Assembly: GCA_003522085.1 (NCBI GenBank)
Contig: DPGI01000005.1
Span: 172,868 to 236,867 of the forward strand
Source of the DNA: Clostridiales bacterium
GTDB taxonomy: Bacteria > Bacillota > Clostridia > Christensenellales > UBA1242
Reading direction: 5' to 3'
DNA: 64,000 bases
Shown: positions 1-64,000 of the stretch, one piece after another
How the letters are laid out: every line of letters starts with the position of its first letter
Position numbering within the stretch: the stretch's first letter is position 1
Position numbers and translations under genes: made by a program
Notes under the pieces: model-generated
What the model saw: only the letters and a program-made list of their open reading frames with translations
Told to the model about the DNA's origin: nothing
The model's database searches: none

Positions 1-106
1 AAATACCCACCAGGCTGATGCAAAGAGCAATCAAACTGCCTTTGACGATTGAAAGAAACGCACCTGGGTCTTTTTTCTCTTCCAACCTTTTCGCCCTTAA
101 TTTCAT
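1..106 (-). CDS. membrane protein, N-terminal fragment (continues past window start)
   Basis: ATG at 106..104 with AAGGAGG just upstream (CCTCCTT on + at 112..118). Reads MKLRAKRLEEKKDPGAFLSIVKGSLIALCISLVGI: a basic head followed by a hydrophobic helix. Too short for the ORF track. Confidence 0.5.
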   Translation of the reverse strand, partial: MKLRAKRLEEKKDPGAFLSIVKGSLIALCISLVGI

Positions 107-236
107 ATTTGCCTCCTTGCAAAAATTTATACTTTTTTATAGAAATATCTATGCACGTTTGTCCCGCAATAGAACATGGAAAAGCACACTTTTTGCAAGA
201 CTATGGCAATAATTTAAAAATTGATTTTTTTTGCAT

Positions 237-263
237 AAAAAAAGCCGCTATAAATTAAGCGAC
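237..263 (-). terminator. rho-independent terminator after yajC
   Basis: Minus strand reads GTCGCT-TAATTTAT-AGCGGC followed by TTTTTTT. Confidence 0.6.
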
Positions 264-289
264 CTTTTATTTTAATTTTGATTTTTAAT

Positions 290-820
290 TTAATTTGCTT
301 TTTTTCTGCGAGGTTTTTTTGAAGTTTCTTCTACCGCTACAGGTTTTTCTTCGATGGCAGGTTGCACTGCAACAGTATCGCTCTCTTGTTGTGCTGTTTC
401 GCCATTTTCAATCTTTTCTTCTTTAACTTCCGCTTTTACTTCGTCTTTCTTGTCTTCTTTTTTATCGTCTTTTTTCTCGTCAGATTTTGTAACGTCTTTT
501 GCTGTTTCGATTGGTTGGTCTTTGATTACTTGATAGATTGCATATGCATCGATTGTCATATAGCTTTTATATTTTCCGCTGCCTGTTTCGATTGTAACTT
601 GTTTGCTTGTCCCGTCTTGGCGAACTTCTAAAATTGTGCCATAAACACCGCTTGTTGTGAGAACTTTATCTCCGCGTTTGAGCGAATTCGTTTGTTCGGT
701 CATGCGTTGTGTTTCTTTTTTGTTTTTTCTTGTAATCAAAATTGGATAAGCAATTACTAAAACTGCGATTAAGCAAATTAAAACAATTTGTGTTGCGTCA
801 AGCGCTAATAATAATGACAT
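290..820 (-). CDS. yajC: preprotein translocase subunit YajC with Lys/Glu-rich C-terminal extension
   Basis: N-terminal TM helix followed by LKRGDKVLTTSGVYGTILEV, the YajC core. About 70 extra K/E/D-rich residues at the C-terminus. Confidence 0.8.
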   Translation of the reverse strand: MSLLLALDATQIVLICLIAVLVIAYPILITRKNKKETQRMTEQTNSLKRGDKVLTTSGVYGTILEVRQDGTSKQVTIETGSGKYKSYMTIDAYAIYQVIKDQPIETAKDVTKSDEKKDDKKEDKKDEVKAEVKEEKIENGETAQQESDTVAVQPAIEEKPVAVEETSKKPRRKKAN

Positions 821-884
821 ATTTTTCTCCTTTAAGTTGAAATCAGTTTAACATACATTTTTTCGAAAACAAAACGATTTTTAG

Positions 885-2624
885 TTAAATTTTCTTTGTT
901 TTGATTTCTGTAAGCACTCTTTCGACAAAATCTTGCAATTTAATTCCACTTGCGTTTTCATTTCTTCTGCCACGAAGTGAGATTGTGCCGTTTGCTTGTT
1001 CGTCATCACCAAGGATGAGCGAATATGGAACTTTCATGTTGTGGGCTTCTCTGATTTTGTAGCCGATTTTTTCGTTGCGGTCATCAAGCGAAGCACGAAT
1101 GCCGTTTGCTTTTAATGTTTCAACAACTTTTGCAGCATAGTCAGCGTTGCGGTCTGTGATTGGAAGCACCCTAACCTGTTCAGGAGCAAGCCATACAGGG
1201 AAAGCGCCAGCAAAGTGTTCGATTAAAATGCCCATAAATCTGTCAATTGAACCATAAACTACGCGGTGAATCATGATTGGACGATGTTTTTGTCCGTCTT
1301 CGCCGACATATTCAAGGTCGAAACGTTGTGGAAGTTGGAAGTCAAGTTGGATTGTTCCGCATTGCCATGTTCTGCCGATTGCATCGTTGAGGTGGAAGTC
1401 GATTTTTGGGCCATAGAACGCGCCGTCACCTTCGTTGATGAGATAGTCGATGCCGAGCTCGTCAAGAGCGCCTTTGAGTGCGTTTGTTGCGTTGTCCCAA
1501 TCTTCATCGCTGCCCATACTGTTTTCTGGACGCGTTGAAAGTTCGACATGATATGTGAAGCCAAAAAGTTTGTAAACCTTGTCGATAAGTGCTACGACAT
1601 TTTTGATTTCGTCTTTGATTTGTGATGGTGTCATGAATATGTGTGCATCGTCTTGTGTAAAGCATCTAACTCTCATAAGACCGCCAAGTTCGCCCGATTT
1701 TTCATGACGATGAACAAGTCCGAGTTCGCCTATTCTTAAAGGTAAATCACGATATGAATGTGGTGAATTTTTGTAGATTAAAATTCCGCCTGGGCAGTTC
1801 ATAGGTTTAACAGCAAACAGCGTGTCGTCGATTGTTGTTGTATACATATTGTTTTTGTAGTGATCCCAGTGACCTGATGTTTCCCAAAGATGTTGTGAAA
1901 GCATGATTGGAGTCATAACTTCTTGATAGCCTGCTGCTGTGTGAAGTTGACGCCAATAATCAATGAGTTCGTTGCGGACAATCATTCCGTTTGGAAGATA
2001 GAATGGAAAGCCTGGGCCTTCTGGCGAGATCATAAAAAGTCCGAGTTCTTTGCCGAGTTTACGGTTGTCTCTTTTCTTGGCTTCTTCAAGCATTGCGATG
2101 TGTTCGTTCATTGCTTTTTTATCTTTAAAGCCATAAGCATAAACACGTTGCAACATTTTATTTTTTTCGTTTCCGCGCCAGTATGCGCCGTTTACAGCAT
2201 GAATTTTGTAAGCTGCGTTTTGAAGTGAACGTGTGCTTTCAACGTGAGGTCCGCGGCAAAGGTCGACAAAGTCGTCGCCTAAATAATAGAGTGAGATTTC
2301 TTCGCCAACAGGAAGTTCGTTGATGAGTTCGGTTTTGTATTCGTTGTTTTTGAAAAGTTCGAGTGCTTTTTCTTTTGAAACAACTTCTCTTCTAAACTCT
2401 TCACCTTTTCTTATGATTTCGTCCATTTTCTTTTCGATTGCTGCATATTGGTCTGGTGTGATTGGAGTGTCAAGGTCGATGTCATAATAAAAGCCATCTT
2501 CAATCGCTGGGCCAATTGTAAGTTTTGTTTTTGGATAAAGCGACATTATCGCTTTTGCAAGCACGTGTGCAAGCGAATGGCGCATCATGTGCAATTTTTC
2601 GTCTTTTTCAATTTGCTTTTCCAT
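885..2624 (-). CDS. thrS: threonine--tRNA ligase (lacks N-terminal TGS domain)
   Basis: 579 aa. Starts at the editing-domain HSLAHVLA motif. Class II core and anticodon-binding domain are readable. T-box leader upstream. Confidence 0.95.
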   Translation of the reverse strand: MEKQIEKDEKLHMMRHSLAHVLAKAIMSLYPKTKLTIGPAIEDGFYYDIDLDTPITPDQYAAIEKKMDEIIRKGEEFRREVVSKEKALELFKNNEYKTELINELPVGEEISLYYLGDDFVDLCRGPHVESTRSLQNAAYKIHAVNGAYWRGNEKNKMLQRVYAYGFKDKKAMNEHIAMLEEAKKRDNRKLGKELGLFMISPEGPGFPFYLPNGMIVRNELIDYWRQLHTAAGYQEVMTPIMLSQHLWETSGHWDHYKNNMYTTTIDDTLFAVKPMNCPGGILIYKNSPHSYRDLPLRIGELGLVHRHEKSGELGGLMRVRCFTQDDAHIFMTPSQIKDEIKNVVALIDKVYKLFGFTYHVELSTRPENSMGSDEDWDNATNALKGALDELGIDYLINEGDGAFYGPKIDFHLNDAIGRTWQCGTIQLDFQLPQRFDLEYVGEDGQKHRPIMIHRVVYGSIDRFMGILIEHFAGAFPVWLAPEQVRVLPITDRNADYAAKVVETLKANGIRASLDDRNEKIGYKIREAHNMKVPYSLILGDDEQANGTISLRGRRNENASGIKLQDFVERVLTEIKTKKI

Positions 2625-2639
2625 TTTTACTCCTTTTGG

Positions 2640-2860
2640 GCATTAAAAAACGCCCTTTAAAATTTTTAAAGGACGATTTGTATTAACCGTGGTTCCACCT
2701 TAATTGCGAAATTGCTTTCGCCACTCTTTTAAAATTGTTGACGTCGCTGCCAGCAGTGGTTTCTCGCGCTTCTTAACCAAAGTTTTTCACCAACCAACTT
2801 TTCTCTGTGCGTCTGCAAAGCGGATACTTGTCTGCGACTCAGTCATTAAATTTTACTTGC
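2640..2860 (-). promoter_or_regulatory. T-box leader (Thr specifier ACC) with terminator/antiterminator
   Basis: Minus strand has AGAGA and GGTGAAA stem I elements and a specifier context GAAACCA. T-box sequence AATTAAGGTGGAACCACGG is present. Terminator CGTCCTTTAAAA/TTTTAAAGGGCG followed by TTTTTT lies just before the thrS RBS. Confidence 0.85.
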
Positions 2861-2862
2861 TT

Positions 2863-2891
2863 ATTTTATCGCTTTTTATTTGCTATGTCAA
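2863..2891 (-). promoter_or_regulatory. sigma-A type promoter of thrS leader
   Basis: TTGACA-17 nt-TAAAAT on the minus strand. Confidence 0.7.
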
Positions 2892-2910
2892 CAATTTTTA
2901 CATGATTTTT

Positions 2911-3684
2911 TTATTTTATCAAAAAATCGAGGTTGTCTAGTTGCTTCACCGGCTGTGTCTGCGACGAAAACAGGATTATTCGCCTGTCAAAAATCGTTTT
3001 CAACAAGTCGGTTGCGTTGTTTTCGTTGCGATAATACATATTGATTTTTTGCGGCGAAAGGTCAATAAGCGAAGAGACCAGTGCCGATGAATTTAGCGCG
3101 CCGCTTTTGCCACCCTGCTCGCATATGTGATAGCCGTCGTCGTCTTCCACAACGTCTATTTCATCGCCGGAAATGTCAAGGTTGTCTATCAAAAATTTTA
3201 GAAGGTCAAAAAACGCGTCGCTTGAAACGAGATAATCGCGATTTTCGTTGGCTAGGCGGATAAGTTCTCCCCACTTTTCGCGAAGGCGCACAAGTTTAAA
3301 TTTGTAAAAACTTTCTAAATACAAATATTCATTAAAATTGAGCATTTTTGAAATTAAAAAATAGTCGGTTTCTTTATCAAAATTTATAAGCGCTTTTTTA
3401 AATGCTGTAAGCGACAAATTGTCTTGATTTGGAAGGAAAAGATGCTTGTTTAAATAATCCGCTTTAAATGACTGACAAATAGCAAGCGTAACAACGCGCA
3501 TGAGCACGATTTCTGCTTCTGATTTATGCTCTTGTGGCACGGCTAAAACGATTGAAATATACTCTTCGCCGTCGCTGCGAGCGACTATCGCTTTGACCGA
3601 AGCAAGTTCGGTTCGCAAGATATTAAAAATTGAAGCGGCAAGTTCGCTTTTGTTTGATTGCATATTGATCGAAAATTCCCACAT
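2911..3684 (-). CDS. YtxC-like sporulation-associated protein (hypothetical)
   Basis: 257 aa with AAGGAGCGG RBS. Sits directly upstream of thrS, as ytxC does in Bacillus. The assignment rests on this synteny only. Confidence 0.4.
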   Translation of the reverse strand: MWEFSINMQSNKSELAASIFNILRTELASVKAIVARSDGEEYISIVLAVPQEHKSEAEIVLMRVVTLAICQSFKADYLNKHLFLPNQDNLSLTAFKKALINFDKETDYFLISKMLNFNEYLYLESFYKFKLVRLREKWGELIRLANENRDYLVSSDAFFDLLKFLIDNLDISGDEIDVVEDDDGYHICEQGGKSGALNSSALVSSLIDLSPQKINMYYRNENNATDLLKTIFDRRIILFSSQTQPVKQLDNLDFLIK

Positions 3685-3791
3685 ATCCGCTCCTTACAAG
3701 CATATTCTATGCAATAGATTAAAAAATACACAGAACTATTTGTGGAAATATTGTCGAAGAAAAGTTTGGGACAAAATTAGTAGACTAGTCA

Positions 3792-3821
3792 GTATAAAAA
3801 GTGCGGAAAATGCTCATTATA
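3792..3821 (+). promoter_or_regulatory. forespore sigma-G type promoter candidate
   Basis: GTATA-18 nt-CATTATA fits the published sigma-G consensus GHATR-18-CATXHTA. Located 38 nt upstream of the small ORF. Confidence 0.4.
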
Positions 3822-3858
3822 TTTTTACAGGGAAACCTGAATTTTTGGGAGGTGAAAT

Positions 3859-3984
3859 ATGTTTGGCAAAAAAAGCGCAAGCAAATCAAAGAAAGCCACT
3901 AAAAACTGCGGTTCATCAAATAGAAACGTAGAGGCTTCAAGCGAAAGCAGATCTTCAAGCAGAACAGAAAAGAACTGCAAATAA
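3859..3984 (+). CDS. 41-aa basic Ser/Lys-rich small protein (possible minor spore protein)
   Basis: GGGAGGTG RBS 7 nt before the ATG. Reads MFGKKSASKSKKATKNCGSSNRNVEASSESRSSSRTEKNCK. A terminator follows immediately. Below the ORF-track cut-off. Confidence 0.5.
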   Translation: MFGKKSASKSKKATKNCGSSNRNVEASSESRSSSRTEKNCK

Positions 3985-3994
3985 CCTCAAAAAA

Positions 3995-4023
3995 AGAGAC
4001 TTTGATTTAAGTCTCTTTTTTTT
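3995..4023. terminator. bidirectional rho-independent terminator
   Basis: AGAGACTT-TGATTT-AAGTCTCT flanked by an A-run and a T-run. Confidence 0.75.
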
Positions 4024-4062
4024 ACTTTTTTCAAAAAATGATTTATTGCGCAAAAACTAAAA

Positions 4063-4078
4063 GCGCATGCGTATGCGC
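4063..4078 (-). terminator. hairpin/terminator after DUF1292 gene
   Basis: GCGCAT-ACGC-ATGCGC followed by TTTTAGTTTTT on the minus strand. Confidence 0.4.
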
Positions 4079-4128
4079 AAAAATACTGCATAAATTAACT
4101 AAAACAACTTAAAATTACGCTATTTTAA

Positions 4129-4512
4129 TTATTTTTTATTTGTTTTTTTAGCTTTTGCTTTTTCGTCTTCTGATTCTTCAACCAAGTTGTAATATTGGTC
4201 AAATACAGCGATTGCAATTTCTTCGTTTGTTTCTACTCTCAAAATTGCTTCGCCGTTTTCGTCTTCATCAACTTTAAATACGATTGCTTCGTCGTCAGCA
4301 ATTCCGTCAAGTTGTGTGAGTGGTTTCAAGATGCAATATAAATCTTGTTCCCCATATGGAATAACAGCAACTTGTTCGAATTTAAGTTGTCTGCCTGTTT
4401 CATCATACATATAAATTGGTGCAGTATTGTTTTCGTCAAGAAGAACGTCTAAAAGGTCAACTTTAACAATTTCTTCTTCGTCCTTTTTTGCAGTAGTCTT
4501 TTTTACAGCCAT
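4129..4512 (-). CDS. DUF1292-family protein
   Basis: 127 aa and acidic. The motif YMYDETGRQLKFEQVAVIPY and its position downstream of ruvX are typical of DUF1292. Confidence 0.65.
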   Translation of the reverse strand: MAVKKTTAKKDEEEIVKVDLLDVLLDENNTAPIYMYDETGRQLKFEQVAVIPYGEQDLYCILKPLTQLDGIADDEAIVFKVDEDENGEAILRVETNEEIAIAVFDQYYNLVEESEDEKAKAKKTNKK

Positions 4513-4516
4513 GATT

Positions 4517-4924
4517 TCACCCCTTTTTGTTTTTGTTTAGATAATTTTGCAATATGATTTCTGCCGCGACTTTGTCAAGAATAAGTTTGCGCTGTTTCCA
4601 ATTCATTTTCGCTTCTTTTAATAATTCTTCCGCTTCTAATGACGAAAAGCGCTCGTCTTCAAAATCTGTTTCGATTTCGCTTTTCTCTGAAAACTTTGTG
4701 GCAAAATCTCTTGTCCACCTTGTTTGGTCAGATTCGGTTCCATCAGCATTGAGTGGCAAGCCAAACACTACTTTTGAAACTTCTCTCTTTTTTGCAAGGC
4801 TGGTGAGATAGTCGATGTCTTTTTCTTCATTTTGCGAAACGTATACTTCGTATGCCGTAGCGATTGTTCCGCTTAAATCTGAAAAGGCAATCCCGATTCT
4901 TTTTCCGCCAAAATCTACGCCCAT
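4517..4924 (-). CDS. ruvX: Holliday junction resolvase-like RuvX/YqgF
   Basis: MGVDFGGKRIGIAFSD is a YqgF N-terminus. The track ORF extends to 4987, but that extra N-terminus looks spurious. Confidence 0.85.
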   Translation of the reverse strand: MGVDFGGKRIGIAFSDLSGTIATAYEVYVSQNEEKDIDYLTSLAKKREVSKVVFGLPLNADGTESDQTRWTRDFATKFSEKSEIETDFEDERFSSLEAEELLKEAKMNWKQRKLILDKVAAEIILQNYLNKNKKG

Positions 4925-5001
4925 GTGTCTATTGCAATTATTTCTTATCACTCTTTGATTATAACAAATTTTTTTGTCGATAGTCAAATAAAATGCTTAA
5001 A

Positions 5002-7503
5002 TTATTTGCATTCCATCAAATTTTTGCCTTCATTTATCGAAATTGGAAGCGGAACACGCAATTTAATCCAATCTTGCATGTTTGCTTTTAAAAGTTTGAT
5101 TACTTTTTCTTCTTCACCTTTTTTAACGTCGATGACAAGTTCGTCGTGGATTTGAAGGATAAGCTGAGATTGTAAATGTTGCTCTTTAAGCGCGTTGCTG
5201 ACTTTTAACATGCTCATTTTTATTATATCTGACGCCGTGCCTTGAAGCGGCATGTTCATTGCTACCCTTTCGCCAAATGTGCGAACCTGATAGTTTGACG
5301 ATTTGATTTCTGGAATATGGCGAATGCGGCCGAACTTTGTTTTTATATAGCCGTTTTCGCGAGCAAACTCGATGTTTGCGTCTGAGAAGATTTTAACATG
5401 TGGATAGCGGGCAAAATATGAGTCGATATACTCTTTTGCGCTTTTGCGCGAGACTTTGATGTTTTGTGACAAGCCATAGTCGCTGATGCCATAGATTATG
5501 CCAAAATTCACCGCTTTGGCTTCGCGACGCTGCTTTTGTGTGACATCTTCGGGAGCAACTCCAAAAATATGCGCTGCTGTGGAAGTGTGAATGTCTTCAC
5601 CGCGATTGTAAATGTCAATCAATTTTTCTTCGCCTGACATATCTGCCAGCAAGCGGAGTTCAATTTGATTGTAGTCGGCGCTGATTAGGCTTCCGCCTTC
5701 AAATTTTGAGATGAAGATTTTGCGAAGAACTTTGCCTTCTTCGTCATTTGTTGGAATGTTCTGCAAATTTGGGTCGGAACTTGATATTCTTCCCGTATTC
5801 GTGAGCGCTTGATTGAATGAAGTGTGAATAACGTCGCCACTGTCGCTTGCAATGCGCAAATAAACATCAATATAGGTTGATTTCATTTTTTGATACTTGC
5901 GATATGAAATCAATTTTTCTACGATTGGATGAGAATATTTAAGTTCGTTTAACACATCAATTCCCGTCGACTGTTTTTTGTTGTTGAAAGCGACAAGCCC
6001 AAGTTTTTCAAAAAGAATATGCGCAACTTGTTTTGGCGAGTTGATATTAAACTGCTCGCCCGCTTCGTCATAAATTTCTTGAGTGAGTTGCGTCAACTTT
6101 TCAGTTATGTCGGCATCAATTTGTTTAAGTTCGTTTACATCTATTTTAAACCCGTCTTTTTCCATCTCAAAAAGCACTTTGCAAAGTGGCAATTCAAGGT
6201 TGTAATAAAGGTTTTCAAGGTCAGATTTTTTAAGTTTGTCTTTCAGCAAAATTTCAGATGAAAAATATTCGTCACAATCGGCTGGAAGTGGCGCTGTATT
6301 CTCGCCTGCATGGACTAAATATGAAGCGAGTTTTAAGTCAAAATAGCCTTTATAATCGATGCCCAGCGATGTCAGTTTGTGAAGATCTGACTTTGCGTTG
6401 GCGGTTAAAACTGTGGTGTTTTCGTCTTCTAAAACGTTTTTTATTGCAAGCAAAAATTCGTCGAGCGATGGCTTTGACGAAAACATATCGAAAGTTTGCG
6501 AAATTTGATAGATTTCGCCGGCAGTTGTCGAAAATTCCATCTTTTCAAGGTTTAAGGCAAACTCGCCTTTTATGCTTGCTAAAAACTCGTCTATAATATC
6601 TTTTCTGTCGATTATTTTTCGGGATTTTTCTTGGATTATAAGTCCGTTTCCAAAAAGGTCAATTCGTTTTAAAAGCGAGCCAAATCCAAACTTTTTGAAA
6701 CATTCTTGAACTTTTTGCGAGAATGGAAAATCATAGCCATTATCGTTTAAATCCGCCTTTAAATCGCAATCCGTTTTGATTGTTGCAAGCTTTTTTGAAA
6801 GGAACGCCATATCTTTTCCGGCAGCAAGTTTTTCTTGCAATTTTCCGGTAATACTTGGCAGGTTTTCATAAAGATTTTCGACGTTGTCATATTCATTTAA
6901 AAGTTTTAGTGCGGTTTTTTCGCCGATGCCGGCAACGCCTGGAATATTGTCTGACGAGTCACCCATAAGCGCTTTGAGTTCGATGATTTGGTCGGGCCTT
7001 GAAATTTCAAAATTCAATTTGAGATTTGATAAATTAACTTTGTTAAGCAGTGTTACTCCTTTGATTGTAAGCCAAACTTCTGTGTCAGGCGAAATAAGTT
7101 GTAAAAGGTCTCTATCCCCTGACAAAATGATTTTTTCGCCTTCGATTGATTTTGCTGCCGTGCCGATAATGTCGTCCGCTTCGATGCCGTCTTCTTCAAT
7201 CACCAAAATTCCCATTTCTCTTAATAGGTCTTTTATAAGTGGAAATTGCGAGCGCAATTCAGGCGGTGTTTCTTTTCGCGTGCCTTTATAGTCGACATAA
7301 AGATTGTTTCTAAATGTTTTGCGAGCATGGTCAAAGGCGACGATGATTCCATCGGGCTTATCTTCGCTTATAATTTTGCAGAGAATGTTTGTAAAACCAA
7401 AAACCGCGCCAGACGCTCTTCCTTGTGGGTCAGTTAAAAAAGGAAGTGCGTAAAATGCGCGGTTTGCTAATGAATTTCCGTCTATGAGCAATATTTTTTT
7501 CAT
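5002..7503 (-). CDS. polA: DNA polymerase I
   Basis: 833 aa. 5' nuclease domain (LIDGNSLANRAFYA) plus family A polymerase motifs (DYNQIELRLLA, QIHDELV). Confidence 0.95.
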   Translation of the reverse strand: MKKILLIDGNSLANRAFYALPFLTDPQGRASGAVFGFTNILCKIISEDKPDGIIVAFDHARKTFRNNLYVDYKGTRKETPPELRSQFPLIKDLLREMGILVIEEDGIEADDIIGTAAKSIEGEKIILSGDRDLLQLISPDTEVWLTIKGVTLLNKVNLSNLKLNFEISRPDQIIELKALMGDSSDNIPGVAGIGEKTALKLLNEYDNVENLYENLPSITGKLQEKLAAGKDMAFLSKKLATIKTDCDLKADLNDNGYDFPFSQKVQECFKKFGFGSLLKRIDLFGNGLIIQEKSRKIIDRKDIIDEFLASIKGEFALNLEKMEFSTTAGEIYQISQTFDMFSSKPSLDEFLLAIKNVLEDENTTVLTANAKSDLHKLTSLGIDYKGYFDLKLASYLVHAGENTAPLPADCDEYFSSEILLKDKLKKSDLENLYYNLELPLCKVLFEMEKDGFKIDVNELKQIDADITEKLTQLTQEIYDEAGEQFNINSPKQVAHILFEKLGLVAFNNKKQSTGIDVLNELKYSHPIVEKLISYRKYQKMKSTYIDVYLRIASDSGDVIHTSFNQALTNTGRISSSDPNLQNIPTNDEEGKVLRKIFISKFEGGSLISADYNQIELRLLADMSGEEKLIDIYNRGEDIHTSTAAHIFGVAPEDVTQKQRREAKAVNFGIIYGISDYGLSQNIKVSRKSAKEYIDSYFARYPHVKIFSDANIEFARENGYIKTKFGRIRHIPEIKSSNYQVRTFGERVAMNMPLQGTASDIIKMSMLKVSNALKEQHLQSQLILQIHDELVIDVKKGEEEKVIKLLKANMQDWIKLRVPLPISINEGKNLMECK

Positions 7504-7509
7504 ACAATT

Positions 7510-7538
7510 ATTATGCTCATTTTTTTGGAATATGTCAA
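7510..7538 (-). promoter_or_regulatory. promoter placing TSS on polA ATG (leaderless)
   Basis: TTGACA-17-CATAAT, then 6 nt, then ATG. No Shine-Dalgarno sequence. Confidence 0.55.
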
Positions 7539-7549
7539 ATAAAAAGTTG

Positions 7550-7861
7550 TTATAATCCGATCATGGATTTTGCTACGCCAAACACGTTTGCAAAATAATC
7601 TGGGAATATGATGACAAACAGATAGAATATGGCGGCTAAAATTAAAAGTATAAGCAAAATTATTTTGAAAATGTTGCCAGTAAAGTTTGTTGCGGCAAAA
7701 GCAACAAGCAACAGCACTCCACCATACATTGAAATGTAATAAAGCGCCTTTCCGCCCGTTCCAAGCGCTTCAAGGTCTGGCACGCACGCAACGTAGATCA
7801 TGACTCCGATGTATGCAAGCACTGCGATTGACAAAACAAAATATATCACTTTTTTAATCAT
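7550..7861 (-). CDS. small integral membrane protein
   Basis: 103 aa with three predicted hydrophobic helices. Confidence 0.6.
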   Translation of the reverse strand: MIKKVIYFVLSIAVLAYIGVMIYVACVPDLEALGTGGKALYYISMYGGVLLLVAFAATNFTGNIFKIILLILLILAAIFYLFVIIFPDYFANVFGVAKSMIGL

Positions 7862-8961
7862 TATTCAGCCACCTTATGATTTTTCTTTTCAAATTTTAGC
7901 ACCTTTTTCTCTTCACGTAAGCGGTCTTTTTCTTCTTTACTTTCTTCTTTTTGGCGTTCTTTTTCTTCGCGCTTTTCTTCACGAATCTTCAACTTTTCTT
8001 CTTTTTCATGAAGTTTTTGTTCGGCTATTTGCTCTTTTGTGAGTTTTTGCTTTTTTACCTTCATTTTCTTGACTTTGCTTTTCTTTGTTTTGCGCTTTTT
8101 GATGGTCATTTTCTTTGAACCATCCTCAGGCATTGGCTCTAAAAGGCAATCAAGATTTTCAAACATATCCTTCCAGATACGAAGCGTTTTTCCAAAATAA
8201 AAGCCATCGGCGACACGTTCGTCCATTGTCAAGCCAACATTCATTACTTTGCCAAGTTTTAATTCTTTGTTCTTTTCAACAACGGGTGCAATTTTCTCCT
8301 TACCCATTGCTACAAACAAACTGCAAGTTCCAAAATCATATAAATGGTGATTTATGGCATCTATTTTGATCGATTTAAGATTTGTCAAAAAACAACTTGA
8401 ATGGAAGCAACTTGCATCGATAAGTTTTTTGGGAAGCATGTTGTGTCTATCCATCCAACGAATGATTTTCATTGCCAATCTAAAAAGCCAGTTTGGAAGT
8501 TTGCCAAGCGCATCTGCATCTTTTGTGGTGCCATAAACAGAGTCTTCTGATACGTTTTCGGCGATAAGCTTGTCGACATATTCTTTGATTTGTGGAAGGC
8601 TTTCTCTGCCTGTAAAATGAAATTTAAGGTCGACATCTTCTGATTCTTCGTTGAGTTTCTTTTTTACAACCATACAGATTGTGATGTCTTTGTGCTCGTA
8701 AATCACATTGTGATTGACAAAATAGTTAAGCTTTGGACGAAGATATAAAAGCCTAACAAGCGATGCCATCATAATATGTGTGTATGTGTAATTGTTTCCG
8801 AGTCGACGTTGGCGAGCAATGAATTCATCAATCGGCTCACAACGAAATTCATGCAACATATAATTTTGTGCGCCCAACCTAGTTGGCATAAAAAACGGAG
8901 CCGCTTTTGTTACAGCATCAAGTCCTTTAACCTTAACCCCATCACTTCTTTTTGAAAACAT
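7861..8961 (-). CDS. 2-oxoacid dehydrogenase E2/CAT-like acyltransferase-fold protein with K/E-rich tail
   Basis: The C-terminal core motif reads DERVADGFYFGKTL where E2 enzymes have DHRxxDG. About 85 K/E-rich residues form the tail. Confidence 0.55.
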   Translation of the reverse strand: MFSKRSDGVKVKGLDAVTKAAPFFMPTRLGAQNYMLHEFRCEPIDEFIARQRRLGNNYTYTHIMMASLVRLLYLRPKLNYFVNHNVIYEHKDITICMVVKKKLNEESEDVDLKFHFTGRESLPQIKEYVDKLIAENVSEDSVYGTTKDADALGKLPNWLFRLAMKIIRWMDRHNMLPKKLIDASCFHSSCFLTNLKSIKIDAINHHLYDFGTCSLFVAMGKEKIAPVVEKNKELKLGKVMNVGLTMDERVADGFYFGKTLRIWKDMFENLDCLLEPMPEDGSKKMTIKKRKTKKSKVKKMKVKKQKLTKEQIAEQKLHEKEEKLKIREEKREEKERQKEESKEEKDRLREEKKVLKFEKKNHKVAE

Positions 8962-10229
8962 TATTTTTCTCCCTTAAATTTTTTTCTCGTCAAATTTTTT
9001 TCTTTGCCATTTTGCCCCGGAACATAATATATATGATCTTTGATTGCATCTGGCAGATATTGCTGTTTACAATATCCACCAAAATCATGAGGATATTTGT
9101 ATTTGCCATGACCATCACTGTTTGTTGATGGGTGGTTTTTTAAATGATTTGGAACAGCATCATCACGAAGTGTGATAGCGTCTGCCATTGCGGCGTCCTT
9201 GGCTTTTAAAACTGAATTGGATTTTTCGGCTTCGCAAATATAGATGATTGCGTGCGAGAGATTTAACAGCGCTTCGGGAACACCGAGATTTTTAACCGCA
9301 TAGTGCGCGCAAATCGCCATTAAAAGCGCATTTGAATCCGCCATGCCTATATCTTCGGAAGCGTGCGCTATCATTCGGCGAGCGATAATGAGCGGGTCAC
9401 AACCAGCTTCGATGAGGCGGCTTGAATAAAACAGCGCTGCATCGGCATCAGAACCGCGTAAACTTTTGCAAAAAGCTGACAGTAGGTCATAATAATTGTC
9501 GACGCTGGTTGAAAGTGGTTTGCGGTCAAGACATTCACTGAAAACTTCTTTTGTAAGCACAATTTGCTTTTGTTTGTTCATTGGCGTTGTGCAAGCGGCA
9601 AGTTCGAGAGCGTTTAATGCTGCTCTGGCATCACCACCGCAAGTTTCTGCCAAATAGTCAAGCGCTTCGTCTTCCGCTTTTATCGGAAGCAAGCCCAACC
9701 CTTTTTCTGGGTCGGCTATCGCGCGTTTGAGAGCTTTTTTGATGTCGTCACGCGAGAGCGGTTTAAGTTCGATTACTCTGCAACGTGAAACTATGGCGCG
9801 AGTCATTGAAGTGAATGGATTTTCGGTTGTTGAGCCGATAAAGAATATGTCGCCCTTTTCAATTGCTTCAAGCACGCAGTCGCTTTGGCTTTTGCTCCAA
9901 CGATGACATTCATCTAAAAGCAGATATGTGTTTTTACCAAGCAGCAACTTGTCGCGTTTCGCTTTTTCGATGACCGCTTTTGCGTCGGCGACTCCGCTTG
10001 CCACAGCGTTGAGTTTTTCGATGTTGGCATCAAGGGCTTTTGCTATGATTTGCGCAAGAGTTGTTTTGCCCGTTCCTGGTGGACCATAAAAAATCATACT
10101 TCCCACCGAACCAAATTCAATAGCACGGCGCAGAAGTTTGCCTTTTCCTACAATATGCTCTTGTCCGAAAAAGTCATCAAGCGAGGTTGGTCTCATTCTT
10201 TCGGCAAGAGGTGTCTTTAAATTTTCCAT
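8961..10229 (-). CDS. rarA: replication-associated recombination protein A (AAA+ ATPase)
   Basis: LAERMRP, Walker A GPPGTGKTT, DECHRW, and a MgsA C-terminal domain. The start is moved to 10229 because the promoter overlaps the upstream ATG. Confidence 0.9.
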   Translation of the reverse strand: MENLKTPLAERMRPTSLDDFFGQEHIVGKGKLLRRAIEFGSVGSMIFYGPPGTGKTTLAQIIAKALDANIEKLNAVASGVADAKAVIEKAKRDKLLLGKNTYLLLDECHRWSKSQSDCVLEAIEKGDIFFIGSTTENPFTSMTRAIVSRCRVIELKPLSRDDIKKALKRAIADPEKGLGLLPIKAEDEALDYLAETCGGDARAALNALELAACTTPMNKQKQIVLTKEVFSECLDRKPLSTSVDNYYDLLSAFCKSLRGSDADAALFYSSRLIEAGCDPLIIARRMIAHASEDIGMADSNALLMAICAHYAVKNLGVPEALLNLSHAIIYICEAEKSNSVLKAKDAAMADAITLRDDAVPNHLKNHPSTNSDGHGKYKYPHDFGGYCKQQYLPDAIKDHIYYVPGQNGKEKNLTRKKFKGEK

Positions 10230-10235
10230 ATTCAA

Positions 10236-10264
10236 ATTATAGCACATGGCAAAAAAAATGCAAA
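10236..10264 (-). promoter_or_regulatory. promoter placing TSS on rarA ATG (leaderless)
   Basis: TTTGCA-17-TGcTATAAT, then 6 nt, then ATG. Confidence 0.55.
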
Positions 10265-10342
10265 CAAAATTTATACTTTTTTTGTTTGCAATATAAAAAC
10301 AGCCTTTTCGCCTTTAAAATAAAGGACAAAACCGATTTTTTG

Positions 10343-11575
10343 TTAAACTATACAAATTGGCACATTTTTTGATGATAAATCGCGCTGTGAAATTAACAAA
10401 TTTTTGGCATTTTTTGATAACTTTGTGCCTAAATGTTCAATCGCTTTTTCGTCGCAATTTTTTATTACTAAAACTTCTTTATAAATGCTGCCGTTAAAGA
10501 TTTTAAGAGAATTTATGTTGTCATATTCGTTTAACACAAAACCGCTGTTTGCCTTTAAAATAAAGCGTTTTCTTAGGTTGAGATATTCCTTTTCACTTTT
10601 AATGTCGTTTTTTCCTTTAAGCCATGCCATATAGATTTTTTCAGGCAAAATATAATTGATTTTGTTGTTAATATCTTTAAATTTTGTGTCAATTTTTACA
10701 TCAAAAATTTCACAAGTTTTTCTCTTGCTTTGAGCAAAATATGCTTCAATTTCTTCCATAGAATTTAGCATAAATTTTTCACTTCCAAAATTATAAAAAT
10801 AATGCTGTTTTTGATATGGTTTTAATCGCAAATTACAACTTATATTAACTTTTGGATAGGCGCAATTTTCAACGCCATCAACACAAGAAAAACAGAATTT
10901 ATTGGCTTTTGATGAGAAGTTGAAAAACATTCTTTCGCCCGAAAATAAGTGCGTTATTTTTATTGCGTGAAGCAGTTTTTCAAAGGTATAATATCCCTTT
11001 TCAAGTGGCAAATTTATTTCAAAATTCACCGATTTTTCGCTGTTTGTTGTGTTTAAAAATTCAAGATATATTCCTCTTCCCGACAACACGCATTCGCGCA
11101 CAAAACAGTTGATTCCGTTGTCTTCTAAAAAGCCATCATAAAAATAATTGCAAAGAGTTTGTTTTGCTTTTTTGCCGTTAAACATGATATAATTTTCACT
11201 AGCAACTGGATTATAATTTGAGGACGAGCGATAGTTTACGTTTAATTTTTTCAGATTTTCATCGTCAGAAATAATGAAATTTAGTTTTCTGCTGTGTGGT
11301 TGAGAGTGGGTGAAAACAAGGTTAAAATCGAGTTTTTTCTGCGCATTATAAAAGCATTTTGCCATGACAGGCGAAAGTCTGTTTTCATAAAAAAACACCG
11401 GTTTTGTAAGGTCTATTCCTTGGTTGATTAGCGTTTCAAAATTCACGTTTTCGGCATTTTTTGGCGCTTGAAATTTGACGCGACTGCATATTAAATTTGT
11501 CATATTGAAAATGTAATCTTTCTTTTTCATATCTTCATTTTTGACAATATTAAATTTACTAAACAAAAAAAACAA
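10343..11575 (-). CDS. hypothetical protein (Asn/Lys/Phe-rich, no recognisable domain)
   Basis: 410-aa ORF. An alternative start is the ATG at 11530. Confidence 0.5.
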   Translation of the reverse strand: MFFLFSKFNIVKNEDMKKKDYIFNMTNLICSRVKFQAPKNAENVNFETLINQGIDLTKPVFFYENRLSPVMAKCFYNAQKKLDFNLVFTHSQPHSRKLNFIISDDENLKKLNVNYRSSSNYNPVASENYIMFNGKKAKQTLCNYFYDGFLEDNGINCFVRECVLSGRGIYLEFLNTTNSEKSVNFEINLPLEKGYYTFEKLLHAIKITHLFSGERMFFNFSSKANKFCFSCVDGVENCAYPKVNISCNLRLKPYQKQHYFYNFGSEKFMLNSMEEIEAYFAQSKRKTCEIFDVKIDTKFKDINNKINYILPEKIYMAWLKGKNDIKSEKEYLNLRKRFILKANSGFVLNEYDNINSLKIFNGSIYKEVLVIKNCDEKAIEHLGTKLSKNAKNLLISQRDLSSKNVPICIV

Positions 11576-11596
11576 ACAACCGAAATTGTTTGCTTT

Positions 11597-11939
11597 TTGT
11601 CAGCTAAACTATAAGCCGAGTTCTGTATTTTGTGGTCATCTATCTAGACCTTTTGTCGCCAAAAGGTTCAAGCGGCGCTTTTGAAAGACACGTAAGACGC
11701 GATAACTGTCTTTGCTTGGCCTTGCATCGGGTGGGGTTTACAGAGCAAGCCATGTTACCACAGCCCCGGTGAGCTCTTACCTCGCCTTTCCATCCTTACC
11801 CTTGCGGGCGGTTTATTTCTGTTGCACTATCCTTAAAGTCACCTTCACCAGCCGTTAACTGGCACCCTGTCTTATGATGCTCGGACTTTCCTCACTTTGC
11901 TTTTTATCAGCAAACTGCGACCACATGTTTAACTGACTT
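11597..11939 (-). ncRNA. rnpB: RNase P RNA, bacterial type A
   Basis: Minus strand carries GAGGAAAGTCCGAGC, AGGGTGCCAGTTAACGGCTGG, GGTAAGAGCTCACC, GTAAACCCCACCCG and ACAGAACTCGGCTTA. P1 pairs GTCAGTTAAAC with GTTTAGCTGAC. Confidence 0.92.
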
Positions 11940-11973
11940 TGATTATTATAGCACGATTCTGCTTTTTTGTCAA

Positions 11974-13329
11974 TTAACTTACTGTAAAGAGAACTTTTGA
12001 CGAGTTTTTCTTGTCAGTTGAAAAGCCTTGAATGACTCCGTCTTGTGAAATTTTAAGTGAAACGCCATACTTTGCAAGGTCTTTTGCTGCGGCAAGACGA
12101 CCACCGCCAAGCGAGCCTGCTTCGATTTTTAAAATTGCGCCAGCTGCGATGATTGTTCCGTCAAAATCAATGATGGTTGCTCCGTCCATGGCGATGATTT
12201 CTTCTCTGAGTTTGCGGTCAATTTCGTGGAACTTTCTGCCGTCGATAATTTGTTTAAGACATTCTGATTTATAGCATGAATTTTTAACCATAAATTCTTC
12301 ATAATCAGGCAAATAGAAACTGCGTGTGCGCTCAGCTGATGACAGATTGTAAAGTTTTTCGCTTTCTTCAAGTTCTATGCGCTTTTTAATTTCATAATAT
12401 CGTTCTGATAGAATGTCGCGAGCGTCAATGTGTGCGAGCGCTCCTTCCGCCATGTCACGTTTGAGATAGACTATTATTCCGCCCGAATAGTTGAACGAAC
12501 AATCAATCGCGGAAAGATAGATTGCACGGCGAATTTCTTTAAGCGAATGCGATGTGCGATATGAAAGAAGCTGAATAATCTCTTCGTGAGAATAAACGTT
12601 CCACTTCCCGCGACGCTTTGCATACATGAGCGTGTGATTTTTAAAAATCAAAAGATCGCCATTTTCTGTAAGAGCTATGCCAACCTTTTTTTCTCCGCAA
12701 TAACGGGCTACGTAGTTGAATTCATATGGCGCGATTGACGAATAGTTACGCACTTTTGCAAGAGAAACATATCCGGTTAAATAGCCGTCTTTGTTAAATT
12801 CGACAAAACTGTGCTTACCGTCAGAAAGAAGAGCGAAAAAGTCGCTTGAAAGCATGTCGGAATAATGCAAAGGTCCAACTTCGTTGTTGTCAGTAATATT
12901 TAAAATGATTCCAAAATTGATTTTTTTCCCTTCGTATGTGCGGGCACTCCAATTACTAAGCGCGCCAACAAGCCCGAGCATAGTTGAAGAAGCAGACGAT
13001 GCAACACTATCGCAGACTGCTTTTTCGATGGCTTTTTCGAGAAGCCCCATTTCATACGATGGGTCAAGTCCTTCAAAATTGCTAACATCATTTATTTCTT
13101 TTAAAATGTTTTTTAATAGGTTTATTTCAAATGGCTGATATGCTCGACCACGTTTAATCACAAGTCTGTATTCAGCTGTTTTGCAAGGTTTTATCAATAG
13201 CGAATTTTGTTTTCCAAGAGCAACTTCTGCTTCACGAGCGTTTGACTCCTCTTCCCCAACCAGTTGCGAACCGGTCAACAGCGGAAGGATCAATTTTCTA
13301 ACAACGAAGTAAAATTTCTCTTTTTCCAA
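11974..13329 (-). CDS. DisA_N (diadenylate cyclase)-like domain protein, RHR motif absent
   Basis: TTG start. The C-terminus DGATIIDFDGTIIAAGAIL...GGGRLAAA aligns to DAC motifs DGAxII and GTRHRAA. About 270 aa at the N-terminus are unknown. Confidence 0.6.
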   Translation of the reverse strand: MEKEKFYFVVRKLILPLLTGSQLVGEEESNAREAEVALGKQNSLLIKPCKTAEYRLVIKRGRAYQPFEINLLKNILKEINDVSNFEGLDPSYEMGLLEKAIEKAVCDSVASSASSTMLGLVGALSNWSARTYEGKKINFGIILNITDNNEVGPLHYSDMLSSDFFALLSDGKHSFVEFNKDGYLTGYVSLAKVRNYSSIAPYEFNYVARYCGEKKVGIALTENGDLLIFKNHTLMYAKRRGKWNVYSHEEIIQLLSYRTSHSLKEIRRAIYLSAIDCSFNYSGGIIVYLKRDMAEGALAHIDARDILSERYYEIKKRIELEESEKLYNLSSAERTRSFYLPDYEEFMVKNSCYKSECLKQIIDGRKFHEIDRKLREEIIAMDGATIIDFDGTIIAAGAILKIEAGSLGGGRLAAAKDLAKYGVSLKISQDGVIQGFSTDKKNSSKVLFTVS

Positions 13330-13488
13330 ATTCCCACCCCAATTTTCAGTAAAAAACTAAAAAATTTCTTTTCTCTAACCACAATATATAATAAATATTT
13401 TTAATTTGCAAGCGCTTTTTTGCATTTTTGTTATTTTTTCATATATTTTTTAATATTTTTTAATATTTTTTCTGTTGCTATTTATTTT

Positions 13489-14202
13489 TTAATTTTTGTC
13501 GTAATAATTATGAGATAGGTCGTCTTTTATAAGTGATAACGCTTTTGCTTCAATTCTCGAAACATAACTGCGGGAAATGCCAAGTTTTTCAGCCAACTCT
13601 TTTTGTGTAAAAACATCTTCGCCATTAAGGCCATAACGCTTATTTAATATTTCTCTTTCACGCGGAGAAAGACGTTTGAGTGCCGTCTCGTTGATTTTTT
13701 CCATTAAAAAACTTGAAGAAACTGCATCTTCAACTTCGTCTTCGTCACTCTCTAAAATATCCATTAAAAGCACGTCGTTGCCGTCTTTGTCACATGCGAA
13801 TTTGCTGTTTAGAGATAAGCAATCTTTGTGTTTTTTGTTCATTCTAATCAGCATTAAAATTTCGTTGTCAATACATTTTGACGCATATGTGGCAAGTGCT
13901 GCCCCCTTTTCATATTTAAAACTGTCAATCGCTTTGATAAGCCCTATTGCACCAACAGAAATTAAATCGTCCGCTTCTATCGAAACCGTGCCAGCATATT
14001 TTTTCACGATATGCGAAACAAGTCTTAAATTGTGATTTATCAGTTCGCGGCGAGCCTGCATGTCTCCTTTTTCATGATAAGCCACCAAAAGTTCTCGCTC
14101 TTTTTCTTTTGATAATGGTTTTGGAAAACCTTCTGAGTTGTTAAGAAATGCAGTAAAACACCTTAACTTACTCAAAAATATCGGCAAACTTTCAAACAAC
14201 AT
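13489..14202 (-). CDS. sigK: RNA polymerase sporulation sigma factor SigK (pro-form)
   Basis: The pro-sequence then GFPKPLSKEKE and HNLRLVSHIVKKY resemble B. subtilis SigK. GAGGTG RBS. The gene is uninterrupted. The track ORF extension to 14295 runs into the repeat and was rejected. Confidence 0.85.
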   Translation of the reverse strand: MLFESLPIFLSKLRCFTAFLNNSEGFPKPLSKEKERELLVAYHEKGDMQARRELINHNLRLVSHIVKKYAGTVSIEADDLISVGAIGLIKAIDSFKYEKGAALATYASKCIDNEILMLIRMNKKHKDCLSLNSKFACDKDGNDVLLMDILESDEDEVEDAVSSSFLMEKINETALKRLSPREREILNKRYGLNGEDVFTQKELAEKLGISRSYVSRIEAKALSLIKDDLSHNYYDKN

Positions 14203-14221
14203 GCACCTCGCTTTGAAGTAA

Positions 14222-14250
14222 TGTATATGTCGTATTTTGTGGAAATTTGC
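14222..14250 (-). promoter_or_regulatory. sigma-E type promoter candidate for sigK
   Basis: GCAAATT-14 nt-CATATACA compared with the consensus ZHATAXX-14-CATACAHT (6/7 and 6/8 matches). Confidence 0.35.
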
Positions 14251-14259
14251 ATGTCCAAT

Positions 14260-14484
14260 ATCGTGGGGACAACCAAATTTTGAACGCGGACACACCCGCT
14301 AAACGCGGCCAACCGCTAAAATTCGGTTTTCCACCACGTGCCCCTTTCCCGCAACTTGACGCGCCCCGGGCGCTTTCGGCGTTGCATCAGGGCGCGCTAA
14401 ACTGTTTTCGCCGAGCAAAGCTCTTCCCCGAAAAAGTTTATCATCGCTTATCTTTATGGATAAATAAGATAGACAAGATGTCTA
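14260..14484 (+). repeat. GC-rich modular repeat, unit A1 (starts with 20-mer ATCGTGGGGACAACCAAATT)
   Basis: Near-identical to 26255..26480 and 26481..26705. Confidence 0.95.
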
Positions 14485-14504
14485 ATCGTGGGGACAACCA
14501 AATT
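14485..14504 (+). repeat. terminal copy of the 20-mer
   Basis: Exact ATCGTGGGGACAACCAAATT. Confidence 0.95.
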
Positions 14505-14507
14505 AAG

Positions 14508-14689
14508 GTCACCTGCGGTGACATGATGGCTGACTACGTCGGCATGATAGCACTCAAAGTGTGCATGATGGTCGCTAACGCGACATGATGGCGCACTGCG
14601 TGCGCATGATAGTCACTTATGTGACATGATAGTTGACTACGTCAACATGATGGTGTTCTTCGCACACATGATGGCACGCTGGCGCGTGC
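14508..14689 (+). repeat. array of 9 short hairpins separated by ATGATR linkers (period ~21 nt)
   Basis: Each unit is a G...C-closed 5-6 bp stem with a 3-4 nt loop. Stems differ by compensatory changes. T:G wobbles occur only on the + strand. Confidence 0.9.
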
Positions 14690-14692
14690 ATA

Positions 14693-14763
14693 GCGGTTGG
14701 ATTTAAAAAGCAGTTTGATTTTAAAAACGTAGTTGAATTTTAAAAAGCGATTAGATTGTAAAG
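14693..14763 (+). repeat. four ~18-nt A/T-rich direct repeats (GCRGTTKGATTTTAAAAA)
   Basis: GCGGTTGGATTTAAAAA, GCAGTTTGATTTTAAAAA, GTAGTTGAATTTTAAAAA, GCGATTAGATTGTAAAG. Confidence 0.7.
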
Positions 14764-14827
14764 TATGCAACATTAAATAAAAAAGCGGCGGGCAAAGGCT
14801 CGTCGCTTAGGTCATTAAATTTATTTT

Positions 14828-15724
14828 CTAAAACATTTCGTCTATAAAATTTTTTGCATCGAATTTTTCGATATCATCAATTCCCTCGCCTGTTCCTATA
14901 AACACAACTGGTTTTTGAAGTTCTTTTTCAATAGCAAAAACTACTCCGCCTTTCGCTGTTCCGTCAAGTTTGGTGAGCACAATTCCGTCGATTGGCACAA
15001 ACTCGTTGAATGCAGTGATTTGCGAAAGTGCATTTTGTCCTGTTGTTGCATCTAACACTATGAGCGACAATTTTTGCGCTTCCGGATACTCGCGGTCGAT
15101 GACTTTGTTTATTTTTTTAAGTTCTTCCATCAGATTTGTTTTTGTGTGCAATCTTCCCGCAGTGTCGACAATAAGCACATCCGTGTTTTTCGCTTTTGCA
15201 GATGCAATTCCGTCAAACACAACGGCGGCAGCGTCAGCACCTTCCGCGTGTTTAATTATGCGTGTTTTGCTGCGATCCGCCCAAAGCGAAAGTTGCTCGC
15301 TGGCGGCGGCTCTGAAAGTATCGCCGGCAACCAAAGTTACTGACTTTTTTTCATTTGAAAAGAACTTTGCAAGTTTGCCGATTGTTGTGGTTTTACCCAC
15401 ACCATTTACGCCAATTACTGTGATTACAAGCGGATAAGTAAATTCGATTTTTGGCGCACTGTCAAGACTTTCGGCAAGTATACTTTTAAGCGCTTTTTTA
15501 ACTTCATCCGCTGTGCGAATCTTGTTTTTGCGAGCGTAAACGCGAAGATCGTCGACGATTTCCATTGCTGTGCGAACGCCCATGTCGCAAGAAATCAAAA
15601 TATCAGTTAAATCATCATAAAAATCATCGTCAAGTTCGCCATGACTGAGCAAAGAATCAAGTTTGCGCGCAAATGCTTCACGCGTTTTTCTGAGTGCTGC
15701 GGCAATTTTTTTAAAAAATCCCAT
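14828..15724 (-). CDS. ftsY: signal recognition particle receptor FtsY
   Basis: SRP GTPase motifs GVNGVGKTTT, DTAGR, TKLDG. Confidence 0.95.
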   Translation of the reverse strand: MGFFKKIAAALRKTREAFARKLDSLLSHGELDDDFYDDLTDILISCDMGVRTAMEIVDDLRVYARKNKIRTADEVKKALKSILAESLDSAPKIEFTYPLVITVIGVNGVGKTTTIGKLAKFFSNEKKSVTLVAGDTFRAAASEQLSLWADRSKTRIIKHAEGADAAAVVFDGIASAKAKNTDVLIVDTAGRLHTKTNLMEELKKINKVIDREYPEAQKLSLIVLDATTGQNALSQITAFNEFVPIDGIVLTKLDGTAKGGVVFAIEKELQKPVVFIGTGEGIDDIEKFDAKNFIDEMF

Positions 15725-18700
15725 TAGTTCACCTCGGCTTGTTTAATAGCATCTGAAAGTTTGACAGAAACAACCTTGCTTATACCTTTTTCTTCCATTG
15801 TTACGCCAAACAACGATTCTGCATATTCCATTGTTGGCTTTTTGTGAGTTATAAGTATAAACTGAGTTGAATCAGACAACTTTTTAAGATATTTGTCAAC
15901 AATTTCAACGTTTGAGTCGTCGAGTGCGGCTTCTACTTCGTCAAACAAGCAGAATGGAAGTGGTTTAATACGCAAAATTGCGAATATGAGCGCCATTGCT
16001 GTGAGCGACTTCTCTCCACCTGAATAAAGCGACATGTTTTGAATTTTCTTTCCCGGAGGTTGAACAAAGATTTCTACCCCGCTTTCGAGTGGGTGCTCTT
16101 CGTCAACAAGTTCAAGTTTGGCATTTCCGCCGCCAAAAAGCTCTCTGAAAGTGATTTTGAAGCTTTCGCCTATTTTGTTGAGCTCGGTCAAGAACTTTTC
16201 AACCATGATTGACGAAAGATCTTTGATGATTTTTGTCAAATCTTCTTCCGCCTTTTTAAGGTCGTCAGATTGCGCTGTGAGTGTGTTGTATCTTTCTAAG
16301 AGCGCCGAGCAATCTTCAATTGCATTGACGTTGATTGGGCCAAGTGCGTTGATTGCTTTTTTGATGCGTGCAATTTCTGGCATTGCAACTTTTATGTCAA
16401 AGTCTGGACGTTTAAGGTCAAGGCAGTCATTGTATGAAAGTGAGTATTCTTCGTAAATGCGCTCTTGCATTGTTTCAATGTCGGTGTCGATTTTTGAAAG
16501 GTTCATCTCCTCTCTAAACTTTTTATCGTTTATGCGGCTGATGTCTTCCATAAGTGACGCTTTCTTTGAATCGAGAATGCGGATTTGTGCTGAAATGTCA
16601 GTTTTGTCTTCTTCCGTTTTCTTTTGTTTTTCGGTTAAAACTTTGAGTTCGGCTTTTGCTTCGCTGGCAGGTGCTGATGCTAATTTTTCTTTGATCATCG
16701 CTTCTGCGGCTGCGATAAACTTGTTGTTATCTTCGATGTGAAGAGCAATAAGACGAAGATTTTCGTTTTGTGTGCCGATTTCGTTTTCTAAGCGCAACAA
16801 CTCATTTTTAACTGAATCGATGTTGGCTTTTGCCGATGCAAGTTCAACCTTAACTGTGGTCAGATTTGCACTGAGACTGTCACGTTTTACGCGCAAAGTT
16901 TCTGACAATTTGCGGCGTTGATTCATCACTTCGTTGGCGTCTGTTTCGTTGCCTGAAAGTGCGCTTTTCATGAGCGATGATTTTTCATATTCGGCTGAAA
17001 CCAACTGCAATTTGTTTGAAACAGTTTGCTTTTCCATTTCAAGCAATTTGACATCGTCGGAAAGCGTGTTTAACGAGTCTTTTAAACTGTCAAGTTTTGT
17101 TTTTGCGGCTGAAAGTTCAAGCGAAAGTGTTGAAAGTGCTAATGAAGTTGAATCAAATTTGTCGCGTTCAAGTTTAAATTCTTCTTCCAACAAACGTTTT
17201 TGCGATTCAGCGTTTTTAAGGAATGAAGAAAGGTTTTCAACTTCTTTTTTAAGCGTTTCAATTTCGCGTTCGCGGCTCATGATGCCGACTGCTTCGCTTT
17301 TCTTGCTTCCACCTGTGATTGAACCTTGTGGATTTATTACGTCGCCTTCAAGTGAGACGATTTTGTAGGTGTAGCCAGATTTTTTTGAAATTTCGATTGC
17401 GTCAATGAGTTTTTCTACGATTATTGTTCCGCCAAGCAAGCCAGAAATTACATTGTCGATTTTGCTGTCATATTTGATAAGGTCGCTGGCAATTCCAATG
17501 TAACCTTTTGATGATGAGATTGCACGGACGTCAACGCTGCGACGCTTCATTGACGAGATTGGCAAGAAGGTTGCACGGCCAAAGTTGTTGGCTTTTAAGT
17601 AATCTACAAGTTCTTTCGCCCCTGTTTCGTCAAAAGTTACGATGTTTTGGACTGAATTGCCAAGAGCAACTTCGATTGCAGTTTCAAGATTTTCAGGAAC
17701 TTTTATAAGAGACGCTACAACGCCGACGATGTTTTTTGAAAGCGCTGAGCCTTGTGATGAGAGTTTTAAAAGTTTTTTAACCGCATAGTTGTAGCCTTCA
17801 AACTCTGCTTGCATTTCGGTGAGAAGTTTGAGTCTGTTTTCATAGACTTTAAGTTCGGTTGTTTTGTTTTGTTTGTTTGATTCAAAATCTTGAAGTTGAC
17901 GTGAAAGCGCACTCACCTTTCCGGCGCGAGTTGCACGTTCATCTTCGAGTGATTTTGCTCTGCCTTCTTTTATGCTGATTTCAGTTTCGAGAGCATTTAT
18001 AACGCGCTCTAATTCCGTCTTTTTAGCGTGCGATTCTTCTGTTTGCTTTGAGATGTTGTCAAGGTTTGTTGAAAGCAGCTCTTTTTCGGTCAAATATTTT
18101 GACATATTGCTTTTAACATCAGAAAGTGAACCAAGGGTTTGAATGAATTCTTCTTGCGATTTTCCTGCTTCAATTTCGGTTATTTCAAGCTCGTGGGCTG
18201 CAGCTGCGTAGCTTTGTGAGAGTTCGTCAAAACTTTTTTCCAAACTTGCGTATTTTTCTTGCAACTGGGCAAGTTCGGCAAGTTTTTTCTCACGCATTTG
18301 CGATGAAAGTTCAAGCATTTTATTTGCATTTGTTTCGTCAAGATTGAGACGGTCGTTTTCTTTTTGTGTCAAAATTACACGTTCACGCGCAAGACGGCTT
18401 TCACCTTCTTGTTTTTCAAGATTTACTGTAAGTTCAAGGATTTTTGCGTTGAGTTTTGACAGTTCTAAGTCAAAATTTGTAAGACGAGTCATCGCTTCGT
18501 CATAGCCGGTTGTGGCTGTTTGAAGTTCGTCATTTCGAAGCGCAAGTTCTTCGCCAATCGCATCAAGTTTTTCACGGATTTTGGCTTTGAAATCGTTTGC
18601 GTTTTCGTATTGATAAATATAGGCGTTGACTTCTAAATCTTTAAGGTCTGCCTTATAGTCAAGATATTTGCGCGCATTTTCTGCTTGGCGCTTTAATGGA

Positions 18701-19308
18701 CCCATTTGACGGTCGATTTCTTGAATGATGTCGCCCACTCTTTCAAGGTTTGTCCTTGCAGTTTCAAGTTTGCGTTCGGCATCAGTCTTTTCTTTTTTGT
18801 ATTTTGCAATTCCTGCCGCATCTTCAAACATACCACGGCGGCTTTCAGGTTTTGACTCGACAATTTCAGTGATTTTGCCTTGTCCGATAATCGAATACCC
18901 GCTTTTGCCAAGACCGCTGTTGTAAAGGACATTGTTGATGTCACGAAGCAAGCATGTGTTGTGATTTATAAGATATTCGCTTTCGCCTGAACGATAAAGT
19001 TTTCTTGTTATGATAAGTTCGTCATAATCAAAATCAAAATAGCGAGTTGAATTGTCAAAATAAAGCGATACTTCGCAATATGAAAGGCTTTTACGCTTTT
19101 CTGTTCCATTAAAAATCACGTCTTGCATGCTGTCAGCACGAAGATCTTTTACTTTTTGCTCACCTAAAACCCAACGAATGGCGTCGGCAACATTACTTTT
19201 TCCGCAGCCGTTTGGGCCTACGATTGCAGTGAAACCATCATTGAATTCAATCACTGTTTTGTCGGCGAATGATTTAAACCCCGCCATTTCAATTTTCTTT
19301 AAAATCAT
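15724..19308 (-). CDS. smc: chromosome segregation protein SMC
   Basis: 1194 aa. N-terminal Walker A GPNGCGKSN, long coiled coils, a hinge, and C-terminal LSGGEK signature. Confidence 0.97.
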   Translation of the reverse strand: MILKKIEMAGFKSFADKTVIEFNDGFTAIVGPNGCGKSNVADAIRWVLGEQKVKDLRADSMQDVIFNGTEKRKSLSYCEVSLYFDNSTRYFDFDYDELIITRKLYRSGESEYLINHNTCLLRDINNVLYNSGLGKSGYSIIGQGKITEIVESKPESRRGMFEDAAGIAKYKKEKTDAERKLETARTNLERVGDIIQEIDRQMGPLKRQAENARKYLDYKADLKDLEVNAYIYQYENANDFKAKIREKLDAIGEELALRNDELQTATTGYDEAMTRLTNFDLELSKLNAKILELTVNLEKQEGESRLARERVILTQKENDRLNLDETNANKMLELSSQMREKKLAELAQLQEKYASLEKSFDELSQSYAAAAHELEITEIEAGKSQEEFIQTLGSLSDVKSNMSKYLTEKELLSTNLDNISKQTEESHAKKTELERVINALETEISIKEGRAKSLEDERATRAGKVSALSRQLQDFESNKQNKTTELKVYENRLKLLTEMQAEFEGYNYAVKKLLKLSSQGSALSKNIVGVVASLIKVPENLETAIEVALGNSVQNIVTFDETGAKELVDYLKANNFGRATFLPISSMKRRSVDVRAISSSKGYIGIASDLIKYDSKIDNVISGLLGGTIIVEKLIDAIEISKKSGYTYKIVSLEGDVINPQGSITGGSKKSEAVGIMSREREIETLKKEVENLSSFLKNAESQKRLLEEEFKLERDKFDSTSLALSTLSLELSAAKTKLDSLKDSLNTLSDDVKLLEMEKQTVSNKLQLVSAEYEKSSLMKSALSGNETDANEVMNQRRKLSETLRVKRDSLSANLTTVKVELASAKANIDSVKNELLRLENEIGTQNENLRLIALHIEDNNKFIAAAEAMIKEKLASAPASEAKAELKVLTEKQKKTEEDKTDISAQIRILDSKKASLMEDISRINDKKFREEMNLSKIDTDIETMQERIYEEYSLSYNDCLDLKRPDFDIKVAMPEIARIKKAINALGPINVNAIEDCSALLERYNTLTAQSDDLKKAEEDLTKIIKDLSSIMVEKFLTELNKIGESFKITFRELFGGGNAKLELVDEEHPLESGVEIFVQPPGKKIQNMSLYSGGEKSLTAMALIFAILRIKPLPFCLFDEVEAALDDSNVEIVDKYLKKLSDSTQFILITHKKPTMEYAESLFGVTMEEKGISKVVSVKLSDAIKQAEVN

Positions 19309-19325
19309 GTGTGTCTTCCCTTTTG

Positions 19326-19952
19326 TTATTCCTTAAAAAGCACTTTGATTGCCTTTTGTGCGCACGCTTGTTCGGCGCTTTGTTTATCTAAGCCTTCGGC
19401 CGATGCAATCAAGTCTTCGTCCATGTAAAATGATGCCGAAAAACCGCTTTCAGTTTTTGTTGTCAAATACTTCATTGCACATTTGAAGCCTGCTTGAACA
19501 AGCTCTTGCAAACGCGATTTATAGTTTGTGTCTTGCACCGACGCATAGCCGTCAAGATGGAAATTTCTCTCGATAAAGGCCTTCGCATTTTCAAGACCGC
19601 TGTCGAGATAAATTGCCGCGATTATCGCTTCTATCATGTCTGCCTTGACCGCTTTTGGAATCGTTTTGCCCATACTTTTGCCTGTGATTGCAAACTTTTC
19701 AAGGCCAAGTGATTCAAAAACTTCGTCAAGATAGTTTTCTGAAACAAAGTGGCTGCGCAAAACTGTGAGTTGACCTTCGTTTAGCGTGGTGTTTTTAAAA
19801 AGCCAATCCCCTACTAAAAAATCCAATATGCTGTCGCCTAAATATTCAAGTCGTTCGTAATTTTCGGCAGACTTTGAAGAGTGCGTCAGGGCGCGTTTAA
19901 GCAAATTGGCATTTTTGAATTTGTGATTTAATATTTGCTCAATTTCCTGCAT
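19326..19952 (-). CDS. rnc: ribonuclease III
   Basis: ERLEYLGDSILD signature plus a dsRBD. The start is trimmed from the track start (19988) to MQEIEQ. Confidence 0.9.
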   Translation of the reverse strand: MQEIEQILNHKFKNANLLKRALTHSSKSAENYERLEYLGDSILDFLVGDWLFKNTTLNEGQLTVLRSHFVSENYLDEVFESLGLEKFAITGKSMGKTIPKAVKADMIEAIIAAIYLDSGLENAKAFIERNFHLDGYASVQDTNYKSRLQELVQAGFKCAMKYLTTKTESGFSASFYMDEDLIASAEGLDKQSAEQACAQKAIKVLFKE

Positions 19953-20961
19953 TTTCCACCCCGTTTGTTTTTGCAAGCAAAGTTTCAATTTTTTCGATCA
20001 GTTTGTTTTCATGCAACAAAATTGCTTGGTCGATTGATGATGAAATGTTTATGCGTGATGATGAACCGTGATTTTTCATAACAAGTTTTTTGCAACCCAA
20101 GAATGGAGAGCCGCCATGCTTGCCAAGAACGTCCATTCTGTTTTTGAGTTCTTTGAATGTCTTTCTCATGAAAAGTGCGCCAATTTTGCTTGAAAGATGC
20201 GATTTTATCGAGTGTTTAAGCAGTGATAAAACTGCTGCAACTGCGCCTTCTGAGCCTTTTAAAAGCACGTTGCCGGCAAAGCCTTCGGAAACCATAACAT
20301 CTACGTTGCCCGACATGTATTCACGTGCTTCGACATTGCCGATAAAATTGACTGAGCTTGCTTTTATAAGCGGAAACGCTTCTTTTGTAAGTTCGTTGCC
20401 CTTGTGGTCTTCTGTTCCATTTGAAAGAAGCCCTACTCTTGGAGCATCAACTCCGTATAAAATTGAATAATACGCACTGCCCATAAGTGCGAAATGTTGA
20501 AGATTGATTGGCTTGCAATCAACGTTTGCTCCGCAGTCTATAAGTAAAACGTCTTTGTTTGAAAGCTTTGTAGGCAGAATTGGAGCAAGTGCAGGACGGC
20601 TGATGCCTTTGATTCTTCCGATTTTCATGATTGCGCCTGTCAAAATGGCTCCTGTTGAGCCAGCAGAAACGAGGGCGATTACGTCGTCGTTTTCTTTTAA
20701 AACATCAAACGCTTTAACAAGCGAAGAGTTTGTTTTGCTGCGAATTGCAAGTGTTGGCGTGTCATCGTTTGTAATTACATCTGGGGCATGAAGGATTTGA
20801 ACTCTGCCTTCTCCTCTGCCATTTAAAAGTTTAGTGATAATTTTTTCATCACCACAAAGAATAAGTTGCAAGTCAGGGTGTTTTTCAAGGGCAAGCACTG
20901 CGCCTTCAACTATTTCTTTTGGAGCATTATCCCCACCAAAAGCATCAACTACAATTTTCAT
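19939..20961 (-). CDS. plsX: phosphate acyltransferase PlsX
   Basis: MKIVVDAFGGDNAP N-terminus. 340 aa. Confidence 0.93.
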   Translation of the reverse strand: MKIVVDAFGGDNAPKEIVEGAVLALEKHPDLQLILCGDEKIITKLLNGRGEGRVQILHAPDVITNDDTPTLAIRSKTNSSLVKAFDVLKENDDVIALVSAGSTGAILTGAIMKIGRIKGISRPALAPILPTKLSNKDVLLIDCGANVDCKPINLQHFALMGSAYYSILYGVDAPRVGLLSNGTEDHKGNELTKEAFPLIKASSVNFIGNVEAREYMSGNVDVMVSEGFAGNVLLKGSEGAVAAVLSLLKHSIKSHLSSKIGALFMRKTFKELKNRMDVLGKHGGSPFLGCKKLVMKNHGSSSRINISSSIDQAILLHENKLIEKIETLLAKTNGVENAGN

Positions 20962-21242
20962 ATTTTCTCTCCTAGATTAAGCGTTTTAGGCTTAACAAAA
21001 ACTTAGTTAAAATTTTGCTTAAAACACGATTTTAAAACCTAATTTAGTGCTTGAATTAAAGAATGATTTAATGTGCAATTTAGATAAACACAAGTGTTAT
21101 CTAATCACACGGGTAATATTAAATAATTACGACTTTTATTTTATCAAATTAAATAAAAAAAGGCAACTTAATTGCTGCCTATTTTTTAAGTATAAATTTT
21201 AGTATGTATTATGCCATACATAATACTACATATTGTGGATTT

Positions 21243-21437
21243 TTACTTTGTTTTCTTTTTATCCACTACGATTACAGTTTCGTTTTTGTATGTTCCGCAC
21301 TTCTTGCAAGCAGTGTGTGGTGCTTTAAGTTCGTGGCATTGTGGGCATTCAACTAATGTTGGAGCAGTTGCCTTAAAGTTTGCGGAATTTCTTGAGTTTC
21401 TTCTTGCTTTTGAAACTTTCCCCTTTGGAACAGCCAT
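21243..21437 (-). CDS. rpmF: 50S ribosomal protein L32
   Basis: MAVPKGKVSKARRNSR with CPQC..CKKC zinc ribbon. Confidence 0.95.
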   Translation of the reverse strand: MAVPKGKVSKARRNSRNSANFKATAPTLVECPQCHELKAPHTACKKCGTYKNETVIVVDKKKTK

Positions 21438-21522
21438 GATATCCTCCTTACGATTTTACAATTCTTTTCAATTATATTGATTTTATAGTTTGTTGTCAAG
21501 TGATTTGTTTGTTTTTATGATT

Positions 21523-22716
21523 TTATTTTGCTTGTGTAATTTCAAGCGTGTCTCTTGCGATTAAAAGTTCTTCATTTGTTGGGATGCGATAAACTTTGAT
21601 TTTTGATGTTGGAAGTGAAAGCTCTTCAACAGTTCCACGTGGAAGATGATTGTTCTTTTCGCGGTCAAATGTCACACCTGCAAATGAAAGTTGGTCAAGA
21701 ACTGCTTCGCGCAAGTCTTCTTGGTTCTCTCCTACTCCTGCCGTAAAGACGATTGCATCGGCACCGTTCATAACTGCAAGCATTGCACCTACATATTTTG
21801 ATATGCGATAGCAAACCATTTCAAGCGCGAGTTTTGCACGTTTGTTGCCGGCTTTGATTGCGTCGTTGAGTTCTCTCATATCGCTTGAAACGCCAGATAC
21901 ACCAACGATACCACTTTTCTTGTTGAGATAGTTGATTGCTTCTTTAACGCTCATGCCCTTTTTGTCGCACAGGTATTCTACAACGCTTGGGTCGATGTCG
22001 CCAGAACGTGTTCCCATCATCAAGCCTTCAAGTGGCGTGAAGCCCATTGTTGTGTCGATGCTTTTTCCGCCCGCGATTGCTGTGATTGATGAGCCGTTTC
22101 CGATGTGGCATGAAATTATTCTAAGGTCTTCCGGTTTTTTGCCCATAACGCGCGATACTTCTTGAAGTATGAATTTGTGGCTTGTGCCGTGAAAACCATA
22201 TTTTCTTATTCCATAGTCTTTATAATCTTCATATTTGATGCCATACATATATGCTTTTTCAGGCATTGTTGAATGGAATGCTGTATCAAACACTGCAACA
22301 TTTGGCACACCCGGCATACTTGCTTGGCAAGCGCGGATTCCTGAGATGTTTGCTGGCATATGAAGTGGGCCAAGTGGCTTTAATGATTCAAGTTTTTCAA
22401 GAACTTCGTCGTCTACAAGCACTGAATGTGTGTATATTTCACCGCCGTGGAGCACTCTGTGGCCTACTGCGTCGATTTCTGAAAGAGATGAGATTGCGTT
22501 TTCAAGCAACAGTTTAATTACGTTTTCCATTGCTTGCTCGTGATTGTCGAGTTTAACGTTTAACACCTTTTCTTTTCCGTTGATTTTGATTGATACAAAT
22601 GATGTTGGAAGACCAATTTTTTCGCAGTTTCCTTTTGCGATTACGCTTTCATTTGTCATGTCGAGAAGTTGATATTTAAGTGATGAACTTCCTGCGTTTA
22701 CTACTAATACTTTCAT
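21523..22716 (-). CDS. ackA: acetate kinase
   Basis: MKVLVVNAGSSSLKYQL. 397 aa. Adjacent to pta. Confidence 0.93.
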   Translation of the reverse strand: MKVLVVNAGSSSLKYQLLDMTNESVIAKGNCEKIGLPTSFVSIKINGKEKVLNVKLDNHEQAMENVIKLLLENAISSLSEIDAVGHRVLHGGEIYTHSVLVDDEVLEKLESLKPLGPLHMPANISGIRACQASMPGVPNVAVFDTAFHSTMPEKAYMYGIKYEDYKDYGIRKYGFHGTSHKFILQEVSRVMGKKPEDLRIISCHIGNGSSITAIAGGKSIDTTMGFTPLEGLMMGTRSGDIDPSVVEYLCDKKGMSVKEAINYLNKKSGIVGVSGVSSDMRELNDAIKAGNKRAKLALEMVCYRISKYVGAMLAVMNGADAIVFTAGVGENQEDLREAVLDQLSFAGVTFDREKNNHLPRGTVEELSLPTSKIKVYRIPTNEELLIARDTLEITQAK

Positions 22717-23697
22717 TTAATTCTCCTTTGCTTGAAGCGCTGTGATTGCGCTTAAAATAACTATGTCTTGCACGCTGCAACCCCTTGACAGGTCATTTAC
22801 TGGCTTTTTAAGGCCTTGAACTATTGGACCAATTGCATTCATATTCCCCAAAATTTGCATTGCTTTGTATGTGATGTTGCCGCTGGAAAGGTCTGGGAAA
22901 ATAAGAATATTTGCATTGCCTTGTATTTTTGAGTTTGGCACTTTGAGTTTGGCTACGTCGGCGCAAAGTGCGCTGTCAAGTTGAAGTTCGCCGTCGCAAA
23001 CAACTGCTGGACGCGAGAATTTGCTTGCTGCTGTCGCCATTTTTTCGGGAACTTCGCCTTTTGCGCTGCCCTTGCTTGAATATGACAAGAACGCAACATT
23101 CATTTCTTCTAAACCAATTATTTTTGCTGTGTCAATTGTTTGATTTGCGATTGTGACAAGCTCGTCCGCTGTTGGGCATACATTAAGTCCGCAATCTGCA
23201 AGCAAAAGTGTGCGATTTTTTATAACTTCGTTTTTACCAAAAATCAAAAATGAAGATGACGCGATTTGCCCTTTTTTGCCTGTTTTAATAATTTGAAGCG
23301 CTGGCTTTAAAGCGCGTGCTGTTGAGGCTTCTGCGCCTGCAACCATGCCGTCTGCTATGCCTAAATCAACCAATAGCGTTGCAAAATAATATGGATCAGT
23401 AACCAAATTTTCCGCTTCTTCCATTGTCATGCCCTTTTCTTTACGCTTTGTGTAAAGGTGTTTAACAAGTTTTGATTTTAAAGGGCAAGTTTTTGGATTC
23501 ATAATTGTGAATTTTAGCAGTGATTTGTCGCGGATTATGAAACTGCTTTCATCACCGACTAAAATCACATTACATATTTTTTTCTTGTGCAAGATTTTTA
23601 CTGCTTCGATTGTTCTGTCGCTGAATCCTGCTTCTGGAAAGATTATTGTTTTATTTTTTGCTCGTGCACGAGCAAATAATTTTTTTGTGTCGAACAT
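22717..23697 (-). CDS. pta: phosphate acetyltransferase
   Basis: 326-aa PTA_PTB-type protein. Stop codon abuts the ackA start. Confidence 0.85.
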   Translation of the reverse strand: MFDTKKLFARARAKNKTIIFPEAGFSDRTIEAVKILHKKKICNVILVGDESSFIIRDKSLLKFTIMNPKTCPLKSKLVKHLYTKRKEKGMTMEEAENLVTDPYYFATLLVDLGIADGMVAGAEASTARALKPALQIIKTGKKGQIASSSFLIFGKNEVIKNRTLLLADCGLNVCPTADELVTIANQTIDTAKIIGLEEMNVAFLSYSSKGSAKGEVPEKMATAASKFSRPAVVCDGELQLDSALCADVAKLKVPNSKIQGNANILIFPDLSSGNITYKAMQILGNMNAIGPIVQGLKKPVNDLSRGCSVQDIVILSAITALQAKEN

Positions 23698-23840
23698 GAA
23701 TATTCCCTTTTAACCTTTTAACTATTTGTGGTTTTTTATGTTTGAATTTGCTTTTAATTTAATTTTAAATTTTATTCTTTTTCTAGATTATATTTAGTAT
23801 ATATAATTATCTTTATTTCGTCAAATAATTCGAGGCTTTT

Positions 23841-24764
23841 TTGAAAAAATTTAACTTTTTTATCACTATTTTGTTGATTGTTTTGGTTGTTTTGATTGCT
23901 TTAAATAGCAAAGTCTTTATCTCTGCTGCACTAAACGGAATTTCTGCTTGGGCTTTCAACGTTTTGCCATGCATCTTTCCTTTTATGATTATAACAAAAA
24001 TCATAATATCGATGGGACAAGTTGAAAAGTTTTGCAAGCCATTTTCGCGACCTTTTTTAAAACTTTATGGGACAAGCGGCAGCAGCGCATATGTATTTTT
24101 TATGAGCATTTTGGCGGGCTATCCGGTTGGGTCGCAAATGGTTGCTTCGCTTTATGAAAGCGGAAAAATTGACAGGACTCAGGCTTACAGAATGTCGAGT
24201 TTTTGTTCAAATTCGGGGCCAATGTTTATAATTGGAACAGTGGGCTGCTTGCTGCTGAAAAACGCGGCGGCTGGCGGAATTTTGTTTGCATCGCATGTGC
24301 TTAGTGCTCTTTTAAATGGGCTTGTTTACAGAAAAATTCGGGCACGTGGAAACACGCAGAATGCAGAAGAAAATGTGCAGGTTTTGCCCGCTTCGCAATC
24401 GTTTGGCGACATGGTTGGCACGTCAGTTCAAGCGATTTTGAACGTTGGCGGAATCATTTGCTTTTTCTTTATAATAATCGAAGCACTCTCTCCTTTTTTG
24501 GGACTTTTGCCCGGCGTAGTTAGGCCGCTTGCGGAAGGACTTATTGAACTTACGCGCGGCTGCATTGACGCAAGCAGTTTGCCAACTTTTGCGGCGAGCG
24601 TGATGTGCAGTTTTATGATTGGATTTGGCGGATTTTCGACGATATTGCAATCGATGACGATGTTAAAAAAACTGAGAATGCCGGTGTGGCTGTTCTCAGT
24701 TATGAAATTTAGTCAAGGACTAATTTCGGCAGGAATTACTGCTGTTTTAATGCTTGCTATTTAG
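23841..24764 (+). CDS. nucleoside-recognition-domain membrane protein, YlbJ-like (sporulation integral membrane protein)
   Basis: TTG start after GAGG. Polytopic. Contains motif ILAGYPVGSQMVASLY. Confidence 0.5.
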   Translation: MKKFNFFITILLIVLVVLIALNSKVFISAALNGISAWAFNVLPCIFPFMIITKIIISMGQVEKFCKPFSRPFLKLYGTSGSSAYVFFMSILAGYPVGSQMVASLYESGKIDRTQAYRMSSFCSNSGPMFIIGTVGCLLLKNAAAGGILFASHVLSALLNGLVYRKIRARGNTQNAEENVQVLPASQSFGDMVGTSVQAILNVGGIICFFFIIIEALSPFLGLLPGVVRPLAEGLIELTRGCIDASSLPTFAASVMCSFMIGFGGFSTILQSMTMLKKLRMPVWLFSVMKFSQGLISAGITAVLMLAI

Positions 24765-25578
24765 TTTCGTGTTTAATTTGTGCTTGAACGATGCTTTCAA
24801 GTTCTCTCATCAAATATTTGAGTGAGCGAATGCCTTTTGTTGCATATTTAAGCCCGCAAACAAGGCCATTTACAAGGTCAAAATCTTGTTCAAGACAAGC
24901 GATAATTACGCAGTGAAGCATAAGATTTACATCGTCAGTTTGGGCTGTTTCTTTTTCTTCGCAAAGGCGCTCGATCATTTCAATCGCTGCGTCTTTTGCT
25001 GCGATAAATGTAAGGCAAGCGCCAGTTGGGTCTTTTAAATAATAAGACGATCTTTCGATTGGGAAAGGAACAATTTTTAAACGCTCTTCTGGTGGAAGGG
25101 CTTCGATTTGTTCTTCTGTCATTGGCTCGGCTTCTTCTTCAACTGTTTCTGATTCAGGCTCTTGAAGTCCAAACGCATCGATAAGCAAGTTTTTGAATGG
25201 AAGGATTACACTTTCCATAAACTTTTGAGAATCTAAACGGTTGTTTTCATCGGCGAAATATGAAGTGATAAGTTCGTCATATTTAATCTTGCCACTTCCT
25301 ATATCGGCAAGAAGGCAAAATACGAGCGCCAAAACTTTGTATTCTTCTTTTGGCATAACAAAAATTTTCTTCCCTGTTGAATCTTTTGTAAAAGCGCGGT
25401 CAAATTCTTTGGCTTTGTTGAATGAATTCATGCATTCTGAAAGAAGTTCGTATACTTCTGGACATTCGGCGATTGCTTCTAAAATTTTGTTGATTTTTTG
25501 GTCTGCAAACAACATTTTTGTTGTTGTAAGATCGTCACATAATGAAATTAAGTTTTTGATTTGATTTTCGTTTTCCAT
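24757..25578 (-). CDS. hypothetical protein
   Basis: 273 aa with AGAGGAATAG RBS. No domain recognised. Confidence 0.6.
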   Translation of the reverse strand: MENENQIKNLISLCDDLTTTKMLFADQKINKILEAIAECPEVYELLSECMNSFNKAKEFDRAFTKDSTGKKIFVMPKEEYKVLALVFCLLADIGSGKIKYDELITSYFADENNRLDSQKFMESVILPFKNLLIDAFGLQEPESETVEEEAEPMTEEQIEALPPEERLKIVPFPIERSSYYLKDPTGACLTFIAAKDAAIEMIERLCEEKETAQTDDVNLMLHCVIIACLEQDFDLVNGLVCGLKYATKGIRSLKYLMRELESIVQAQIKHETK

Positions 25579-25632
25579 TTCTATTCCTCTGCCTATATTT
25601 TAGCATATCTATTAAAAAAAACAATAAAAAAT

Positions 25633-25661
25633 TTGCAATATTACAAAAAAAATGATATTAT
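25633..25661 (+). promoter_or_regulatory. promoter placing TSS on the ATG at 25668 (leaderless)
   Basis: TTGCAA-17-TGaTATTAT, then 6 nt, then ATG. Confidence 0.55.
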
Positions 25662-25667
25662 TATGCC

Positions 25668-26228
25668 ATGGACAATATCATTTCAGACGAAATCAACAAC
25701 GAAGAAAAGGTGCGACTTAAACTTACACTGTTATTTTTCATGGAAAAAATGGAAATTCCACTCACCAAAAACTCTATTCTCGACATCTGCTCGCTTGAAA
25801 ATGATTGGATTAGTTACATAGACTGCGTCGCTATCATTTCAGAACTTTGCGACAGCGGCTTTATCTATAAAACCGAAAACGCTGAAAATGACGAACTTTA
25901 TTCTATCACCTATTCCGGTCGCGAATGTTTAGCTCAACTTTACACCCGCGTGCCATATGAACGCCGCGAAAAAATGACCGAATATGTAAAGCAAAACAAA
26001 CTTTCAGTTAAGGCATCGCAAGAATACACTTCAAACTATGTAAAAAACGACGACGGCTCTTATACTGTTACTCTCAGAATTTATGAGCCAATGATTCCAA
26101 CCCCTATGTTTGAAATAAAAATTAAAGCACCTTCAAGACAAAGCGCAATCGAGGCTGACAAAAAATGGAAGCGCAATGCTCCAAGTGTTTATGAATATGT
26201 TTATGAAAATTTGGTTAATACCGACTAA
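25668..26228 (+). CDS. DUF4364-like (PadR-like winged helix) protein
   Basis: 186 aa. The N-terminal LKLTLLFFMEKMEIPLTKNSILDI pattern resembles DUF4364. The stop codon overlaps the first 20-mer repeat. Confidence 0.5.
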   Translation: MDNIISDEINNEEKVRLKLTLLFFMEKMEIPLTKNSILDICSLENDWISYIDCVAIISELCDSGFIYKTENAENDELYSITYSGRECLAQLYTRVPYERREKMTEYVKQNKLSVKASQEYTSNYVKNDDGSYTVTLRIYEPMIPTPMFEIKIKAPSRQSAIEADKKWKRNAPSVYEYVYENLVNTD

Positions 26229-26247
26229 TCGTGGGGACAACCAAATT
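26228..26247 (+). repeat. solo copy of the 20-mer
   Basis: Exact ATCGTGGGGACAACCAAATT. Begins on the last base of the preceding stop codon. Confidence 0.95.
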
Positions 26248-26254
26248 TTTTTAT

Positions 26255-26480
26255 ATCGTGGGGACAACCAAATTTTTTTACGCGGACACACCCGCTAGGC
26301 GCGGGCAACCGCTAAAATTCGGTTTTCCACCACGGACCCCTTTCCCGCAACTTGACGCGCCCCGGGCGCTTTCGGCGTTGCATCAGGGCGCGCTAAACTG
26401 TTTTCGCCGAGCAAAGCTCTTCCCCGAAAAAGTTTAACATCGCTTATCTTTATGGATAAATAAGATAGACAAGAAGACTT
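26255..26480 (+). repeat. GC-rich modular repeat, unit B1
   Basis: 226 nt. Starts with the 20-mer. Confidence 0.95.
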
Positions 26481-26705
26481 ATCGTGGGGACAACCAAATT
26501 TTTTTACGCGGACACACCCGCTAGCCGCGGGCAACCGCTAAAATTCGGTTTTCCACCACGGGCCCCTTTCCCGCAACTTGACGCGCCCCGGGCGCTTTCG
26601 GCGTTGCATCAGGGCGCGCTAAACTGTTTTCGCCGGACAAAGCCCTTCCCCGAAAAAGTTTAACATCGCACTTCTTATTGATAAATTAGATAGACAAGAA
26701 GACTT
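26481..26705 (+). repeat. GC-rich modular repeat, unit B2 (tandem)
   Basis: 225 nt. Differs from B1 by a few substitutions in the GC-rich core and a more diverged AT-rich 3' tail. Confidence 0.95.
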
Positions 26706-26725
26706 ATCGTGGGGACAACCAAATT
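26706..26725 (+). repeat. terminal copy of the 20-mer
   Basis: Exact copy, followed by AAG and the hairpin array, as at 14485. Confidence 0.95.
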
Positions 26726-26728
26726 AAG

Positions 26729-26827
26729 GTCACCTGCGGTGACATGATAGCACGCTGACGCGTGCATGATAGTCGCTGCGCAACATGATGGTTGACTGCG
26801 TCGACATGATGGTGCAACAAGTTGCGC
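26729..26827 (+). repeat. array of 5 short hairpins separated by ATGATR linkers
   Basis: GTCACC-TGC-GGTGAC, GCACGC-TGAC-GCGTGC, GTCGC-TGC-GCAAC, GTTGAC-TGC-GTCGAC, GTGCAA-CAAG-TTGCGC. Confidence 0.9.
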
Positions 26828-26866
26828 ATATTGTTGAAAAGAGCAAAAATTGCTACGAAAAAAAAA

Positions 26867-26889
26867 AGATTGAAATTCAATCTTTTTTA
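26867..26889 (+). terminator. rho-independent terminator closing the DUF4364-repeat transcript
   Basis: AGATTGAA-A-TTCAATCT followed by TTTTTT. An A-run precedes it, so it could act in both directions. Confidence 0.7.
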
Positions 26890-27056
26890 TTTAATTTTTA
26901 TTTAATTTTGTATTTTATTTTTAATTTTTTATTATTTAATTATTTATTTTTATTTTATTTTAATTATTTTTCGATTTATTTCGCAATTTATTTTATTATT
27001 TAATTAAAAACCCTTTTACTGCCTTTATTTTTCGGATATTTAATTAAACAATAAAT

Positions 27057-27512
27057 TTAATTATTATTTATTTGTGATTTAATTTTTTCGATTTCTGCCA
27101 CTGCGAGAGTATCGCAACGATTGTTTAATTCGTTGTCGGCGTGCCCTTTGACTTTGTTCCATGTAATTTTATGTTTCGCGCATACATTTAATAGTCTTTG
27201 CCACAGTTCTACGTTTTGAACCGGCTTCTTCCCTTTTGTGCGCCAACCACTCATAAGCCAATATGAAATCCAATCTTGCAAAAAAGCATTTACAACGTAT
27301 GCCGAATCACTGTATATTTCAACTTCGCAGTCTTCCTTCAGCGCTTCAAGCCCGCTTATTACGCCGATGAGTTCCATGCGATTGTTTGTGGTTTGCTCCT
27401 CACCGCCTGTGAGCACTTTTTCGGCGCTGCCATGGCGGAGTATTGCTGCCCAGCCGCCGACCCCCGGATTGCCCGAGCACGCTCCGTCGGTGTATAATAC
27501 TACTTTTTTCAA
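27057..27512 (-). CDS. rnhA: ribonuclease HI
   Basis: YTDGACSGNPGVGGWAA, NNRMEL, SDSAYV motifs. Confidence 0.9.
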   Translation of the reverse strand: MKKVVLYTDGACSGNPGVGGWAAILRHGSAEKVLTGGEEQTTNNRMELIGVISGLEALKEDCEVEIYSDSAYVVNAFLQDWISYWLMSGWRTKGKKPVQNVELWQRLLNVCAKHKITWNKVKGHADNELNNRCDTLAVAEIEKIKSQINNN

Positions 27513-27513
27513 A

Positions 27514-27912
27514 CTATTTAACCCTCAACTTTTTAACAATTTCATTTAAATCGCTTGTTTTACTTGCCTTGTTCATGACAAGTTTTGCGCCGTCGTTTGC
27601 TTTGCGCGGAAAAACGTGGACATGAAAATGTCCGACTGCTTGTCCTGCGGCAGGTTTGCAATTTGTAACCAAATTTGCTCCGTCATAGCCAAGGTTTAAA
27701 AAGTGGCGAACCATCATTTTAGCCGTTTTCATAACGTCTAGATATTGTTGTTGAGTGCATTCGTCCATGTCGCTTACGTGCTGTTTTGGAACAACAAGGC
27801 AGTGCCCTTCAACGTCGTTTTCGATATCTAAAAAAACGAGCGTTTTGTCGTCTTCATACAATTTATAGCAAGGAATTTCTCCCGAAATGATTTTACAAAA
27901 AATACAATCCAT
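27514..27912 (-). CDS. HIT family protein
   Basis: CIFCKI and the histidine triad HFHVHVFP. Confidence 0.9.
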   Translation of the reverse strand: MDCIFCKIISGEIPCYKLYEDDKTLVFLDIENDVEGHCLVVPKQHVSDMDECTQQQYLDVMKTAKMMVRHFLNLGYDGANLVTNCKPAAGQAVGHFHVHVFPRKANDGAKLVMNKASKTSDLNEIVKKLRVK

Positions 27913-27963
27913 ATTTGTTTTCTCCTTTTATTATTTTAACACATTTATCGCGCTTAGCAAAAT

Positions 27964-27989
27964 AAAAAAGAGAACAAATTTTGTTCTCT
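27964..27989 (-). terminator. rho-independent terminator
   Basis: AGAGAACAAA/TTTGTTCTCT palindrome followed by a T-run on the minus strand. Confidence 0.6.
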
Positions 27990-27994
27990 TTCTT

Positions 27995-29110
27995 TTATAA
28001 GATGGTTAAGTCTTCTTTTGTGAGAGTTGTGTCTTTCAAGTATTCATCGTCAAGTTTATAGAATGTGTGCGATGCGTTTTCGAAAAGTTCAAACATGCGT
28101 TTTATGTTTTTATCGTTAAGTTTGTTTGCGTCAAACTGAATAAATCCTTTTTCGTCGCGGATGTATTCGCCTTTGTCGCCATGCATTATATAATCGTCTG
28201 TGCACCAGCCATCTTTGCCTTTCCAGAACAATTTTTCAACCAAATCTTGATAGGTTTTTGCGATTTTATTGTAGTTTGGATGTTTTTGCTTATTAAGCTT
28301 TATCATAATTAAATCATGTCTTTCAACATAAGTTTCGCAAAGTGTAAATATGCGGGAAATTTCGCTGATTTGTTCATCTTTTGAAAGACCTTTCCAATAA
28401 TCCTTGAATGTTTTTTCTTTTTCAGGCGCAGTAGGACGAACAGTCTCGCGTGGCTTCATCATCTCTTCTCTTGCCTTTCTTGCTGCTTCTTTGCGAGCGG
28501 ATTTTTCGGCGGCGATTGCTTCGCGCTTCGCTTGCTCTTCGGCCTGTGTCGCTTTGTGCATATGATATTGGAAATTTGGGCAAATTAGGCTCATTTCCAT
28601 TTGGATTTTAACTGGCAAATCATGTTGGACATAGCCATTTGTGAGTTTTTCCATAAGATATAAATCCACTTCGTTTTTGCGTTTGCAAATCTCTTCGGCT
28701 TCAATCAAAACAGCAAGCAGTTTTTTCATTTTTGCTGTGTCCCAAGAGTTTTGGTCGCGAAGTTCATTCAGCACGACATCGATGCTTTTTGCAAGGTCGC
28801 AATTTCTCTTTTTAGAATCTTGGAAATCCTTGTTAAAGCAGAATTTATGATTTGTTGATTCAATGTTGTATGCTTGGCTGACAGCGGTGAAAAGTTTGCC
28901 AAGTATTGTCAGATCTTCATAGATAACTTTGCGATATTTAAAAGCATTTGATTTATAGCGATTGTAAACCTCTTTATCATCTTCGGTCATTGCATTGATT
29001 TCTTCGTCAGTAATAATATCGTCTTCGATTTTTACGTCACCTTCTACTAATACTGGCACCAAATCTTCCTTTTTGCTGTTTTTGTCAAATTCGGGTCGAA
29101 CTATTGCCAT
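27995..29110 (-). CDS. hypothetical protein with central Ala/Glu/Lys-rich helix
   Basis: Start moved to MAIVRPEF (AAAGGAGAAAAA RBS). This removes the overlap with degV. Confidence 0.6.
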   Translation of the reverse strand: MAIVRPEFDKNSKKEDLVPVLVEGDVKIEDDIITDEEINAMTEDDKEVYNRYKSNAFKYRKVIYEDLTILGKLFTAVSQAYNIESTNHKFCFNKDFQDSKKRNCDLAKSIDVVLNELRDQNSWDTAKMKKLLAVLIEAEEICKRKNEVDLYLMEKLTNGYVQHDLPVKIQMEMSLICPNFQYHMHKATQAEEQAKREAIAAEKSARKEAARKAREEMMKPRETVRPTAPEKEKTFKDYWKGLSKDEQISEISRIFTLCETYVERHDLIMIKLNKQKHPNYNKIAKTYQDLVEKLFWKGKDGWCTDDYIMHGDKGEYIRDEKGFIQFDANKLNDKNIKRMFELFENASHTFYKLDDEYLKDTTLTKEDLTIL

Positions 29111-29226
29111 TTTTTCTCCTTTGTGATTTTGTTTATGCTGATTAACAAAACAAATAAACTTGATTATTATAAAATAAATAAGAGGCAAAGTCAATATGCC
29201 TCTTAAAAGTTTGTTGTGAATATTTT

Positions 29227-30081
29227 TTAATTTACATCGTTTATATACAAAATTCCAAGCGTGTTTTTGCCGCAATGTGATGTGATTACACTGCCTGCCA
29301 AGTTTTCTTCGACGTGCTCGAATATGTTTTTTGATTTAACATATTCGACCACCATATCAACCAATTCTTGGCTCATGGCTGTGTGAGTGACAAAGCAAAA
29401 ATCTTTGCGTGGAGATGGATGCTTTTTCAAGATGCTGTCAACATATTTGATGAGCACGGATTTGAGTGGTCCGATTTCTTTGCCAGTGTTTATAAGGCTG
29501 CCGTCGACGACTTCAAGACGTGGCTTAATTTTTAATAGACCTGCGACCGAGAATGTAAAACGTGAACATCTGCCACCCTTGTAAAGATATTCAAGTTTGT
29601 CTAATGTGAATGATGTTTGAGTGTTTTGTGCTGATTTAGTCATTTCGCTGACAACTTCGTCAAGACTCTTTCCTGCCCTTGCTGCCACAGCACCGCTGAG
29701 TACTGTAAGACCTGTGCCAGATGAAAGTGCGCATGAATCGACAATTTTGACTTTGTCGCCAAGCCCAAGTTCTTCAACTGCACGGCAAGCGTTTGAATAA
29801 CATACTGAAAGTTTTGAACCAATTCCGCAATGGACAATTGCGTCGCAAGATGTGAGAAGTGACGAGAAATATTCTTTAAAATCTTCGATGCTGCGAGCCG
29901 AAGTTTTTGGCAAAATTTTTGACTCATCTACAAATTTATAAATATCGTCTGGTGAAATGTTTACGCCATCAAAATATTCATTGTCGCCAAGTGTTACAAT
30001 AAGCGGAAAAACAGATATGCCAAATTCATCGACAAGGTGTTTTGGAAGGTCTGCTGTTGAATCGGTTGAAATTTTTATCAT
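29227..30081 (-). CDS. DegV family fatty-acid-binding protein
   Basis: MIKISTDSTADLP N-terminus. 284 aa. Confidence 0.88.
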   Translation of the reverse strand: MIKISTDSTADLPKHLVDEFGISVFPLIVTLGDNEYFDGVNISPDDIYKFVDESKILPKTSARSIEDFKEYFSSLLTSCDAIVHCGIGSKLSVCYSNACRAVEELGLGDKVKIVDSCALSSGTGLTVLSGAVAARAGKSLDEVVSEMTKSAQNTQTSFTLDKLEYLYKGGRCSRFTFSVAGLLKIKPRLEVVDGSLINTGKEIGPLKSVLIKYVDSILKKHPSPRKDFCFVTHTAMSQELVDMVVEYVKSKNIFEHVEENLAGSVITSHCGKNTLGILYINDVN

Positions 30082-30180
30082 AAATTCTCCTACTGTGTTA
30101 GTTTATCAAAACGTGCCGACTTTGTAAAGCAAATTCGACTTTCGACATAAATTTAGACTACTCATATTTAAAATGCCACT

Positions 30181-30207
30181 AAAAAACAAAAACGGCAAAA
30201 GCCGTTT
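30181..30207 (-). terminator. rho-independent terminator after metG
   Basis: AAACGGC-TTTT-GCCGTTT followed by TTGTTTTTT. Confidence 0.75.
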
Positions 30208-30222
30208 TTATTGTTGACAATT

Positions 30223-31869
30223 TTAGCAATTAAATTCGTCTTTGGCTTGCAAACTTAAATCAACATCTTTTAATGCCACACGATTGAAAAGCACTGTGAT
30301 ATTTTCAAGTTTTTTGTTTGGATTATAGAAGATTTCATCCCATTTCTCTTCACCAGTTATGCCTAAAAATTCTTTGACTTTTGCTGCTGTTTTTGGAAGC
30401 AAAGGTGCTGTAATATTTGCGATGTTTGCAATCAAATACAAGCAGTTTGATGTAACCTTGTCAAAAGCAGGTTTATCGTTTTCATACAATGTCCAAGGTG
30501 CGCTTTCGTCATAGTATTTATTTGCATATTTGATGAGCGAATACATTTCTTCAACTGCTGTTCTGTTTTCGCCTTTTTCAATCAAATCGCCGATTGTTTT
30601 GTAGGCATTTTTAACAGTTGCGCGAACTTCGTCAGACACATCGATTGCTGGCAAAACGCCATTAAATTTTTTGGCAAGGAATGAAAGGTTGCGGTTTACA
30701 AAGTTTCCGTAACCACCAACAAGATGTTTGTTGTGAATGTCAACATAATCTTCGATTGAGAACGATGTATCACGTCTTTCTGGGTTGTTGAACATAAAGT
30801 AATATCTAATGCTTTCGCTGTCAAAGTTGGCAAGCAAGGTTTTAACTGTGACAAGATTACCTTTTGACTTGCTCATTTTGTCGTTGTTAAGATTTACGTA
30901 TTCACTTGAAATAATATAATCTGGCTTTTGAATTTGTGGATTAAGGGCTTCTAAAAGTCCTGGCAAAATGATTGTGTGGAAAACAATGTTGTCTTTTCCG
31001 TGAACATAATAGCATTTTGTGTTTTTGTCAGTGATAAACTTCCAAAAATCCTCGCCCTTTTCTTCCATAACTTTTTCGCCGGCTGTGAAATAGCCTAAAA
31101 CTGCTTCAAACCAAACATACATACGTTTGTCTTCAAAACCTGGAAAAGGAATTTCTACTCCCCAATTAAGTTGACGTGTGAGAGCGCGGTCGCGAAGACC
31201 TTCTTTAAGATATTTTGTGCTTTCGTTGACTGCTGTTTGACGCCAGTGGTCTTTGTTTTTGTCGACAAATTCTTGAACTTGTTTTGAAAGACGAGATAAT
31301 GCAAAATATAAATGCTTATTTTTGTGCATTGTTGCAGATTGTCCACAAACCTTGCAACGTGGATTTAAAACCATGTTGGCTGAAAGCGATGTCAAGCAGT
31401 GATCGCATTGGTCACCGTTTGTTTCGGCTCCACAAACTGGGCAAGTGCCGACAAGTTCACGGTCGCTTAAAAAGGTTTTGCAATGTTCGCAATATGGTTC
31501 GTCTTCTTCCTTTTCGTAAATGTAACCATTTTTATCAATTTGCTTAACAAACTCTTGCACGTGCGCCTTGTGATAAGGAGTCATGGTTGCTGTGTAAAGG
31601 TCGTATGAAAAAGAAAGCGCATCAAATGTGTTTTTAAATTCCTGATTGTAATGCTCAGCAATTTTTTCAGGCGAAATGTTTAATTTTTTTGCGCGAACTG
31701 TTATTGGTGTGCCGTGGCAGTCAGAACCAGACACATACATGACTTCGGCACCTTTTTGACGATAATATCTTGCCAAAATATCGCCTGGCAAAAGCGCTGC
31801 CAAGTGACCTACATGCAACGAGTTGTTTGCATATGGCCATGCCCCTCCAATAAAAATTTGTTCTTTCAT
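30223..31869 (-). CDS. metG: methionine--tRNA ligase (short form)
   Basis: HVGHL (HIGH) and KMSKSKGN motifs. Four-Cys knuckles. 548 aa. Confidence 0.95.
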   Translation of the reverse strand: MKEQIFIGGAWPYANNSLHVGHLAALLPGDILARYYRQKGAEVMYVSGSDCHGTPITVRAKKLNISPEKIAEHYNQEFKNTFDALSFSYDLYTATMTPYHKAHVQEFVKQIDKNGYIYEKEEDEPYCEHCKTFLSDRELVGTCPVCGAETNGDQCDHCLTSLSANMVLNPRCKVCGQSATMHKNKHLYFALSRLSKQVQEFVDKNKDHWRQTAVNESTKYLKEGLRDRALTRQLNWGVEIPFPGFEDKRMYVWFEAVLGYFTAGEKVMEEKGEDFWKFITDKNTKCYYVHGKDNIVFHTIILPGLLEALNPQIQKPDYIISSEYVNLNNDKMSKSKGNLVTVKTLLANFDSESIRYYFMFNNPERRDTSFSIEDYVDIHNKHLVGGYGNFVNRNLSFLAKKFNGVLPAIDVSDEVRATVKNAYKTIGDLIEKGENRTAVEEMYSLIKYANKYYDESAPWTLYENDKPAFDKVTSNCLYLIANIANITAPLLPKTAAKVKEFLGITGEEKWDEIFYNPNKKLENITVLFNRVALKDVDLSLQAKDEFNC

Positions 31870-31889
31870 TCTTTTCTCCTTGTTTTATT

Positions 31890-31977
31890 TGGCGCAGAGG
31901 TCGGGATTCGAACCCGAGGTAGCTTTCACTACACACGCTTTCCAAGCGTGCACATTCGACCGCTCTGACACCTCTGC
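31890..31977 (-). tRNA. tRNA-Ser (anticodon GGA), CCA encoded
   Basis: Cloverleaf read by hand. Acceptor GCAGAGG/CCTCTGC. Anticodon arm CACGC-TTGGAAA-GCGTG. Long variable arm GTAG-TGAAAG-CTAC. T arm TCGGG-TTCGAAT-CCCGA. Confidence 0.9.
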
Positions 31978-32050
31978 ATTTTTCTTCGACGTCGAGCGGT
32001 CGAATATTCGTGGGGTCCCCTAAAATGATTTGTTCATTTTTGGGGTGTGG

Positions 32051-32068
32051 CCGCTCTGACACCTCTGC
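32051..32068 (-). repeat. 18-nt duplicate of the tRNA-Ser 5' end
   Basis: GCAGAGGTGTCAGAGCGG is identical to 31960..31977 and lies 91 nt upstream of it. Confidence 0.9.
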
Positions 32069-32104
32069 GTATTATGTATTTGCATATTTATAAATACGTT
32101 GTCA

Positions 32105-32133
32105 ATTCTAGCAAATCGCGATTTTTTTGTCAA
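32105..32133 (-). promoter_or_regulatory. sigma-A type promoter for the tRNA-Ser (and probably metG) transcript
   Basis: TTGACA-17 nt-TAGAAT. Confidence 0.7.
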
Positions 32134-32162
32134 TGAAAACAGCGGACGCGCATCTATTTTCA

Positions 32163-32185
32163 TAAAAAAAGAGCAACTCGGCTCT
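32163..32185 (-). terminator. rho-independent terminator
   Basis: AGAGC-CGAGTT-GCTCT followed by TTTTTTT, directly after the stop codon. Confidence 0.7.
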
Positions 32186-32638
32186 TTATTTTGTTATGCT
32201 GTATAACACGATGTCTTCATTTGGCTCGATTACGTTTTCTGCAATCAAATCGGCATAAATTGAAAGGTCATCAATTTTGTCTCTGATTGTGTACGACGAT
32301 TTGCGAAGCAAATTAAGGCGCGATCCAACTGGCTTATAGACATTGGAAAGCTTTGTCAAAATGTTGAGAGCATTATTGGCAGTTTGCTCGAAATGAACAG
32401 CCTCTAACGCAAGTTTGTCAAGAACTCTTTCGTCTTCTAACTCTGGAAATATTACGTGGCAATTAACAAGCAACGCTTTTTTAAAAAATTCTAAATCTTC
32501 TTGCATTGCTTTGTCGTCAAAGTGATATAAATCAAACTCTGCTGCGCAGATTTCCCTGAACGAATCTGTGCGATCTTTAATATCGCGAGTTTCGTTTTTA
32601 TAATAAGTTTTGTTGTTTATAATTCTGTCTCTTGCCAT
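32186..32638 (-). CDS. hypothetical protein
   Basis: 150 aa from MARDRII (AGGAGAAAAA RBS). Confidence 0.6.
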   Translation of the reverse strand: MARDRIINNKTYYKNETRDIKDRTDSFREICAAEFDLYHFDDKAMQEDLEFFKKALLVNCHVIFPELEDERVLDKLALEAVHFEQTANNALNILTKLSNVYKPVGSRLNLLRKSSYTIRDKIDDLSIYADLIAENVIEPNEDIVLYSITK

Positions 32639-32685
32639 TGTTTTTCTCCTATGCACATTTTTAATTTAACATATATTTTGTCTTT

Positions 32686-34271
<1,586 letters not shown>

Positions 34272-34331
34272 ATGCTGTAAGTTTAAACTTTTTTTGCTTG
34301 TTTGTCAAGAAATGCAGGGGCTTTTGATTCG

Positions 34332-35744
34332 TTAATTATTTTCGAGTTTATCGCACGCATGATTGTAGTAAACATATGACGCTTTATCGTCGCTTACATA
34401 AGACAAAACCTGCTTAAAACACGTTTTTGCTTTTTCATATTCGTGCTCGTTAAAATTGCGGACCCCTTCTTCAAAATTGCTTTTTAAATGAACCAACTTG
34501 TCTCGCTTTTTCTTTGGATAAATTTCAAGACTCTCAAACAGCGAAGTTGTTTCGGCATTTTCAACCGAAATTGAACCGATATATCGATAGTCAAATTGAT
34601 ATTTTGTTGGGATTTCATTTAGACTATCCTTTGAAAATATCACTTTTGTGCCCATCATTTTATTTATGTCTTCCATTTTTGATGCAAGATTGACGACATC
34701 GGAAATTATGGTCGGGCTTTTTCGTGCTTCCTCTCCGACTATGCCAAAAATAACCTCGCCTGTGTGGATTGAAATGCGCGCGTCAACGTTTGGAAACGAT
34801 GAATGCGACTTGTTTTTGACTTCAATGGCGCGGCAAATATGTGTGGCGCATTCTATTGCTTGTTCTGGGCGTGGAAAAACCGCCAAAATGCCATCACCAA
34901 GATATTTGTCGACAAATCCACCGTGCTTGCGAATAAGCGGCGAAACAACGTTTAAATATGAGTTTATAAAGTTGAAATTTTCTTCGAGCGAAAGCGTTGT
35001 CGAAACCGAACTTGAACTGACTATGTCACAAAACAAAGTCGTGGCACGCTTTTGGACTTGATTGCCGAGTTCTAGATCAGAAATTGACGTTTTGCCCAGA
35101 AATTTCAAAAACTGACGCGGAATAAATTTTTGTGCTTCAAGGTCGGTTTGTCTGGCCATATTTTCTTTTTCTTTATAATTAAAATTGATTTTTTCAAGCG
35201 AATTTTCGATGTTTTTAAACTGCTTGGACTTTCCAATTTCAAACTTGTCTTCGCGAATTACTCCGTCGCCGAGTCGTTGGGCGATTTTTTCGAGTTTTTG
35301 CACTGGACGGCAGATGTAAGAAAAAATCACGAACAGCGCTACAAAATAAACAAGCGTAAGCAGCACTCCCCACAAAAGCGTGTTGTATGTATTTTTGTTT
35401 GTGACGTTTAAAAGCACTTGCATAGTTGCCGCAGTTTGTCCCGAGAAGTTGTTTATGCCTGCTATGATAAACATTCCGACTCCATAGATTGCAGTAAGCG
35501 GCGCCGTTGCAAAAAAGATCATGCGCGAAAGCTTTTGCATTTTTAAAAATCTAAAATACAAAATCGTGCCGAATATATTGCTGACCGCAATCAAAACTAA
35601 GCCCGCAATGCCGAGTCCGTTAAAGTTGAATGAAAAACCTGTGCCGGTTGGAGTTATGCCTTCGATGACATATTTGCCAAGCACGATTGCTGGTATCATA
35701 GTGACAATATAAAGCACCAAATAGATTTTCGTTGAGAGTTTCAT
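34332..35744 (-). CDS. membrane-anchored HAMP / class III adenylate-guanylate cyclase domain protein
   Basis: Multiple TM helices. Cyclase core LFCDIVSSS...YLGDGILAVF...SDVVNLASKME. The track ORF starts at a TTG (35804); the first ATG is 35744. Confidence 0.75.
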   Translation of the reverse strand: MKLSTKIYLVLYIVTMIPAIVLGKYVIEGITPTGTGFSFNFNGLGIAGLVLIAVSNIFGTILYFRFLKMQKLSRMIFFATAPLTAIYGVGMFIIAGINNFSGQTAATMQVLLNVTNKNTYNTLLWGVLLTLVYFVALFVIFSYICRPVQKLEKIAQRLGDGVIREDKFEIGKSKQFKNIENSLEKINFNYKEKENMARQTDLEAQKFIPRQFLKFLGKTSISDLELGNQVQKRATTLFCDIVSSSSVSTTLSLEENFNFINSYLNVVSPLIRKHGGFVDKYLGDGILAVFPRPEQAIECATHICRAIEVKNKSHSSFPNVDARISIHTGEVIFGIVGEEARKSPTIISDVVNLASKMEDINKMMGTKVIFSKDSLNEIPTKYQFDYRYIGSISVENAETTSLFESLEIYPKKKRDKLVHLKSNFEEGVRNFNEHEYEKAKTCFKQVLSYVSDDKASYVYYNHACDKLENN

Positions 35745-35836
35745 GCTTTTATTTTGAGAAAAAAGAAAAAATGTATTCTTTGTGCATAGAAAAATATTTT
35801 TCAAACCAAAATATAACTGTCAAAAGGAGAATTATT

Positions 35837-36280
35837 ATGGACAAAAATGAACTTTTAATGGATTATGCAAATGCGATTTATCAAAACATAAACGCGGGCA
35901 CACAGTCGATTGAAGATATCTTGCCTAAAATTGAAGATGACAGTTTTAAAAAGGTCGTTGCCGAAATTCAAAACGACTATTATGCGCTTAAAAAAGAATG
36001 CGAACTTTTTGCTAAGAGCGAAGATATCAAAGGAATCAAGGGCAACAACTGGTTTGAAAAGGCGCGAATGTGGATGAGCGTGAACATGTCGACTCTCACC
36101 GATAAATCAAATCGCAAGATTGCCGAACTATTGCTGATTGGTTCGTTTATGGGTTATATCACTTGTATAAAAGATGCCGCCGATCACCAAAACATTTCGC
36201 CAGAACTTGATGAAATTTTGGAAAAACTTAAAAACTACCAAAAAGACAGCATTGAAAAGTTGATAAAATATTTAAACTAA
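35837..36280 (+). CDS. hypothetical helical protein
   Basis: 147 aa from MDKNELL (AAAAGGAGAA RBS). The track ORF start at 35732 was rejected. Confidence 0.6.
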   Translation: MDKNELLMDYANAIYQNINAGTQSIEDILPKIEDDSFKKVVAEIQNDYYALKKECELFAKSEDIKGIKGNNWFEKARMWMSVNMSTLTDKSNRKIAELLLIGSFMGYITCIKDAADHQNISPELDEILEKLKNYQKDSIEKLIKYLN

Positions 36281-36600
36281 CAATTTATTTTGGTCAACTT
36301 GCCAGCGAAAAGCAAATAGATCTTCCTATCTTCAAAAATAGGAAGATTTTTTATTGACAAAATTAACTCTTCTTTAAACGCGTTTACATCTTTTGGATAG
36401 TCATAAAAAAAGCATTGCGCTTCAAGCGGCCAATATTCAAAATATTTGGTGTTTTTAAGTTCGCTCCCCCGCATTTCAAGGTGAAACGATGATTTATCCA
36501 TCACTATGCAAAAATAGACGAATCTTATTTCGTCCGGCAGCGGGTCGTCTTCTAAAATGTTTTCAATCCAATAAAGGAGTTTTTCATCAAACTCGGTCAT
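36277..36600 (-). CDS. hypothetical small cytosolic protein
   Basis: 107 aa. Start overlaps the upstream stop codon (ATGA). Confidence 0.55.
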   Translation of the reverse strand: MTEFDEKLLYWIENILEDDPLPDEIRFVYFCIVMDKSSFHLEMRGSELKNTKYFEYWPLEAQCFFYDYPKDVNAFKEELILSIKNLPIFEDRKIYLLFAGKLTKINC

Positions 36601-37100
36601 AGCACGCCCTTTAATATTATTACTGCGCTTTCACAAAACAGACTTAAAATTAAAAATGTCAGTGCAAAATTAAAAAGCAAAAATTTGGCGGAAATAGTTT
36701 TAGCTGTTGCCACGACCTGCTTTGAAAGGTCAAGATCGAATTGGTCGGTTTTGTATCCTTTAAACAGCGGATAGCTTTGGGCGATTTCTTTTAAGTAATC
36801 TTCTGGCGAAAAGCGCGCGATATGTTTAAAATACAGCAAATTTTCTTGCTGCGATTTATGCGTGCGACCAAAGCGGATGTGCTTTGCTGACAGCGCGATA
36901 AACGAATATAAAACTGACACCAAAGAAAAGATAATCGAAATTGCGCTAAGTGCGTTGACAAGCGGCTTTGACGAGTCGAGATAGGTTGCAGAAAAAACAG
37001 TCAATGCAGAAGCCAGAGTGATTGAAATAGAGTGCTTTGTTTCTGCGTATTTTAACTGCTCTTCAAGGCGATCAAAAATGTATTTTAGAGTTTGTTTCAT
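36597..37100 (-). CDS. three-TM membrane protein (resembles DUF5706/Pycsar-effector-type TM module, unverified)
   Basis: 167 aa. Helix with LKYAETKHSISITL, then two TM helices, a soluble stretch, and a third TM helix. Confidence 0.5.
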   Translation of the reverse strand: MKQTLKYIFDRLEEQLKYAETKHSISITLASALTVFSATYLDSSKPLVNALSAISIIFSLVSVLYSFIALSAKHIRFGRTHKSQQENLLYFKHIARFSPEDYLKEIAQSYPLFKGYKTDQFDLDLSKQVVATAKTISAKFLLFNFALTFLILSLFCESAVIILKGVL

Positions 37101-37119
37101 TAAAACAAATAATTGACAA

Positions 37120-37968
37120 TTATTTAAAATTTAATTCTTTAATTTGAATTGTCAGCGGATGATTTTTACACAATTTAATAACATTGTTTTCTGTCATAAT
37201 TTTTGTTTGTCCAGATGAAAAATTGACATAAAAAATAGTGAATTTTCGGCTGTCAATTGCGCCAAAAAGTTGTGAAAGCGTGGCAGTGTCATCGACATAA
37301 ACACTTTTGACGGAAGAAAGATTTTTTATCTTTTTGTTTAGCACGTCAACGCGCTCATACTTGCCTTCAAACTTTGAATCCAATATGCCGCAAAGCAAAA
37401 AGAATATCATCATAACAAAAGTCGGATTGTAAGAATAAAAGCACGAAATCACAAAGCATGCAGCAAATATTATACAAAAAACAATATTAAAAATTATGCT
37501 TATTTTTAACGCTGTTTTACGAGTTGTTTTTTCGCTTAAAAGTGCGACAAAGGCTCGACCACCATCAAGCGGATAAGCTGGCAAAAGGTTGAACAAACCT
37601 ATAAAAAGGCTGCATTCGAAGATTGAATTTGTGTAACAATATACTCCCGGTGCAATCCACCACAATGCCAGCAAAAACACGCATAAAATCATGTTTGCAA
37701 GCGGGCCCGCAAGGGCGATTAACATTTCATCTTTAAATGAAAATTTTTCGTCTTTATAACTTAACTGTGCTCCGTATGGAGCAAGATAAAAGCTTGTCAG
37801 GCGATAGCCTAATTTTTTGGCGGTAAAATAGTGCGCTAGTTCATGAAACAACACAACAAAAAACAACACAAAAAACTCTGTCGCCATGTCTGAGACAAAA
37901 AACCACAGCGCAAGCAGAAAAAACGTGGGATGAATAGGGACTTTTTTAGCTATATTCAATATCCGCAT
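37120..37968 (-). CDS. spoIVFB: M50 site-2 protease, SpoIVFB-like
   Basis: HELAHY and NLLPAYPLDGGR motifs plus a CBS-like C-terminus. 282 aa. A sigma-E type promoter lies upstream. Confidence 0.6.
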   Translation of the reverse strand: MRILNIAKKVPIHPTFFLLALWFFVSDMATEFFVLFFVVLFHELAHYFTAKKLGYRLTSFYLAPYGAQLSYKDEKFSFKDEMLIALAGPLANMILCVFLLALWWIAPGVYCYTNSIFECSLFIGLFNLLPAYPLDGGRAFVALLSEKTTRKTALKISIIFNIVFCIIFAACFVISCFYSYNPTFVMMIFFLLCGILDSKFEGKYERVDVLNKKIKNLSSVKSVYVDDTATLSQLFGAIDSRKFTIFYVNFSSGQTKIMTENNVIKLCKNHPLTIQIKELNFK

Positions 37969-38074
37969 ATGCTCATCACTGCAAGCACGATTAAAGCAAC
38001 AGCGTTTGATATTATAAGCAGCAACAGGGCTTTTTGAATGCTTAGATGTCTTTTAAATTTAACTTTCATAACTT

Positions 38075-38103
38075 AATTTATGCGACAAAATTCGAGCATA
38101 TGA
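38075..38103 (-). promoter_or_regulatory. sigma-E type promoter candidate
   Basis: TCATATG-14 nt-CATAAATT compared with ZHATAXX-14-CATACAHT (6/7 and 7/8 matches). Confidence 0.45.
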
Positions 38104-38200
38104 CAAGGGGCACGCACGCGCGCTTGGGGCACGCGTAGAGCGGGCAGGCAGCCAAGCACGCCGCTTTGCCGCCACGCCACTTTTGTGGCGGCGGGGCGGC

Positions 38201-38232
38201 AAAAAAAGCGCCAACCAAGAATTGGTTGGTGC
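38201..38232 (-). terminator. rho-independent terminator after scpB
   Basis: GCACCAACCAA-TTC-TTGGTTGGCGC followed by TTTTTTT. Confidence 0.8.
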
Positions 38233-38316
38233 TTTGTGCGCGCCCATATTCAAAAACTACGATTTAATCTCGCTCCTTCCCTAACCCTTCAATTAAAACG
38301 TCCAATTTTTCACTTT

Positions 38317-38994
38317 CTATTCGGCTTCTTCGTCTCCGCTAACAGTGAAAAATTCTTCTCCTTCTTCTGCATTTGGAAGGGGCAATTCGTCTTCAAACTT
38401 AAAGTCATCAACGTTTTTAAAGAGAGAATCAGATTGAGGTTGTTCTGATTCGTCAAGCACTTTAATTCTTTCCATAAGTTCGCTGTAATCTGGAAGATCT
38501 TCAACGCTTGAAATATTAAATCTCTTTAAAAAGTCTTCGGTTGTTCCAAAAAGAAGAGGTCTGCCGACAGCGTCTTTTCTGCCGACAATTTCAATCATGT
38601 TTTGGTCGAGAAGAGCTTGTGTGGCATAGTCGCAATTTACTCTTCTGATGTCTTCAATTTCAAGTTTTGTCACAGGTTGTTTGTATGCAATTATAGCAAG
38701 AGTTTCAAGTGCTGCACGAGTGAGTGATTTTTCGCGAACAGGACTTAAAACATCTGATATGTAATCAGCAAAATTAGGATTTGAAGAAAGTTGAATTTTG
38801 TTTTTATAGCGAATCAAATGCAAGCCGTTATCCCCTGAACATTCTTCTTCAAGAGCACAAACGGCTTTTTCAAGTTCTTTCATAGTGATGTCTAATTTTT
38901 CTGCGAGGTATTCTTTTTCGACTCCTTCGCCAGCGACAAAAAGAATGCTTCTCAAAACTTCTTTTAAGTTGTATTTTGTATCTATGGTGCTCAT
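38317..38994 (-). CDS. scpB: segregation and condensation protein B
   Basis: The ILFVAGEGV pattern and two winged-helix repeats. Acidic tail. Confidence 0.88.
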   Translation of the reverse strand: MSTIDTKYNLKEVLRSILFVAGEGVEKEYLAEKLDITMKELEKAVCALEEECSGDNGLHLIRYKNKIQLSSNPNFADYISDVLSPVREKSLTRAALETLAIIAYKQPVTKLEIEDIRRVNCDYATQALLDQNMIEIVGRKDAVGRPLLFGTTEDFLKRFNISSVEDLPDYSELMERIKVLDESEQPQSDSLFKNVDDFKFEDELPLPNAEEGEEFFTVSGDEEAE

Positions 38995-39746
38995 GCCCCC
39001 TCCTCATTTGAAATGATATGTATTTTATTGAAAAGTCCGTTTTGTTCAACTTTGATGTTTTGAAGTTTTAAAAGTTCTAAAAGCGCAAGAAAAACGTTTA
39101 TCATTTCACTTTTTGTCATATCGTTGCTGAACAAATCTTCAAAGTCAAAGCGTTTGTGCTCGCGTGAATAGTTGCGAATTGAAACAACTTTTTCAGCCAC
39201 TGTAAATCTGTCTTTTAATACAGTTTTTGGTGCAGGTGCTTCTTTTGGTTTTAGGCTTGCACGCGCTATGATTCCAGCAAACGCATCCAGCAGTTTATCA
39301 AGAACCATGTCTTTGACAACAATTTTAACCTTTTCGGTTTCTTCGCCTGGAGCACGATAGAATTTGTTGATGTCTTCACGCTCTTTAAGCCCTACTCCGA
39401 TTTCTTTGAAAAGTTCGTATTCTTTAAGTCTTCTTAAAAGCAACGCTTCGCTGTCTTCTTCTTCGTCCTCTTCTTCGGTTACAACAGGAAGCAGATATTT
39501 TGATTTGATTTCAATTAAAGTTGCGGCCACGGTTATAAACTCGCTTGCTCTTTCCATATCAAGCGAAGAGATGTCTTTCATGTAGTCAAGATATTGCTCG
39601 GTGATGTCAGCAAGTTTAACTTCCATAATATCCATTTTTGAGGACTTTATAAGGTGCAACAAAAGATCGAGTGGCCCCTCGAAGTTTTCAAGTTTAAATC
39701 TTACTCGGTCGTCAAGAAAATTTAGTTGTTCTGATTCGTTTTCCAT
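38991..39746 (-). CDS. scpA: segregation and condensation protein A (kleisin)
   Basis: FEGPLDLLLHLI motif. Start taken at MENESEQ. Confidence 0.88.
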   Translation of the reverse strand: MENESEQLNFLDDRVRFKLENFEGPLDLLLHLIKSSKMDIMEVKLADITEQYLDYMKDISSLDMERASEFITVAATLIEIKSKYLLPVVTEEEDEEEDSEALLLRRLKEYELFKEIGVGLKEREDINKFYRAPGEETEKVKIVVKDMVLDKLLDAFAGIIARASLKPKEAPAPKTVLKDRFTVAEKVVSIRNYSREHKRFDFEDLFSNDMTKSEMINVFLALLELLKLQNIKVEQNGLFNKIHIISNEEGA

Positions 39747-40417
39747 TAAAATAATCCCCAAAATTTTGTCATAAGAGTTTGAATCCCGCCAACTGCATAA
39801 TAGTAGACAATGTCAAAAATTGGCAAGATGATGATTATCAGCAAAATCAAGTTTCCATATCTATACATAAACTGAGCAAACTTGTTGTCAGGTCGCATAA
39901 ACGACGTGAGATAATTAAATCCGTCAAGCGGATAGATTGGAAGAATGTTGAATAATGCAAGCGATAGATTTAGGCTCATTGAAAGATACAGGAAGAAATA
40001 CACAAAAACTTGCAGCATTTTGTTTAGATTTAGAAGCGGCGTGATAAAGTGAAACATGCAACTAAAAATTATAAAAAGCACAAAGTTTGTTATGATTCCT
40101 GCAGATGAGACAAGCCTGATTCCCCTTTTGTAGTTGCGAAATTGCAGCGGATTAACAGGAACAGGTTTTGCCCAGCCAAATCCCACAAGCAAAAACGACA
40201 ATGCGCCAAACTTGTCGATATGTTTAAAAGGATTTAGGCTTATTCTGCCCGCGGATTCAGCTGTTTTATCGCCGCACCATTTTGCAGTGATGGCGTGCGC
40301 GAACTCATGTGAAGAAAAAGCCAAGGCGATTGCTAAAAAATATGCAAGCATTAGCGCCAAAAACTCCCAGCCAGTTAAATCCAATGTGAACAGATAATAA
40401 ATCATACGCAGTGCCAT
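39746..40417 (-). CDS. M50 family site-2 protease-like membrane metalloprotease
   Basis: HEFAHA and NILPIYPLDG motifs. The true start is uncertain (40417 or 40405). The track start at 40555 is a TTG. Confidence 0.7.
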   Translation of the reverse strand: MALRMIYYLFTLDLTGWEFLALMLAYFLAIALAFSSHEFAHAITAKWCGDKTAESAGRISLNPFKHIDKFGALSFLLVGFGWAKPVPVNPLQFRNYKRGIRLVSSAGIITNFVLFIIFSCMFHFITPLLNLNKMLQVFVYFFLYLSMSLNLSLALFNILPIYPLDGFNYLTSFMRPDNKFAQFMYRYGNLILLIIIILPIFDIVYYYAVGGIQTLMTKFWGLF

Positions 40418-40573
40418 TATAACAAAAATAAGAAAATTTGACAAGAAAAACAAAACATAAAATAAATTTAAAAAAATGAAAAATGTCGAATAGCTCTTTT
40501 TTGTTTGTTTTTGGACTATTCGACATATTTTTATGCAAGTTTTAATTGAATTCAATTTTGCTTGTTTTTGTTT

Positions 40574-41725
40574 TTACCATTTTTCACCGATCAATCTTAC
40601 GCATTCAAAATATCCAACCTTTTTGACCGCGACTTTTGAGATTAAACTGACCGATTTTACAAGCACACCGTCCTTGTAGATTTCAGCAGTGCCGATGATT
40701 TGCCCTTCTTTTATTGGCGCTTTTACTGACGAAGGAAGTTTAAGTTCGACTTCATAACCATTTTCGCTTCCCTTTTTAATGAGTGCTGAATAGTTTTCTT
40801 GCGCATAAACTTCAATGTTGCCAGTTTGCCCTTTTGTCACAGCCAAAGTTGAAACTGGCGAAGACGAATCAATCAGATTTACGTTTTCAAAGTTTGCAAA
40901 ACCATAATTGAACAGTTGTGAGCATTCGTTAAAACGTGATTTAGAGTCTTTTGCGCCTACGATAACGCTTATAAGGCGCATATCTCCGCGCTTTGCTGTT
41001 GCTGAAAGACAGCAACCTGCTTCGTTAGTAGAACCTGTTTTTCCGCCGTCACAACCGTTGTAATATCTTACAAGTCTGTTTGTGTTGACAAGACCTGTTT
41101 TTCTGCCTGATGGGTGTTTTAATTCGTCCATCCAAATGCTTGAAAACTTGTGATAAACATCATGTGATGTCACTTGGCTAAGCACAAGTGCGCAGTCATA
41201 GGCCGATGAAAATCCTTCTGGAGCAGGCAAGCCTGTGCAGTTTACATAATTTGTGTCATACATGCCAAGTTCTTTAGCACGCTTGTTCATTCTTTTAACA
41301 AAAACTTCTTCACTGCCCGATATATGCTCGGCTAGTGCTACGCTTGCGTCATTTGCCGAAGAGATAATCACGCTTTTCAAAAGATCTTCGACACTGTATT
41401 CAACGTAGGGATCAATGAAAACTTGCGAACCACCCATACCCGAGGCATTTTCACTTGTTGTAACCATATCGGTCAGCGCAAGGTCACCAGAGTCAATGTC
41501 TTCAATTGTAAGCAAGATTGTCATCATTTTTACCATGCTGGCAACCGGCATTTTTTCGTGTGAATCTTTTTCAAAAAGCACTTCATGCGTTGCATAATCC
41601 ATCACAATCGCGCTTTTGCTGGATATGTCGGTCACGTCAGCATAACATACAGAATTTGACATAATACCACAACATGTTGATAGTATAATGGCAGACATAA
41701 TACTAAAAGCAAAAAATTTTTTCAT
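40574..41725 (-). CDS. D-alanyl-D-alanine carboxypeptidase (S11, DacB/DacF-like)
   Basis: Signal peptide, SMVKMMT (SxxK) and KTG motifs. Confidence 0.85.
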   Translation of the reverse strand: MKKFFAFSIMSAIILSTCCGIMSNSVCYADVTDISSKSAIVMDYATHEVLFEKDSHEKMPVASMVKMMTILLTIEDIDSGDLALTDMVTTSENASGMGGSQVFIDPYVEYSVEDLLKSVIISSANDASVALAEHISGSEEVFVKRMNKRAKELGMYDTNYVNCTGLPAPEGFSSAYDCALVLSQVTSHDVYHKFSSIWMDELKHPSGRKTGLVNTNRLVRYYNGCDGGKTGSTNEAGCCLSATAKRGDMRLISVIVGAKDSKSRFNECSQLFNYGFANFENVNLIDSSSPVSTLAVTKGQTGNIEVYAQENYSALIKKGSENGYEVELKLPSSVKAPIKEGQIIGTAEIYKDGVLVKSVSLISKVAVKKVGYFECVRLIGEKW

Positions 41726-41900
41726 TTTTTTAAACTCCTTGCTGATAGTGTTTTCAGAAAATTAAATTTTATTCTTCCCGCTTTAAACGCTAGGATAATG
41801 ACTAGAACCACTTAAAAATCGTGAAATAAGATTGTGTAAAAATGATAAAAGATAGAATTTAAGATTGAGTGAAAAGTATAAAGGTTAATCCTTATGAATT

Positions 41901-42503
41901 TTAAATTACCAAAATAATTTTCGGAGCAAAGACACACATAAGGATTGTTTCTATCAAATTCAAAATAAGAAGTAACACAAAAAAGATTGCAAATATTTTC
42001 GCCCTGCCACCTTTCTCCCCGAATCGCTTGCAGTTTGAGTGCGCTTTTGATATAAACGCAACATAAAGCGAAAGCAGAAAAAGCATGCTGATTTGACAAG
42101 GAAACACTATGAGTATTCCGTCAAGCAAACCCGACAGCCCAAAGCCTGCGCAAAGTGCGGAAAGATTGAAGCCGAGCAAATATCCGCGAAAACCTATAAT
42201 CAAAACTGCTATCGGCAATGTAAAAATGACGATTGTAAGCCCGTAACCTAGCCCCATTACCACCAAAATTGAAAATGTTCGTGATAAGAGGGCCGTTATA
42301 CCCGTCTTAACGCCCGTATAATCGAGCAAATACTCATCGCCCGGAAAACAACTAGGCGACGATATAAAAACGACTATTCCGGCGATAAAACACAGCAAAA
42401 CGATTATGAGCGTGATAATTGTTCTGCCTTTTGTTTGCTGAAACTGCGAAGACACGTTCATTTTCAGTCGCGAAAGCATAGATTTTGTTTTATATGACTG
42501 CAT
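41901..42503 (-). CDS. polytopic membrane protein, SpoIIM-like
   Basis: 200 aa. Topology and the LPIAVLIIGFRGYLLGF and VFPCQI segments resemble B. subtilis SpoIIM. Confidence 0.45.
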   Translation of the reverse strand: MQSYKTKSMLSRLKMNVSSQFQQTKGRTIITLIIVLLCFIAGIVVFISSPSCFPGDEYLLDYTGVKTGITALLSRTFSILVVMGLGYGLTIVIFTLPIAVLIIGFRGYLLGFNLSALCAGFGLSGLLDGILIVFPCQISMLFLLSLYVAFISKAHSNCKRFGEKGGRAKIFAIFFVLLLILNLIETILMCVFAPKIILVI

Positions 42504-42527
42504 ATCATAGTTTATTAAAGATTCGAC

Positions 42528-42556
42528 AAAAAAAGAACAAGCGAAAATGCTTGTTC
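42528..42556 (-). terminator. rho-independent terminator
   Basis: GAACAAGC-ATTTTC-GCTTGTTC followed by TTTTTTT. Confidence 0.75.
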
Positions 42557-42654
42557 GTGTGCGATTTCTGTTTGAAAACGCTGTTTTGTAGTTTATAAAA
42601 TGCTGATTTAGAAAAGATAGTTTAATTCATATGCTTTATTTTTTTCAAAGTCGT

Positions 42655-43857
42655 TTAGAAAAGGCGTTGAAGTTCTTCAGCTACGGCTTTTGCATGTTCG
42701 TAGGTTAACGCGCCTTGGAAATATGCTACATATGGTGGGCGGATTGGGCTGTCGCAACTCATTTCGATGCTTGCTCCCCCTACAAATGTGCCGGCTGCCA
42801 TGATTACTTGGTCTTCATAACCTGGCATATCCCATGGAACAGGTGTTACAAACGAGTCAACAGGCGAATATTTTTGCACTGTTTGAACAAATTTGATTAA
42901 ACCTTCTTCGTTTCCGATAAAAATGCTTCTGATTATGTCACTTGACTTTTCTGCGGTTGACGGAACAGCCTTGTAGCCTTTTTCTTCCATCACTTTACCA
43001 ATTAAAAGCGAGCCTTTTATTGCCTGTGCGACAACGTGTGGTGCCATAAACAGACCTTGATAGAAGAGTCTGTAACCCATTTCAAATGAGCCCACTTCCA
43101 TTCCGAGTGATGGGCACGTAAAACGTTTTTCGATTAGGCTGATTGCCTTTTCGCTGCCCACGATGTAGCCGCCTGTTGGAGCAAGTCCGCCACCGGCATT
43201 TTTTATAAGCGAACCCATAATGACGTCGGCGCCGACTTGGGTCGGTTCTTTTTCTTCAACAAACTCGCCATAACAGTTGTCGACAACGACAAAACTGTTT
43301 GGACTGAGTTTTTTAACAAACTGAGCCGCATGTCCAATTTCGTCGACGGTGAGCGCTTTACGGGTTGAATAGCCACGAGAACGTTGGATAAAAACTACTT
43401 TTGGTTTAAACTTTTTAACTGCTTTTTCGATTTTTGCAAAGTCAAATTCGTCGCCTTTAAGATCAATTTTTTCATATCTAACGCCAAAATCTTCAAGGCT
43501 GCCATTATCTTTGCCAAGAAGAGTTTCTTCAAGCGTGTCATAAAGGTCACCACTGATTGACAAGAGCACGTCTTTGGGACGAAGTAGCCCATAAAGTGCA
43601 GTTGATATTGTGTGTGTGCCGCAAGTGAGAAGCGGGCTTACAAGCCCTTTTTCGGCGCCAAAAACCTTGGCAAAGAGCGCGCAAAGTGTGTCTCTTCCCT
43701 TATCATCATAGCCATAGCCAGTCGTGCCGGCAAACATATTTGTGCTTATACGGCATGAGCGGAAGGCGTCGATTACTTTTTTCTGATTGTAAAAACTTAT
43801 TTCGTCAACTTGTTTAAATTGCTCAGCAAGTGACTTTTCAATTTCGGTTATTGTCAT
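42655..43857 (-). CDS. methionine gamma-lyase-family PLP protein (YnbB / aluminium-resistance family)
   Basis: 400 aa. Contains GTTGYGYDDKGRD. Lies downstream of miaA, as in many Firmicutes. Confidence 0.7.
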   Translation of the reverse strand: MTITEIEKSLAEQFKQVDEISFYNQKKVIDAFRSCRISTNMFAGTTGYGYDDKGRDTLCALFAKVFGAEKGLVSPLLTCGTHTISTALYGLLRPKDVLLSISGDLYDTLEETLLGKDNGSLEDFGVRYEKIDLKGDEFDFAKIEKAVKKFKPKVVFIQRSRGYSTRKALTVDEIGHAAQFVKKLSPNSFVVVDNCYGEFVEEKEPTQVGADVIMGSLIKNAGGGLAPTGGYIVGSEKAISLIEKRFTCPSLGMEVGSFEMGYRLFYQGLFMAPHVVAQAIKGSLLIGKVMEEKGYKAVPSTAEKSSDIIRSIFIGNEEGLIKFVQTVQKYSPVDSFVTPVPWDMPGYEDQVIMAAGTFVGGASIEMSCDSPIRPPYVAYFQGALTYEHAKAVAEELQRLF

Positions 43858-44734
43858 AAAAATCCCTCACATACTGCATAATAGCAGTTTCGTCGTTTTT
43901 ATCAAACATTCTTATTTTCATTCCACGCAAGAATGTCATCTGTCTTTTCGCGTAGTTGCGTGAATGTTGTTTTATAAGTTCGATTGCTTTTTCAAGCGTT
44001 GTTTGACCACTTAAATAGTCAAGCATCTCTTTGTAACCAATCGCTTTCATCGACTGATTTTCTTTTGTTAAGCCGCGATTTTGCAGTGATTTCACTTCGT
44101 TTTCAAGGCCCTCTGATATCATTATGTCGACACGCTTGTTGATGCGGTCATACAAGGGCTGGCGATCTAATGTTATTGCCATTGTCAAAAATTCAATGCC
44201 ACAGCAACCATGAGATTGTGGTTGGATGCCGAACGATGCAATTTCAATGGCGCGGATGAGTTTTTTCTTGTCATTTGGCGAAATTTCTTGCGCGCGAAGT
44301 GGGTTAAGTTGCGATAGTTTTTCGTGCAACTGCTCGCCCGAAAGCGTCCAAAGTTCGTCGCGGAAGGCTTGATTTTTGCCACTACCGCCAAAATCATAAC
44401 CTTCAATGAGCGCTTTGACATAGAGCCCCGTTCCGCCAACAATGATTGGCAGGTGGCCGCGTGCGGTTATTTCGCGAATTAGTTTTTTTGTTAACTCCAC
44501 ATATTCATAAACTGAAAATTCGGCATCTGCTGGCAAAATGTCGATGCAATGATGGAGAATCCCCTGCATTTCGTTTGGCATAACTTTGGCTGAACCAATG
44601 TCGAGCCCTTTATAAATTTGAACGCTGTCAGCAGAGATTATTTCACCGTCAAAAGTTTTGGCGATCTTGATTGCAAGGTCGCTTTTCCCTACTCCCGTTG
44701 GCCCTAAAATTATCACTGCTTTTGGTTTTGTCAT
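43838..44734 (-). CDS. miaA: tRNA dimethylallyltransferase
   Basis: P-loop GPTGVGKSDLA. 298 aa. Confidence 0.93.
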   Translation of the reverse strand: MTKPKAVIILGPTGVGKSDLAIKIAKTFDGEIISADSVQIYKGLDIGSAKVMPNEMQGILHHCIDILPADAEFSVYEYVELTKKLIREITARGHLPIIVGGTGLYVKALIEGYDFGGSGKNQAFRDELWTLSGEQLHEKLSQLNPLRAQEISPNDKKKLIRAIEIASFGIQPQSHGCCGIEFLTMAITLDRQPLYDRINKRVDIMISEGLENEVKSLQNRGLTKENQSMKAIGYKEMLDYLSGQTTLEKAIELIKQHSRNYAKRQMTFLRGMKIRMFDKNDETAIMQYVRDFYDNNRN

Positions 44735-46656
44735 AACACTCTTTTAAACATTTTTTCAAAGTCGCGCTTTTCAAGTTCAAGCACGATTGGTCTGCCGTGT
44801 GGGCAAAGCAAAACTCCTTTGCGCATTGCGTCTATCAAGTATGCAATTTCATCGTTTGAAATGTGGTCGCCCGCCTTTATGGCATGTTTGCACGCATATT
44901 GGCTGAGACGCTCTTTCATAATTTGACTTGTTGATTTGTCAAATATACTTTCGTCTGCAAGCACGCTTTCAAAGAATTTTGAAAGGTCAATGCCACTTAA
45001 AATAAGTGGGACAGCGCTGATTTCAAAGCCGAGTTTGCTTTCTTTTAAGTTGAATCCAAGTTTTTCAAGAACTGGAACTGTTTCGATAAGTTTGATTCTT
45101 TCCTTTTCGGTTGTTTTAAGTTCAAATGGGAAAAGAAGCGGTTGTTTAAGCACTTCGCTGTTTTCGACTTGCTTGCAAAGCTTGTCATAAAGCGTGCGTT
45201 CGTGCGCTGCGTGTTGATCGATGAAATAGGCTTTGTCGGCATATTCTACAACGATATAAGTTGCAAAAAGCGTGCCTAAAATTTTCATTTCATCTTTGAC
45301 TGACGCTGTCAAGAATTTGTTTTCAAGCATCTTGCCTGCTTCGATTTCGCTGGCGTGCACACTTTCGGTTTGATCGAAGAAAATTCTGCCGCCGATTTTG
45401 TTGACTGGAACAGTTTTTTCGATTGTTATATTCATAAAATCTGGAAGCGGCTGTTTAACCGTTTTTGTTTCGATTTCAACTTCGCGTTTTGGATAGGCGA
45501 TTTTTTCGTCTGGGCCGTTGTCGCGATAACTCATGCCCTCTTTGCTTGGAAGTGGCTCGATGTCAGCAACTGGAACGTGCGCAAAACTTTGGGTGTTTTC
45601 TGGGGCGCGTGTGTCGCTTTCGAGCGTTTCGTTTTCGATGCTGTTGACGCGAACTTCAAAGTTGGCTATGTGATTTGCCATGATAAGTCCGTTTTCAATT
45701 TGTCTGCGAACAAAACCAAACACTCTGTTTGGATTTTCAAACTTAACTTCACGTTTTGTTGGGTGAATGTTTACGTCGACAGTGTCTGATGGCATAGTGA
45801 GCGATAAAATGTAGATTGGGAATCTGCCTTTCATCAAAAATGGCTCGAATGCGCCTTGGACAGCCGACGAAACGAGATAGTTTTCAACATATCTGCCGTT
45901 GACAAATAGTGTTTGATTTGTGCGATTTACTTTTGAATATTTAGGCGAAATGATAAAGCCTGAAAGGCGCATTCCATCTTCTTCTGCGTCGATTTTGATG
46001 AGATTGTCATATACTTCTTTGCCATAAATTGTGTAGATTATGTCTGAAAGTTCTGACGAAATTGTGTTGTAAATTTGCTTGCCGTCAACAACATATAAAA
46101 ATGAAATTTCAGGGTGAGCAAGCATGAATTTTTCGACGAGATGTGTGATTTCGCTTTCTTCAATTTTGCTGCGTCTTAAAAATTTGGCACGCACTGGAGC
46201 ATTGTAAAACAGGTCACTCGCTTCGATTGTTGTGCCTTTGTTGCGGGCAACTTCATTAACTTCGCTGAAAAGTCCGCCGTCGATGCGAATGCTGTGGCCG
46301 ACTTCGTCGTTTTCGGTTTTTGATGAAGCATAAATGTGGCACACTGACGCGATTGACGCCAAAGCTTCGCCACGGAAGCCAAGTGTGTGAATTGTGTCTA
46401 AATCTTCTACTTTTGAAATTTTGCTGGTCGCGTGTGGCATAAAGGCGTTGTTTAAATCGTCTTTTTCGATGCCTTGGCCGTTGTCGGAAATTACTATTTT
46501 CTTTTTGCCACCATCTTCAATTTCAATGCTGATAACAGTCGCTTTGGCGTCGATGCTGTTTTCAACCAATTCTTTTACGATTGATGCTGGCTTTTCTACA
46601 ACCTCACCTGCTGCGATGCGATTGAAGACCATGCTGTCAAGAAGTTTTATTTTCAT
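44731..46656 (-). CDS. mutL: DNA mismatch repair protein MutL
   Basis: GHKL ATPase N-terminus IAAGEVVEKPASIVKELVENSIDA. Confidence 0.95.
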   Translation of the reverse strand: MKIKLLDSMVFNRIAAGEVVEKPASIVKELVENSIDAKATVISIEIEDGGKKKIVISDNGQGIEKDDLNNAFMPHATSKISKVEDLDTIHTLGFRGEALASIASVCHIYASSKTENDEVGHSIRIDGGLFSEVNEVARNKGTTIEASDLFYNAPVRAKFLRRSKIEESEITHLVEKFMLAHPEISFLYVVDGKQIYNTISSELSDIIYTIYGKEVYDNLIKIDAEEDGMRLSGFIISPKYSKVNRTNQTLFVNGRYVENYLVSSAVQGAFEPFLMKGRFPIYILSLTMPSDTVDVNIHPTKREVKFENPNRVFGFVRRQIENGLIMANHIANFEVRVNSIENETLESDTRAPENTQSFAHVPVADIEPLPSKEGMSYRDNGPDEKIAYPKREVEIETKTVKQPLPDFMNITIEKTVPVNKIGGRIFFDQTESVHASEIEAGKMLENKFLTASVKDEMKILGTLFATYIVVEYADKAYFIDQHAAHERTLYDKLCKQVENSEVLKQPLLFPFELKTTEKERIKLIETVPVLEKLGFNLKESKLGFEISAVPLILSGIDLSKFFESVLADESIFDKSTSQIMKERLSQYACKHAIKAGDHISNDEIAYLIDAMRKGVLLCPHGRPIVLELEKRDFEKMFKRVL

Positions 46657-49229
46657 TTTTCCTCCTTCGCTTTGTTTGTTAAATCAACCAAGATTTCAAA
46701 CGCTGCCATTGGCGAAAGTCTGTTTGGATCGATGTCTTTTATGATGCGATAGATTTCGCTCATGGTTTTGTTTTCTTGCTTTTCGACCGGAAGCGATTTT
46801 AAAGAGTTTATGTCTAATTTTTGATTGAGACTTTCAAGATTTTTTGATATTTGCTTTGCACGAGTGAGCACATCGATTGGAAGCCCTGCCATTCTGGCAA
46901 CTTCGATACCAAAACTCTTGTTTGCGCCACCGCGGACGATTTTGCGCAAGAACACAACGTCGTCGTCAAGTTCTTTAACCAAAATTTTGTAATTTTTAAC
47001 GCCGCTGAGCGAACCTTCAAGGTCTGTTAACTCGTGATAGTGCGTTGCAAAAAGCGTTTTTGCTGGAAGGTGTTTTGCCATGTGTTCGACAACTGCCCAC
47101 GCTATACTGAGCCCGTCAAATGTTGATGTGCCGCGACCAATTTCGTCTAAAATAACCAAACTTTTTGGCGTGGCATTGGCAAGAATTGATGCGACTTCGC
47201 TCATTTCAACCATGAATGTGCTTTGCCCAAATGCCAAGTCATCGCTTGCTCCGACACGGGTGAATATGCGGTCAGTTATCGCGATTTTTGCTTCTTTTGC
47301 TGGGACAAAACTTCCGATATGCGCCATAAAAGTTATGAGCGCAACTTGTCTCATATATGTGCTTTTGCCTGCCATATTTGGACCGGTTATTATCATGATT
47401 TGATCGTCTGGAGACGAAAGGAATGTGTCGTTTGAAATGAATGTTCCGCCAGTTAAAAATGCTTCGACAACAGGGTGCCTTCCGCCTACTATCGAAATTT
47501 CTTGCACGCTTTCATCGATTTGTGGACGCGTGTAATTGTTTGAAACTGCCGTTTGTGCGAGCGAGAAAATCGCGTCGACATCGCTGATTGCATCGGCCGT
47601 TGTCAAAAGTTCGTCAACCATTGTTTGAAGGTGCGATTTTAATTGATCATAGATGATTGATTCAAGTTTGATTGCGTTTTCGTCGGCATTTACAATTTTG
47701 TCTTCGATGAGTTTTAAGTCTTGTGTTATGTATCTTTCATTGTTTGCAACCGTTTGTTTGCGCTTATAATAAAGTGGAACGCGGTCGGTTTCTTTTTTGT
47801 TGACCTCAATGAAATATCCATACACACGGTTTGAAATGATTTTAAGGCTTTTTATGCCCGTTTTCGTGCGCTCTTCTTCTTCAAGTGAATCGAGCCATTT
47901 TTTGCCTTCGATTTTTACATTGCGCAAACTGTCAAGTTCACTGTTGAAGCCGGCACGGATGTAGCCGCCGTCGCGCAGAAGCATTGGGGCGTCTTCATCA
48001 ATCGCCTTTTCAAGCAAGTCGTGTAAGTCTTTAAGTCCGCTGATTTTTGCGTTTAATGGCGAAAGAGTTGTGGCTTTTGAAATCACCTCTTTAAGACCTG
48101 GAATTGGCGCAAGTGAGTTTTTAAGCGACAACAAGTCTTTTGGCGTCACGTTGCCATATGCGATTTTACCGGCAAGACGTTCGATGTCGCCAATTGCTGA
48201 CAAGGCGATTCCAATTTGGTCTCTTATCACCGATTTTTTGTAAAGTTCTTCCACCCTATCAAGACGTTCGTTGATTTTTTCTCCTGATTGGAGCGGATGA
48301 TCGAAAATATATCTGAATTTACGTGCGCCCATGCTGGTTTTGGTTTTGTCCATAAGCCAAATGAGTGAGCCATAACGTTTGCGCTCGCGAATAGTCTCGA
48401 CAAGTTCGAGATTGCGGCGAGCCGTTGAGTCGATTTGCATATAATCGTTGTTTCTGACAAGTTTTAAGTGTTTAATCGACTGGATTTGACGCTTTTGAGT
48501 TTCGGAAAGATATTCAATAAGCGCGCCCGATGAAATTTGAGCTGATTTTTTGTCTTCAATTTCATAAACACGTTTATAATTTTCCCCAAACTGCTTTGAA
48601 AGGTTTTGGTCGCATCTTTCTCCCCTAAACGCCCAGTCATAATACTTTTGCATTTTTGGAAGCGAACCAAGTTTCATTACTGGCAGGCTTTCATAAAGTT
48701 CGCAAGCAGCATCATTGCCAATTACTTCGCTTGGAGCAACGCGTGAGAGCGTGTCGGTGAAGGCTTGGACAAAGTCGCTGTCGATTTGTTCGGTTTCAAA
48801 AAGCCCAGTTGTAATGTCGGAATAACTAAGGCCGAGTTTTGATCCGTCAAAATAGGCGCAGAGAATAAAGTTGTTTCTGTTGTTGTCAAGCATAATGTCT
48901 TCGGTGACTGTGCCCGGTGTGACAACTCGAATTACGTCACGTTCGACCATTTGTCCACGTTTTGGCTCGGAAAGTTGTTCGCAAATTGCAACTTTAAAGT
49001 TCATCGAAATGAGTTTTTGAATGTAGGTTTCACTGGCATGATAAGGCACACCGCACATTGGAGCGCCTGCACGTTGAGTAAGCGTAAGGTCAAGCGCTTT
49101 TGATGCGGTTAAAGCGTCTTCATAAAACATTTCATAAAAATCGCCAAGCCTAAAGAAAAGCAAAGTGTCGGGATACTTTTCTTTTATGAGCAGATATTGC
49201 TGGAACATTGGCGTTGGTTTATCGTTCAT
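46653..49229 (-). CDS. mutS: DNA mismatch repair protein MutS
   Basis: TPMFQQY..GDFYEMF mismatch-binding domain. Walker A GPNMAGKST. Confidence 0.97.
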   Translation of the reverse strand: MNDKPTPMFQQYLLIKEKYPDTLLFFRLGDFYEMFYEDALTASKALDLTLTQRAGAPMCGVPYHASETYIQKLISMNFKVAICEQLSEPKRGQMVERDVIRVVTPGTVTEDIMLDNNRNNFILCAYFDGSKLGLSYSDITTGLFETEQIDSDFVQAFTDTLSRVAPSEVIGNDAACELYESLPVMKLGSLPKMQKYYDWAFRGERCDQNLSKQFGENYKRVYEIEDKKSAQISSGALIEYLSETQKRQIQSIKHLKLVRNNDYMQIDSTARRNLELVETIRERKRYGSLIWLMDKTKTSMGARKFRYIFDHPLQSGEKINERLDRVEELYKKSVIRDQIGIALSAIGDIERLAGKIAYGNVTPKDLLSLKNSLAPIPGLKEVISKATTLSPLNAKISGLKDLHDLLEKAIDEDAPMLLRDGGYIRAGFNSELDSLRNVKIEGKKWLDSLEEEERTKTGIKSLKIISNRVYGYFIEVNKKETDRVPLYYKRKQTVANNERYITQDLKLIEDKIVNADENAIKLESIIYDQLKSHLQTMVDELLTTADAISDVDAIFSLAQTAVSNNYTRPQIDESVQEISIVGGRHPVVEAFLTGGTFISNDTFLSSPDDQIMIITGPNMAGKSTYMRQVALITFMAHIGSFVPAKEAKIAITDRIFTRVGASDDLAFGQSTFMVEMSEVASILANATPKSLVILDEIGRGTSTFDGLSIAWAVVEHMAKHLPAKTLFATHYHELTDLEGSLSGVKNYKILVKELDDDVVFLRKIVRGGANKSFGIEVARMAGLPIDVLTRAKQISKNLESLNQKLDINSLKSLPVEKQENKTMSEIYRIIKDIDPNRLSPMAAFEILVDLTNKAKEEK

Positions 49230-50347
49230 TTTTTGTCCTCTTTTTGTATTTTCTTTTCAAGATTAAGCAAACGATTTACGCGATCGTGCTTTGTTACCTC
49301 GTCGATTTGGCCGTCCATTTTTGCCGCAACTGTGCCCTCTCTTGGCGAATAGATGAACGCAAAAATGCTTGAAAAACGCACCTTTTCTACAAGGTCCATT
49401 GTGTCGAGAAATTCTTCTTCTGTTTCGGTTGGAAAACCTACGATAAAGTCTGATGTCAAAACGACATTTGGAATTAATGTTTTGATTTTTTTGATTATGT
49501 CAAGGTATTTTTCACGTGTATATGAGCGGTTCATTGCCTTTAAAATGCGGTTGTTTCCGCTTTGGGCTGGCAAGTGAATCTCTTTAAGCATTTTGTCGTT
49601 GTGGGCGATTTCTTCAATCAATTCGTCGGTGATGTCTTTTGGGTGTGAAGTCATAAATCCAACTTTAAAGTCGCCTTCAATAGCTGTGATTTCACGCAAA
49701 AGTTGTGTGAAAGTTATGCTTGGAGAAAGGTCTTTGCCATACGAATTTACGTTTTGACCAAGCAGAGTGATTTTTTTGTATTTTCCTTCTTTCACGATTT
49801 GTCGGATTTCGTTTAAAATGTTTTCTTTTTGGCGTGATTTTTCTCTGCCGCGAACATATGGGACTATGCAATATGTGCAGAAATTGTTGCAGCCATACAT
49901 AATGTTGACCCAAGCATTGTCGCCGCTTGTGCGAAGATATGATTTTTCTTCGTCAATTTCGCCTTCGTTCCAAAGTTCGAGCACTCTTTTTTTGCGTGCT
50001 TGGTCGATGTATTCACCAATTTTGTGAAGGTTGAACGTGCCTAAAATAACGTCTACAAATGGAAACGTTTTTTTGATGTATTCTGCCGTTGATGATTTTT
50101 GCGAAGCGCAGCCGCAAACTGCTATTACAAGGTTTGGATTTTGTCTTTTTTGGCGTTTAAGCGCGCCTACATTTCCAAACATGCGGTCTTCTGCCCCTTC
50201 TCTAATTGCGCAAGTATTAAAAACGATTACGTCCGCATCTTCGCGATTTGGGGTTGGTTTATACCCCATTTCTTCAAGTATGGACGCAATTTTTTCTGAT
50301 TCATGAACATTCATTTGGCAACCAAATGTTACTATATGATAAAACAT
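49226..50347 (-). CDS. miaB: MiaB-like tRNA methylthiotransferase lacking the TRAM domain
   Basis: TFGCQMN N-terminal cluster and radical SAM CNNFCTYC. The protein ends about 60 aa early relative to full-length MiaB. Confidence 0.8.
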   Translation of the reverse strand: MFYHIVTFGCQMNVHESEKIASILEEMGYKPTPNREDADVIVFNTCAIREGAEDRMFGNVGALKRQKRQNPNLVIAVCGCASQKSSTAEYIKKTFPFVDVILGTFNLHKIGEYIDQARKKRVLELWNEGEIDEEKSYLRTSGDNAWVNIMYGCNNFCTYCIVPYVRGREKSRQKENILNEIRQIVKEGKYKKITLLGQNVNSYGKDLSPSITFTQLLREITAIEGDFKVGFMTSHPKDITDELIEEIAHNDKMLKEIHLPAQSGNNRILKAMNRSYTREKYLDIIKKIKTLIPNVVLTSDFIVGFPTETEEEFLDTMDLVEKVRFSSIFAFIYSPREGTVAAKMDGQIDEVTKHDRVNRLLNLEKKIQKEDKK

Positions 50348-50353
50348 AGTTTT

Positions 50354-50382
50354 ATTATACAAGATTTTACAAAGTTTTGCAA
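50354..50382 (-). promoter_or_regulatory. promoter placing TSS on the miaB ATG (leaderless)
   Basis: TTGCAA-17-TATAAT, then 6 nt, then ATG. Confidence 0.55.
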
Positions 50383-50415
50383 ATATTTTCTTTAATGTTG
50401 ACACATATTAAAGTC

Positions 50416-52638
50416 ATGAAGAAATTTGTCAAAATTTGTCTGATTTCATTCTGTGTCATTTTTGGAGCATGTGTGCTGAGCAGCACACTGTTTTTAAGTA
50501 TAAATCTCATCAAATTTTCTTCACTTGCGCTAAACGAAGATGCGCTTTCGTCACCTATGCTGGCAGTCGCAGTCTATGACTCGGACAACCGACCTGTTAA
50601 GGACGAAAACACGTTTAACAGCGCGCACTGCTCCATTTCGCAACTGCCAGAAAATGTGAAAAACGCGTTTATTGCGATTGAAGATGTTTCGTTTTATAAG
50701 CATCATGGACTGAACTATAAACGAATGTGCAAGGCGGCTTTAAAAAACATAACCTCACACTCACTTAAAGAAGGTGCTTCGACCATAAGCCAGCAACTTA
50801 TAAAAAACACACATCTTAGCAGCGAAAAGACTTTTGAGCGAAAAATCAAGGAAATTGTGCTGACAAAAAAGTTGGAAAAATCGCACTCAAAAGACCAAAT
50901 TTTAGAATGTTATTTAAACGCAATTTATTATGGCAACAACTGCTATGGCATTGAAAATGCAGCAAATTATTACTTTTCAAAAAGTTCGAATAAACTCAAT
51001 TTGCAAGAAAGTGCACTGTTGGCAGGCATGATTAAATCGCCAAGCCGCTATTCGCCTATATCTCAGACTGAAAACGCGCTAAAAAGGCGTAATTTGGTGC
51101 TTAGACAGATGCAAAGAGCCGGTTTTATAAGCGAAGAAGACGCCGAAAATGCCGCGAAAAGTGAAATCGAACTCAACCTTTCGTCGTCGAACTTTAATCC
51201 GATAAATTCTTACAGCGAAGCCGCATTGGACGAAGCAAAAAGCATTTTAAATATTCCGCTTAAAGATATGGCACTGAATGGCTATAAAATTCACACATAT
51301 TTAAACCTTAGCGACCAACAAAAACTCGAAAAAGCGCTTGAAAAAGAGGATTTTAATTCCGCCGACCATGCCGTGATTTTGGTTGATAATTCAAAACACG
51401 CTGTCAGCGCGTTTTTGGGCAAAAGTGCTTATAAAATACTAACTGCAAAAAGGCAGCCCGGCTCAGCAATTAAGCCAATCCTTGTTTATGCACCCGCGCT
51501 TGATGCCGATTTGATTTATCCGTGTTCACAAATTCTTGACGAACCGTTATCGCTTGGCGAATACAAACCCAAAAACGTTGACGGCAAGTTTAGAGGTTAT
51601 GTTTCGGCAAGCGAAGCCGTTTCAAAATCAATCAACATCCCTGCAATTAAAGTGCTTTCATATGTGGGCGTTGAAAGGGCAAAATCTTATGCTGAAGGCA
51701 TGGGCATAGACTTTGACGATGAAGACACGTCACTTGCTCTTGCGCTGGGCGGAATGCGATATGGCGTGAGTTTAAAACAGATGGCGCAGGCTTACTCGAC
51801 TTTTGCGTGCGGCGGAAAATATGCCGAAGCCAAATTTGTGGAATATATAACTGACGCGAAAGGCAAAATTCTTTATAAACACTCCCCTCAAACTGTGCAA
51901 GCGATTCGTGAAGACACTGCATATCTAATGACTACAATGCTGCAAGAGGCCGCAGAAAGCGGCACAGCGAAAAATCTTGCATCGCTTGAAATGGCAATCG
52001 CCGCCAAGACAGGAACGGTTGGAAAAGGCAAGAAAAACAGCGACGCGTGGTGCGTGGCTTATACTCCTGAAAAAGTGTGCGCCGTTTGGGTTGGAAACTT
52101 GGACAACACTCCAATTTCAGTTGCGGGCGGAAATCAGCCGACAAGGTGTGCGAAAAACTATTTTGAAAGCGCAAAAGAAGAAAACCGCGGAGCAATCGTT
52201 GTGCCAAGCACGATAGTGACGCGCGACATTGACCTTGTAAGTCTTGAAAACGAACATCGCATCGAACTTGCTTCGCCGGCAACTCCTGAGCGATTTAGGC
52301 AGAGTCAAAGTTTTTCGGTGTTTAACTTGCCAAAAGATGTTTCAAGCAATTTTTTAGAAGTTGAAAAACAAAATTTTGATGTAAAATTTGACGGCAAAAC
52401 AGCAAGCATTTCGTTTAAAGCAAAACGCAATTATATTTATAAAATTTATGATTCAACGGCGCTTTTAAAAGAAGTGTCCGGACAAAATGAAGATGTGGCG
52501 CTTTCGCTGGATTTTTCAGGCGAAAACGTGAAAATAGTTTATGGATTTGACGAGAAAAATTGTCAGGTTTTTGAATGCAAAATTAAAAATGAAACACCTA
52601 AAATTCAGCCGATAAAAAAGAGAAGATTTTTTGTGTAA
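50416..52638 (+). CDS. class A penicillin-binding protein (transglycosylase/transpeptidase)
   Basis: GT51 motifs AIEDVSFYKHHG and GASTISQQL. Transpeptidase KTGT. Start taken at MKKFVKI. Confidence 0.88.
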   Translation: MKKFVKICLISFCVIFGACVLSSTLFLSINLIKFSSLALNEDALSSPMLAVAVYDSDNRPVKDENTFNSAHCSISQLPENVKNAFIAIEDVSFYKHHGLNYKRMCKAALKNITSHSLKEGASTISQQLIKNTHLSSEKTFERKIKEIVLTKKLEKSHSKDQILECYLNAIYYGNNCYGIENAANYYFSKSSNKLNLQESALLAGMIKSPSRYSPISQTENALKRRNLVLRQMQRAGFISEEDAENAAKSEIELNLSSSNFNPINSYSEAALDEAKSILNIPLKDMALNGYKIHTYLNLSDQQKLEKALEKEDFNSADHAVILVDNSKHAVSAFLGKSAYKILTAKRQPGSAIKPILVYAPALDADLIYPCSQILDEPLSLGEYKPKNVDGKFRGYVSASEAVSKSINIPAIKVLSYVGVERAKSYAEGMGIDFDDEDTSLALALGGMRYGVSLKQMAQAYSTFACGGKYAEAKFVEYITDAKGKILYKHSPQTVQAIREDTAYLMTTMLQEAAESGTAKNLASLEMAIAAKTGTVGKGKKNSDAWCVAYTPEKVCAVWVGNLDNTPISVAGGNQPTRCAKNYFESAKEENRGAIVVPSTIVTRDIDLVSLENEHRIELASPATPERFRQSQSFSVFNLPKDVSSNFLEVEKQNFDVKFDGKTASISFKAKRNYIYKIYDSTALLKEVSGQNEDVALSLDFSGENVKIVYGFDEKNCQVFECKIKNETPKIQPIKKRRFFV

Positions 52639-52647
52639 ATCTTCTCT
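52619..52647. terminator. bidirectional terminator between PBP gene and recA
   Basis: AGAGAAGATTT-TTTGTGT-AAATCTTCTCT with flanking A and T runs. It overlaps the PBP stop codon. Confidence 0.7.
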
Positions 52648-52677
52648 TTAAATTTTCTTTTTATTTGCTTATCTTGA

Positions 52678-53706
52678 CTATTCTTCGTCGCCACCAACTT
52701 CAATTGGAAGTCCGTCTTTTTTAACCTCATCGATGATTTGTTTTTCGATTTCAGCATAAAGTTCTGGGTGGTTTTCAAGGTAGGCTTTTGTGTTTTCTTT
52801 GCCTTGTCCGATTTTTTCGTCGTTGTATGCAAACCATGAGCCAGATTTTTTGATGATTCCAAATTGTGTTGCAAGGTCAACTACGCAACCTGATTTTGAA
52901 ATTCCCTTTCCATAGATAATATCAAATTCGGCAACTTTAAATGGAGGAGCAAGTTTGTTTTTAACAACTTTGATTTTTGTTTTGTTTCCGATAACGTTTG
53001 CCCCTTCTTTGATTGCTTCGCCTTTTCTTACGTCAAGACGAACACTTGCATAGAATTTAAGCGCCTTCCCGCCGGCTGTTGTTTCTGGGCTGCCGTAGAT
53101 TACGCCGATTTTATCACGAAGTTGGTTGATGAACACAACGATTGTGTTGCTTTTGTTGATTGCACCTGTCAGTTTTCTGAGTGCTTGTGACATCATACGG
53201 GCTTGAAGGCCTACGTGATTGTCCCCCATTTCACCGTCGATTTCGGCTTTTGGTGTGAGCGCTGCGACACTGTCGACAACTACTACGTCGACCCCGCCAC
53301 TGCGAACAAGCATATCGCAAATATTGAGCGCTTGCTCTCCGTTGTCAGGTTGAGCAACATAAAGGTCTTTTAAAACTACGCCGAGTTTTTCTGCGTAACT
53401 TGGGTCAAGAGCATGTTCGGCATCGATGAATGCTGCTGTTCCGCCCATTTTTTGTGCTTCGGCAATAATGTGAAGCGAAACTGTTGTTTTACCTGAAGAT
53501 TCAGGTCCGTAAATTTCAATAACTCTGCCTCTTGGCACTCCACCTATCCCGAGAGCAAGATCAAGGGTTAAGCAACCTGTTGGAATCACGTCAATTTTTT
53601 GATTTGTTGTGTCTCCAAGCTTCATAATTGAACCTTTGCCGTATTGTTTTTCAATTTGAAGAAGTGCTTGTGAAAGTGCATCTTCTTTTGTTAAATTCTT
53701 TTCCAT
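52678..53706 (-). CDS. recA: recombinase RecA
   Basis: GPESSGKTT and the canonical RecA core throughout. Confidence 0.98.
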
Positions 53707-53759
53707 AATCTCTCTCCAATTCGTCTATTTATCTATCTTTCTTTTCTGTTTATTAGTTT

Positions 53760-54620
53760 TTACTGTTTTCCGAAAATGTCTTCATAATCTTTTTGGCTGA
53801 TAAGGATTTCGCGTTCGTCACCTTCGTCTGAGATGTAGCCTAAAACTGTCATATCTTTCACGATTTTGGTTGCACGTTGTTCGTCAATGTTGAAACGTGA
53901 TGCAACTTTTTTCATGCTGATAAGACCTTCGTCAAAAAATTCACGCAAAACATCAGGAATAAGCCCGTCATATTTAACTGTTTTTTCTTGCTTTTTAGGG
54001 TCTTCTTTAAGCACGTGTCTGTTTTTAACAATATAACCGATTCCTGATGAGATGGTAAGGATTGTGCTTACAACAAGGCATACAATTAACACGATGCAAA
54101 TAACAGTGTTTGCTGTGCCTTCGATTGCTGTCCAGAACTCAGATACTAAGAACGCATAAATCATGTATAAAAAGATTGTTACGTCTTGTATTGTCGCTTT
54201 GATTTTTCCCGATTTGTCGGCTGCTAAAACAAGGTTTTTCGTTGCTGCGATTTGACGGAAAGCACTGATGATAAGTTCTCTTGCCAAGATGATTGTCACG
54301 CACAAAATTCCAAGCCAGATTGGCCAGATGGCTGGGATTGCTTGGCTTACCCCTGCACCTTGAACAGGCCATGCGGTAATTAAAAGCAGACCGCTCATAA
54401 CCAAGACTTTGTCGGCTATTGGGTCTAAGAATTTGCCTAAATCGGTGACTAAGTTTCTTTTTCTTGCAATTCTTCCGTCGATATTGTCAGTGATTGCAGC
54501 AATTCCAAAGATTAAGGCTGCAACAAGTTTGCCATAAGGAATGAAGTCTGCAAGGTAGAAAAATATCACAAATGGAATTAAACAAATACGTGAAATTGTT
54601 ATTTTATTTGGTAAGTTCAC
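53760..54620 (-). CDS. pgsA: CDP-diacylglycerol--glycerol-3-phosphate 3-phosphatidyltransferase fused to a C-terminal FtsK-gamma-like winged helix
   Basis: GTG start after GGAG. CDP-alcohol motif DNIDGRIARKRNLVTDLGKFLDPIADK. About 90 extra C-terminal residues. Confidence 0.85.
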   Translation of the reverse strand: MNLPNKITISRICLIPFVIFFYLADFIPYGKLVAALIFGIAAITDNIDGRIARKRNLVTDLGKFLDPIADKVLVMSGLLLITAWPVQGAGVSQAIPAIWPIWLGILCVTIILARELIISAFRQIAATKNLVLAADKSGKIKATIQDVTIFLYMIYAFLVSEFWTAIEGTANTVICIVLIVCLVVSTILTISSGIGYIVKNRHVLKEDPKKQEKTVKYDGLIPDVLREFFDEGLISMKKVASRFNIDEQRATKIVKDMTVLGYISDEGDEREILISQKDYEDIFGKQ

Positions 54621-55939
54621 TTGATTTCTCCTTCATAACTGTTTGCATAAAAATCGGTTAATTTTACATTGTAGATTTTGCCAATTTCTATATTTCCATT
54701 ATCCACAATTTTGACATTAAAGTCAACTAATGGAGAAAGAAATTTGGCATGTCCGATGAAAAATCCGCTGTCTTCGTCATAGGCGTCGACAAGAACTGGC
54801 ACAACGTGCGAAATTTCTTCTTTAGCCTTTGAACAAGCGATTTTTTCTTGGACATTTTGAACCTTTTTAAGGCGGCGCATCTTAATAAAATTTGGAATCT
54901 GCTTTTTCATAAAATACGAAATTGTGTTTTCTTCGCGATAGTATGGGAAAAAGCCCACATAATCGAGTTTTGCCTCTTGCAAAAACTTAACAAGTTTTTT
55001 AAATGCCCTGCCCGTTTCGCCCGGATATCCGACGATGAAAGTGGAGCGAATTTTTATGTCAGGATAGTTTGTATGAATATCTGCGATGAGATTGCGTGTA
55101 AATCCTTCGTCATGTTTGCGGCGCATCGATTTTAATATCTCATTGTCGATGTGTTGAAGCGGAATGTCTATGTATTTGCACATTTTAGGTTCGTTTTCAA
55201 TAAGGTCAAGAAGTTGTTTATCGACCATTTCAGGATAGGCATAATGGATTCGAATCCACTCAATTTCTTTTATTTTGGCAAGTCTAGTGCAAAGTTCGGT
55301 TAGCATTGGTTTGCCGTAAAGGTCCGTGCCATATCTGGTTGTGTCTTGCGCGACCAAAATGAGTTCTTTCACGCCGCGTTTTGCAAGCAATTTGGCTTCG
55401 CTGACAAGGTCTTCCATCTTTTCGCTTTTATATTTGCCGCGAATACGTGGAATTGTGCAGAACGAGCAGACATTGTTGCAGCCGTCGGCTATTTTTAAAT
55501 AAGCATAGCCATTTGAAGTTGTCAAAACTCTGTCAAAACTGCTTTTTGGCTTGCTAGGTTTTACGCCATAAAGGTTTTCGATGATGTTGATTATGTTTTT
55601 GTTTTCAGAAAGTGGAACGATTGCGTCGGCTGTTGTGAACTCTTGCTTGATTTCACGCATATGGCGAGCTGGAAGACAGCCAGTGACAATCAATTTTTCG
55701 ATTCTGCCCGACTTTTTAAGATTTTCCATTTCAATTATGTTTGCAATAGATTCTTTTTTAGCAGGCAAAATAAACGCACAAGTGTTGACTATCACAATGT
55801 CAGCATCTTCAACATTTTCTATAACCTGCATTCCGTAATTTGAAAGCAAAAAAAGCATCTTTTCAAGGTCGACTCGATTTTTGTCGCAACCGAGTGATAT
55901 GGCAGATACTTTTTTTGTTTTAAGGTCTTCTTTAGTCAT
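54617..55939 (-). CDS. rimO: ribosomal protein S12 methylthiotransferase RimO
   Basis: SLGCDKN, radical SAM CNNVCSFC, and a C-terminal TRAM domain. Start at MTKEDL (GGAGAAAC RBS). Confidence 0.85.
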   Translation of the reverse strand: MTKEDLKTKKVSAISLGCDKNRVDLEKMLFLLSNYGMQVIENVEDADIVIVNTCAFILPAKKESIANIIEMENLKKSGRIEKLIVTGCLPARHMREIKQEFTTADAIVPLSENKNIINIIENLYGVKPSKPKSSFDRVLTTSNGYAYLKIADGCNNVCSFCTIPRIRGKYKSEKMEDLVSEAKLLAKRGVKELILVAQDTTRYGTDLYGKPMLTELCTRLAKIKEIEWIRIHYAYPEMVDKQLLDLIENEPKMCKYIDIPLQHIDNEILKSMRRKHDEGFTRNLIADIHTNYPDIKIRSTFIVGYPGETGRAFKKLVKFLQEAKLDYVGFFPYYREENTISYFMKKQIPNFIKMRRLKKVQNVQEKIACSKAKEEISHVVPVLVDAYDEDSGFFIGHAKFLSPLVDFNVKIVDNGNIEIGKIYNVKLTDFYANSYEGEIK

Positions 55940-55949
55940 TGTTTCTCCG

Positions 55950-58904
55950 TTATTCGTATTTGTCGCCAAATATCTGATAATACTCTTCAAGAGTTATATA
56001 AACGTTTCTTGGCTTTGCTCCGTCGGCGGCTGAAATGTAGCCCATTTCGGTCATTTGGTCGATGATTTTGCCGGCGCGTGGATAGCCGATTGAAAGACGA
56101 CGTTGAATCATTGAAGTTGACGCTTGTCCTGCATCTATACACATTTTGAGTGCTTCAGGAAGAAGTGGATCCATTCCCCCGCGTTCGTTGTCGCCACCAT
56201 TTGATGAGGTTTTTGGAGCGTTGTTGATTGCATCTTGAATGTCTTTATCAAACACTGGTTCGTTGTTGAGAGTAACATAATTTACTATGTCGGCGATTTC
56301 ACGAGTTGTTATAAAGCAACCTTGAACACGTTTTGGTGCTGCTGAATATTCTTGTGGAGCATAAAGCATATCACCATGTCCCAGCAACTTTTCGGCGCCC
56401 GGTTGTCCTAAAATTACAACTGAGTTTACATTGCTTGCAACTTTGAATGCGATGCGTGATGGGAAGTTTGCTTTGATGCCGCCTGTGACATATTCAGTTG
56501 TTGGATATTGTGTTGCCAAGATGATGTGAATACCGGCCGCTCTCGCCTTTTGTCCAAGACGAATAATTTTGTCTTCAACTTCTTTCTTGCCTTGCATGAT
56601 AAAGTCTGAAAATTCGTCGATGATGATTACGATGAAAGGCATTTTCTTTTTCTTGTAAGTCACAACGTCTGGGGTTGAGTTGTATTCATCGATGTCTCTT
56701 ACGCGCGCTTCACGAATAAGTCTGAAACGGCGCTCCATTTCGTCAACTGCCCATTGAAGCGCATTTGTCGCTTTTGTAAGATCAGAAATAACTTTTGGAA
56801 CTATAAGGTGTGGAATGCCTTCATATGGTGTAAATTCGACCTGTTTTGGGTCGATAAGCAGCAATTTGCAGTCGTCTGGCGATGATTTGTAAAGAAGTGA
56901 AATGATTATGCTGTTGAGCATTACACTCTTTCCTGAGCCAGTTGTCCCGGCGATTAAAAGGTGTGGCATTTTGTTGAGAGCACCAACCATAATTCTGCCA
57001 GTGATGTCCTTTCCTACGGCATATGTGAGTGGAGATTTTGCTGAATTGAATTCGTTTGAAATTAACACGTCTTTTAATGAAACTGTTGCGACTTTGTCGT
57101 TTGGAACTTCGATGCCGACAACGTTTCTGCCTGGAACTGGGGCTTCGATACGCACATCGCCGCCGTTTGCTTCAAGGGCAAGTGCGATGTCGCTTGAAAG
57201 GTTGAGAATCTTTTTAACGGTTACGCCGCTTGGCATTTCAAGTTCATATCTTGTAACTGCTGGGCCGATTACGACGTTTTGAACTTTTGCAGGCACGCCA
57301 AATTCTTCGAGTGTGTTTTCTAAGATTACAGTTTTTGTTTGAATGTCGTCGTCAAGGTCGCTCATGTCGGTTGAACGAGTTGTAACAAGGTCGATTGGAG
57401 GTTTTGTATAAGAATAAGGCTTGATAACCTCTGGCTTTTCTTCCTCTTCGCTGTTTGAGATGTTGTCAAAATCAACAAATTTTTTGTGGTCTGGAACGGC
57501 AAATTCGCCATCTCTAACAAGCCCACGATCGCTTTGGTTTGCTGATGTTGTGCGATCAGAGCGGTCAAAATTGTTGCGGTCATTGTCGCGCGAAAGTGCG
57601 TCACGGTCTGAGTGTGATAAATCGCGATTATCTCTGTCAAATGTCGAACGATCCGCCCCGCTTATGTCACGGTCGCTGTGACGATCAAAAGAACCACGGT
57701 CACGAGAAAAATCGCGCTCCATGCGGTCGCTCACGCGGTCTGACGAATGGTCTAACGCGCGGTCTGAATGATCAAAACTATTGTTGCGATCACGGTCGAA
57801 ATTGTTGCGATCACGGTCGAAGTCGCGGTCGCTGCCATTTTGTTTTTCTTGCGCTTTTTCAATATCTTCAGCTGATACTGAATCTGAGTGAGTGAAATTG
57901 CTCTCTTCCATAACTTCACGAATGATGTTGTCGGCTTCTGAAACAAGTTGTTCTGGCTGAGCGTCAGTGACAGCGTTTTGGCGCGAAGAATCAGAAATTA
58001 TAGGTGGAATTTCTTCTTTTTTAAGCGAATTTATGTTTCTGTCGATTTCGCTTTTTGATGGATTTGAAAGCCCATTTCTTGCATATGAGCGCGCTTCAGG
58101 TGAAAAGAATTTGCTGAAATCCGCTTGTGGTGGCGTAAGCAAATATGACTTTAATTCGTCGCCTTTAAGCGTTTTTGGATCGACTCTTTTAGGCTTTTCT
58201 TCTTCTTTTTGTGTGGTTGAAATTGGTTCAATCACTCCCCTGCGAGTAAGTCCGAGTTTTTGTCTGACTTCTTCTTCGCGTGAAAGTTTTTTCTCTATAT
58301 TGCCGCTCATAACGACGTTGACTTCTTCTTTTTGTTGAGTTTTTTCGTCGTTTTTAACTTCTTTGATTGAAAGTTTTACAGGCTCTTCGGCTGACGCTTT
58401 CTTTTTCATTGCGATGATTGCGTCGATGTAAAGAGCAAGTGATATTGCAAACAAAACTGAGAAAATAACAAAAGCCCAAACAAAATTGGTCAGATACAAA
58501 ATGCAGGTTGTAAAAAATCCGAAAACAATTCCGCCTGCTGTGTGCTTGCGAGTGTAATTTGATGCGAGATAATCGCCAAATGAACCCGATTTATTGCCCA
58601 CTATTGCAAGTTGAATGATGCAGACTAAAAAGAAAATTGTCAAATACAAAAATATCGCATATTTTTTGGACATTTTATATTTTTTGTTATTTAAAAGGGC
58701 TACACCGCCAAGCAGCATTGCCACAAACATAGGATATGCAAAATATCCAAATGCGCCAAGCAAAAAATTTTGCATAAAGCCAACCAAATTTGTCAGCAAA
58801 AAGAAAAATGCGAGGCATGAGAGTGCAATCATTGTAATTCCCACTATCTTTTTCGCATTTGAACTAACTTTTTTCTTATTTTTTCCTATCTTATATTCTG
58901 CCAT
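55950..58904 (-). CDS. ftsK: DNA translocase FtsK/SpoIIIE
   Basis: N-terminal TM helices, Asp/Arg-rich linker, motor domain GTTGSGKS, and a gamma winged helix at the C-terminus. Confidence 0.93.
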   Translation of the reverse strand: MAEYKIGKNKKKVSSNAKKIVGITMIALSCLAFFFLLTNLVGFMQNFLLGAFGYFAYPMFVAMLLGGVALLNNKKYKMSKKYAIFLYLTIFFLVCIIQLAIVGNKSGSFGDYLASNYTRKHTAGGIVFGFFTTCILYLTNFVWAFVIFSVLFAISLALYIDAIIAMKKKASAEEPVKLSIKEVKNDEKTQQKEEVNVVMSGNIEKKLSREEEVRQKLGLTRRGVIEPISTTQKEEEKPKRVDPKTLKGDELKSYLLTPPQADFSKFFSPEARSYARNGLSNPSKSEIDRNINSLKKEEIPPIISDSSRQNAVTDAQPEQLVSEADNIIREVMEESNFTHSDSVSAEDIEKAQEKQNGSDRDFDRDRNNFDRDRNNSFDHSDRALDHSSDRVSDRMERDFSRDRGSFDRHSDRDISGADRSTFDRDNRDLSHSDRDALSRDNDRNNFDRSDRTTSANQSDRGLVRDGEFAVPDHKKFVDFDNISNSEEEEKPEVIKPYSYTKPPIDLVTTRSTDMSDLDDDIQTKTVILENTLEEFGVPAKVQNVVIGPAVTRYELEMPSGVTVKKILNLSSDIALALEANGGDVRIEAPVPGRNVVGIEVPNDKVATVSLKDVLISNEFNSAKSPLTYAVGKDITGRIMVGALNKMPHLLIAGTTGSGKSVMLNSIIISLLYKSSPDDCKLLLIDPKQVEFTPYEGIPHLIVPKVISDLTKATNALQWAVDEMERRFRLIREARVRDIDEYNSTPDVVTYKKKKMPFIVIIIDEFSDFIMQGKKEVEDKIIRLGQKARAAGIHIILATQYPTTEYVTGGIKANFPSRIAFKVASNVNSVVILGQPGAEKLLGHGDMLYAPQEYSAAPKRVQGCFITTREIADIVNYVTLNNEPVFDKDIQDAINNAPKTSSNGGDNERGGMDPLLPEALKMCIDAGQASTSMIQRRLSIGYPRAGKIIDQMTEMGYISAADGAKPRNVYITLEEYYQIFGDKYE

Positions 58905-58910
58905 GTTATG

Positions 58911-58940
58911 ATTATATCATAAATGAGAATATAATTGCAA
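58911..58940 (-). promoter_or_regulatory. promoter placing TSS on the ftsK ATG (leaderless)
   Basis: TTGCAA-18-TGaTATAAT, then 6 nt, then ATG. Confidence 0.55.
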
Positions 58941-58974
58941 ACAAAACTTTATTCGCAAACGAAAATTTACGCGA

Positions 58975-58996
58975 AAAAAGCGATTAAAAATCGCCT
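58975..58996. terminator. terminator after deacetylase gene
   Basis: GCGATT-AAA-AATCGC with T-runs on both strands. Confidence 0.6.
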
Positions 58997-59011
58997 TTTT
59001 TGTTTTTTTAT

Positions 59012-59746
59012 TTATGCAACTGTTGAAATATTTTCTGAAACTGTGACAAGTTCAAATCCAAGTGATTGCAATTTGTCGATAATTCTTCCAAGCGCTTTGG
59101 CTGTGCATGCCGTCGGATGCATCAGAATAAGGTCGCCACCTTTAGCATTGTTTACAGCGCGATTATAAATTGTTTCTTCGTCTTGATCGCGCCAGTCGAT
59201 TGTGTCACGTGTCCACATAATAGTTTTGTAGCCAAGTTCTTTTGCACATTCGACAGTTTGTGCGTTGTAGGCGCCACTTGGTGGAGCAAACAGCGTCATA
59301 TCCTTGCCTATCGTGCTTTTTACGAGATTGTGTGTTGTTGAAATTTCTTTTTTAGAACTTTCTTTTGTCAACTTGTCGTGGTCTTTATGAGAATATGCGT
59401 GATTGCCAATTTCGTGGCCATTTTCAGCCATTTTTACAAGCAATTCGCCGTTGTCGGCAACCCATGTGCCGCCCACAAAGAATGTGGCTTTTGCATTTTT
59501 TGATTCGAGGCAGTCAAGCATGTCGCCAAGATATTCTGTCCCCCAATAGACATTGATCATCAAACTGATTTTTTTAGAGTTAGTGTCACCCTGATAGATT
59601 GCTCCTTGCTGCGCTGATGCAGGCTCGGCATCGGATTTTGAAAAATTGACGCCAAAGATGACTGCCAGCCCGACAATCACGACAAGCGCGAATATGCAAA
59701 GATTTACAACGTATTTTTTGAAGATAAAAACATTTAACTTTTTCAT
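59012..59746 (-). CDS. polysaccharide deacetylase (NodB domain; YlxY/PdaB-like)
   Basis: Signal/TM helix, then NodB motifs FFVGGTW and HEIGNHAYSH. Position after pnp matches Bacillus ylxY. Confidence 0.75.
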   Translation of the reverse strand: MKKLNVFIFKKYVVNLCIFALVVIVGLAVIFGVNFSKSDAEPASAQQGAIYQGDTNSKKISLMINVYWGTEYLGDMLDCLESKNAKATFFVGGTWVADNGELLVKMAENGHEIGNHAYSHKDHDKLTKESSKKEISTTHNLVKSTIGKDMTLFAPPSGAYNAQTVECAKELGYKTIMWTRDTIDWRDQDEETIYNRAVNNAKGGDLILMHPTACTAKALGRIIDKLQSLGFELVTVSENISTVA

Positions 59747-59854
59747 ACTAATTATTTATGCCGCAATCAAAACGAATAGAACATAAAAGCGAAGTTTTTA
59801 ACAATTTTTAAACTTATTTTTTTGATTTTTATTTTATAAGCACACATGCGCAAC

Positions 59855-59877
59855 AAAAAAACTCCCGATGTGGGAGT
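59855..59877 (-). terminator. rho-independent terminator after pnp
   Basis: ACTCCC-ACATC-GGGAGT followed by a T-run. Confidence 0.75.
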
Positions 59878-59895
59878 TTTTTCTTTTACACGGAT

Positions 59896-61989
59896 TTATT
59901 TCAACTTTTTAATAAGTTTCATGTCTACACGGCCTTTTTCGTCGATTTTAATTACTTCAACTTCGACTTCGTCGCCGATTTTTACTACGTCTTCAACCTT
60001 TTCAACACGTTTTGATGAAAGTTTTGAAATGTGGATCATTCCTTCTTTTCCACCGCCAACTTCAACAAAAGCACCGAATGTCATAATTCTAGTAACTGTT
60101 CCTTGATATGTTTTTCCTACTTCAAGGTCTTCTGCTATTGCAAGAACCATTTCTTTTGCTTTTTGAGCGTTTGCTGCATCTTCGCAAGCGATGAATACTT
60201 TCCCGTCGTCTTCAATGTCAATCTTAACGCCTGTTTCATCAATAATCTTGTTGATTGTTTTTCCGCCTGATCCGATTACGTCTTTGATTTTTTCTGGGTC
60301 AATAGCGAATGTGATGATTTTTGGAGCGTATTTTGAAAGTTCTTTTCTTGGCTCAGGAATGCATTCAAGAAGTTTGTTCATGATAAACATTCTGCCTTCA
60401 CGTGCTTGTTTGAGAGCAGTTGTAAGGATTGTTTTGTCAATTCCTTTGATTTTGATGTCCATTTGGATTGCTGTAACACCCTTTTCTGTTCCTGTAACTT
60501 TGAAGTCCATGTCGCCAAGGAAGTCTTCAAGGCCTTGGATGTCAGAAAGAACTGCTACGCGGTGTGATTCTTCATCTTTAATAAGTCCCATTGCGATTCC
60601 GGCAACTGGAGATGAGATTGGAACGCCGCCTGCCATAAGTGCAAGTGTTGATCCGCAAACTGATGCCATTGATGATGATCCGTTTGATGATGTAACTTCA
60701 CTTACAAGACGAAGTGCATATGGGAATTCTTCTTCTGATGGGATAACAGGTTCAAGCGCTCTTTCAGCAAGTGCTCCGTGGCCGATTTCACGTCTGCCTG
60801 GAGTTTTTAAAGGTTTTGCTTCGCCTGTTGCATATCCTGGCATGTTGTAATGGTGAACATATCTGTTTACTTCTTCGTCATCGCTTACGCCTTCAAGTTT
60901 TTGCATATCAGAAACTGTGCCAAGTGTGAGTGATGTGAGAACTTGTGTTTGTCCTCTTGTGAACACTGCTGAGCCGTGAACACGTGGAAGAATGTCAGTT
61001 TCGCACCAGATAGGTCTGATTTCAGTGAGTTTTCTGCCGTCTGGACGAACGCCTTTGTCTAAGATTTTTGCTCTAACCTTTTCTTTTGTCATTTTGTAGA
61101 GAACGTCGCCGATGAATTTTTCACTGTCTGGGAAGATTTCAGCAAAATGTGCTTTAACGTCTTTGTCAACTTCTTCTTGACGGTTTTGTCTTGTCTCACG
61201 GTCGAATGTGTCGAGAGCGTGGTCTAAGAGTTTGTCAGCATATGCTCTAACTGCTGCGTTGATTTCGTCTGGAACAATTTCGTATGGAAGATCTGGGCAA
61301 ACTGGTTTGCCAATTTCTTTTTTAACCTTTTTGATAAACTTAACGATTTTTTTGATTTCGTCGTGTGCAAACATGATTGCATCAAGCATGGTTTCTTCTG
61401 GGATTTCTTGTGCCCCTGCTTCAACCATTAAAACTGCTTCGTCTGTTCCGCTGACTGTAAGAGCAAGTTTTGATACTTCACGTTCTGCTTGTGTTGGGTT
61501 GAGAACAAACTTTCCGTTTACAAGTCCAACTTGAACAGATCCTGTTGGGCCTTGGAATGGAATGTCTGAAATTGAAAGTGCAAAGCTTGAACCAAGCATT
61601 GCAAGAACTTCAGGCGCATGGTCTGGTTCTACTGAAAGTGCCGTCGCAACAACTGTTACGTCATTGAAAAAGCCTTTTGGGAAAAGTGGACGAAGTGGAC
61701 GGTCAATCAAACGTGATGTTAAGATTGCTTTGTCTGATGGTCTGCCTTCTCTCTTTTTAAATCCGCCTGGGATTTTACCCACTGCATACATTTTTTCTTC
61801 ATAATCGACTGAAAGTGGGAAGAAGTCGATTCCTGGTCGTGGCAATTTTGACATTGTAGCGTTGACCATAACCACTGTTTCGCCGCAACGAACAAGACAT
61901 GAGCCGTTTGCTTGTTCGCAAAGAGCGCCAGTTTCAAAAACTACTTTGTCTCTGCCAATTTTAAGTTCGAATTGTTTTCCGTGTGTCAT
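59896..61989 (-). CDS. pnp: polyribonucleotide nucleotidyltransferase
   Basis: Two RNase PH domains, a KH domain and an S1 domain. 697 aa. Confidence 0.98.
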
Positions 61990-62074
61990 TTTTTATTCTC
62001 CTAATTATTTTTTTCTTGCAAAATTCTTAAAAAAAGGGAGCAAAAAAACATTGCATCCCTTCCCTTATTAAATT

Positions 62075-62344
62075 TTACTTAACATCTCTGATTCCCAAAG
62101 ATTTAATGAGCGCTCTGTAAGCTTCGATGTCTTTTTCTTTTAAGTAAAGAAGAAAACCTTTTCTCTTACCAACCATTTGAAGAAGACCTCTTCTTGAGTG
62201 ATTATCTTTGTGATTTGACTTTAAGTGTTCGGTCAAGTGATTGATTCTTTCTGTCAAAAGAGCAACTTGAACTTGAACTGAGCCAGTATCTTTTTCAGAT
62301 TGTTTATACTCATTGATGATTGTTTGTTTCTTTTCTGCGTCCAT
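62075..62344 (-). CDS. rpsO: 30S ribosomal protein S15
   Basis: Starts at [35 protein letters not shown] follows. GGAGGT RBS. The track ORF N-terminal extension was rejected. Confidence 0.95.
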
Positions 62345-62475
62345 GATTTTACCTCCATTTAGTTTTTCTGTCACCTTTAGCGAAGCCAGCGTCAGAGGTT
62401 TGTCGCTTTGACTGCGCCGAAAGGTCATATCGACTTTGTTAATATATCACATCAATTAAAAATTGTAAAGTGATT

Positions 62476-63864
62476 TTATACTTTTTCAAAAAGTTTTTCT
62501 TTACGCGCTATCATTTCATCTACTCGCGCTATGTAATCTGGCAAAAACTTTACGTTTGGTTCGCGCTCGATGCGGTTTTCGATTGAAAAGACGCGTTTTG
62601 AAATGGCATTTGCTCCAACCGCGATGATTGACGAGGTTTCTTCCATCGAATCGACATTGAATTGACAAATGTCGTTGTCGCGATAGAATCCCACATTCTC
62701 AAGCCCACCAAGTTGATGTTTTTGGCGATAGAGATAATACGGCTTATAACCCGCTTCCATAACCTTGTTTTCAGACTCCGTCAAAATTTTTGCAAGGTTT
62801 TTAAAGCCAAGTTCGGGCTTTTCGTCTTTAAAGACCGAGCCGTTTTTGACCGACAAAGTGTGAATTGTAATGTTGTTTGGACAAAGTTCTAGCAGCGTTT
62901 GAATTGTTTTTTTGATTGCTGCCGCTTTTTCTCCCGGAAGGCCTATGATTATATCCATGTTGACTTTAAAGCCCATTTCAATCGCAAGCGCATAGGCGTT
63001 TAAAATGTCTTGTTTTTTGTGTGCTCTGCCGATGCGTTTTAATGTTGCATCAGAAAATGTTTGCGGATTGATGCATATGCGATTTACGCCGTATTTTTCA
63101 AGCACTAAAAGTTTTTCGCGAGTGATTGTTTCAGGTCTGCCGCACTCAACTGTAAACTCACTGACTTTAAACGAAAGTTCTTTCAAAATCATTTCAAGTT
63201 CGTCCGCTTCAAGCACGGTTGGTGTGCCTCCGCCTATGTAGATGTTTCTGACGATAAGCGCTTTTTCAATCATCATCTTTTTCATTGCACGGATTTCTTT
63301 TATAAGCGCTTGCAAATAATCGGGCATTATCTTTTCAACCGCCCTGCGCTCACTTGAAATAAACGAGCAATATGCGCATCGTGATGGGCACACTGGTATA
63401 TTTACATAAAAGTCGACAAGATGGTCGTTTTTGATTATTCCCTTTTGATTTTTAATTATCTTTGACGCCAGAACCGCTTTATCATGAGAAATTAAAAATT
63501 CATGTTCCAAAAACTCGGTGGTGGCATATTCGCTTATCTCACCGCTTTCTACTGCCTCGCGTGCCAAGGCTGTTGGGCGAATGCCTGTAAAACTCCCCCA
63601 TGGCAAAACTATATTTTCACGTTTTGAAAGAGTTTTATAAAGTGACAACAGTGCATAGCGCTTTCTAAGGCTTTTTTGTTTGAGCGCGCTGCCCGTTGGC
63701 ATATCGTATTGATATTCATCCACCTTGCCGTCTATCGTGATGATGTTGTAAAGTTTTCCCGCAAACATTTGCTCGTGATAAATCTCTGGCATGTCGTTTT
63801 CATAAAACATGTCACAAAGATCTATAAGTTCTTTTTCAAATTCTTTTGCATTGGTATGAAGCAT
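62476..63864 (-). CDS. radical SAM coproporphyrinogen-dehydrogenase-like protein (HemZ/HemN family)
   Basis: CPSRCAYCSF cluster and GGGTP motif. 462 aa. Confidence 0.7.
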   Translation of the reverse strand: MLHTNAKEFEKELIDLCDMFYENDMPEIYHEQMFAGKLYNIITIDGKVDEYQYDMPTGSALKQKSLRKRYALLSLYKTLSKRENIVLPWGSFTGIRPTALAREAVESGEISEYATTEFLEHEFLISHDKAVLASKIIKNQKGIIKNDHLVDFYVNIPVCPSRCAYCSFISSERRAVEKIMPDYLQALIKEIRAMKKMMIEKALIVRNIYIGGGTPTVLEADELEMILKELSFKVSEFTVECGRPETITREKLLVLEKYGVNRICINPQTFSDATLKRIGRAHKKQDILNAYALAIEMGFKVNMDIIIGLPGEKAAAIKKTIQTLLELCPNNITIHTLSVKNGSVFKDEKPELGFKNLAKILTESENKVMEAGYKPYYLYRQKHQLGGLENVGFYRDNDICQFNVDSMEETSSIIAVGANAISKRVFSIENRIEREPNVKFLPDYIARVDEMIARKEKLFEKV

Positions 63865-64000
63865 TCAGTTTACCCTGTATACCTTTTTTACGCCCTTTAT
63901 TTGCGAGATGGTTGATACTATCTTGTCTATTTCGGCTTTATTCTTTACAAACAGTGCGATGCGGCATTCGATGTCATATGGATTTTCTTTTATTTCAAAT
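63865..64000 (-). CDS. C-terminal fragment, probably ACT domain of a RelA/SpoT-family (p)ppGpp synthetase
   Basis: Reads FEIKENPYDIECRIALFVKNKAEIDKIVSTISQIKGVKKVYRVN then stop. The TGA abuts the next ATG. The assignment rests on the typical C-terminal pattern only. Confidence 0.4.
   Translation of the reverse strand, partial: FEIKENPYDIECRIALFVKNKAEIDKIVSTISQIKGVKKVYRVN

Follow-up and report, generated by a model that had tools for sequence, protein, structure and literature searches.

A modular intergenic repeat beside sigK and between DUF4364 and rnhA in an uncultured Clostridia lineage: a candidate mosaic, minisatellite-like element

Layout of the two loci

The window studied here, i.e., the whole stretch of 64,000 nucleotides (64 kb) that was analysed, comes from a Clostridiales bacterium (GenBank assembly GCA_003522085.1, contig DPGI01000005.1, positions 172,868 to 236,867 of the forward strand). 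Two of its intergenic spacers, one between ftsY and sigK (locus 1) and the other between the gene of a DUF4364 protein and rnhA (locus 2), carry copies of the same repeat. Across the strains described below, its architecture consists of a 20-mer (ATCGTGGGGACAACCAAATT), zero to two copies of a 205-nt module each closed by another 20-mer, a series of 5 to 13 or more hairpins bounded by a G...C pair and joined by ATGATR linkers, and a tail. The exact 20-mer occurs six times in the 64 kb (at 14260, 14485, 26228, 26255, 26481 and 26706), always on the plus strand, and shuffled controls gave no match to it, even with up to three mismatches.

At locus 1, the ATG of sigK is the reverse complement of positions 14200-14202 and, as read from the sequence, the element begins 58 nt away from it. 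The putative sigK promoter lies in this interval on the minus strand (14220-14250, with the -10 TATACATT at 14220-14227 and the -35 GCAAATT at 14244-14250); presumably it is of the sigma-E type, an assignment we base on the consensus of B. subtilis. It adjoins the repeat and is placed outside the repeat proper, the element starting 10 bp upstream of the -35. The earlier note on this DNA had already proposed such a promoter, and its footprint (GCAAA-N18-CGACATATAYAT) is indeed conserved in the window, in the sister lineage L001 and in L151, L152, L156 and L157. On the plus strand, positions 14260-14504 comprise the first 20-mer (14260-14279, the 5' strand of the predicted helix P1), the 205-nt GC-rich unit and the second, exact 20-mer (14485-14504), after which come AAG, nine palindromes, an A-tract tail and the ftsY terminator. 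The unit is itself divided into a GC-rich structured portion (14280-14440, predicted to form P1, P3 and P4) and an AT-rich 3' portion (14441-14484), which exists as two haplotypes and contains weak promoter-like hexamers. The nine modules of the hairpin array (14508-14689, plus strand) have the form G-stem-loop-stem-C, measure 14-16 nt each and are joined by ATGATG or ATGATA; they are located at 14508-14522, 14529-14543, 14550-14564, 14571-14584, 14591-14605, 14612-14625, 14632-14646, 14653-14667 and 14674-14689. Between the array and the terminator stands the A-tract tail (14692-14762, plus strand), made of about four copies of an 18-19-nt repeat (AGCRGTTKGATTTTAAAA) and shorter in L126, L130 and L001. 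The intrinsic terminator of ftsY (14785-14806, minus strand; stem GCGACGAGCC...GCCCGCCGC, then TTTTTTATTT) forms the outer edge of locus 1. On the other side, two genes downstream of sigK and on the same strand, we found a bacterial RNase P RNA of class A (11596-11936, minus strand, 284 bits).

Locus 2 (26228-26827) has the same orientation as locus 1 and contains two units and five hairpins. It starts with two 20-mers separated by 7 nt (26228-26247 and 26255-26274, plus strand), which constitute a 27-nt duplication, and the first 20-mer shares its first base with the end of the DUF4364 stop codon. Two tandem units follow (26275-26725, plus strand), each closed by a 20-mer (26481-26500 and 26706-26725), and then the array of five modules (26729-26827, plus strand: 26729-26743, 26750-26765, 26772-26784, 26791-26805 and 26812-26827) and a bidirectional terminator hairpin common to DUF4364 and rnhA (26868-26884). 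Terminators are found 40-100 nt past both hairpin arrays. An AT-rich tract of low complexity (26883-27006, periods of 5-12 and 40-42) separates this shared terminator from rnhA and is specific to the lineage. The coordinates of the element beside sigK (14260-14504), the plus orientation it shares with the 26-kb locus, the 58-nt distance to sigK and the numbers of units (one versus two) and hairpins (nine versus five) had all been reported in the earlier note and all hold.

Aligned without gaps, positions 14275-14504 are 95% and 80% identical to the tandem copies at 26271-26726, and a gapped alignment of the unit copies gives a mean column identity of 96%. Tandem Repeats Finder (TRF) detected the units of locus 2 with a period of 226, 2.1 copies and 95% matches, and also gave periods of 19-21. 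The motif CATGATRG, which includes the linker, has 13 occurrences in the 64-kb window, where 2.3 were expected; all but one of them lie inside the two arrays. Both loci have the same 20-mer and then an identical first hairpin, and each has a sequence of its own directly 3' of the 20-mer (TTTTGAAC at locus 1 versus TTTTTTTAC at locus 2). The 12 kb between them encodes FtsY, SMC, RNase III, PlsX, L32, acetate kinase and phosphotransacetylase, as confirmed by Pfam. The earlier note had argued from these essential genes that the loci are not the ends of one mobile island, and the conservation of the intervening genes and of their order in sister species devoid of the element agrees with it. Four other ORFs in the surroundings, all on the minus strand (10343-11575, 11974-13329, 24757-25578 and 27995-29275), are conserved and have no Pfam match above threshold, with a sub-threshold match to CSTF_C only for 24757-25578; they are not linked to the repeat, since their orthologues are present in sister species that do not have it.

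Variation between strains and phylogenetic range

Other assemblies that encode a SigK or a DUF4364 protein identical to that of the window were fetched and their spacers were parsed. Within the species, the length of the spacer is 283-663 bp for ftsY-sigK and 530-829 bp for DUF4364-rnhA, among strains that differ at 1.4-9% of the 4-fold sites of ftsY plus sigK. At locus 1, one unit is present in the window and in L125, L126, L131 and L132, no unit in L128, L129, L130 and L133 (in which a single 20-mer leads directly into the hairpins), and in L127 the unit is mostly deleted at a microhomology junction; the number of hairpins among these alleles is 5, 9 or 11. At locus 2, two units are present in the window and L139, one in L135, L137 and L138 and none in L134, L136, L140 and L141, three of these last four keeping a 27-nt remnant. 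Here the hairpins number 5, 9, 13 or at least 10, and blocks duplicated as a whole and linked by GCGCAAGAGA point to higher-order duplications. Pairing the loci by contig name, we found one strain (ERZ28575116 scaffold_14, L128 plus L136) with no unit at either locus and another (GCA_019971425.1, L129 plus L137) whose only unit is at locus 2. Even the closest strains differ in their unit state: L125, with one unit, and L130, with none, differ at 1.4% of 4-fold sites. The idea of a modular, expandable element, first put forward in the earlier note, is strongly supported: strains with identical SigK or DUF4364 have between zero and two units, and their hairpins number from 5 to 13 or more. The two loci thereby show what characterizes a VNTR or minisatellite, namely head-to-tail repeats with a copy number that varies between strains at the same locus.

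The first 20-mer is kept in every allele of locus 1, including the unit-free ones, and the latter retain exactly one 20-mer, as expected from recombination between one 20-mer and the next. That deletion does happen is shown by the unit remnants in L127 and in the alleles of the L134 type. Several assemblies break inside the element and, because tandem copies may collapse in short-read assembly, the higher copy counts have to be read as lower bounds. The unit-free junctions, on the other hand, are not artefacts of the 20-nt repeat, given an assembly k of 119-141, as suggested by the k-prefixed names of the contigs.

The phylogenetic range of the element is narrow. When the genomes of the GTDB representatives were scanned for the 20-mer, only L001 matched, with one exact copy. 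In sigK and ftsY, this sister lineage shares about 95% identity with the window, the divergence at 4-fold sites being 19%; its orthologous locus contains a single unit, five hairpins and a second 20-mer that has diverged. The corresponding record (CAVCJG010000004.1) is titled Eggerthellaceae bacterium (Actinomycetota) and is about 95% identical to our low-GC, sigK-encoding window; judging by this identity, the metagenome-assembled genome is probably mislabelled or mis-binned. A scan of metagenomes with a 20-mer of the unit core gave two contigs of the same species, both ending inside the unit, and one chance match in a GC-rich ispD-like gene. Further away, relatives with 90% identity in FtsY have no more than one hairpin-like palindrome and, adjoining the sigK promoter, a degenerate 20-mer, which is found at the same site in L151 and L164. 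In species with 85-86% identity in FtsY, the ftsY-sigK spacer of 68-70 bp corresponds to the conserved promoter, with no element. These short spacers (L152-L158) contain no terminator, so that sigK is exposed there to read-through from smc-ftsY; in the lineage of the window, ftsY is followed by a strong terminator. At the other site, species with 79-88% identity in DUF4364 have only a bidirectional terminator of 10-32 bp between DUF4364 and rnhA. The named homologues of DUF4364 come from metagenome-assembled genomes of Christensenellales and Clostridia. Since both the array and the unit are missing at both sites in sister species, these two parts are young and confined to the lineage of the window.

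Predicted structure and competing explanations

We consider, with a probability of about one half, that the elements at locus 1 and locus 2 are two copies of a hypervariable modular intergenic repeat, mosaic or minisatellite-like, that is non-coding, restricted to this lineage and not required for sigK. Whole units would be removed or duplicated when 20-mers recombine or slip on one another, and hairpin modules in the same way between the 21-nt repeats, with microhomology deletions probably contributing as well. By its look, the 20-mer of locus 1 may be native sequence upstream of sigK, and the copy at locus 2 would be a secondary acquisition; it follows the stop codon of DUF4364 directly, at a site occupied by a simple terminator in sister species. 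What would maintain the element is the formation of hairpins and helices in a single-stranded nucleic acid, in the simplest form an RNA made by co-transcription. At locus 2 this RNA would belong to the 3'-UTR of DUF4364; at locus 1 it would be part of a read-through or orphan transcript. As the gene order is arranged, the array of locus 2 must be co-transcribed with DUF4364 unless termination occurs earlier. At most, such an RNA might serve as a stabiliser of mRNA ends or as an insulator.

The fold of the unit was evaluated through a three-domain model on an alignment of nine distinct unit sequences. In this model, P1 pairs 14261-14281 with 14318-14339, that is, the 20-mer with its internal complement, and carries two tip hairpins of the form GCGG-loop-CCGC; P3 (14348-14392) is an irregular hairpin including the smaller hairpin 14361-14373, and P4 (14398-14440) is a hairpin including 14413-14423. 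For the 56 pairs of the model, 99.2% of the cells are paired over the nine sequences. Two compensatory double changes were observed (14363/14371, from G-C to A-U, and 14414/14422, from A-U to G-C), and the other variable columns are mostly in loops and junctions. A central helix proposed by RNAalifold (102-108/132-138) was rejected as it is broken by the G105A variants, which become a compensatory pair in the alternative local hairpin 103-107/111-115. Compared with shuffles, the z-score of the fold is -3.67 for the plus strand and -2.53 for the minus strand, the unit folding on either strand. The two compensatory pairs, together with the accumulation of variation in loops and junctions, point to a structural constraint on the modelled unit, at the level of RNA or of single-stranded DNA, although two events are thin evidence. 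The tip hairpins of P1 (14283-14320) are a 17-nt tandem duplication, and the theme of a hairpin plus a linker therefore recurs within the unit. The substitutions, either paired or biased towards loops, are not codon-like, the starts and stops of ORFs vary between copies, and the ORFs at 14247-14588, 26231-26437 and 26295-26534 have no Pfam match; a protein-coding unit was discarded on these grounds.

In the arrays, every module is palindromic although the stems vary widely (about ten stem sequences): conservation is limited to the closing G...C pair and the ATGATR linker, and the polymorphism, judged by eye, is densest in the loops. Read on the plus strand, the mismatches in the hairpins are 12 G.U versus five A.C, which leans towards this strand but is not decisive, and assigning the strand through wobble pairs was abandoned. 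The pairing of the hairpins may also be of mutational origin, produced by quasi-palindrome correction through template switching, with no selection on structure.

Over the 182 structured nucleotides, the window and L001 differ by 3.8%, versus 18.9% at 4-fold sites; a core of 73 nt is identical in both (P = 2e-7), and the AT-rich part is 15.9% diverged, close to the neutral rate. On this comparison of sequences, the unit looks too conserved for junk, which argues for a function or for a recent exchange between lineages. The diversity of the unit within the species (4.8%) is similar to the 3.8% between lineages and the AT-rich haplotypes are common to different loci and lineages, so that exchange between copies could account for the conservation just as well as selection. 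Purifying selection as the sole cause of the invariant core is weakened by the same equality.

Several of these features would also be expected from a family of non-coding RNA genes, an explanation that we consider possible but rather unlikely. In that case the unit would correspond to a small structured RNA (about 180 nt), the AT-rich end of each unit would provide a promoter for what lies downstream, and the array would be a multivalent RNA, acting either as a decoy or sponge for a protein or as a substrate processed into small hairpin RNAs. Such genes would account for a GC-rich island in a genome of 39% GC, for a multi-helix fold with two covarying pairs and variation otherwise concentrated in loops, for the core shared by lineages that differ at 19% of 4-fold sites, for conserved linkers joining variable stems and for the terminators that follow both arrays. 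They could also use the sigma-70-like site located at 26660-26687 (plus strand, TTAACA-16-TAAATT with an upstream TG). However, this site belongs to the second unit of locus 2, the only one of the three units that reaches the sigma-70 threshold; the scan of locus 1 gave no site at threshold, the AT-rich shuffles of the locus 2 region yield 4.9 +/- 2.2 sites, and the unit-free alleles of locus 1 have no evident plus-strand promoter for the array. The divergent transcript suggested in the earlier note is therefore possible but weak. Besides, the unit is dispensable, as the strain represented by L128 plus L136 lives without it at both loci, exchange may account for its conservation, it has no relative in Rfam and no gene for a partner protein is linked to either locus. 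More specifically, and in our opinion with little likelihood, the modelled unit could represent a new class of structured RNA in which the 20-mer is a processing or switching junction, the AUGAUR-linked hairpins are a multivalent platform that binds or titrates a protein, and the copy number works as a dial at the population level. The role of junction is suggested by the ability of the 20-mer to pair with the same internal complement from either an upstream or a downstream position.

It also seems improbable that the 225-bp unit is a non-autonomous mobile cassette, with a recombinase encoded elsewhere, the 20-mer as att core and the unit-free alleles as empty sites. The precise presence or absence of the unit, with exactly one 20-mer left, the tandem double occupancy, the sharing by both loci of the 20-mer and of the first hairpin, and the near-identity of units whose AT-rich haplotypes are found across loci and lineages are all compatible with it, and a repeat of 20 bp is short for efficient RecA-dependent recombination. 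But no integrase or transposase gene is present within 6 kb on either side of each locus, the unit does not have terminal inverted repeats, and the imprecise deletions (L127 and the L134-type remnants) are those of ordinary illegitimate recombination. Finally, the signature that each locus has of its own after the 20-mer argues for vertical descent at each site.

The last explanation, a very improbable one, makes of the unit a cis-regulatory element that tunes sigK through activator or decoy sites, DNA geometry or a divergent or read-in transcript, in line with the possible influence on sigK expression raised in the earlier note. It would be consistent with the 10 bp that separate the element from the -35, with the 20-mer-like sequence found at the same position in relatives without the rest of the element, owing to which the 20-mer may be a native upstream site, and with the GGACAA of the 20-mer, which we take to be the core of the SpoIIID site of B. 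subtilis; however, the full SpoIIID consensus (WWRRACARNY) is absent from both loci and not enriched in the window (75 matches versus 76.6 expected), and the 20-mer was rejected as a SpoIIID box. Nature has in addition provided the relevant alleles: with the same promoter, 20-mer and SigK, four of the nine same-species assemblies have no unit at locus 1, a fifth has it mostly deleted and one strain is unit-free at both loci. Sister species run sigK from the same promoter in their 68-70-bp spacer without the element, so that the first half of the refutation named in the earlier note, close relatives with that promoter and no element, is observed. The other copy lies between DUF4364 and rnhA, two convergent genes unrelated to sigK. 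For these three reasons a role in sigK is not supported and, as far as comparisons between genomes can tell, the repeat is not a required component of sigK regulation.

If the reading as a modular intergenic repeat is true, these loci offer a clean, low-copy mosaic repeat from an uncultured gut lineage of Clostridia, probably within Christensenellales, with an unusual two-tier build that combines a conserved structured module of 205 nt and palindromes keeping structure and not sequence, and with population data that capture directly the gain and the loss of modules. It would explain why assemblies break at both sites, the two loci could become strain-typing markers for the species in metagenomes, and the element would be a cautionary case showing that proximity to sigK is no ground for a regulatory meaning. 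If the unit were instead a structured RNA, it would be a new class of non-coding RNA for which natural knock-out alleles are already at hand. The strains represented by L128 plus L136 and by L129 plus L137 are such natural knock-outs and can be used for comparison.

Comparison with known families of elements

Searched with Rfam at gathering scores, the whole window contains the RNase P RNA and one tRNA only; with E values up to 10, the region 14150-14850 gave just three noise matches of the snoRNA type (14-17 bits). Riboswitches, ribozymes, known sRNAs, the IS605/HEARO RNAs and the domains of group II introns were set aside, as no covariance model of these Rfam families matched. Distant-mode blastn against plasmid and phage collections gave no match to the element, and neither the unit core nor the first hairpin with its linker is present in viral contigs. 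Three viral matches to a 16-mer of the 20-mer are due to chance and lie in unrelated sequence. The pattern of three CATGATRG was found in more than 120 viral contigs, in coding acidic repeats (of the DDMMEE type), and is uninformative without a palindrome constraint. With a spacing of 19-25 nt it is common in the viral contigs L002-L121, in coding repeats rich in Asp, Glu and Met that are unrelated to the element. In the literature, we found no described equivalent in Christensenellales or Clostridia.

Several classes of elements were considered and rejected. A CRISPR array has at least three near-identical repeats of 23-47 nt that alternate with unique spacers of similar length, usually beside cas genes; here, what stands between the 20-mers is the same 205-nt unit, the part kept in the hairpin array is only 6-8 nt long with variable parts that are self-complementary, and no cas-like Pfam family was found within 6 kb on either side of each locus. 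A MITE or another non-autonomous insertion sequence is contradicted by the ends of the unit (TTTTGAACGCGG... and ...GACAAGATGTCTA), which are not inverted repeats, by the complement of the 20-mer, located about 40 nt inside the unit, and by a 20-bp repeat that far exceeds usual target-site duplications. Type III toxin-antitoxin systems of the ToxI type have identical tandem repeats of 34-45 nt directly before the gene of an endoribonuclease toxin, versus non-identical modules of 20-22 nt here, and what follows the element downstream is a terminator and then the 3' end of a gene of the opposite strand, ftsY or rnhA.

With REP elements and BIMEs, the repeat shares clusters of short imperfect palindromes in intergenic regions, a short conserved single-stranded "head" beside the stem and a frequent location at the 3' ends of genes, where a stabilisation of mRNA is possible. 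But REP stems are conserved within a family, present in hundreds of copies and mobilised by RAYT transposases, and the REPs of BIMEs often alternate in orientation; our modules all point the same way, differ in their stems and, in the 64 kb covered, are low in copy number. Because a REP family requires a conserved palindrome, the unconserved stem sequence (about ten stems) led us to reject this class; no RAYT gene was found in the gene tables within 6 kb on either side of each locus. MIRU/VNTR loci are likewise tandem intergenic repeats with a strain-variable copy number, and they too may begin at the stop codon of the preceding gene or overlap with it; unlike our element, they are made of sequence-conserved repeats of 40-100 bp and do not have the two tiers of a GC-rich unit and palindromic 21-mers.

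The STAR repeat consists of a conserved motif of about 14 nt with spacers of 40-60 nt. So described, STAR differs from our element in that it lacks a structured 205-nt module and strings of variable-stem palindromes, and it is unrelated in sequence. Like our element, STAR consists of direct repeats that are rich in GC and lie between the genes of a low-GC Firmicute (Purves et al. 2012, PMC3532100), at loci that expand or contract between strains and that keep, each of them, lineage-specific sequences (PMC3532100), the function of STAR being unresolved; STAR expansions within a 3'-UTR have also been reported (bioRxiv 10.1101/2023.05.16.541063).

In NIMEs (Bentley et al. 2007, PMC1797815), RS elements 50-150 bp long are flanked by dRS3 repeats of 20 bp. 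As in our element, a 20-bp repeat brackets longer units and syntenic arrays vary in number and length between strains, with recombination at this short repeat proposed as the cause. However, dRS3 is an inverted repeat (ATTCCCN8GGGAAT, PMC1797815) to which our 20-mer, non-palindromic and of another sequence, does not fit, and a NIME was rejected on that basis. NIMEs also comprise more than 100 RS families in hundreds of copies, versus one unit family at two loci here, and the hairpin-linker arrays are absent from them.

BOX elements, of the structure boxA-boxB(n)-boxC, were judged to be parasitic rather than specialised for the host (Croucher et al. 2011, PMC3049150). They too are modular and non-coding, with a variable number of internal modules and an extensive predicted secondary structure, and their distribution is limited to one species and the relative closest to it (PMC3049150); their co-transcription with neighbouring genes (PMC3049150) would be paralleled here by that predicted from the position of the element. 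Compared by description, BOX differs by its many dispersed copies and a conserved boxB sequence, against two loci seen here and small modules that keep only a 6-nt linker and palindromy, and it has no counterpart of the 205-nt GC-rich module. The low copy number seen, with two loci in the window, counts against a classic parasitic repeat family, unlike BOX or REP, which typically reach hundreds of copies. As far as these comparisons go, the element seems to belong to none of the BOX, NIME, STAR or REP-type repeats, yet in its behaviour it resembles them all.

Follow-up and report, generated by a model that had tools for sequence, protein, structure and literature searches.

A strain-variable array of co-varying mini-hairpins within a composite extragenic repeat of a human-gut Clostridia species

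Palindromic units separated by linkers make up the REP/BIME clusters of bacterial extragenic DNA, and in REP325, which is of the BIME-2 type, six repeats of two palindromic units are combined with constant linkers (PMC4550694). Template switching makes quasipalindromes more perfect (PMC7202029). We analyzed an array of very short hairpins from a clostridial contig, using a stretch of 64,000 nucleotides that is referred to in its entirety as the window. An earlier interpretation of this DNA from its letters (the sequence-only reading) had concluded that the grammar of the array is unlike that of REP/BIME or BOX elements. The grammar does differ, but these extragenic palindromic clusters are still its nearest known analogues, together with the variable-number tandem repeats (VNTRs), the BOX-type counterparts being modular repeats.

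The array lies on the + strand at 14508-14689 and consists of nine units of 13-16 nt, designated types A-I. Units 1-5 are located at 14508-22, 14529-43, 14550-64, 14571-84, and 14591-605, and units 6-9 at 14612-25, 14632-46, 14653-67, and 14674-89, so that the nine G...C-closed hairpins listed by the sequence-only reading are present exactly as described. Eight linkers of 6 nt, each of them ATGATG or ATGATA, join the units with a period of 20-21 nt. The loops are TGC, TAC, AAA, TAAC, TTAT, TTC, and TGGC, and nearly every unit has the T..C form. Perfect G..C-closed hairpins account for six of the nine units; the imperfections are one T:G pair in unit 2 and one mismatch each in units 3 and 8. 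Composition-matched simulations (n=5000) produced a mean of 0.27 perfect hairpins and a maximum of 4, and the hairpins of array 1 are thus far beyond chance. The proposed fold was obtained for seven of the nine units, with energies of -2.9 to -9.3 kcal/mol as RNA and -1.3 to -6.7 kcal/mol as DNA; folds of the array as a whole gave z-scores of -1.7 and -1.5, which are uninformative as evidence. The extended linker CATGATRG is found 13 times in the whole window against 2.3 expected, with 8 occurrences in array 1, 4 in a second array (26743-26812), and 1 elsewhere. Likewise, a search of the window for a hairpin followed by ATGATR yielded seven matches on the + strand, none on the - strand, and none outside the arrays. 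A pattern in which the 3' arm of one unit resembles the 5' arm of the next (A-B, D-E, F-G, H-I) was not significant by permutation (P=0.10). We rejected a coding reading, in which the array would specify a heptad MMxxxxx peptide: unit number is variable, and no frame is kept across units of 19, 20, and 22 nt. The sequence-only reading had stated that no reading frame survives the 20-, 21-, and 22-nt unit lengths, and this is supported.

The hairpin array is one module of a larger composite repeat, of which the window contains two copies. The order within the composite is a direct repeat (DR), a 205-nt module in 0-2 copies, a further DR, AAG, the hairpin array, AT-rich tandem repeats, and a terminator. 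The DR is 20 nt long (ATCGTGGGGACAACCAAATT), has six exact copies in the window where none is expected, and doubles as the 5' arm of the module's 20-bp outer stem. At locus 1, the first DR (14260-14279, + strand) was identified by exact repeat search and through inverted repeats I1-I3; the 3' half of this DR shows complementarity to positions 14243-14256 of the left flank. The module that follows (14280-14484, + strand) is GC-rich and structured, its presence varies with the strain, and it folds well (z-score -3.6). When eight distinct copies were aligned, the consensus fold contained 73 pairs and an AT-rich 3' tail, with two compensatory pairs, both in local hairpins with 3-nt loops. The second DR (14485-14504, + strand) is followed by AAG (14505-14507) and then by array 1. 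Downstream of the array is an AT-rich tandem repeat of 18-19 nt, AGCNNTTNGATTTTAAAA, in about four copies (14692-14762, + strand; TRF), and beyond it a terminator-like hairpin, GCGGCGGGC-AAAG-GCTCGTCGC, with A-run and T-run flanks (14785-14806), which was read from the sequence, the terminator scan making no call there. This hairpin is likely the ftsY terminator on the - strand, and it would also stop a + strand transcript of the element. A 10-nt complement between the module (14309-18) and 14691-700 was discarded, as it is close to chance for the size of the region by a rough estimate and is missing at locus 2.

The second composite copy (26228-26890) had not been noticed by the sequence-only reading, nor had the DR, the 205-nt module, or the variation among strains in the number and order of units. 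It begins with two DR copies (26228-47 and 26255-74) contained in a perfect 27-nt tandem duplication (26228-26274, + strand; TRF and repeat search), the first of which overlaps the stop codon of the DUF4364 gene. Here AACCAAATTT is complementary to AAATTTGGTT in the end of the DUF4364 gene, and this 10-nt exact complement between DR and flank was reached by 0/3000 random 60-mers. The next segment (26275-26705, + strand; TRF and nhmmer) contains module copy 1 (26275-26480), a DR (26481-26500), and module copy 2 (26501-26705), which form a tandem with a period of 226 nt and 95% identity. The last DR (26706-26725, + strand) is followed by AAG and by array 2 (26729-26827, + strand), where we read five units joined by ATGATR at 26729-43, 26750-65, 26772-84, 26791-805, and 26812-27. 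A hairpin with A-run and T-run flanks, GATTG-AAATT-CAATC (26860-26888), was likewise found by reading and is under the GC threshold of the scan; from its makeup it would be a bidirectional, terminator-like structure. AT-rich tandem repeats with periods of 7, 11, 12, and 42 (26883-27006; TRF) overlap the end of this hairpin and extend towards rnhA. The unit run A-B-C-D recurs as a super-unit at locus 2, which renders plausible the higher-order duplication that the sequence-only reading had suspected. Tandem periods of 27, 226, ~21, ~84, and 18-38 nt co-occur, and the combination of five different periods marks the region as slippage-prone.

Locus 1 is situated in the spacer between ftsY, which has smc before it, and the gene for a SigK-type sporulation sigma factor, with smc, ftsY, and sigK all on the - strand; the element is flanked by the ftsY terminator and the sigK promoter. 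Locus 2 is situated in the spacer between the DUF4364 gene, on the + strand, and the convergent rnhA gene. Both spacers are non-essential and are at gene 3' ends. The two composite copies share the same orientation, and nearly all genes nearby are on the - strand. The array at locus 2 is located between a stop codon and a terminator and is therefore probably transcribed. A promoter scan of locus 1 found none; the tail of the module contains a weak promoter-like site (TTAACA-16-TAAATT) that points into the DR and the array. The open reading frames of the 64-kb window include no transposase, reverse transcriptase, integrase, relaxase, or Cas protein, and no RAYT (Y1 transposase).

Searches for related sequences were performed at several levels. 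Within the window, nhmmer detected no copy of the module beyond the two loci, and the stop-free ORF running through the module, used as a protein query, retrieved itself and one spurious 64-aa ORF at locus 2, with no further copies. No match to the element was obtained by blastn against phage and plasmid collections, and scans of viral contigs with the DR, the A-B junction, and a module arm gave one chance match inside a coding region and otherwise nothing. A genome collection was scanned for three linkers at the array spacing; the matches listed were Gly/Met-rich coding repeats or identical-unit tandem repeats, and no variable stems were present among them. Among the matches listed for a metagenome scan with a 16-mer of the DR, nearly all were due to chance, and the full DR was found only in contigs of the same species. 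At the gathering threshold, the sole Rfam matches in the window were RNase P RNA and a tRNA, neither of them at the element, and at E<=10 the segment 14150-14850 returned only noise. Rfam families including OLE, HEARO, STAXI, CsrB/RsmZ, ToxI, and ssDNA-type motifs thus gave no covariance-model match.

We compared the two loci in approximately 25 human-gut metagenome contigs and MAGs of the same species, which were collected through exact-protein look-ups with the FtsY and DUF4364 proteins. Hairpin arrays are present at both loci in every sampled strain, with at least five units each. The sequence-only reading had suggested that hairpin number be compared between strains; it differs, ranging from 5 to 13 units, with alleles of 5, 8, 9, 11, or 12 units at locus 1 and of 5, 9, or 13 units at locus 2. 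The unit orders observed include A-B-C-D-E-F-G-H-I, A-B-J-B-C-D-E-F-G-H-I, and A-B-C-J-B-J-H-I, and the rearrangements between strains fall at unit boundaries. The first unit (A) is retained in all alleles, and the terminal unit is retained at locus 1 except in the two 5-unit alleles and at locus 2 in every complete array. Module copies number 0, 1, or 2 per locus, and one DR is always left when the module is absent. The module is missing at locus 1 in L121, L122, L124, L126-129, and L286, and one scaffold is without it at both loci (L286 and L259). The copy number of the AT-rich repeat is also strain-variable, being lower in L123 and L124 and higher in L271 and L274. The linker, which had been called an invariant ATGATR, is invariant in the allele of the window but has ten variants in other strains (ATGAAGA, ATTAAGA, ATGACG, ATGGTG, ATGTAA, GTGATA, GAGATA, ATTATG, AGGATG, and ATGATT).

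These alleles were taken from metagenomes assembled with short reads, and several of the contigs end within an array, which raises the question of whether the array is a metagenome assembly artefact or a chance run of palindromes. Six perfect hairpins are present in array 1 against 0.27 expected, however, and a second locus has the same grammar. In addition, the same array sequence was recovered from independent samples and assemblers: alleles are identical in independent assemblies (W=L125, L128=L129, L271=L274, W=L264, L259=L265, and L263=L267), and the independent origin of the samples argues against an assembly artefact. We consider chance or artefact to be barely credible. Both loci often break short-read assemblies, and both are sharp strain markers for this uncultured species of human-gut Clostridia.

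The position of the rearrangements at unit boundaries could reflect the action of an enzyme. According to this explanation, the unit (hairpin plus ATGAT^R) is a single-stranded DNA substrate for an HUH/Y1 enzyme of the RAYT or IS200/IS605 kind, or for another structure-specific nuclease or recombinase, with a gene located elsewhere in the genome; units would be excised, duplicated, and shuffled as the enzyme cut and rejoined the linkers, and a related site-specific reaction would mobilize the DR and module. Consistent with such a substrate, the hairpin is conserved as a structure and the adjoining short single-stranded motif as a sequence, the 20-nt repeat marks the exact limits of the module that some strains have and others lack, each locus has a left flank to which the DR is complementary, and the two copies have the same orientation amid genes that are nearly all on the - strand. 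CATGATR may also resemble nick or target sites such as those of the pC194/phiX174 Rep proteins (CTTGATA) and of ISDra2 (TTGAT). Slippage or unequal recombination nevertheless explains all the rearrangements seen, the linker is itself polymorphic, and the stems vary more than known HUH hairpins, which are sequence-conserved within a genome. Furthermore, the 64-kb window encodes no transposase, relaxase, integrase, or reverse transcriptase, and only two loci are known. An HUH-type substrate is in our judgment quite unlikely. We would call it a long shot that the units are substrates of a novel structure-specific single-strand nuclease, recombinase, or RNA-binding factor, with enzymatic shuffling and with the 226-nt module as a non-coding cassette that integrates at the 20-nt site, which together would constitute a new hairpin-array mobile or diversifying system of gut Clostridia.

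Pairing in the stems was examined with 28 distinct 15-nt units pooled from all alleles. In this set 91% of the stem cells are paired, compared to 65% in shuffles (0/500 as high) and 13-48% when the 3' partner is slid. The covariation between units reported by the sequence-only reading is real. Both-sided changes occur in 4 of the 6 stem pairs; the outer G-C pair and the inner C-G pair that closes the loop are fixed. The units, all in one orientation, contain about ten different stems and share no head except G. Paired transitions are found within unit families, as in GCTGAC/GTCAGC versus GTTGAC/GTCAAC, in GTCAC/GTGAC versus GTCGC/GCGAC, and in a third family GCACAC versus GCGCAC versus GCACGC. 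When unit types are compared, the linker is better conserved than the loops. The covariation is confined to paralogous unit types; orthologous units have one-sided changes only, and no compensated double changes between them were seen among the strain alleles.

We also determined whether the strand preference and the constraint indicated by a single allele extend to the species as a whole. The sequence-only reading had found T:G to be the only kind of non-Watson-Crick pair, apart from one mismatch in units 3 and 8, and had taken this to favor a + strand molecule. The observation is correct for the allele of the window, but a census of stem pairs in 50 distinct unit sequences from approximately 25 alleles gave 258 Watson-Crick cells, 11 G:T, 9 A:C, and 10 other mismatches. 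Variants tolerated on the + strand (as G:U) are therefore no commoner than those tolerated only on the - strand, and the + strand inference, which had rested on one allele, is not upheld. Perfect palindromes account for 22 of the 50 unit variants, and the commonest variant is perfect in every unit type. In seven strains with identical FtsY proteins, segregating sites make up 9/58 positions in stems (15.5%), 3/16 in loops (18.8%), and 4/25 in linkers (16%), compared to 28/299 third codon positions of ftsY (9.4%) and 1/598 first and second positions. Pairwise diversity (pi) is 0.051 for units A-E and 0.033 for ftsY third positions, estimates that derive from 7-10 metagenome assemblies and approximately 100 aligned columns and that inter-locus gene conversion could inflate. 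Stems, loops, and linkers are thus at least as polymorphic as ftsY third codon positions, and because diversity is at or above that of these positions, no purifying selection on the array is detectable within the species.

The orthologous spacers of relatives were also compared. In relatives with FtsY at 85-86% identity, the ftsY-sigK spacer is 67-70 nt long and contains neither DR nor array, and in relatives with DUF4364 at 88% and 84%, only 32 and 11 nt follow the gene and the element is absent. In a relative with FtsY at 90% and DUF4364 at 93% (same contig), locus 1 has a DR-like sequence and one GTCGC...GCGAC hairpin; locus 2 has an exact DR core and a module-like start at which the contigs break, and no array was seen in this relative, given the broken contigs at locus 2. 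The lineage with FtsY at 97% has the module and a 12-unit array with more degenerate linkers. The absence from orthologous spacers indicates that the element is young and confined to one species and its nearest relative, and from the sequences compared, expansion of the arrays appears to have taken place within this species. Since the orthologous spacers of close relatives are without it, the array does not qualify as a conserved RNA gene.

These results bear on the possibility that the array functions as a + strand RNA, either as a 3' UTR element or as an sRNA that starts in the module's AT-rich tail, in which the hairpins would display single-stranded AUGAUR linkers and so serve as a multivalent scaffold, as a sponge, or as a substrate for processing; in a variant of this explanation, the hairpins would jointly form a hairpin-cluster terminator or an exonuclease barrier. 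Hairpin clusters have been proposed as intrinsic terminators (PMC8355165), and at locus 2 the element begins at the DUF4364 stop codon, a 3' UTR position, and ends at the terminator-like hairpin that is found at the close of both copies. An RNA function is also consistent with the covariation of the stems and the conservation of the linker sequence between unit types, with the stability of the hairpins (-2.9 to -9.3 kcal/mol), with the weak promoter-like site TTAACA-16-TAAATT of the module tail, and with the occurrence of arrays in all sampled strains. Against this, there is no strand bias in the wobble pairs (11 vs 9), stems and linkers are as polymorphic as synonymous sites or more so, the number and order of units are unconstrained, and close relatives are without the element. 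No promoter was found at locus 1, the promoter-bearing module is missing from most alleles, the loops contain no known protein-binding motifs such as GGA, and the fold of the whole array is unexceptional (z = -1.7). We regard a functional + strand RNA, in either form, as unlikely.

The explanation that we favor, and to which we assign an even chance, is that the element is a species-restricted, BIME/BOX-like minisatellite of extragenic palindromic units that operates at the DNA level, with slippage or unequal exchange at the linker and with palindromes kept by hairpin-dependent correction or weak selection. In its favor are the occurrence of the composite at two loci, the hypervariable number and order of units, the dispensability of the module, the five tandem periods found together, the neutral-like diversity, the strand symmetry of the pair-breaking variants, the absence of the element from relatives, the negative promoter scan at locus 1, and the lack of Rfam, phage, or plasmid matches. 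Slipped-strand mispairing or unequal exchange would add, remove, and rearrange units, with microhomology supplied by the CATGATRG linker, and exchange through these 8 nt would also homogenise the linker. Because the DRs are identical and unit types are shared, we infer that the two loci may exchange sequence by gene conversion. Complementarity of the arms could be maintained either through weak selection for a hairpin or cruciform or through a templated correction of quasipalindromes as the DNA replicates; template-switch correction at the array units is our proposal, by analogy with the documented mechanism. A hairpin-dependent process of this type would give covariation at the level of paralogues without a strand-specific RNA function. 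The cellular role, if any, would likely be generic and similar to that of REP/BIME elements, such as a block to read-through or to 3' exonucleases, or the binding of nucleoid proteins. Several observations do not fit well with a minisatellite: the linker is more uniform than the loops between unit types, at least five units are kept, and the closing pairs are fixed. The retention of unit A and, in most alleles, of the terminal unit, the single orientation of all units, and the probable transcription of array 2 also weigh against it. The perfection of the commonest alleles and the co-variation of 4 of the 6 stem pairs also fit selection on an RNA or single-stranded DNA hairpin.

The element is species-restricted and explicable by known DNA-level processes, and it is probably non-essential; the maintenance of pairing without detectable constraint is a real, unexplained feature. 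If the minisatellite explanation is correct, then the locus represents an unusually clean natural array that keeps pairing but not sequence, apparently without detectable purifying selection in the species. It would then call for caution in covariation-based discovery of non-coding RNA, as paralogous palindromes could mimic RNA covariation through DNA-level processes. Should the HUH-substrate or RNA-scaffold explanation prove true instead, the array would establish that a mobile or regulatory system can use a new hairpin grammar, comprising a fixed closing G-C, a fixed loop-closing C-G, free inner pairs, and an ATGATR linker.

Several known systems can be distinguished from the array by their construction. 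CRISPR arrays alternate identical repeats of 21-48 nt with unique spacers of comparable length and have cas genes or a leader close by; in the present array conservation extends over just 6-8 nt, a small set of recurring palindromes fills the variable positions, and no cas gene is encoded in the window. A Csr/Rsm-type sponge was rejected since neither the loops nor the ATGATR linker have GGA motifs. The sequence-only reading was thus right to see no match to CRISPR or Csr-type sponges, and the lack of any Rfam family match accords with it. Type III antitoxin RNAs of the ToxI kind have near-identical repeats of ~34-36 nt upstream of an endoribonuclease toxin, whereas the units here are 20-22 nt and non-identical and the neighbors are ftsY, sigK, DUF4364, and rnhA. 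Integron attC sites are imperfect inverted repeats of 57-141 nt; by reading, the DR and the module contain no RYYYAAC / GTTRRRY cores, and no integrase is encoded in the window. Hairpin-cluster intrinsic terminators resemble locus 2 in having closely spaced hairpins after a stop codon, but mostly contain two hairpins, with larger clusters being exponentially rarer, and have neither a repeated linker nor reported strain variation (PMC8355165). The substrates of HUH/Y1 enzymes (IS200/IS605 ends and REP-RAYT) similarly place a structural hairpin beside a short conserved single-stranded motif, but these are single or paired conserved hairpins, in contrast to the 5-13 different stems found here, and no such enzyme is present in the window.

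The closest correspondence is with the extragenic repeats. VNTRs or minisatellites of the MIRU type also have head-to-tail units that are polymorphic in copy number and order, with conserved flanking units and variable internal ones, and the ranges of 5-12 units at locus 1 and 5-13 units at locus 2 accord with this pattern; ordinary VNTR units, however, are not individually palindromic and do not have compensated stem differences. Pneumococcal BOX elements (boxA-boxB(n)-boxC), as modular repeats/MITEs, share with the composite repeat a middle module whose copy number varies between strains, an intergenic location, a predicted structure, and the lack of a transposase. The BOX modules are 45-59 nt and sequence-conserved, whereas we find a mini-hairpin array of 21-nt periodicity and a separate 226-nt module, and the comparison is one of architecture, a sequence relationship not being expected. 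REP/BIME clusters are likewise extragenic and located at gene 3' ends or between convergent genes, as is the case at both loci, and consist of tandem short palindromic units that can form hairpins or cruciforms, have short conserved linkers, and can be transcribed within neighboring mRNAs. They differ in that their units are ~35-40 nt rather than 13-16 nt, follow one or two conserved consensus sequences where the stems here differ between units, carry a GTAG-type head that is missing here, and alternate in orientation where the present units have a single one. Tens to hundreds of REP/BIME copies occur per genome, and the count for the present element, two loci, is that of the 64-kb window. The hosts also differ, being proteobacteria on the one hand and a gut Clostridia lineage on the other, and no RAYT was seen in the window. 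The array is therefore not a member of the REP/BIME family, from which it departs in unit size, in sequence conservation, in the head motif, and in the orientation of successive units; it is an extragenic palindromic repeat cluster with an unusual grammar, one of mini-hairpins whose stems are free to vary.

The mini-hairpin array that the sequence-only reading described lies in the spacer between ftsY and sigK (locus 1), and a second full composite element, absent from that reading, was found at 26228-26890 in the spacer between the DUF4364 gene and rnhA (locus 2). In the locus 2 element the 20-nt direct repeat (DR) occurs four times and the 226-nt module unit twice in tandem, accompanied by five hairpins and one terminator-like hairpin. 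AT-rich tandem repeats lie immediately 3' of both arrays, at 14692-14762 and 26883-27006 respectively. The locus 1 AT-rich repeat has a period of 18-19 nt, or a super-unit of 38 nt, and its copy number differs among strains (alleles L123, L124, L271 and L274).

The GC-rich 205-nt module is present at 14280-14484, 26275-26480 and 26501-26705. Eight copies of the module yielded a consensus fold with 73 pairs, two of them compensated, and comparison of the module with Rfam matched no family. The module is dispensable in a subset of strains. The AT-rich tail of the module carries a weak promoter-like site as well as the motif TATGGATAA, which departs from a DnaA box at a single position.

At both loci the left flank is complementary to the 3' half of the DR (14243-14279 and 26208-26247). 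The pairing at locus 2, AAATTTGGTT/AACCAAATTT, falls within the last codons of DUF4364 and is a 10-nt exact match that was equaled by none of 3000 random 60-mers. The pairing at locus 1, AAATTTGCATGTCC/GGACAACCAAATTT, adjoins the sigK promoter region and is weaker, being equaled by 57 of 3000 random 60-mers. Possible accounts of this complementarity are that the DR arose by fold-back, that the pairing contributes to target choice, or that it forms an alternative hairpin.

The closest relative (FtsY 90%, DUF4364 93%) retains the DR, or a sequence resembling it, at each locus (L250, 3397-3611; L275-L279, after 2561), along with single remnants that carry the stem of the D-type hairpin unit (GTCGC...GCGAC; ..CGATGTCGCTTAAC..). 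Because three of its contigs break off immediately 3' of the DR, this relative may have repeats of its own beyond that point.

Several other features of the window were recorded. A bacterial class A RNase P RNA (11596-11936, minus strand; 284 bits) lies 2.3 kb from array 1, and tRNA-Ser(GGA) (31890-31977, minus strand) is immediately downstream of the minus-strand ORF 32186-32656. A perfect two-copy tandem repeat of the 21-nt ATTGTTGCGATCACGGTCGAA (57780-57821), located within the minus-strand FtsK/SpoIIIE-family ORF 55950-58904, would represent an in-frame 7-aa duplication. Four minus-strand ORFs of 273-451 aa (10343-11575, 11974-13329, 24757-25578 and 27995-29275) had no Pfam match, and an NCBIfam search of the last three likewise gave no match; the 451-aa ORF is kept as a sigK neighbor in all relatives examined.

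A scan of a genome collection for three linkers at array spacing identified, among the matches listed, non-coding tandem repeats in unrelated genomes, in each of which a single small hairpin recurs unchanged together with CATGATA or CATGATG (L099, about 850-1000; L069, about 460-600; L009, contig end). Examples are GAACCTTGCGGTTCC in eight copies and GCCGCGAAGCGGCGTGCC in six. These repeats were probably picked out by the search pattern itself; they have in common with the window arrays the grammar of a hairpin followed by an ATGATA linker.

Follow-up and report, generated by a model that had tools for sequence, protein, structure and literature searches.

A modular GC-rich intergenic element with hairpin arrays, a candidate composite repeat of an uncultured human-gut Clostridia species

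Introduction

The REP/BIME sequences of enterobacteria are imperfect palindromes of ~35 nt that occur in alternating orientation and are linked to the RAYT transposase. Hairpin series are also known from the multivalent decoy RNAs CsrB/RsmZ, whose hairpins have differing stems and display a repeated short motif. The BOX sequences of Streptococcus pneumoniae are composite repeats with the structure boxA-boxB(n)-boxC (PMC3049150). The STAR repeats of Staphylococcus aureus carry the 14-bp signature T(G/A/T)TGTTG(G/T)GGCCC(C/A) and are separated by spacers of 40 bp or more (PMC3532100).

In this study, an element sharing features with each of these systems was analysed in the window, by which we mean the whole 64-kb stretch of DNA under investigation. 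An earlier reading made from the sequence alone (the sequence-only reading) had described tandem GC-rich units framed by a 20-mer and situated directly behind a DUF4364 gene, and had suggested that they form a structured extension of its mRNA. The best reading of the data presented here is that the element is a small composite intergenic repeat that stands outside every named family.

Results

Anatomy of the element

The 20-mer ATCGTGGGGACAACCAAATT is present in the window in six exact copies, all on the plus strand, which start at 14260, 14485, 26228, 26255, 26481, and 26706, just as the sequence-only reading had reported. No chance match was obtained in 100 dinucleotide shuffles (0 expected). 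The copies fall in two intergenic sites located 12 kb apart, which were the only 20-mer loci within the window and within a 243-kb contig. At locus 1, the neighbours are two minus-strand genes, ftsY and one for a sigK-like sporulation sigma factor; at locus 2, they are the plus-strand DUF4364 gene and an RNase H gene that converges on it from the minus strand. No strand is assigned below to the units, the arrays, or the tails of the two loci.

At locus 2, the first 20-mer (26228..26247, plus strand) has its initial base in common with the final base of the stop codon of DUF4364, as had been stated before, and lies within a perfect 27-nt duplication at 26228-26280 that was detected by Tandem Repeats Finder. 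It is followed by unit A (26255..26480, 226 nt), inside which the 20-mer at 26255-26274 is found, and by unit B (26481..26705, 225 nt), which shows 95% identity to unit A; the same program reported the region 26254-26725 as 2.1 copies of a repeat with a period of 226 and 95% matches. A solo 20-mer (26706..26725, plus strand) joins the last unit to a hairpin array. Locus 1 contains a single unit of 225 nt (14260..14484), which starts immediately upstream of the divergent sigK-like gene (ATG at 14205, minus strand), and a solo 20-mer (14485..14504, plus strand) precedes the array.

The three units of the window are 95-96% identical. The GC content of the unit core was 0.57, compared with 0.39 for the window and 0.10 for the adjoining AT-rich stretch, in agreement with the description of the 226- and 225-nt units as GC-rich sequences in an AT-rich genome. 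The differences between copies that had been listed, TAAAC/TAGGC/TAGCC and GAGC-AAA-GCTC versus GGAC-AAA-GCCC, are present in the units. The AT-rich tail of unit A (26444-26480) contains the invariant motif TTATNGATAAAT..AGACAAGA.

The sequence-only reading had omitted the hairpin arrays. An AAG trinucleotide and a series of short GC-rich hairpins of 13-16 nt come after the last 20-mer at each locus; the hairpins are separated by CATGAT(R) spacers and repeat every ~21 nt. The locus 2 array (26729..26827) consists of five hairpins (26729-26743, 26750-26765, 26772-26784, 26791-26805, and 26812-26827) and the locus 1 array (14508..14689) of nine, with ATGAT(R) between them in each case. The first hairpin, H1, is GTCACCTGCGGTGAC in the arrays of both loci, and longer arrays show higher-order periods of about 73-94 nt. 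Locus 2 ends with a tail (26828..26889) containing a bidirectional terminator that is common to the convergent RNase H gene. This terminator, whose existence had been claimed before, has the form A-run/hairpin/T-run and is located at about 26858-26889; the scan tool made no call there, the stem being too AT-rich. The tail of locus 1 (14692..14812) comprises an 18-19-nt tandem repeat (14692-14762) and then a hairpin at the ftsY end (14783-14812).

The same succession of 20-mer, unit (0-2), 20-mer, and hairpin array (5 to 13 or more) was seen at the two loci and in different strains. The element is composed of three modules, namely the 20-mer (module A), the ~205-nt GC-rich sequence (module B), and the hairpin array (module C). 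Over all contexts, module B is found in zero to two tandem copies and module C has 2 to 13 or more hairpins.

Empty sites, strain alleles, and a third context

Both loci are insertions, and relatives with 60-88% identical flanking proteins have empty sites. At locus 2, only 10-35 nt lie between the genes and the element is absent where DUF4364 is 84% or 60% identical (L001, L005), and the same holds for one of two lineages with 88% identity (L020-L023); the other (L024) has a gap of 125 nt, also without the element. A relative with 79% identity (L003) has unrelated genes inserted and no 20-mer. The empty locus 2 sites of related species contain a terminator only. At locus 1, the ftsY and sigK-like genes overlap or are ~130 nt apart in species with 83-84% identical sigma factors, and the element is absent. 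The closest relatives (93% identity) have only a short form, at both sites, consisting of TTCGTGGGG(A/G)CAACCAAATT, a T-run, ACGC(G/T)GACAC, and one short hairpin, and several of their contigs end at it.

The number of units varies even where DUF4364 is 100% identical. Zero units were found at locus 2 in L008, L010, L014, L015, and L045 (the L008 type represents 12 further places), one unit in L009, L011, L012, and L040, and two units in L013, which matches the window. The contigs with 100% identical DUF4364 carry 5 to 13 or more hairpins. For locus 1, the window and L007 have one unit each, and L039 has none. The unit is therefore dispensable, as many strains and all related species lack it.

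These data bear on the proposal that the element is a plus-strand, structured 3' extension of the DUF4364 mRNA of ~640 nt, with possible cleavage at the 20-mers to give ~225-nt RNAs. Read-through from DUF4364 would indeed transcribe the locus 2 element, which is bracketed by the stop codon and the terminator. However, a conserved 3' extension is not compatible with the empty sites of related species or with the many strains in which a 100% identical DUF4364 gene is followed by no unit, and at locus 1 there is no upstream plus-strand gene.

A genome scan with the 20-mer gave a single match, at the orthologous locus 1 in a bin labelled Eggerthellaceae, and a metagenome scan gave five true matches, all at loci 1 and 2. 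Five further metagenome matches with G at the degenerate position were attributed to chance. A third context (L046) was reached via a spurious ORF of the element among 1.8 billion representative proteins, using the minus-frame ORF of the unit as a query. In L046, one unit is located between a 685-aa gene and a 177-aa gene, beside a penicillin-binding protein gene. By a count made by eye, its core differs from the window units at about 8 of 165 core positions, an estimated identity of ~95%, and blastn gave 90% identity over 218 nt. The 5' end of this unit reads TTAGCGGGGACAACCAAATT; the first 20-mer is divergent and the second is missing, and with L046 included the constant part of the 20-mer is reduced to GGGGACAACCAAATT. 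The unit is followed by two hairpins with the spacer ATGATA on the opposite strand. Their orientation relative to the unit is therefore reversed, so that units and hairpins behave as separable modules. Another candidate, P0238/L047, a TARA scaffold with a 171/330-nt satellite, showed weak protein-level similarity (E 8e-4) and was judged from its DNA to be a chance match. Taken together, the element occurs in essentially one uncultured human-gut Clostridia species, in which its copy number is strain-variable.

Clean zero-unit alleles retain exactly one 20-mer, followed by AAG and the array. Such alleles, the occurrence of zero, one, or two units at one locus, the invariable bounding of units by the 20-mer, and the presence of the same unit at two or three sites would all be seen if the 20-mer were the core of a site-specific recombination site and the 225-bp unit a cassette that integrates and excises. 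On the other hand, no integrase or recombinase is encoded in the 64 kb, the L046 unit has no second 20-mer and a divergent first one, and a DNA circle of 225 bp would be an unusually small recombination substrate. The same pattern is also produced by deletion and duplication between direct repeats, and duplications of 27 nt, 21 nt, and ~73 nt are likewise present in the element. A cassette of this kind is accordingly considered very improbable. The element contains direct repeats at intervals of 20, 27, 225, about 21, and about 73-94 nt, and deletion or duplication between them would be the most economical source of the polymorphism.

Pairing in the array hairpins

The array stems vary widely (GTCAC, GCTGAC, GCACAC, GTCGC, GCACGC, GCGCAC, GCGCAAC, and others), and the pairing is kept. 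Covariation was tested on 19 distinct 21-nt units using 500 shuffles and slid controls. Standard pairs occupied 93% of the cells, compared with 66.5 ± 2.8% in the shuffled sets, and none of the 500 shuffles reached 93%. Changes on both sides of the stem were counted in 34 cells versus 10.5 in the shuffles, and the slid controls were paired in 14-44% of the cells. Pairing in the array hairpins is thus strongly backed by covariation, and selection maintains the hairpins of the element. The mismatches in the arrays are strand-neutral (6 G·U on the plus strand versus 4 on the minus strand).

As in CsrB/RsmZ, hairpins with varied stems present a repeated short motif. However, the array has no GGA motif, and its constant motif is situated between the hairpins, not in the loops. 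Read on the minus strand, this motif is (C/U)AUCAUG, corresponding to CAUGAU(A/G) on the plus strand, and it sits between co-varying hairpins.

Fold and strand of the unit

Nine copies of the unit, representing eight distinct sequences within the species and L046, were aligned, and the consensus fold showed a three-hairpin architecture that is common to both strands. In unit A, helix P1 (26257-26269 with 26321-26334) pairs the 20-mer with AAAATTCGGTTTTCCACCACG and encloses the GC-rich apical part, with small hairpins at 26282-26295 and 26301-26312. P2 (26338-26388) is formed by GCAAC/GTTGC around the local hairpin GCGCC-CCG-GGCGC, and P3 (26390-26443) is a long stem, UAAACUGUUUUCG/CGAAAAAGUUUA, with the cap GGGC-AAA-GCCC. 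Two compensatory pairs were found in the unit. One is a G-C to A-U change in the P2 local hairpin of L046, and the other is the G-C/A-U pair of the P3 cap; the latter had been called partly compensatory, and with further strains included the change from GAGC/GCTC to GGGC/GCCC turned out to be truly compensatory. Variable columns in the core account for 13 of 53 unpaired positions (25%) versus 14 of 134 paired positions (10%). The three long hairpins of the unit are weakly supported by these data.

Both strands of the unit folded better than shuffled sequence (minus strand, −96.7 kcal/mol, z −3.76; plus strand, −79.2 kcal/mol, z −2.85), which agrees with the earlier view of the unit as structured. 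The consensus fold contained 67 pairs at −79.7 kcal/mol on the minus strand versus 57 pairs at −62.7 kcal/mol on the plus strand. In helices common to both strands, all five single-sided changes produced C·A or A·C mismatches when read on the plus strand but G·U pairs when read on the minus strand. This 5:0 asymmetry is small (one-sided sign test, p about 0.03) and becomes only 3:0 when the divergent 5' end of L046 is left out. The plus strand, which the sequence-only reading had assumed, is therefore doubtful and is the less supported of the two.

Three helices that had been proposed on the plus strand are contradicted by variants. In the pseudoknot GCGCGCCC/GGGCGCGC, a G to A change in L046 is compensated within the local hairpin GCGCC/GGCGC instead, and the 3' strand carries an uncompensated change in L011. 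All four nucleotides were found, depending on the copy, as the first base of the GCAA loop, which had been taken for a GNRA-type loop. The closing helix TCGTGGGGA/TCCCCGA is disrupted by uncompensated changes in L012 and L007, and the 20-mer pairs better with AAAATTCGGTTTTCCACCACG downstream. With regard to a 3' extension of the DUF4364 mRNA, the plus strand of the L046 unit is codirectional with both flanking genes, and sigma-70-like matches occur in the AT-rich tail. However, the helix variants disrupt pairing on the plus strand, and the promoter-like matches are not clearly above the background of AT-rich DNA. In combination with the distribution of the unit, these results make such an extension improbable.

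The strand asymmetry also raises the question of dedicated RNA genes, in which the unit would be a three-hairpin small RNA of ~190 nt transcribed from the minus strand and the array would be a separate RNA, serving as a protein sponge in the manner of CsrB/RsmZ or being processed into small hairpin RNAs. The better minus-strand fold, the G·U pattern of the single-sided changes, and the two compensatory pairs are in line with this possibility, as is the combination of differing stems and constant spacers in the array, which resembles the multivalent decoy RNAs. In addition, H1 together with the reverse complement of the 20-mer was flagged as terminator-like on the minus strand at both loci; the tract after H1, which corresponds to the 20-mer, is U-rich and is still U-rich in the variant junctions of L007 and L008. 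A good TTGCAA-17-TCTAAT match, read by eye, lies upstream of the array on the minus strand in other strains.

Several results do not fit RNA genes. The unit is missing in many strains and in all related species, and no convincing promoter for it was found on either strand, since no match stood out from the AT-rich background. Beside the smallness of the asymmetry in the unit, the array mismatches favour neither strand, and the L046 hairpins are inverted relative to the unit. The ftsY-end hairpin (14783-14812) pairs better on the plus strand, where it has two G·U pairs, versus two A·C on the minus strand, as read from the sequence. RNA genes are consequently regarded as a tentative explanation, less probable than not by a wide measure but the one with the most claim to attention among the alternatives. 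The fuller version, in which the unit is a ~190-nt minus-strand RNA, the array is a second RNA type displaying (C/U)AUCAUG, and the two together form a rapidly evolving RNA locus beside sigK, is slightly less probable again.

Coding potential, known RNAs, and mobile elements

In units A and B, a plus-strand frame with a GTG start within the 20-mer stays open until the GC-rich core ends and could encode a small protein of 59-68 aa; one hypervariable site coincides with the third position of a Gly codon. However, the frame meets a TGA straight away in locus 1 and a TAG in L009 and L040, and it is frameshifted in L046. There is no Shine-Dalgarno sequence. No homologue of this frame was found among 5.8 billion proteins, and a search of 1.8 billion representative proteins with the minus-frame ORF retrieved only spurious ORFs of the element itself. 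The small-protein model is refuted because the frames are broken, and the unit is non-coding.

A scan of the whole window against Rfam 15 at the gathering score detected only RNase P RNA and one tRNA and no match to the element. When the threshold was relaxed to E<=10 with lax filters, the matches at the two loci were limited to snoRNAs and sRNAs at the level of chance. Accordingly, the earlier statement that the unit belongs to no named RNA family holds. No matching sequence was present in the first 200 of the 408 supplementary files of a structured-RNA survey of the human microbiome (PMC8040213).

Distant blastn searches of phage and plasmid collections gave no match to the element. Of three scans of viral contigs, two were empty and one gave 13 chance matches in GC-rich phage genes. 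No transposase, recombinase, integrase, or reverse transcriptase was found in the 64 kb by Pfam analysis of essentially all ORFs of at least 140 aa. The surrounding 64 kb is housekeeping core genome (polA, sigK, ftsY, smc, rnc, plsX, pta/ack, metG, mutS/L, recA, ftsK, and pnp). No paper in the literature mentions DUF4364.

Discussion

Among the described systems, BOX is comparable to the element in that both are modular and non-coding, with tandem internal modules that vary in number between strains (PMC3049150). Both are highly base-paired and confined to one species and its closest relatives, and co-transcription with neighbouring genes, a property of BOX, is predicted for the element. Unlike BOX, the element has GC-rich modules in an AT-rich genome and two to three known loci as against more than 100, and it shows no sequence similarity to BOX, no terminal inverted repeats, and no matching IS element.

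REP/BIME sequences and the element are both short GC-rich extragenic hairpin arrays at gene ends with compensatory stem changes (REP/BIME summarised in PMC3049150), and the same roles are plausible for both, namely mRNA 3'-end protection, attenuation, and termination. The element differs in its hairpins of 13-16 nt instead of about 35 nt, which are arranged head-to-tail with the constant spacer CATGAT(R), and in its very low copy number. Among the ORFs of the window, neither a RAYT-type transposase nor a Y1 transposase domain was detected. Assignment to REP/BIME was rejected on the basis of the short hairpins, their single orientation within an array, and the lack of a Y1 domain.

STAR and the element share GC-rich intergenic direct repeats in a low-GC Firmicute and a signature with recurring spacers (PMC3532100). 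In both cases, the loci expand and contract between strains and their locations differ between species. However, the STAR signature is absent from the element, the spacing is 205 nt as against about 40-60 nt, and a separate hairpin array is present. With ATCGTGGGGACAACCAAATT as the repeat and spacers of 205 nt, the element was not assigned to STAR.

Other classes were examined and rejected. A MITE was not supported, as there is no inverted repeat between the ends (TCGTGGGG... and the terminator-proximal tail) and a comparison of filled and empty sites revealed no target-site duplication. In type III toxin-antitoxin systems (ToxI-like), identical tandem repeats of ~36 nt lie directly in front of a gene for an endoribonuclease toxin; here, the repeats are ~21 nt with differing stems, and a terminator follows, not a gene. 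For a guide-RNA scaffold of the IS200/IS605 elements (IscB/TnpB omega RNA or HEARO), which would have iscB or tnpB next to it, no such gene is present in the 64 kb, and no HEARO or IS605-orfB match was found in Rfam. CRISPR arrays combine constant repeats of 24-48 nt with unique spacers of about the same length and with cas genes; they were rejected because the 205-nt "spacers" are 95% identical to each other, cas genes are lacking, and the 21-nt array has a constant part of only 7-8 nt and recurring hairpin types.

The element is placed outside the BOX, BIME/REP, and STAR families because defining sequence or architectural features of each are lacking. It is non-coding and consists of ordered subsequences with variable internal modules, as do repeats of the BOX/BIME/NIME kind. 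It is assigned to the composite repeats because of its ordered modules, variable copy number, narrow distribution, lack of coding capacity, and hairpins under selection. A lineage-restricted, non-coding composite intergenic repeat of three modules is thus the explanation that we favour, with a confidence slightly above an even chance.

According to this explanation, the element would have been present at two intergenic sites already in the ancestor of the species and its closest relatives, and would expand and contract through recombination or replication slippage between its own direct repeats. Its most plausible effect would be exerted via stable stem-loops in transcripts or in the single-stranded DNA of the gene ends, on whichever strand is the acting one. 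Possible consequences are 3'-end protection, termination, or insulation as in REP/BIME, and the AT-rich tail may contain an outward-facing promoter.

Some observations are less easily reconciled with a composite repeat. The two loci and one further context known are far fewer than the sites of classical interspersed repeats, and terminal inverted repeats, a target-site duplication, or a mobilising enzyme were not found. In addition, the L046 and window copies of the GC-rich core share ~95% identity, and a dedicated RNA gene would account for the strand-asymmetric G·U pattern better than passive repeat DNA does. Should the modules be RNA genes, the sigK neighbourhood would contain two new types of RNA, one structured and the other a hairpin array.

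If the element is only a composite repeat, it would still be of use, owing to its high polymorphism, as a strain marker in a common and uncultured Clostridia species of the human gut. It is also a clean example of selection keeping hairpins in paralogous repeats, and a caution against taking GC-rich tandem units for conserved regulatory RNAs. The element breaks assemblies, and several contigs end inside it.

Sequences flanking the element at the two loci

At locus 1, where the element lies between ftsY and the gene of a SigK-like sigma factor, an 18-19-nt tandem repeat, AGCAGTTGGATTTAAAA, was found at positions 14692-14762 (approximately 3.9 copies), flanked by the hairpin array of the element and by the terminator of ftsY. 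The hairpin that terminates ftsY, a minus-strand gene, was mapped to positions 14783-14812. On the ftsY sense strand this hairpin contains two A·C mismatches, and the same positions form G·U pairs on the plus strand; its T-run is on the minus-strand side. At locus 2, a 167-nt stretch of TTTTTATTTAA-type tandem repeats with a GC content of 10% occupies positions 26890-27056, between the terminator shared by the DUF4364 and RNase H genes and the stop codon of the latter. This stretch was present in every strain of the species examined and was missing in related species.

The element in other genomes and metagenomes

Six metagenome contigs (L015, L017, L018, L019, L038, and L043) stopped inside the element or right at its start. 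The element is a breakpoint for assembly, and its copy numbers obtained from short-read assemblies may be too low. An orthologous sigK/ftsY locus was also found in a species-representative genome, L007 (CAVCJG010000004.1), whose record is titled 'Eggerthellaceae bacterium'. Because this locus clearly belongs to the present sporulating Clostridia lineage, the L007 bin is mislabelled or contaminated.

Other features of the window

Nearly all genes of the window are carried on the minus strand, as are a class A RNase P RNA (11596-11936; 284 bits) and a tRNA gene (31893-31977). Two minus-strand genes located approximately 800 nt apart encode proteins of 490 aa (34332-35804) and 167 aa (36597-37100); the first protein contains a nucleotide cyclase (Guanylate_cyc) domain and the second a PycTM (Pycsar effector) domain, and together they may constitute a Pycsar-type anti-phage pair. 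Within the FtsK/SpoIIIE gene, ATTGTTGCGATCACGGTCGAA forms a perfect 21-nt tandem duplication (two copies; 57780-57821), which would give an in-frame repeat of 7 residues.

Follow-up and report, generated by a model that had tools for sequence, protein, structure and literature searches.

The stems of the TIGR stem-loop arrays have been described as "variable but consistently palindromic" (PMC12045711). Each TIGR unit carries two spacers of 8-12 nt flanked by box C (CCA) and box D (UG), the gene for Tas, a Nop-domain protein, adjoins the array, and the array is cut in its linkers (PMC12045711). In the literature on tandem-hairpin RNAs, TIGR-Tas is the sole formal analogue we found for the hairpin arrays described here, and by analogy it is the closest system in form. 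The likeness takes in tandem palindromic stems of variable sequence, an end at a rho-independent terminator and an association with gut Firmicutes and phages. The present arrays are nonetheless not TIGR arrays: their units are 13-16 nt long with loops of 3-4 nt and linkers of 6-7 nt, and there is no room for spacers. Among the scanned ORFs of the window (the whole 64-kb stretch of DNA that was analysed) none matched Nop (PF01798), although a divergent Tas could escape Pfam; the ORFs of unknown function that flank the arrays are common to species without an array.

The window is a 39% GC chromosomal stretch from Firmicutes/Clostridia in which nearly all genes lie on the - strand. It includes the genes for RNase P RNA (class A), thrS, polA, sigK, ftsY, smc, rnc and plsX, along with ackA-pta, metG, mutSL, recA and pnp, and the homologous proteins come from human-gut metagenomes, some of them labelled Clostridia or Christensenellales. 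Two intergenic loci, here called A and B, each carry a composite of a GC-rich element, a recurring 20-mer and an array of short hairpins. Their features are collected in Table 1.

The array at locus B consists of five stem-loops of 15, 16, 13, 15 and 16 nt, separated in order by the linkers ATGATA, ATGATA, ATGATG and ATGATG (general spacer ATGATR). On sequence re-check the five units, their linkers and the ATATTG after the last unit proved base-exact as first described, as did the unit-by-unit matches to locus A. The common junction of the two loci (20-mer ATCGTGGGGACAACCAAATT, AAG, then GTCACCTGCGGTGAC) was likewise seen at both. Homology between A and B begins 2 nt 5' of the first 20-mer and ends exactly at the last hairpin. 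Units 3 and 4 of the window are mutant alleles of units that pair perfectly in other strains.

Table 1. Features of the composites at loci A and B (positions are those of the window)
Feature	Positions	Strand	Remarks
First 20-mer, ATCGTGGGGACAACCAAATT	26228-26247	+	begins on the final A of the TAA stop of the DUF4364-family gene
Structured-RNA copy B1	26255-26480	+	period-226 tandem repeat, 95% identity; covariance model 281.8 bits
Structured-RNA copy B2	26481-26705	+	tandem repeat, covariance model match
Promoter-like site, TTAACA-16-TGaTAAATT	26660-26687	+	consensus match only; in the AT-rich 3' end of the element
Terminal 20-mer and AAG (array leader)	20-mer 26706-26725, AAG 26726-26728	+	junction as at locus A (14485-14507)
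Unit 1, GTCACC-TGC-GGTGAC	26729-26743	+	
Unit 2, GCACGC-TGAC-GCGTGC	26750-26765	+	
Unit 3, GTCGC-TGC-GCAAC	26772-26784	+	C.A mismatch; GCGAC in other strains
Unit 4, GTTGAC-TGC-GTCGAC	26791-26805	+	T.G wobble; GTCAAC in other strains
Unit 5, GTGCAAC-AAG-TTGCGC	26812-26827	+	followed by ATATTG
Small hairpin, AGCAA-AAA-TTGCT	26842-26854	+	conserved in strains at locus B
AT-rich bidirectional terminator (A-tract, 12-bp stem, T-tract)	26858-26892	both	common to the convergent DUF4364-family gene and rnhA
Locus A structured-RNA element, one copy	14260-14484	+	covariance model match
Locus A terminal 20-mer, AAG and nine-unit hairpin array	14485-14689	+	paralog of the locus B array

The array is more than chance. 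The 20-mer occurs exactly six times in the window against none expected; CATGATRG is found 12 times on the + strand, always within the two arrays, and once elsewhere on the - strand; and clusters of at least three short GC-rich hairpins occur at the two arrays and nowhere else in the 64 kb. Searched elsewhere in the window as possible target matches, the array units gave none at two or fewer mismatches. Nor is the array a coding repeat: with units of 13, 14, 15 or 16 nt and linkers of either 6 or 7 nt, the frame shifts within strains as well as between them, and indels break the frames of the overlapping ORFs (14247-14588 and 26785-27003) between units and between strains. Other tandem repeats are present in the same intergenic regions, namely 19-nt repeats at 14692-14762 and an AT-rich tract at 26883-27006.

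The GC-rich neighbour of the array is a structured RNA of about 190 nt, and the 20-mer is part of it, a relationship that the initial annotation had missed. The 226-nt tandem unit, present in two copies at locus B and one at locus A, is 93-95% identical between copies. As copy B1 shows, it consists of the 20-mer, which supplies the 5' strand of P1/P1b, then a GC-rich body and, 3' of that, an AT-rich part; the first 20-mer also belongs to a 27-nt tandem duplication at 26228-26281. In the predicted structure the 20-mer forms one side, the 5' strand, of the element's basal helix and opens a long 5' rod, in which its bases 3-15 pair with GGUUUUCC-A-CCACG (P1), followed by AAAUUU/AAAAUU (P1b), GCGG/CCGC (P2) and a variable hairpin (P3). 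Two more hairpins are predicted after the rod, one of them AAACUG-UUUUCG..GRGC-AAA-GCYC..CGAAAA-AGUUU.

A metagenome scan with the 20-mer returned only loci A and B of this species and one contig of another species (L128). There, a 20-mer variant, ATCGCGGGGACAACCAAAAT, begins 2 nt past the rpsG stop codon on the same strand and leads into a homolog about 60% identical with the same predicted architecture. A T-to-C change in the L128 20-mer is compensated by an A-to-G change in the partner strand (U-A to C-G), and of the 64 pairs in the RNAalifold consensus 15 are changed on both sides. Further on, L128 carries 2.3 more tandem units of about 245 nt, of a paralogous type, the last of which ends after about 33 nt; this partial unit resembles the element runs of the window, which end in a lone 20-mer. 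The covariance model (R1) recovers all copies and nothing else in the fetched loci. Against Rfam 15, a scan of the entire window at gathering score picked up RNase P, one tRNA and nothing else, while 26150-27000 and 14150-14900 in E-value mode gave noise alone, far below gathering. In viral contigs the 20-mer or its 16-mer core had no matches or chance matches that the covariance model rejected, and a BLAST of the composite against plasmids and phages found no match. The element is a member of an undescribed structured-RNA family that is present in at least three species, tandemises, and inserts directly after stop codons.

Judging from the gene order of relatives, the composites at both loci are recent insertions, a second point absent from the initial annotation. 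The locus B composite occupies the gap that separates the stop of the DUF4364-family gene (25668-26228) from the terminator of the convergent pair formed by this gene and rnhA. The composite is absent from relatives whose DUF4364 protein is at most 88% identical, and species at 79-88% identity have the same gene order with a bidirectional terminator of 10-32 nt alone before rnhA. Since these sister species hold the terminator alone, the locus B composite was inserted between stop codon and terminator. At locus A the composite is flanked by the terminator of ftsY and the conserved promoter region of sigK and runs antisense to these two genes; the ftsY-sigK gap here measures 625 nt as against about 40-130 nt in species with SigK 78-84% identical. 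The L128 species likewise has a close relative with a plain rpsG-fusA junction.

In the closest relative (DUF4364 protein 93% identical), TCGTGGGGACAACCAA and the start of the element lie 4-5 nt past the same stop codon. Of four contigs fetched from this relative, three end within about 40 nt past the 20-mer-like motif, and the fourth (L223) carries a short form of about 110 nt, then the terminator, and no array. Across the sequence covered, the array was seen in one species only. Loci A and B are the only two in a 243-kb contig of the species, and the composite is therefore low-copy rather than dispersed.

Downstream of the locus B array, the initial annotation had described a small hairpin and a strong terminator. 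Both are present, but "strong" does not hold for a stem with just two G-C pairs. The 12-bp stem forms between A10 and T6 in both MFE and centroid folds and on both strands, so that a stable hairpin stands directly before a U-tract, as in an intrinsic terminator, and an equivalent bidirectional terminator occupies the same position in sister species. It is missing from the terminator scan because the scan requires three G-C pairs.

The whole composite had also been read as one + strand transcript, and this is partly supported. For it speak the placement between stop codon and terminator and the lack of an earlier + strand terminator: the terminator scan gave no + strand terminator-like site between the DUF4364-family gene and the last hairpin. 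Contrary to it are the internal promoter-like site in the element and the situation at locus A, where neither an upstream + strand gene nor a sigma-70-like promoter was found. From the arrangement of the sequence we infer that the composite is transcribed on the + strand. In three species a + strand gene has the start of the element at or beside its stop codon, and a terminator separates each array from the gene upstream of it on the - strand. Fold energy at locus B is -64.1 kcal/mol on the + strand vs -52.5 on the - strand, and the fold z-scores are -4.8 vs -4.0 at locus B and -5.8 vs -3.7 at locus A. The promoter-like site points into the next 20-mer, and separate transcripts could start just before each 20-mer if this consensus match is active. 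Where the element is absent, locus A shows no evident promoter on the + strand, and this is the main weakness of the + strand reading.

Covariation of the stems across paralogous units is strong. It was scored on 32 distinct 15-nt units, drawn from about 25 strain copies of the two loci and set in the register ((((((...)))))). In these units 91% of cells pair vs 64% in shuffles, and the covariation score is 0.746 vs 0.231 in shuffles, a value reached by none of 500 shuffles; slid registers all collapse. Pair 1 is always G-C and pair 6 always C-G, pairs 2-5 use four to six pair types each, and the allele pair GTCAC-TTAT-GTGAC vs GCCGC-TTAT-GCGGC shows two fully compensated pair differences. Unit types shared by loci A and B have identical stems and different loops; the GTCGC..GCGAC stem alone carries the loops TAAC, TAGC, TAGT, TGGC, TGAC, TGC and TGT. 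The linker ATGAT is almost invariant, 62 of 71 linkers being ATGATG or ATGATA.

At locus A, ten strains have segregating sites at 11 of 114 stem, 5 of 33 loop and 38 of 201 ftsY synonymous positions, so that stem polymorphism is about half the ftsY synonymous level (p=0.035). All 11 stem polymorphisms are uncompensated (on the + strand 4 G.T, 4 A.C and 3 other) and some reach 30-50%; distinct units likewise hold 5 G.T and 5 A.C. Selection on the stems must therefore be moderate, and with G.T and A.C equally frequent, wobble pairs fail to identify the functional strand.

Strains with identical DUF4364, FtsY or PlsX proteins were compared, some 25 strain copies of both loci in all. Every copy examined keeps one polarity and a GTCACC-type unit 1 directly after the 20-mer leader, but the rest is hypervariable: locus B has 0, 1 or 2 elements and 4-13 hairpins, and locus A 0 or 1 element and 5-11 hairpins. 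The initial annotation had seen neither this variation nor the persistence of the array without its GC-rich element. Arrays change by duplication or deletion of multi-unit modules, as where a module running from unit 1 through unit 4 to GCGCAAGAGA is repeated with a truncated terminal unit at the joint. Element loss is precise, between the two 20-mers, except in the L205/L217 lineage, where a microhomology deletion left a remnant. None of the strains sampled is without an array. Two strains have no element at either locus and keep both arrays, and a need for at least one RNA element per genome acting in trans for the arrays is thereby rejected.

The best reading of these observations, one we hold only tentatively, is that the array serves as a tail of non-coding RNA on the + strand, either displaying repeated motifs or stopping 3' exonucleases. 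The five hairpins would be the 3' module of a composite made up of the 20-mer, zero to two structured RNAs of about 190 nt, the 20-mer again, AAG and the array. Transcription would come by read-through from the DUF4364-family gene, perhaps joined by a promoter in the AT-rich end of each element, and would stop at the terminator near 26890. The array itself may be viewed as a higher-order tandem repeat in which each unit would fold as an independent stem-loop of 5-7 bp, closed by the fixed G-C at its base and C-G at its loop, with any inner sequence that pairs and with a constant single-stranded AUGAUR 3' of each stem. Such a multivalent tail could show many copies of the stem base and AUGAU to an RNA-binding factor in the manner of a sponge or scaffold; a series of roadblocks against 3'-5' exonucleases would be an alternative or added role. 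Stem diversity would keep neighbouring units from mispairing, and unequal recombination would freely alter unit number. With 4-13 units and whole modules gained and lost, dosage cannot be critical. No candidate gene for a binding protein was found near the arrays, where the neighbours are housekeeping genes kept in array-less species.

Nearly as likely as an RNA tail, though doubtful in its own right, is a palindromic minisatellite without RNA function that arrived with, or grew beside, a degenerating non-coding RNA insertion. Its perfect arms would come from the way units are generated or corrected (snap-back synthesis, or repair in transient hairpins) and from its young age. In its favour, copy number and module order vary greatly among strains with identical flanking proteins, single uncompensated stem mutations stand at 30-50% frequency with no strand bias, and deletions, through repeats or microhomology, frequently remove the element beside the array. 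The other tandem repeats in the same intergenic regions and the limitation of the feature to one species and its closest relative fit it as well. Less easily accommodated are the roughly ten distinct stem families that all pair, with pairs 2-5 covarying, the halving of stem polymorphism relative to synonymous sites, the retention of stems between paralogous loci while loops drift, the fixed closing G-C, C-G and ATGAT, and the fact that neither array has been lost in any sampled strain.

A reading as single-stranded DNA is unlikely. Here the hairpins and ATGAT would be recognised or cleaved by an HUH-type enzyme (Rep, relaxase, TnpA/RAYT-like) or another structure-specific enzyme whose gene lies elsewhere, and the composite would be a non-autonomous mobile element. 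Both loci are insertions missing in sister species, the homolog in another species lies at a third kind of site that again directly follows a stop codon, and the two composites share an orientation opposite to nearly all window genes. The palindromes, moreover, show no strand-specific wobble signal, and at each locus the upstream flank is complementary to the 20-mer's 3' half. Weighing against mobility are the count of two loci in the 243-kb contig, the lack of further 20-mer contexts of the species among metagenome matches, and the failure to find a transposase, Rep, relaxase or integrase gene in the 64-kb window. HUH enzymes normally read a specific hairpin sequence, and the stems of these arrays vary in sequence. 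The composite as a whole showed neither terminal inverted repeats nor target duplications on either side.

A bolder possibility, to which we likewise give little weight, is that the composite represents a novel type of non-coding genetic element, with the array as one of its integral working parts and not a passive tail. It might take the form of a guide-less K-turn/Nop-type RNP array, kin to box C/D and TIGR, or that of the repeat tail of a non-autonomous element, either RNA-mediated and SINE-like or HUH-mobilised. The 20-mer, the 5' helix strand, would then be repeated at the 3' border of an element that settles immediately behind stop codons, forms tandem copies and bears a hairpin-AUGAU array that is templated and extendable; in the SINE-like or HUH form, targets would be chosen by pairing between 20-mer and flank.

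More improbable, taken alone, is that the units are K-turn-like (box C/D-like) modules onto which an L7Ae-family protein (YbxF/YlxQ type) or a Nop-like protein is loaded in many copies. L7Ae homologs that bind K-turns exist in Firmicutes, a point in favour of this reading, as does a set of sequence matches: the flanking AUGAUR linkers can align antiparallel as U.U, G.A, A.G and U.U beside a G-C closed stem, the core arrangement of a box C/D kink-turn, in a register of 5'-UGAU-3'/3'-UAGU-5' that is available at every hairpin, and AUGAUG agrees with box C (RUGAUGA) at 6 of 7 positions. Arrays of variable palindromic stems are also used by bacterial Nop-domain systems (TIGR-Tas, PMC12045711). Each linker is shared by two hairpins, however, so just every second hairpin could adopt the form. 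A box C/D K-turn bound by L7Ae consists of a C helix, a 3-nt bulge, tandem sheared G.A pairs and then U.U; here there is no canonical C helix and no 3-nt bulge, an R.A mismatch stands between the U.U pair and the stem, the common linker variants ATGAAGA, ATGGTG and ATGACG break the motif, and no L7Ae or Nop gene was found nearby.

A still smaller chance attaches to a precursor that an endoribonuclease would cut at AUGAUR into hairpin RNAs of about 21 nt, in the manner of a type III antitoxin or another small-RNA array. Type III antitoxin arrays such as ToxI are processed by cutting of this kind, and the regular period of 19-22 nt, with single-stranded AU-rich linkers between stable stems, would suit it, as would the cutting of TIGR stem-loop arrays in their linkers (PMC12045711). 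The array is, however, followed by no same-strand toxin or nuclease gene, rnhA or ftsY lying beyond it on the opposite strand, and its units are heterogeneous 15-nt hairpins, too small for a guide or pseudoknot. Least probable of all is a functional - strand, on which the complement of locus A would be a leader or upstream regulatory region of sigK (13489-14202, -). The palindromes can fold on both strands, locus A is immediately upstream of a sigK promoter region that sister species conserve, and the ftsY terminator has mismatches and might leak. Folding is poorer on the - strand, however, and sigK operates in sister species that lack the composite. The RNA element follows + strand stop codons in two species, and locus B, read on the - strand, comes after the terminator of rnhA with the 3' end of a convergent gene ahead of it, so that loci A and B share no - strand logic.

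If the array proves to be a working RNA module, as in the RNA-tail reading, it would be a new design of bacterial non-coding RNA in a lineage of Clostridia common in the human gut, one that accepts any paired stem sequence, holds a 6-nt spacer constant and lets repeat number change quickly. Array and RNA family together would offer a tractable case for the origin and spread of new non-coding RNA genes, with a bearing on multivalent hairpin sponges in bacteria outside the CsrA/RsmA world and on K-turn or Nop-type RNA recognition in guide-less arrays. Were it a functionless minisatellite, it would still be a clean example of palindromic units held by covariation, and a marker for strain typing.

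Set beside described systems, the array fits no known repeat or RNA family, and the memberships tested fail on defining features. With CRISPR it shares a strain-variable array after a conserved leader-like sequence. It differs in a constant block of 6-8 nt and in palindromes common to loci and strains, and no cas genes were found. Membership is rejected on the same ground, the constant block being CATGATRG (8 nt), with no near-identical direct repeats of 23-50 nt set apart by unique spacers of comparable length, and the variable 13-nt blocks being palindromic and falling into about ten recurring families. No Cas domains appeared in a Pfam scan of 51 of the 53 long ORFs in the window; the other two are a 1194-aa ORF at 15724-19308, where the product has SMC domains, and a 984-aa ORF at 55950-58904.

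Type III antitoxins (ToxI) resemble the array in having tandem short RNA repeats followed by a terminator, but ToxI-type repeats are identical, 34-40 nt long, and lie upstream of a toxin (endoribonuclease) gene on the same strand, neither of which applies here. With a period of 19-22 nt, heterogeneous units, and rnhA and ftsY on the opposite strand, a type III toxin-antitoxin system is rejected, and PADLOC gave no match for four unannotated flanking ORFs (the DUF4364 gene, 24757-25578, 27995-29275 and 11974-13329). Pattern searches brought up no relatives either. Among the matches listed, a loose array pattern hit genome contigs as single matches in unrelated taxa, L016 alone being array-like, and L016 proved to be an unrelated direct repeat of 20 nt that a high-GC organism carries upstream of a ykgJ-like gene. 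A stricter pattern matched viral contigs 47 times, never palindromically; these matches are mostly in-frame coding repeats (DMMEMED-type and similar), with a few direct repeats.

REP/BIME and pneumococcal BOX elements come closer, being extragenic palindromic modules placed after genes in strain-variable number and built of a head, a repeated middle unit and a tail, which can stabilise upstream mRNA. They differ in occurring as tens to hundreds of copies of one conserved unit of 35-45 nt, in contrast to the two loci and 13-16-nt units here, and the present array has a single orientation and is joined to a structured RNA of about 190 nt. REP/BIME (REPIN) elements are defined by one conserved imperfect palindrome of 20-40 nt scattered in many extragenic copies, and membership is rejected on the heterogeneous stems and on the two loci in the 64-kb window and 243-kb contig; no cognate RAYT (TnpA_REP) gene was found in the window. 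CsrB/RsmZ, finally, are non-coding RNAs of many short stem-loops that display a short repeated motif, and their repeat number varies between species; here it varies within one species. In CsrB/RsmZ, though, the repeated GGA, which binds CsrA/RsmA, is shown in loops, whereas the array has no GGA periodicity and shows AUGAUR between stems, so that it is not a member; it is also a strict tandem repeat of 19-22 nt with higher-order duplications, and no CsrA-type partner was identified. By analogy, then, the array would work most like a multi-hairpin sponge of the CsrB/RsmZ kind or an extragenic stem-loop module of the REP/BOX type, and a sponge-like mode of action is possible even though membership of CsrB/RsmZ fails.

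At both loci A and B, the two composites of RNA element and hairpin array, the sequence immediately 5' of the first 20-mer (the 5' strand of the element's basal helix) is complementary to the 3' half of that 20-mer. The match at locus B is complete (11/11, AAAATTTGGTT, 26206-26216 against 26239-26249), with the flank inside the DUF4364 reading frame, at its conserved end, while at locus A 12 of 14 positions are complementary (14243-14256 against 14267-14280). The locus B flank is older than the insertion, because sister species also carry it. Such complementarity may point to targets being chosen through base pairing, or it may be a chance match in AT-rich sequence.

A homolog of the RNA element follows rpsG in another gut species, on the minus strand of a metagenome contig (L128, 1229-510). 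Lying 3' of it are 2.3 tandem units of ~245 nt, of paralogous type and starting GGGCGACACCAAAAT, and beyond these an ORF of 148 aa that matches no family. Since fusA directly adjoins rpsG in a close relative, the arrangement suggests that the 3' end of rpsG holds a larger insertion. The same homolog bears on the fold of the element's 5' domain. Two drawings of that domain are possible, one with a pair of adjacent GCGG..CCGC hairpins and one with P2 and P3 helices nested; the homolog supports the nested form only. The element also contains a 17-nt duplication, found by TRF in locus A (14283-14320, AACGCGGACACAACCGCTA x2.1) and present in the corresponding part of the B copies.

Features beside the two composites and elsewhere in the window
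Feature	Window position	Strand	Remarks
SigK-like sigma factor gene	13489-14202	-	adjoins locus A
18-19-nt repeat AGCAGTTKGATTTTAAAA, ~3.5 copies	14692-14762		from last locus A hairpin to ftsY terminator
AT-rich tract, 12-17% GC	26883-27056		from terminator to rnhA stop codon
490-aa protein gene	34332-35804	-	nucleotide cyclase domain; matches PycC models
107-aa ORF	36277-36600		between 490-aa and 167-aa protein genes
167-aa protein gene	36597-37100	-	matches PycTM/2TM effector models

Both composites are bordered by repetitive DNA (see table). The 18-19-nt repeat beside locus A is absent from locus B, and in some strains a deletion runs from hairpin unit 5 into it. The AT-rich tract consists of tandem repeats of 5-12 nt and ~40 nt; it is missing from the sister species, where rnhA ends right at the terminator. 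Many strains (L001, L003, L131, L133 and L216) have an additional segment of ~60-110 nt at locus B, 3' of the terminal hairpin and after GCGCAACAAGTTGCGC. Because the direct repeat CAAGTTGCG[C/A]ATA bounds this segment, it is, on its sequence, a further repeat-flanked insertion or deletion within the locus.

The locus A composite lies immediately upstream of the sigK promoter region, which is kept in sister species. As the closest named homologs of the sigma factor are the sporulation factor SigK, the host is probably a spore former. Elsewhere in the window, the 490-aa and 167-aa proteins likely constitute an anti-phage pair of the Pycsar type.
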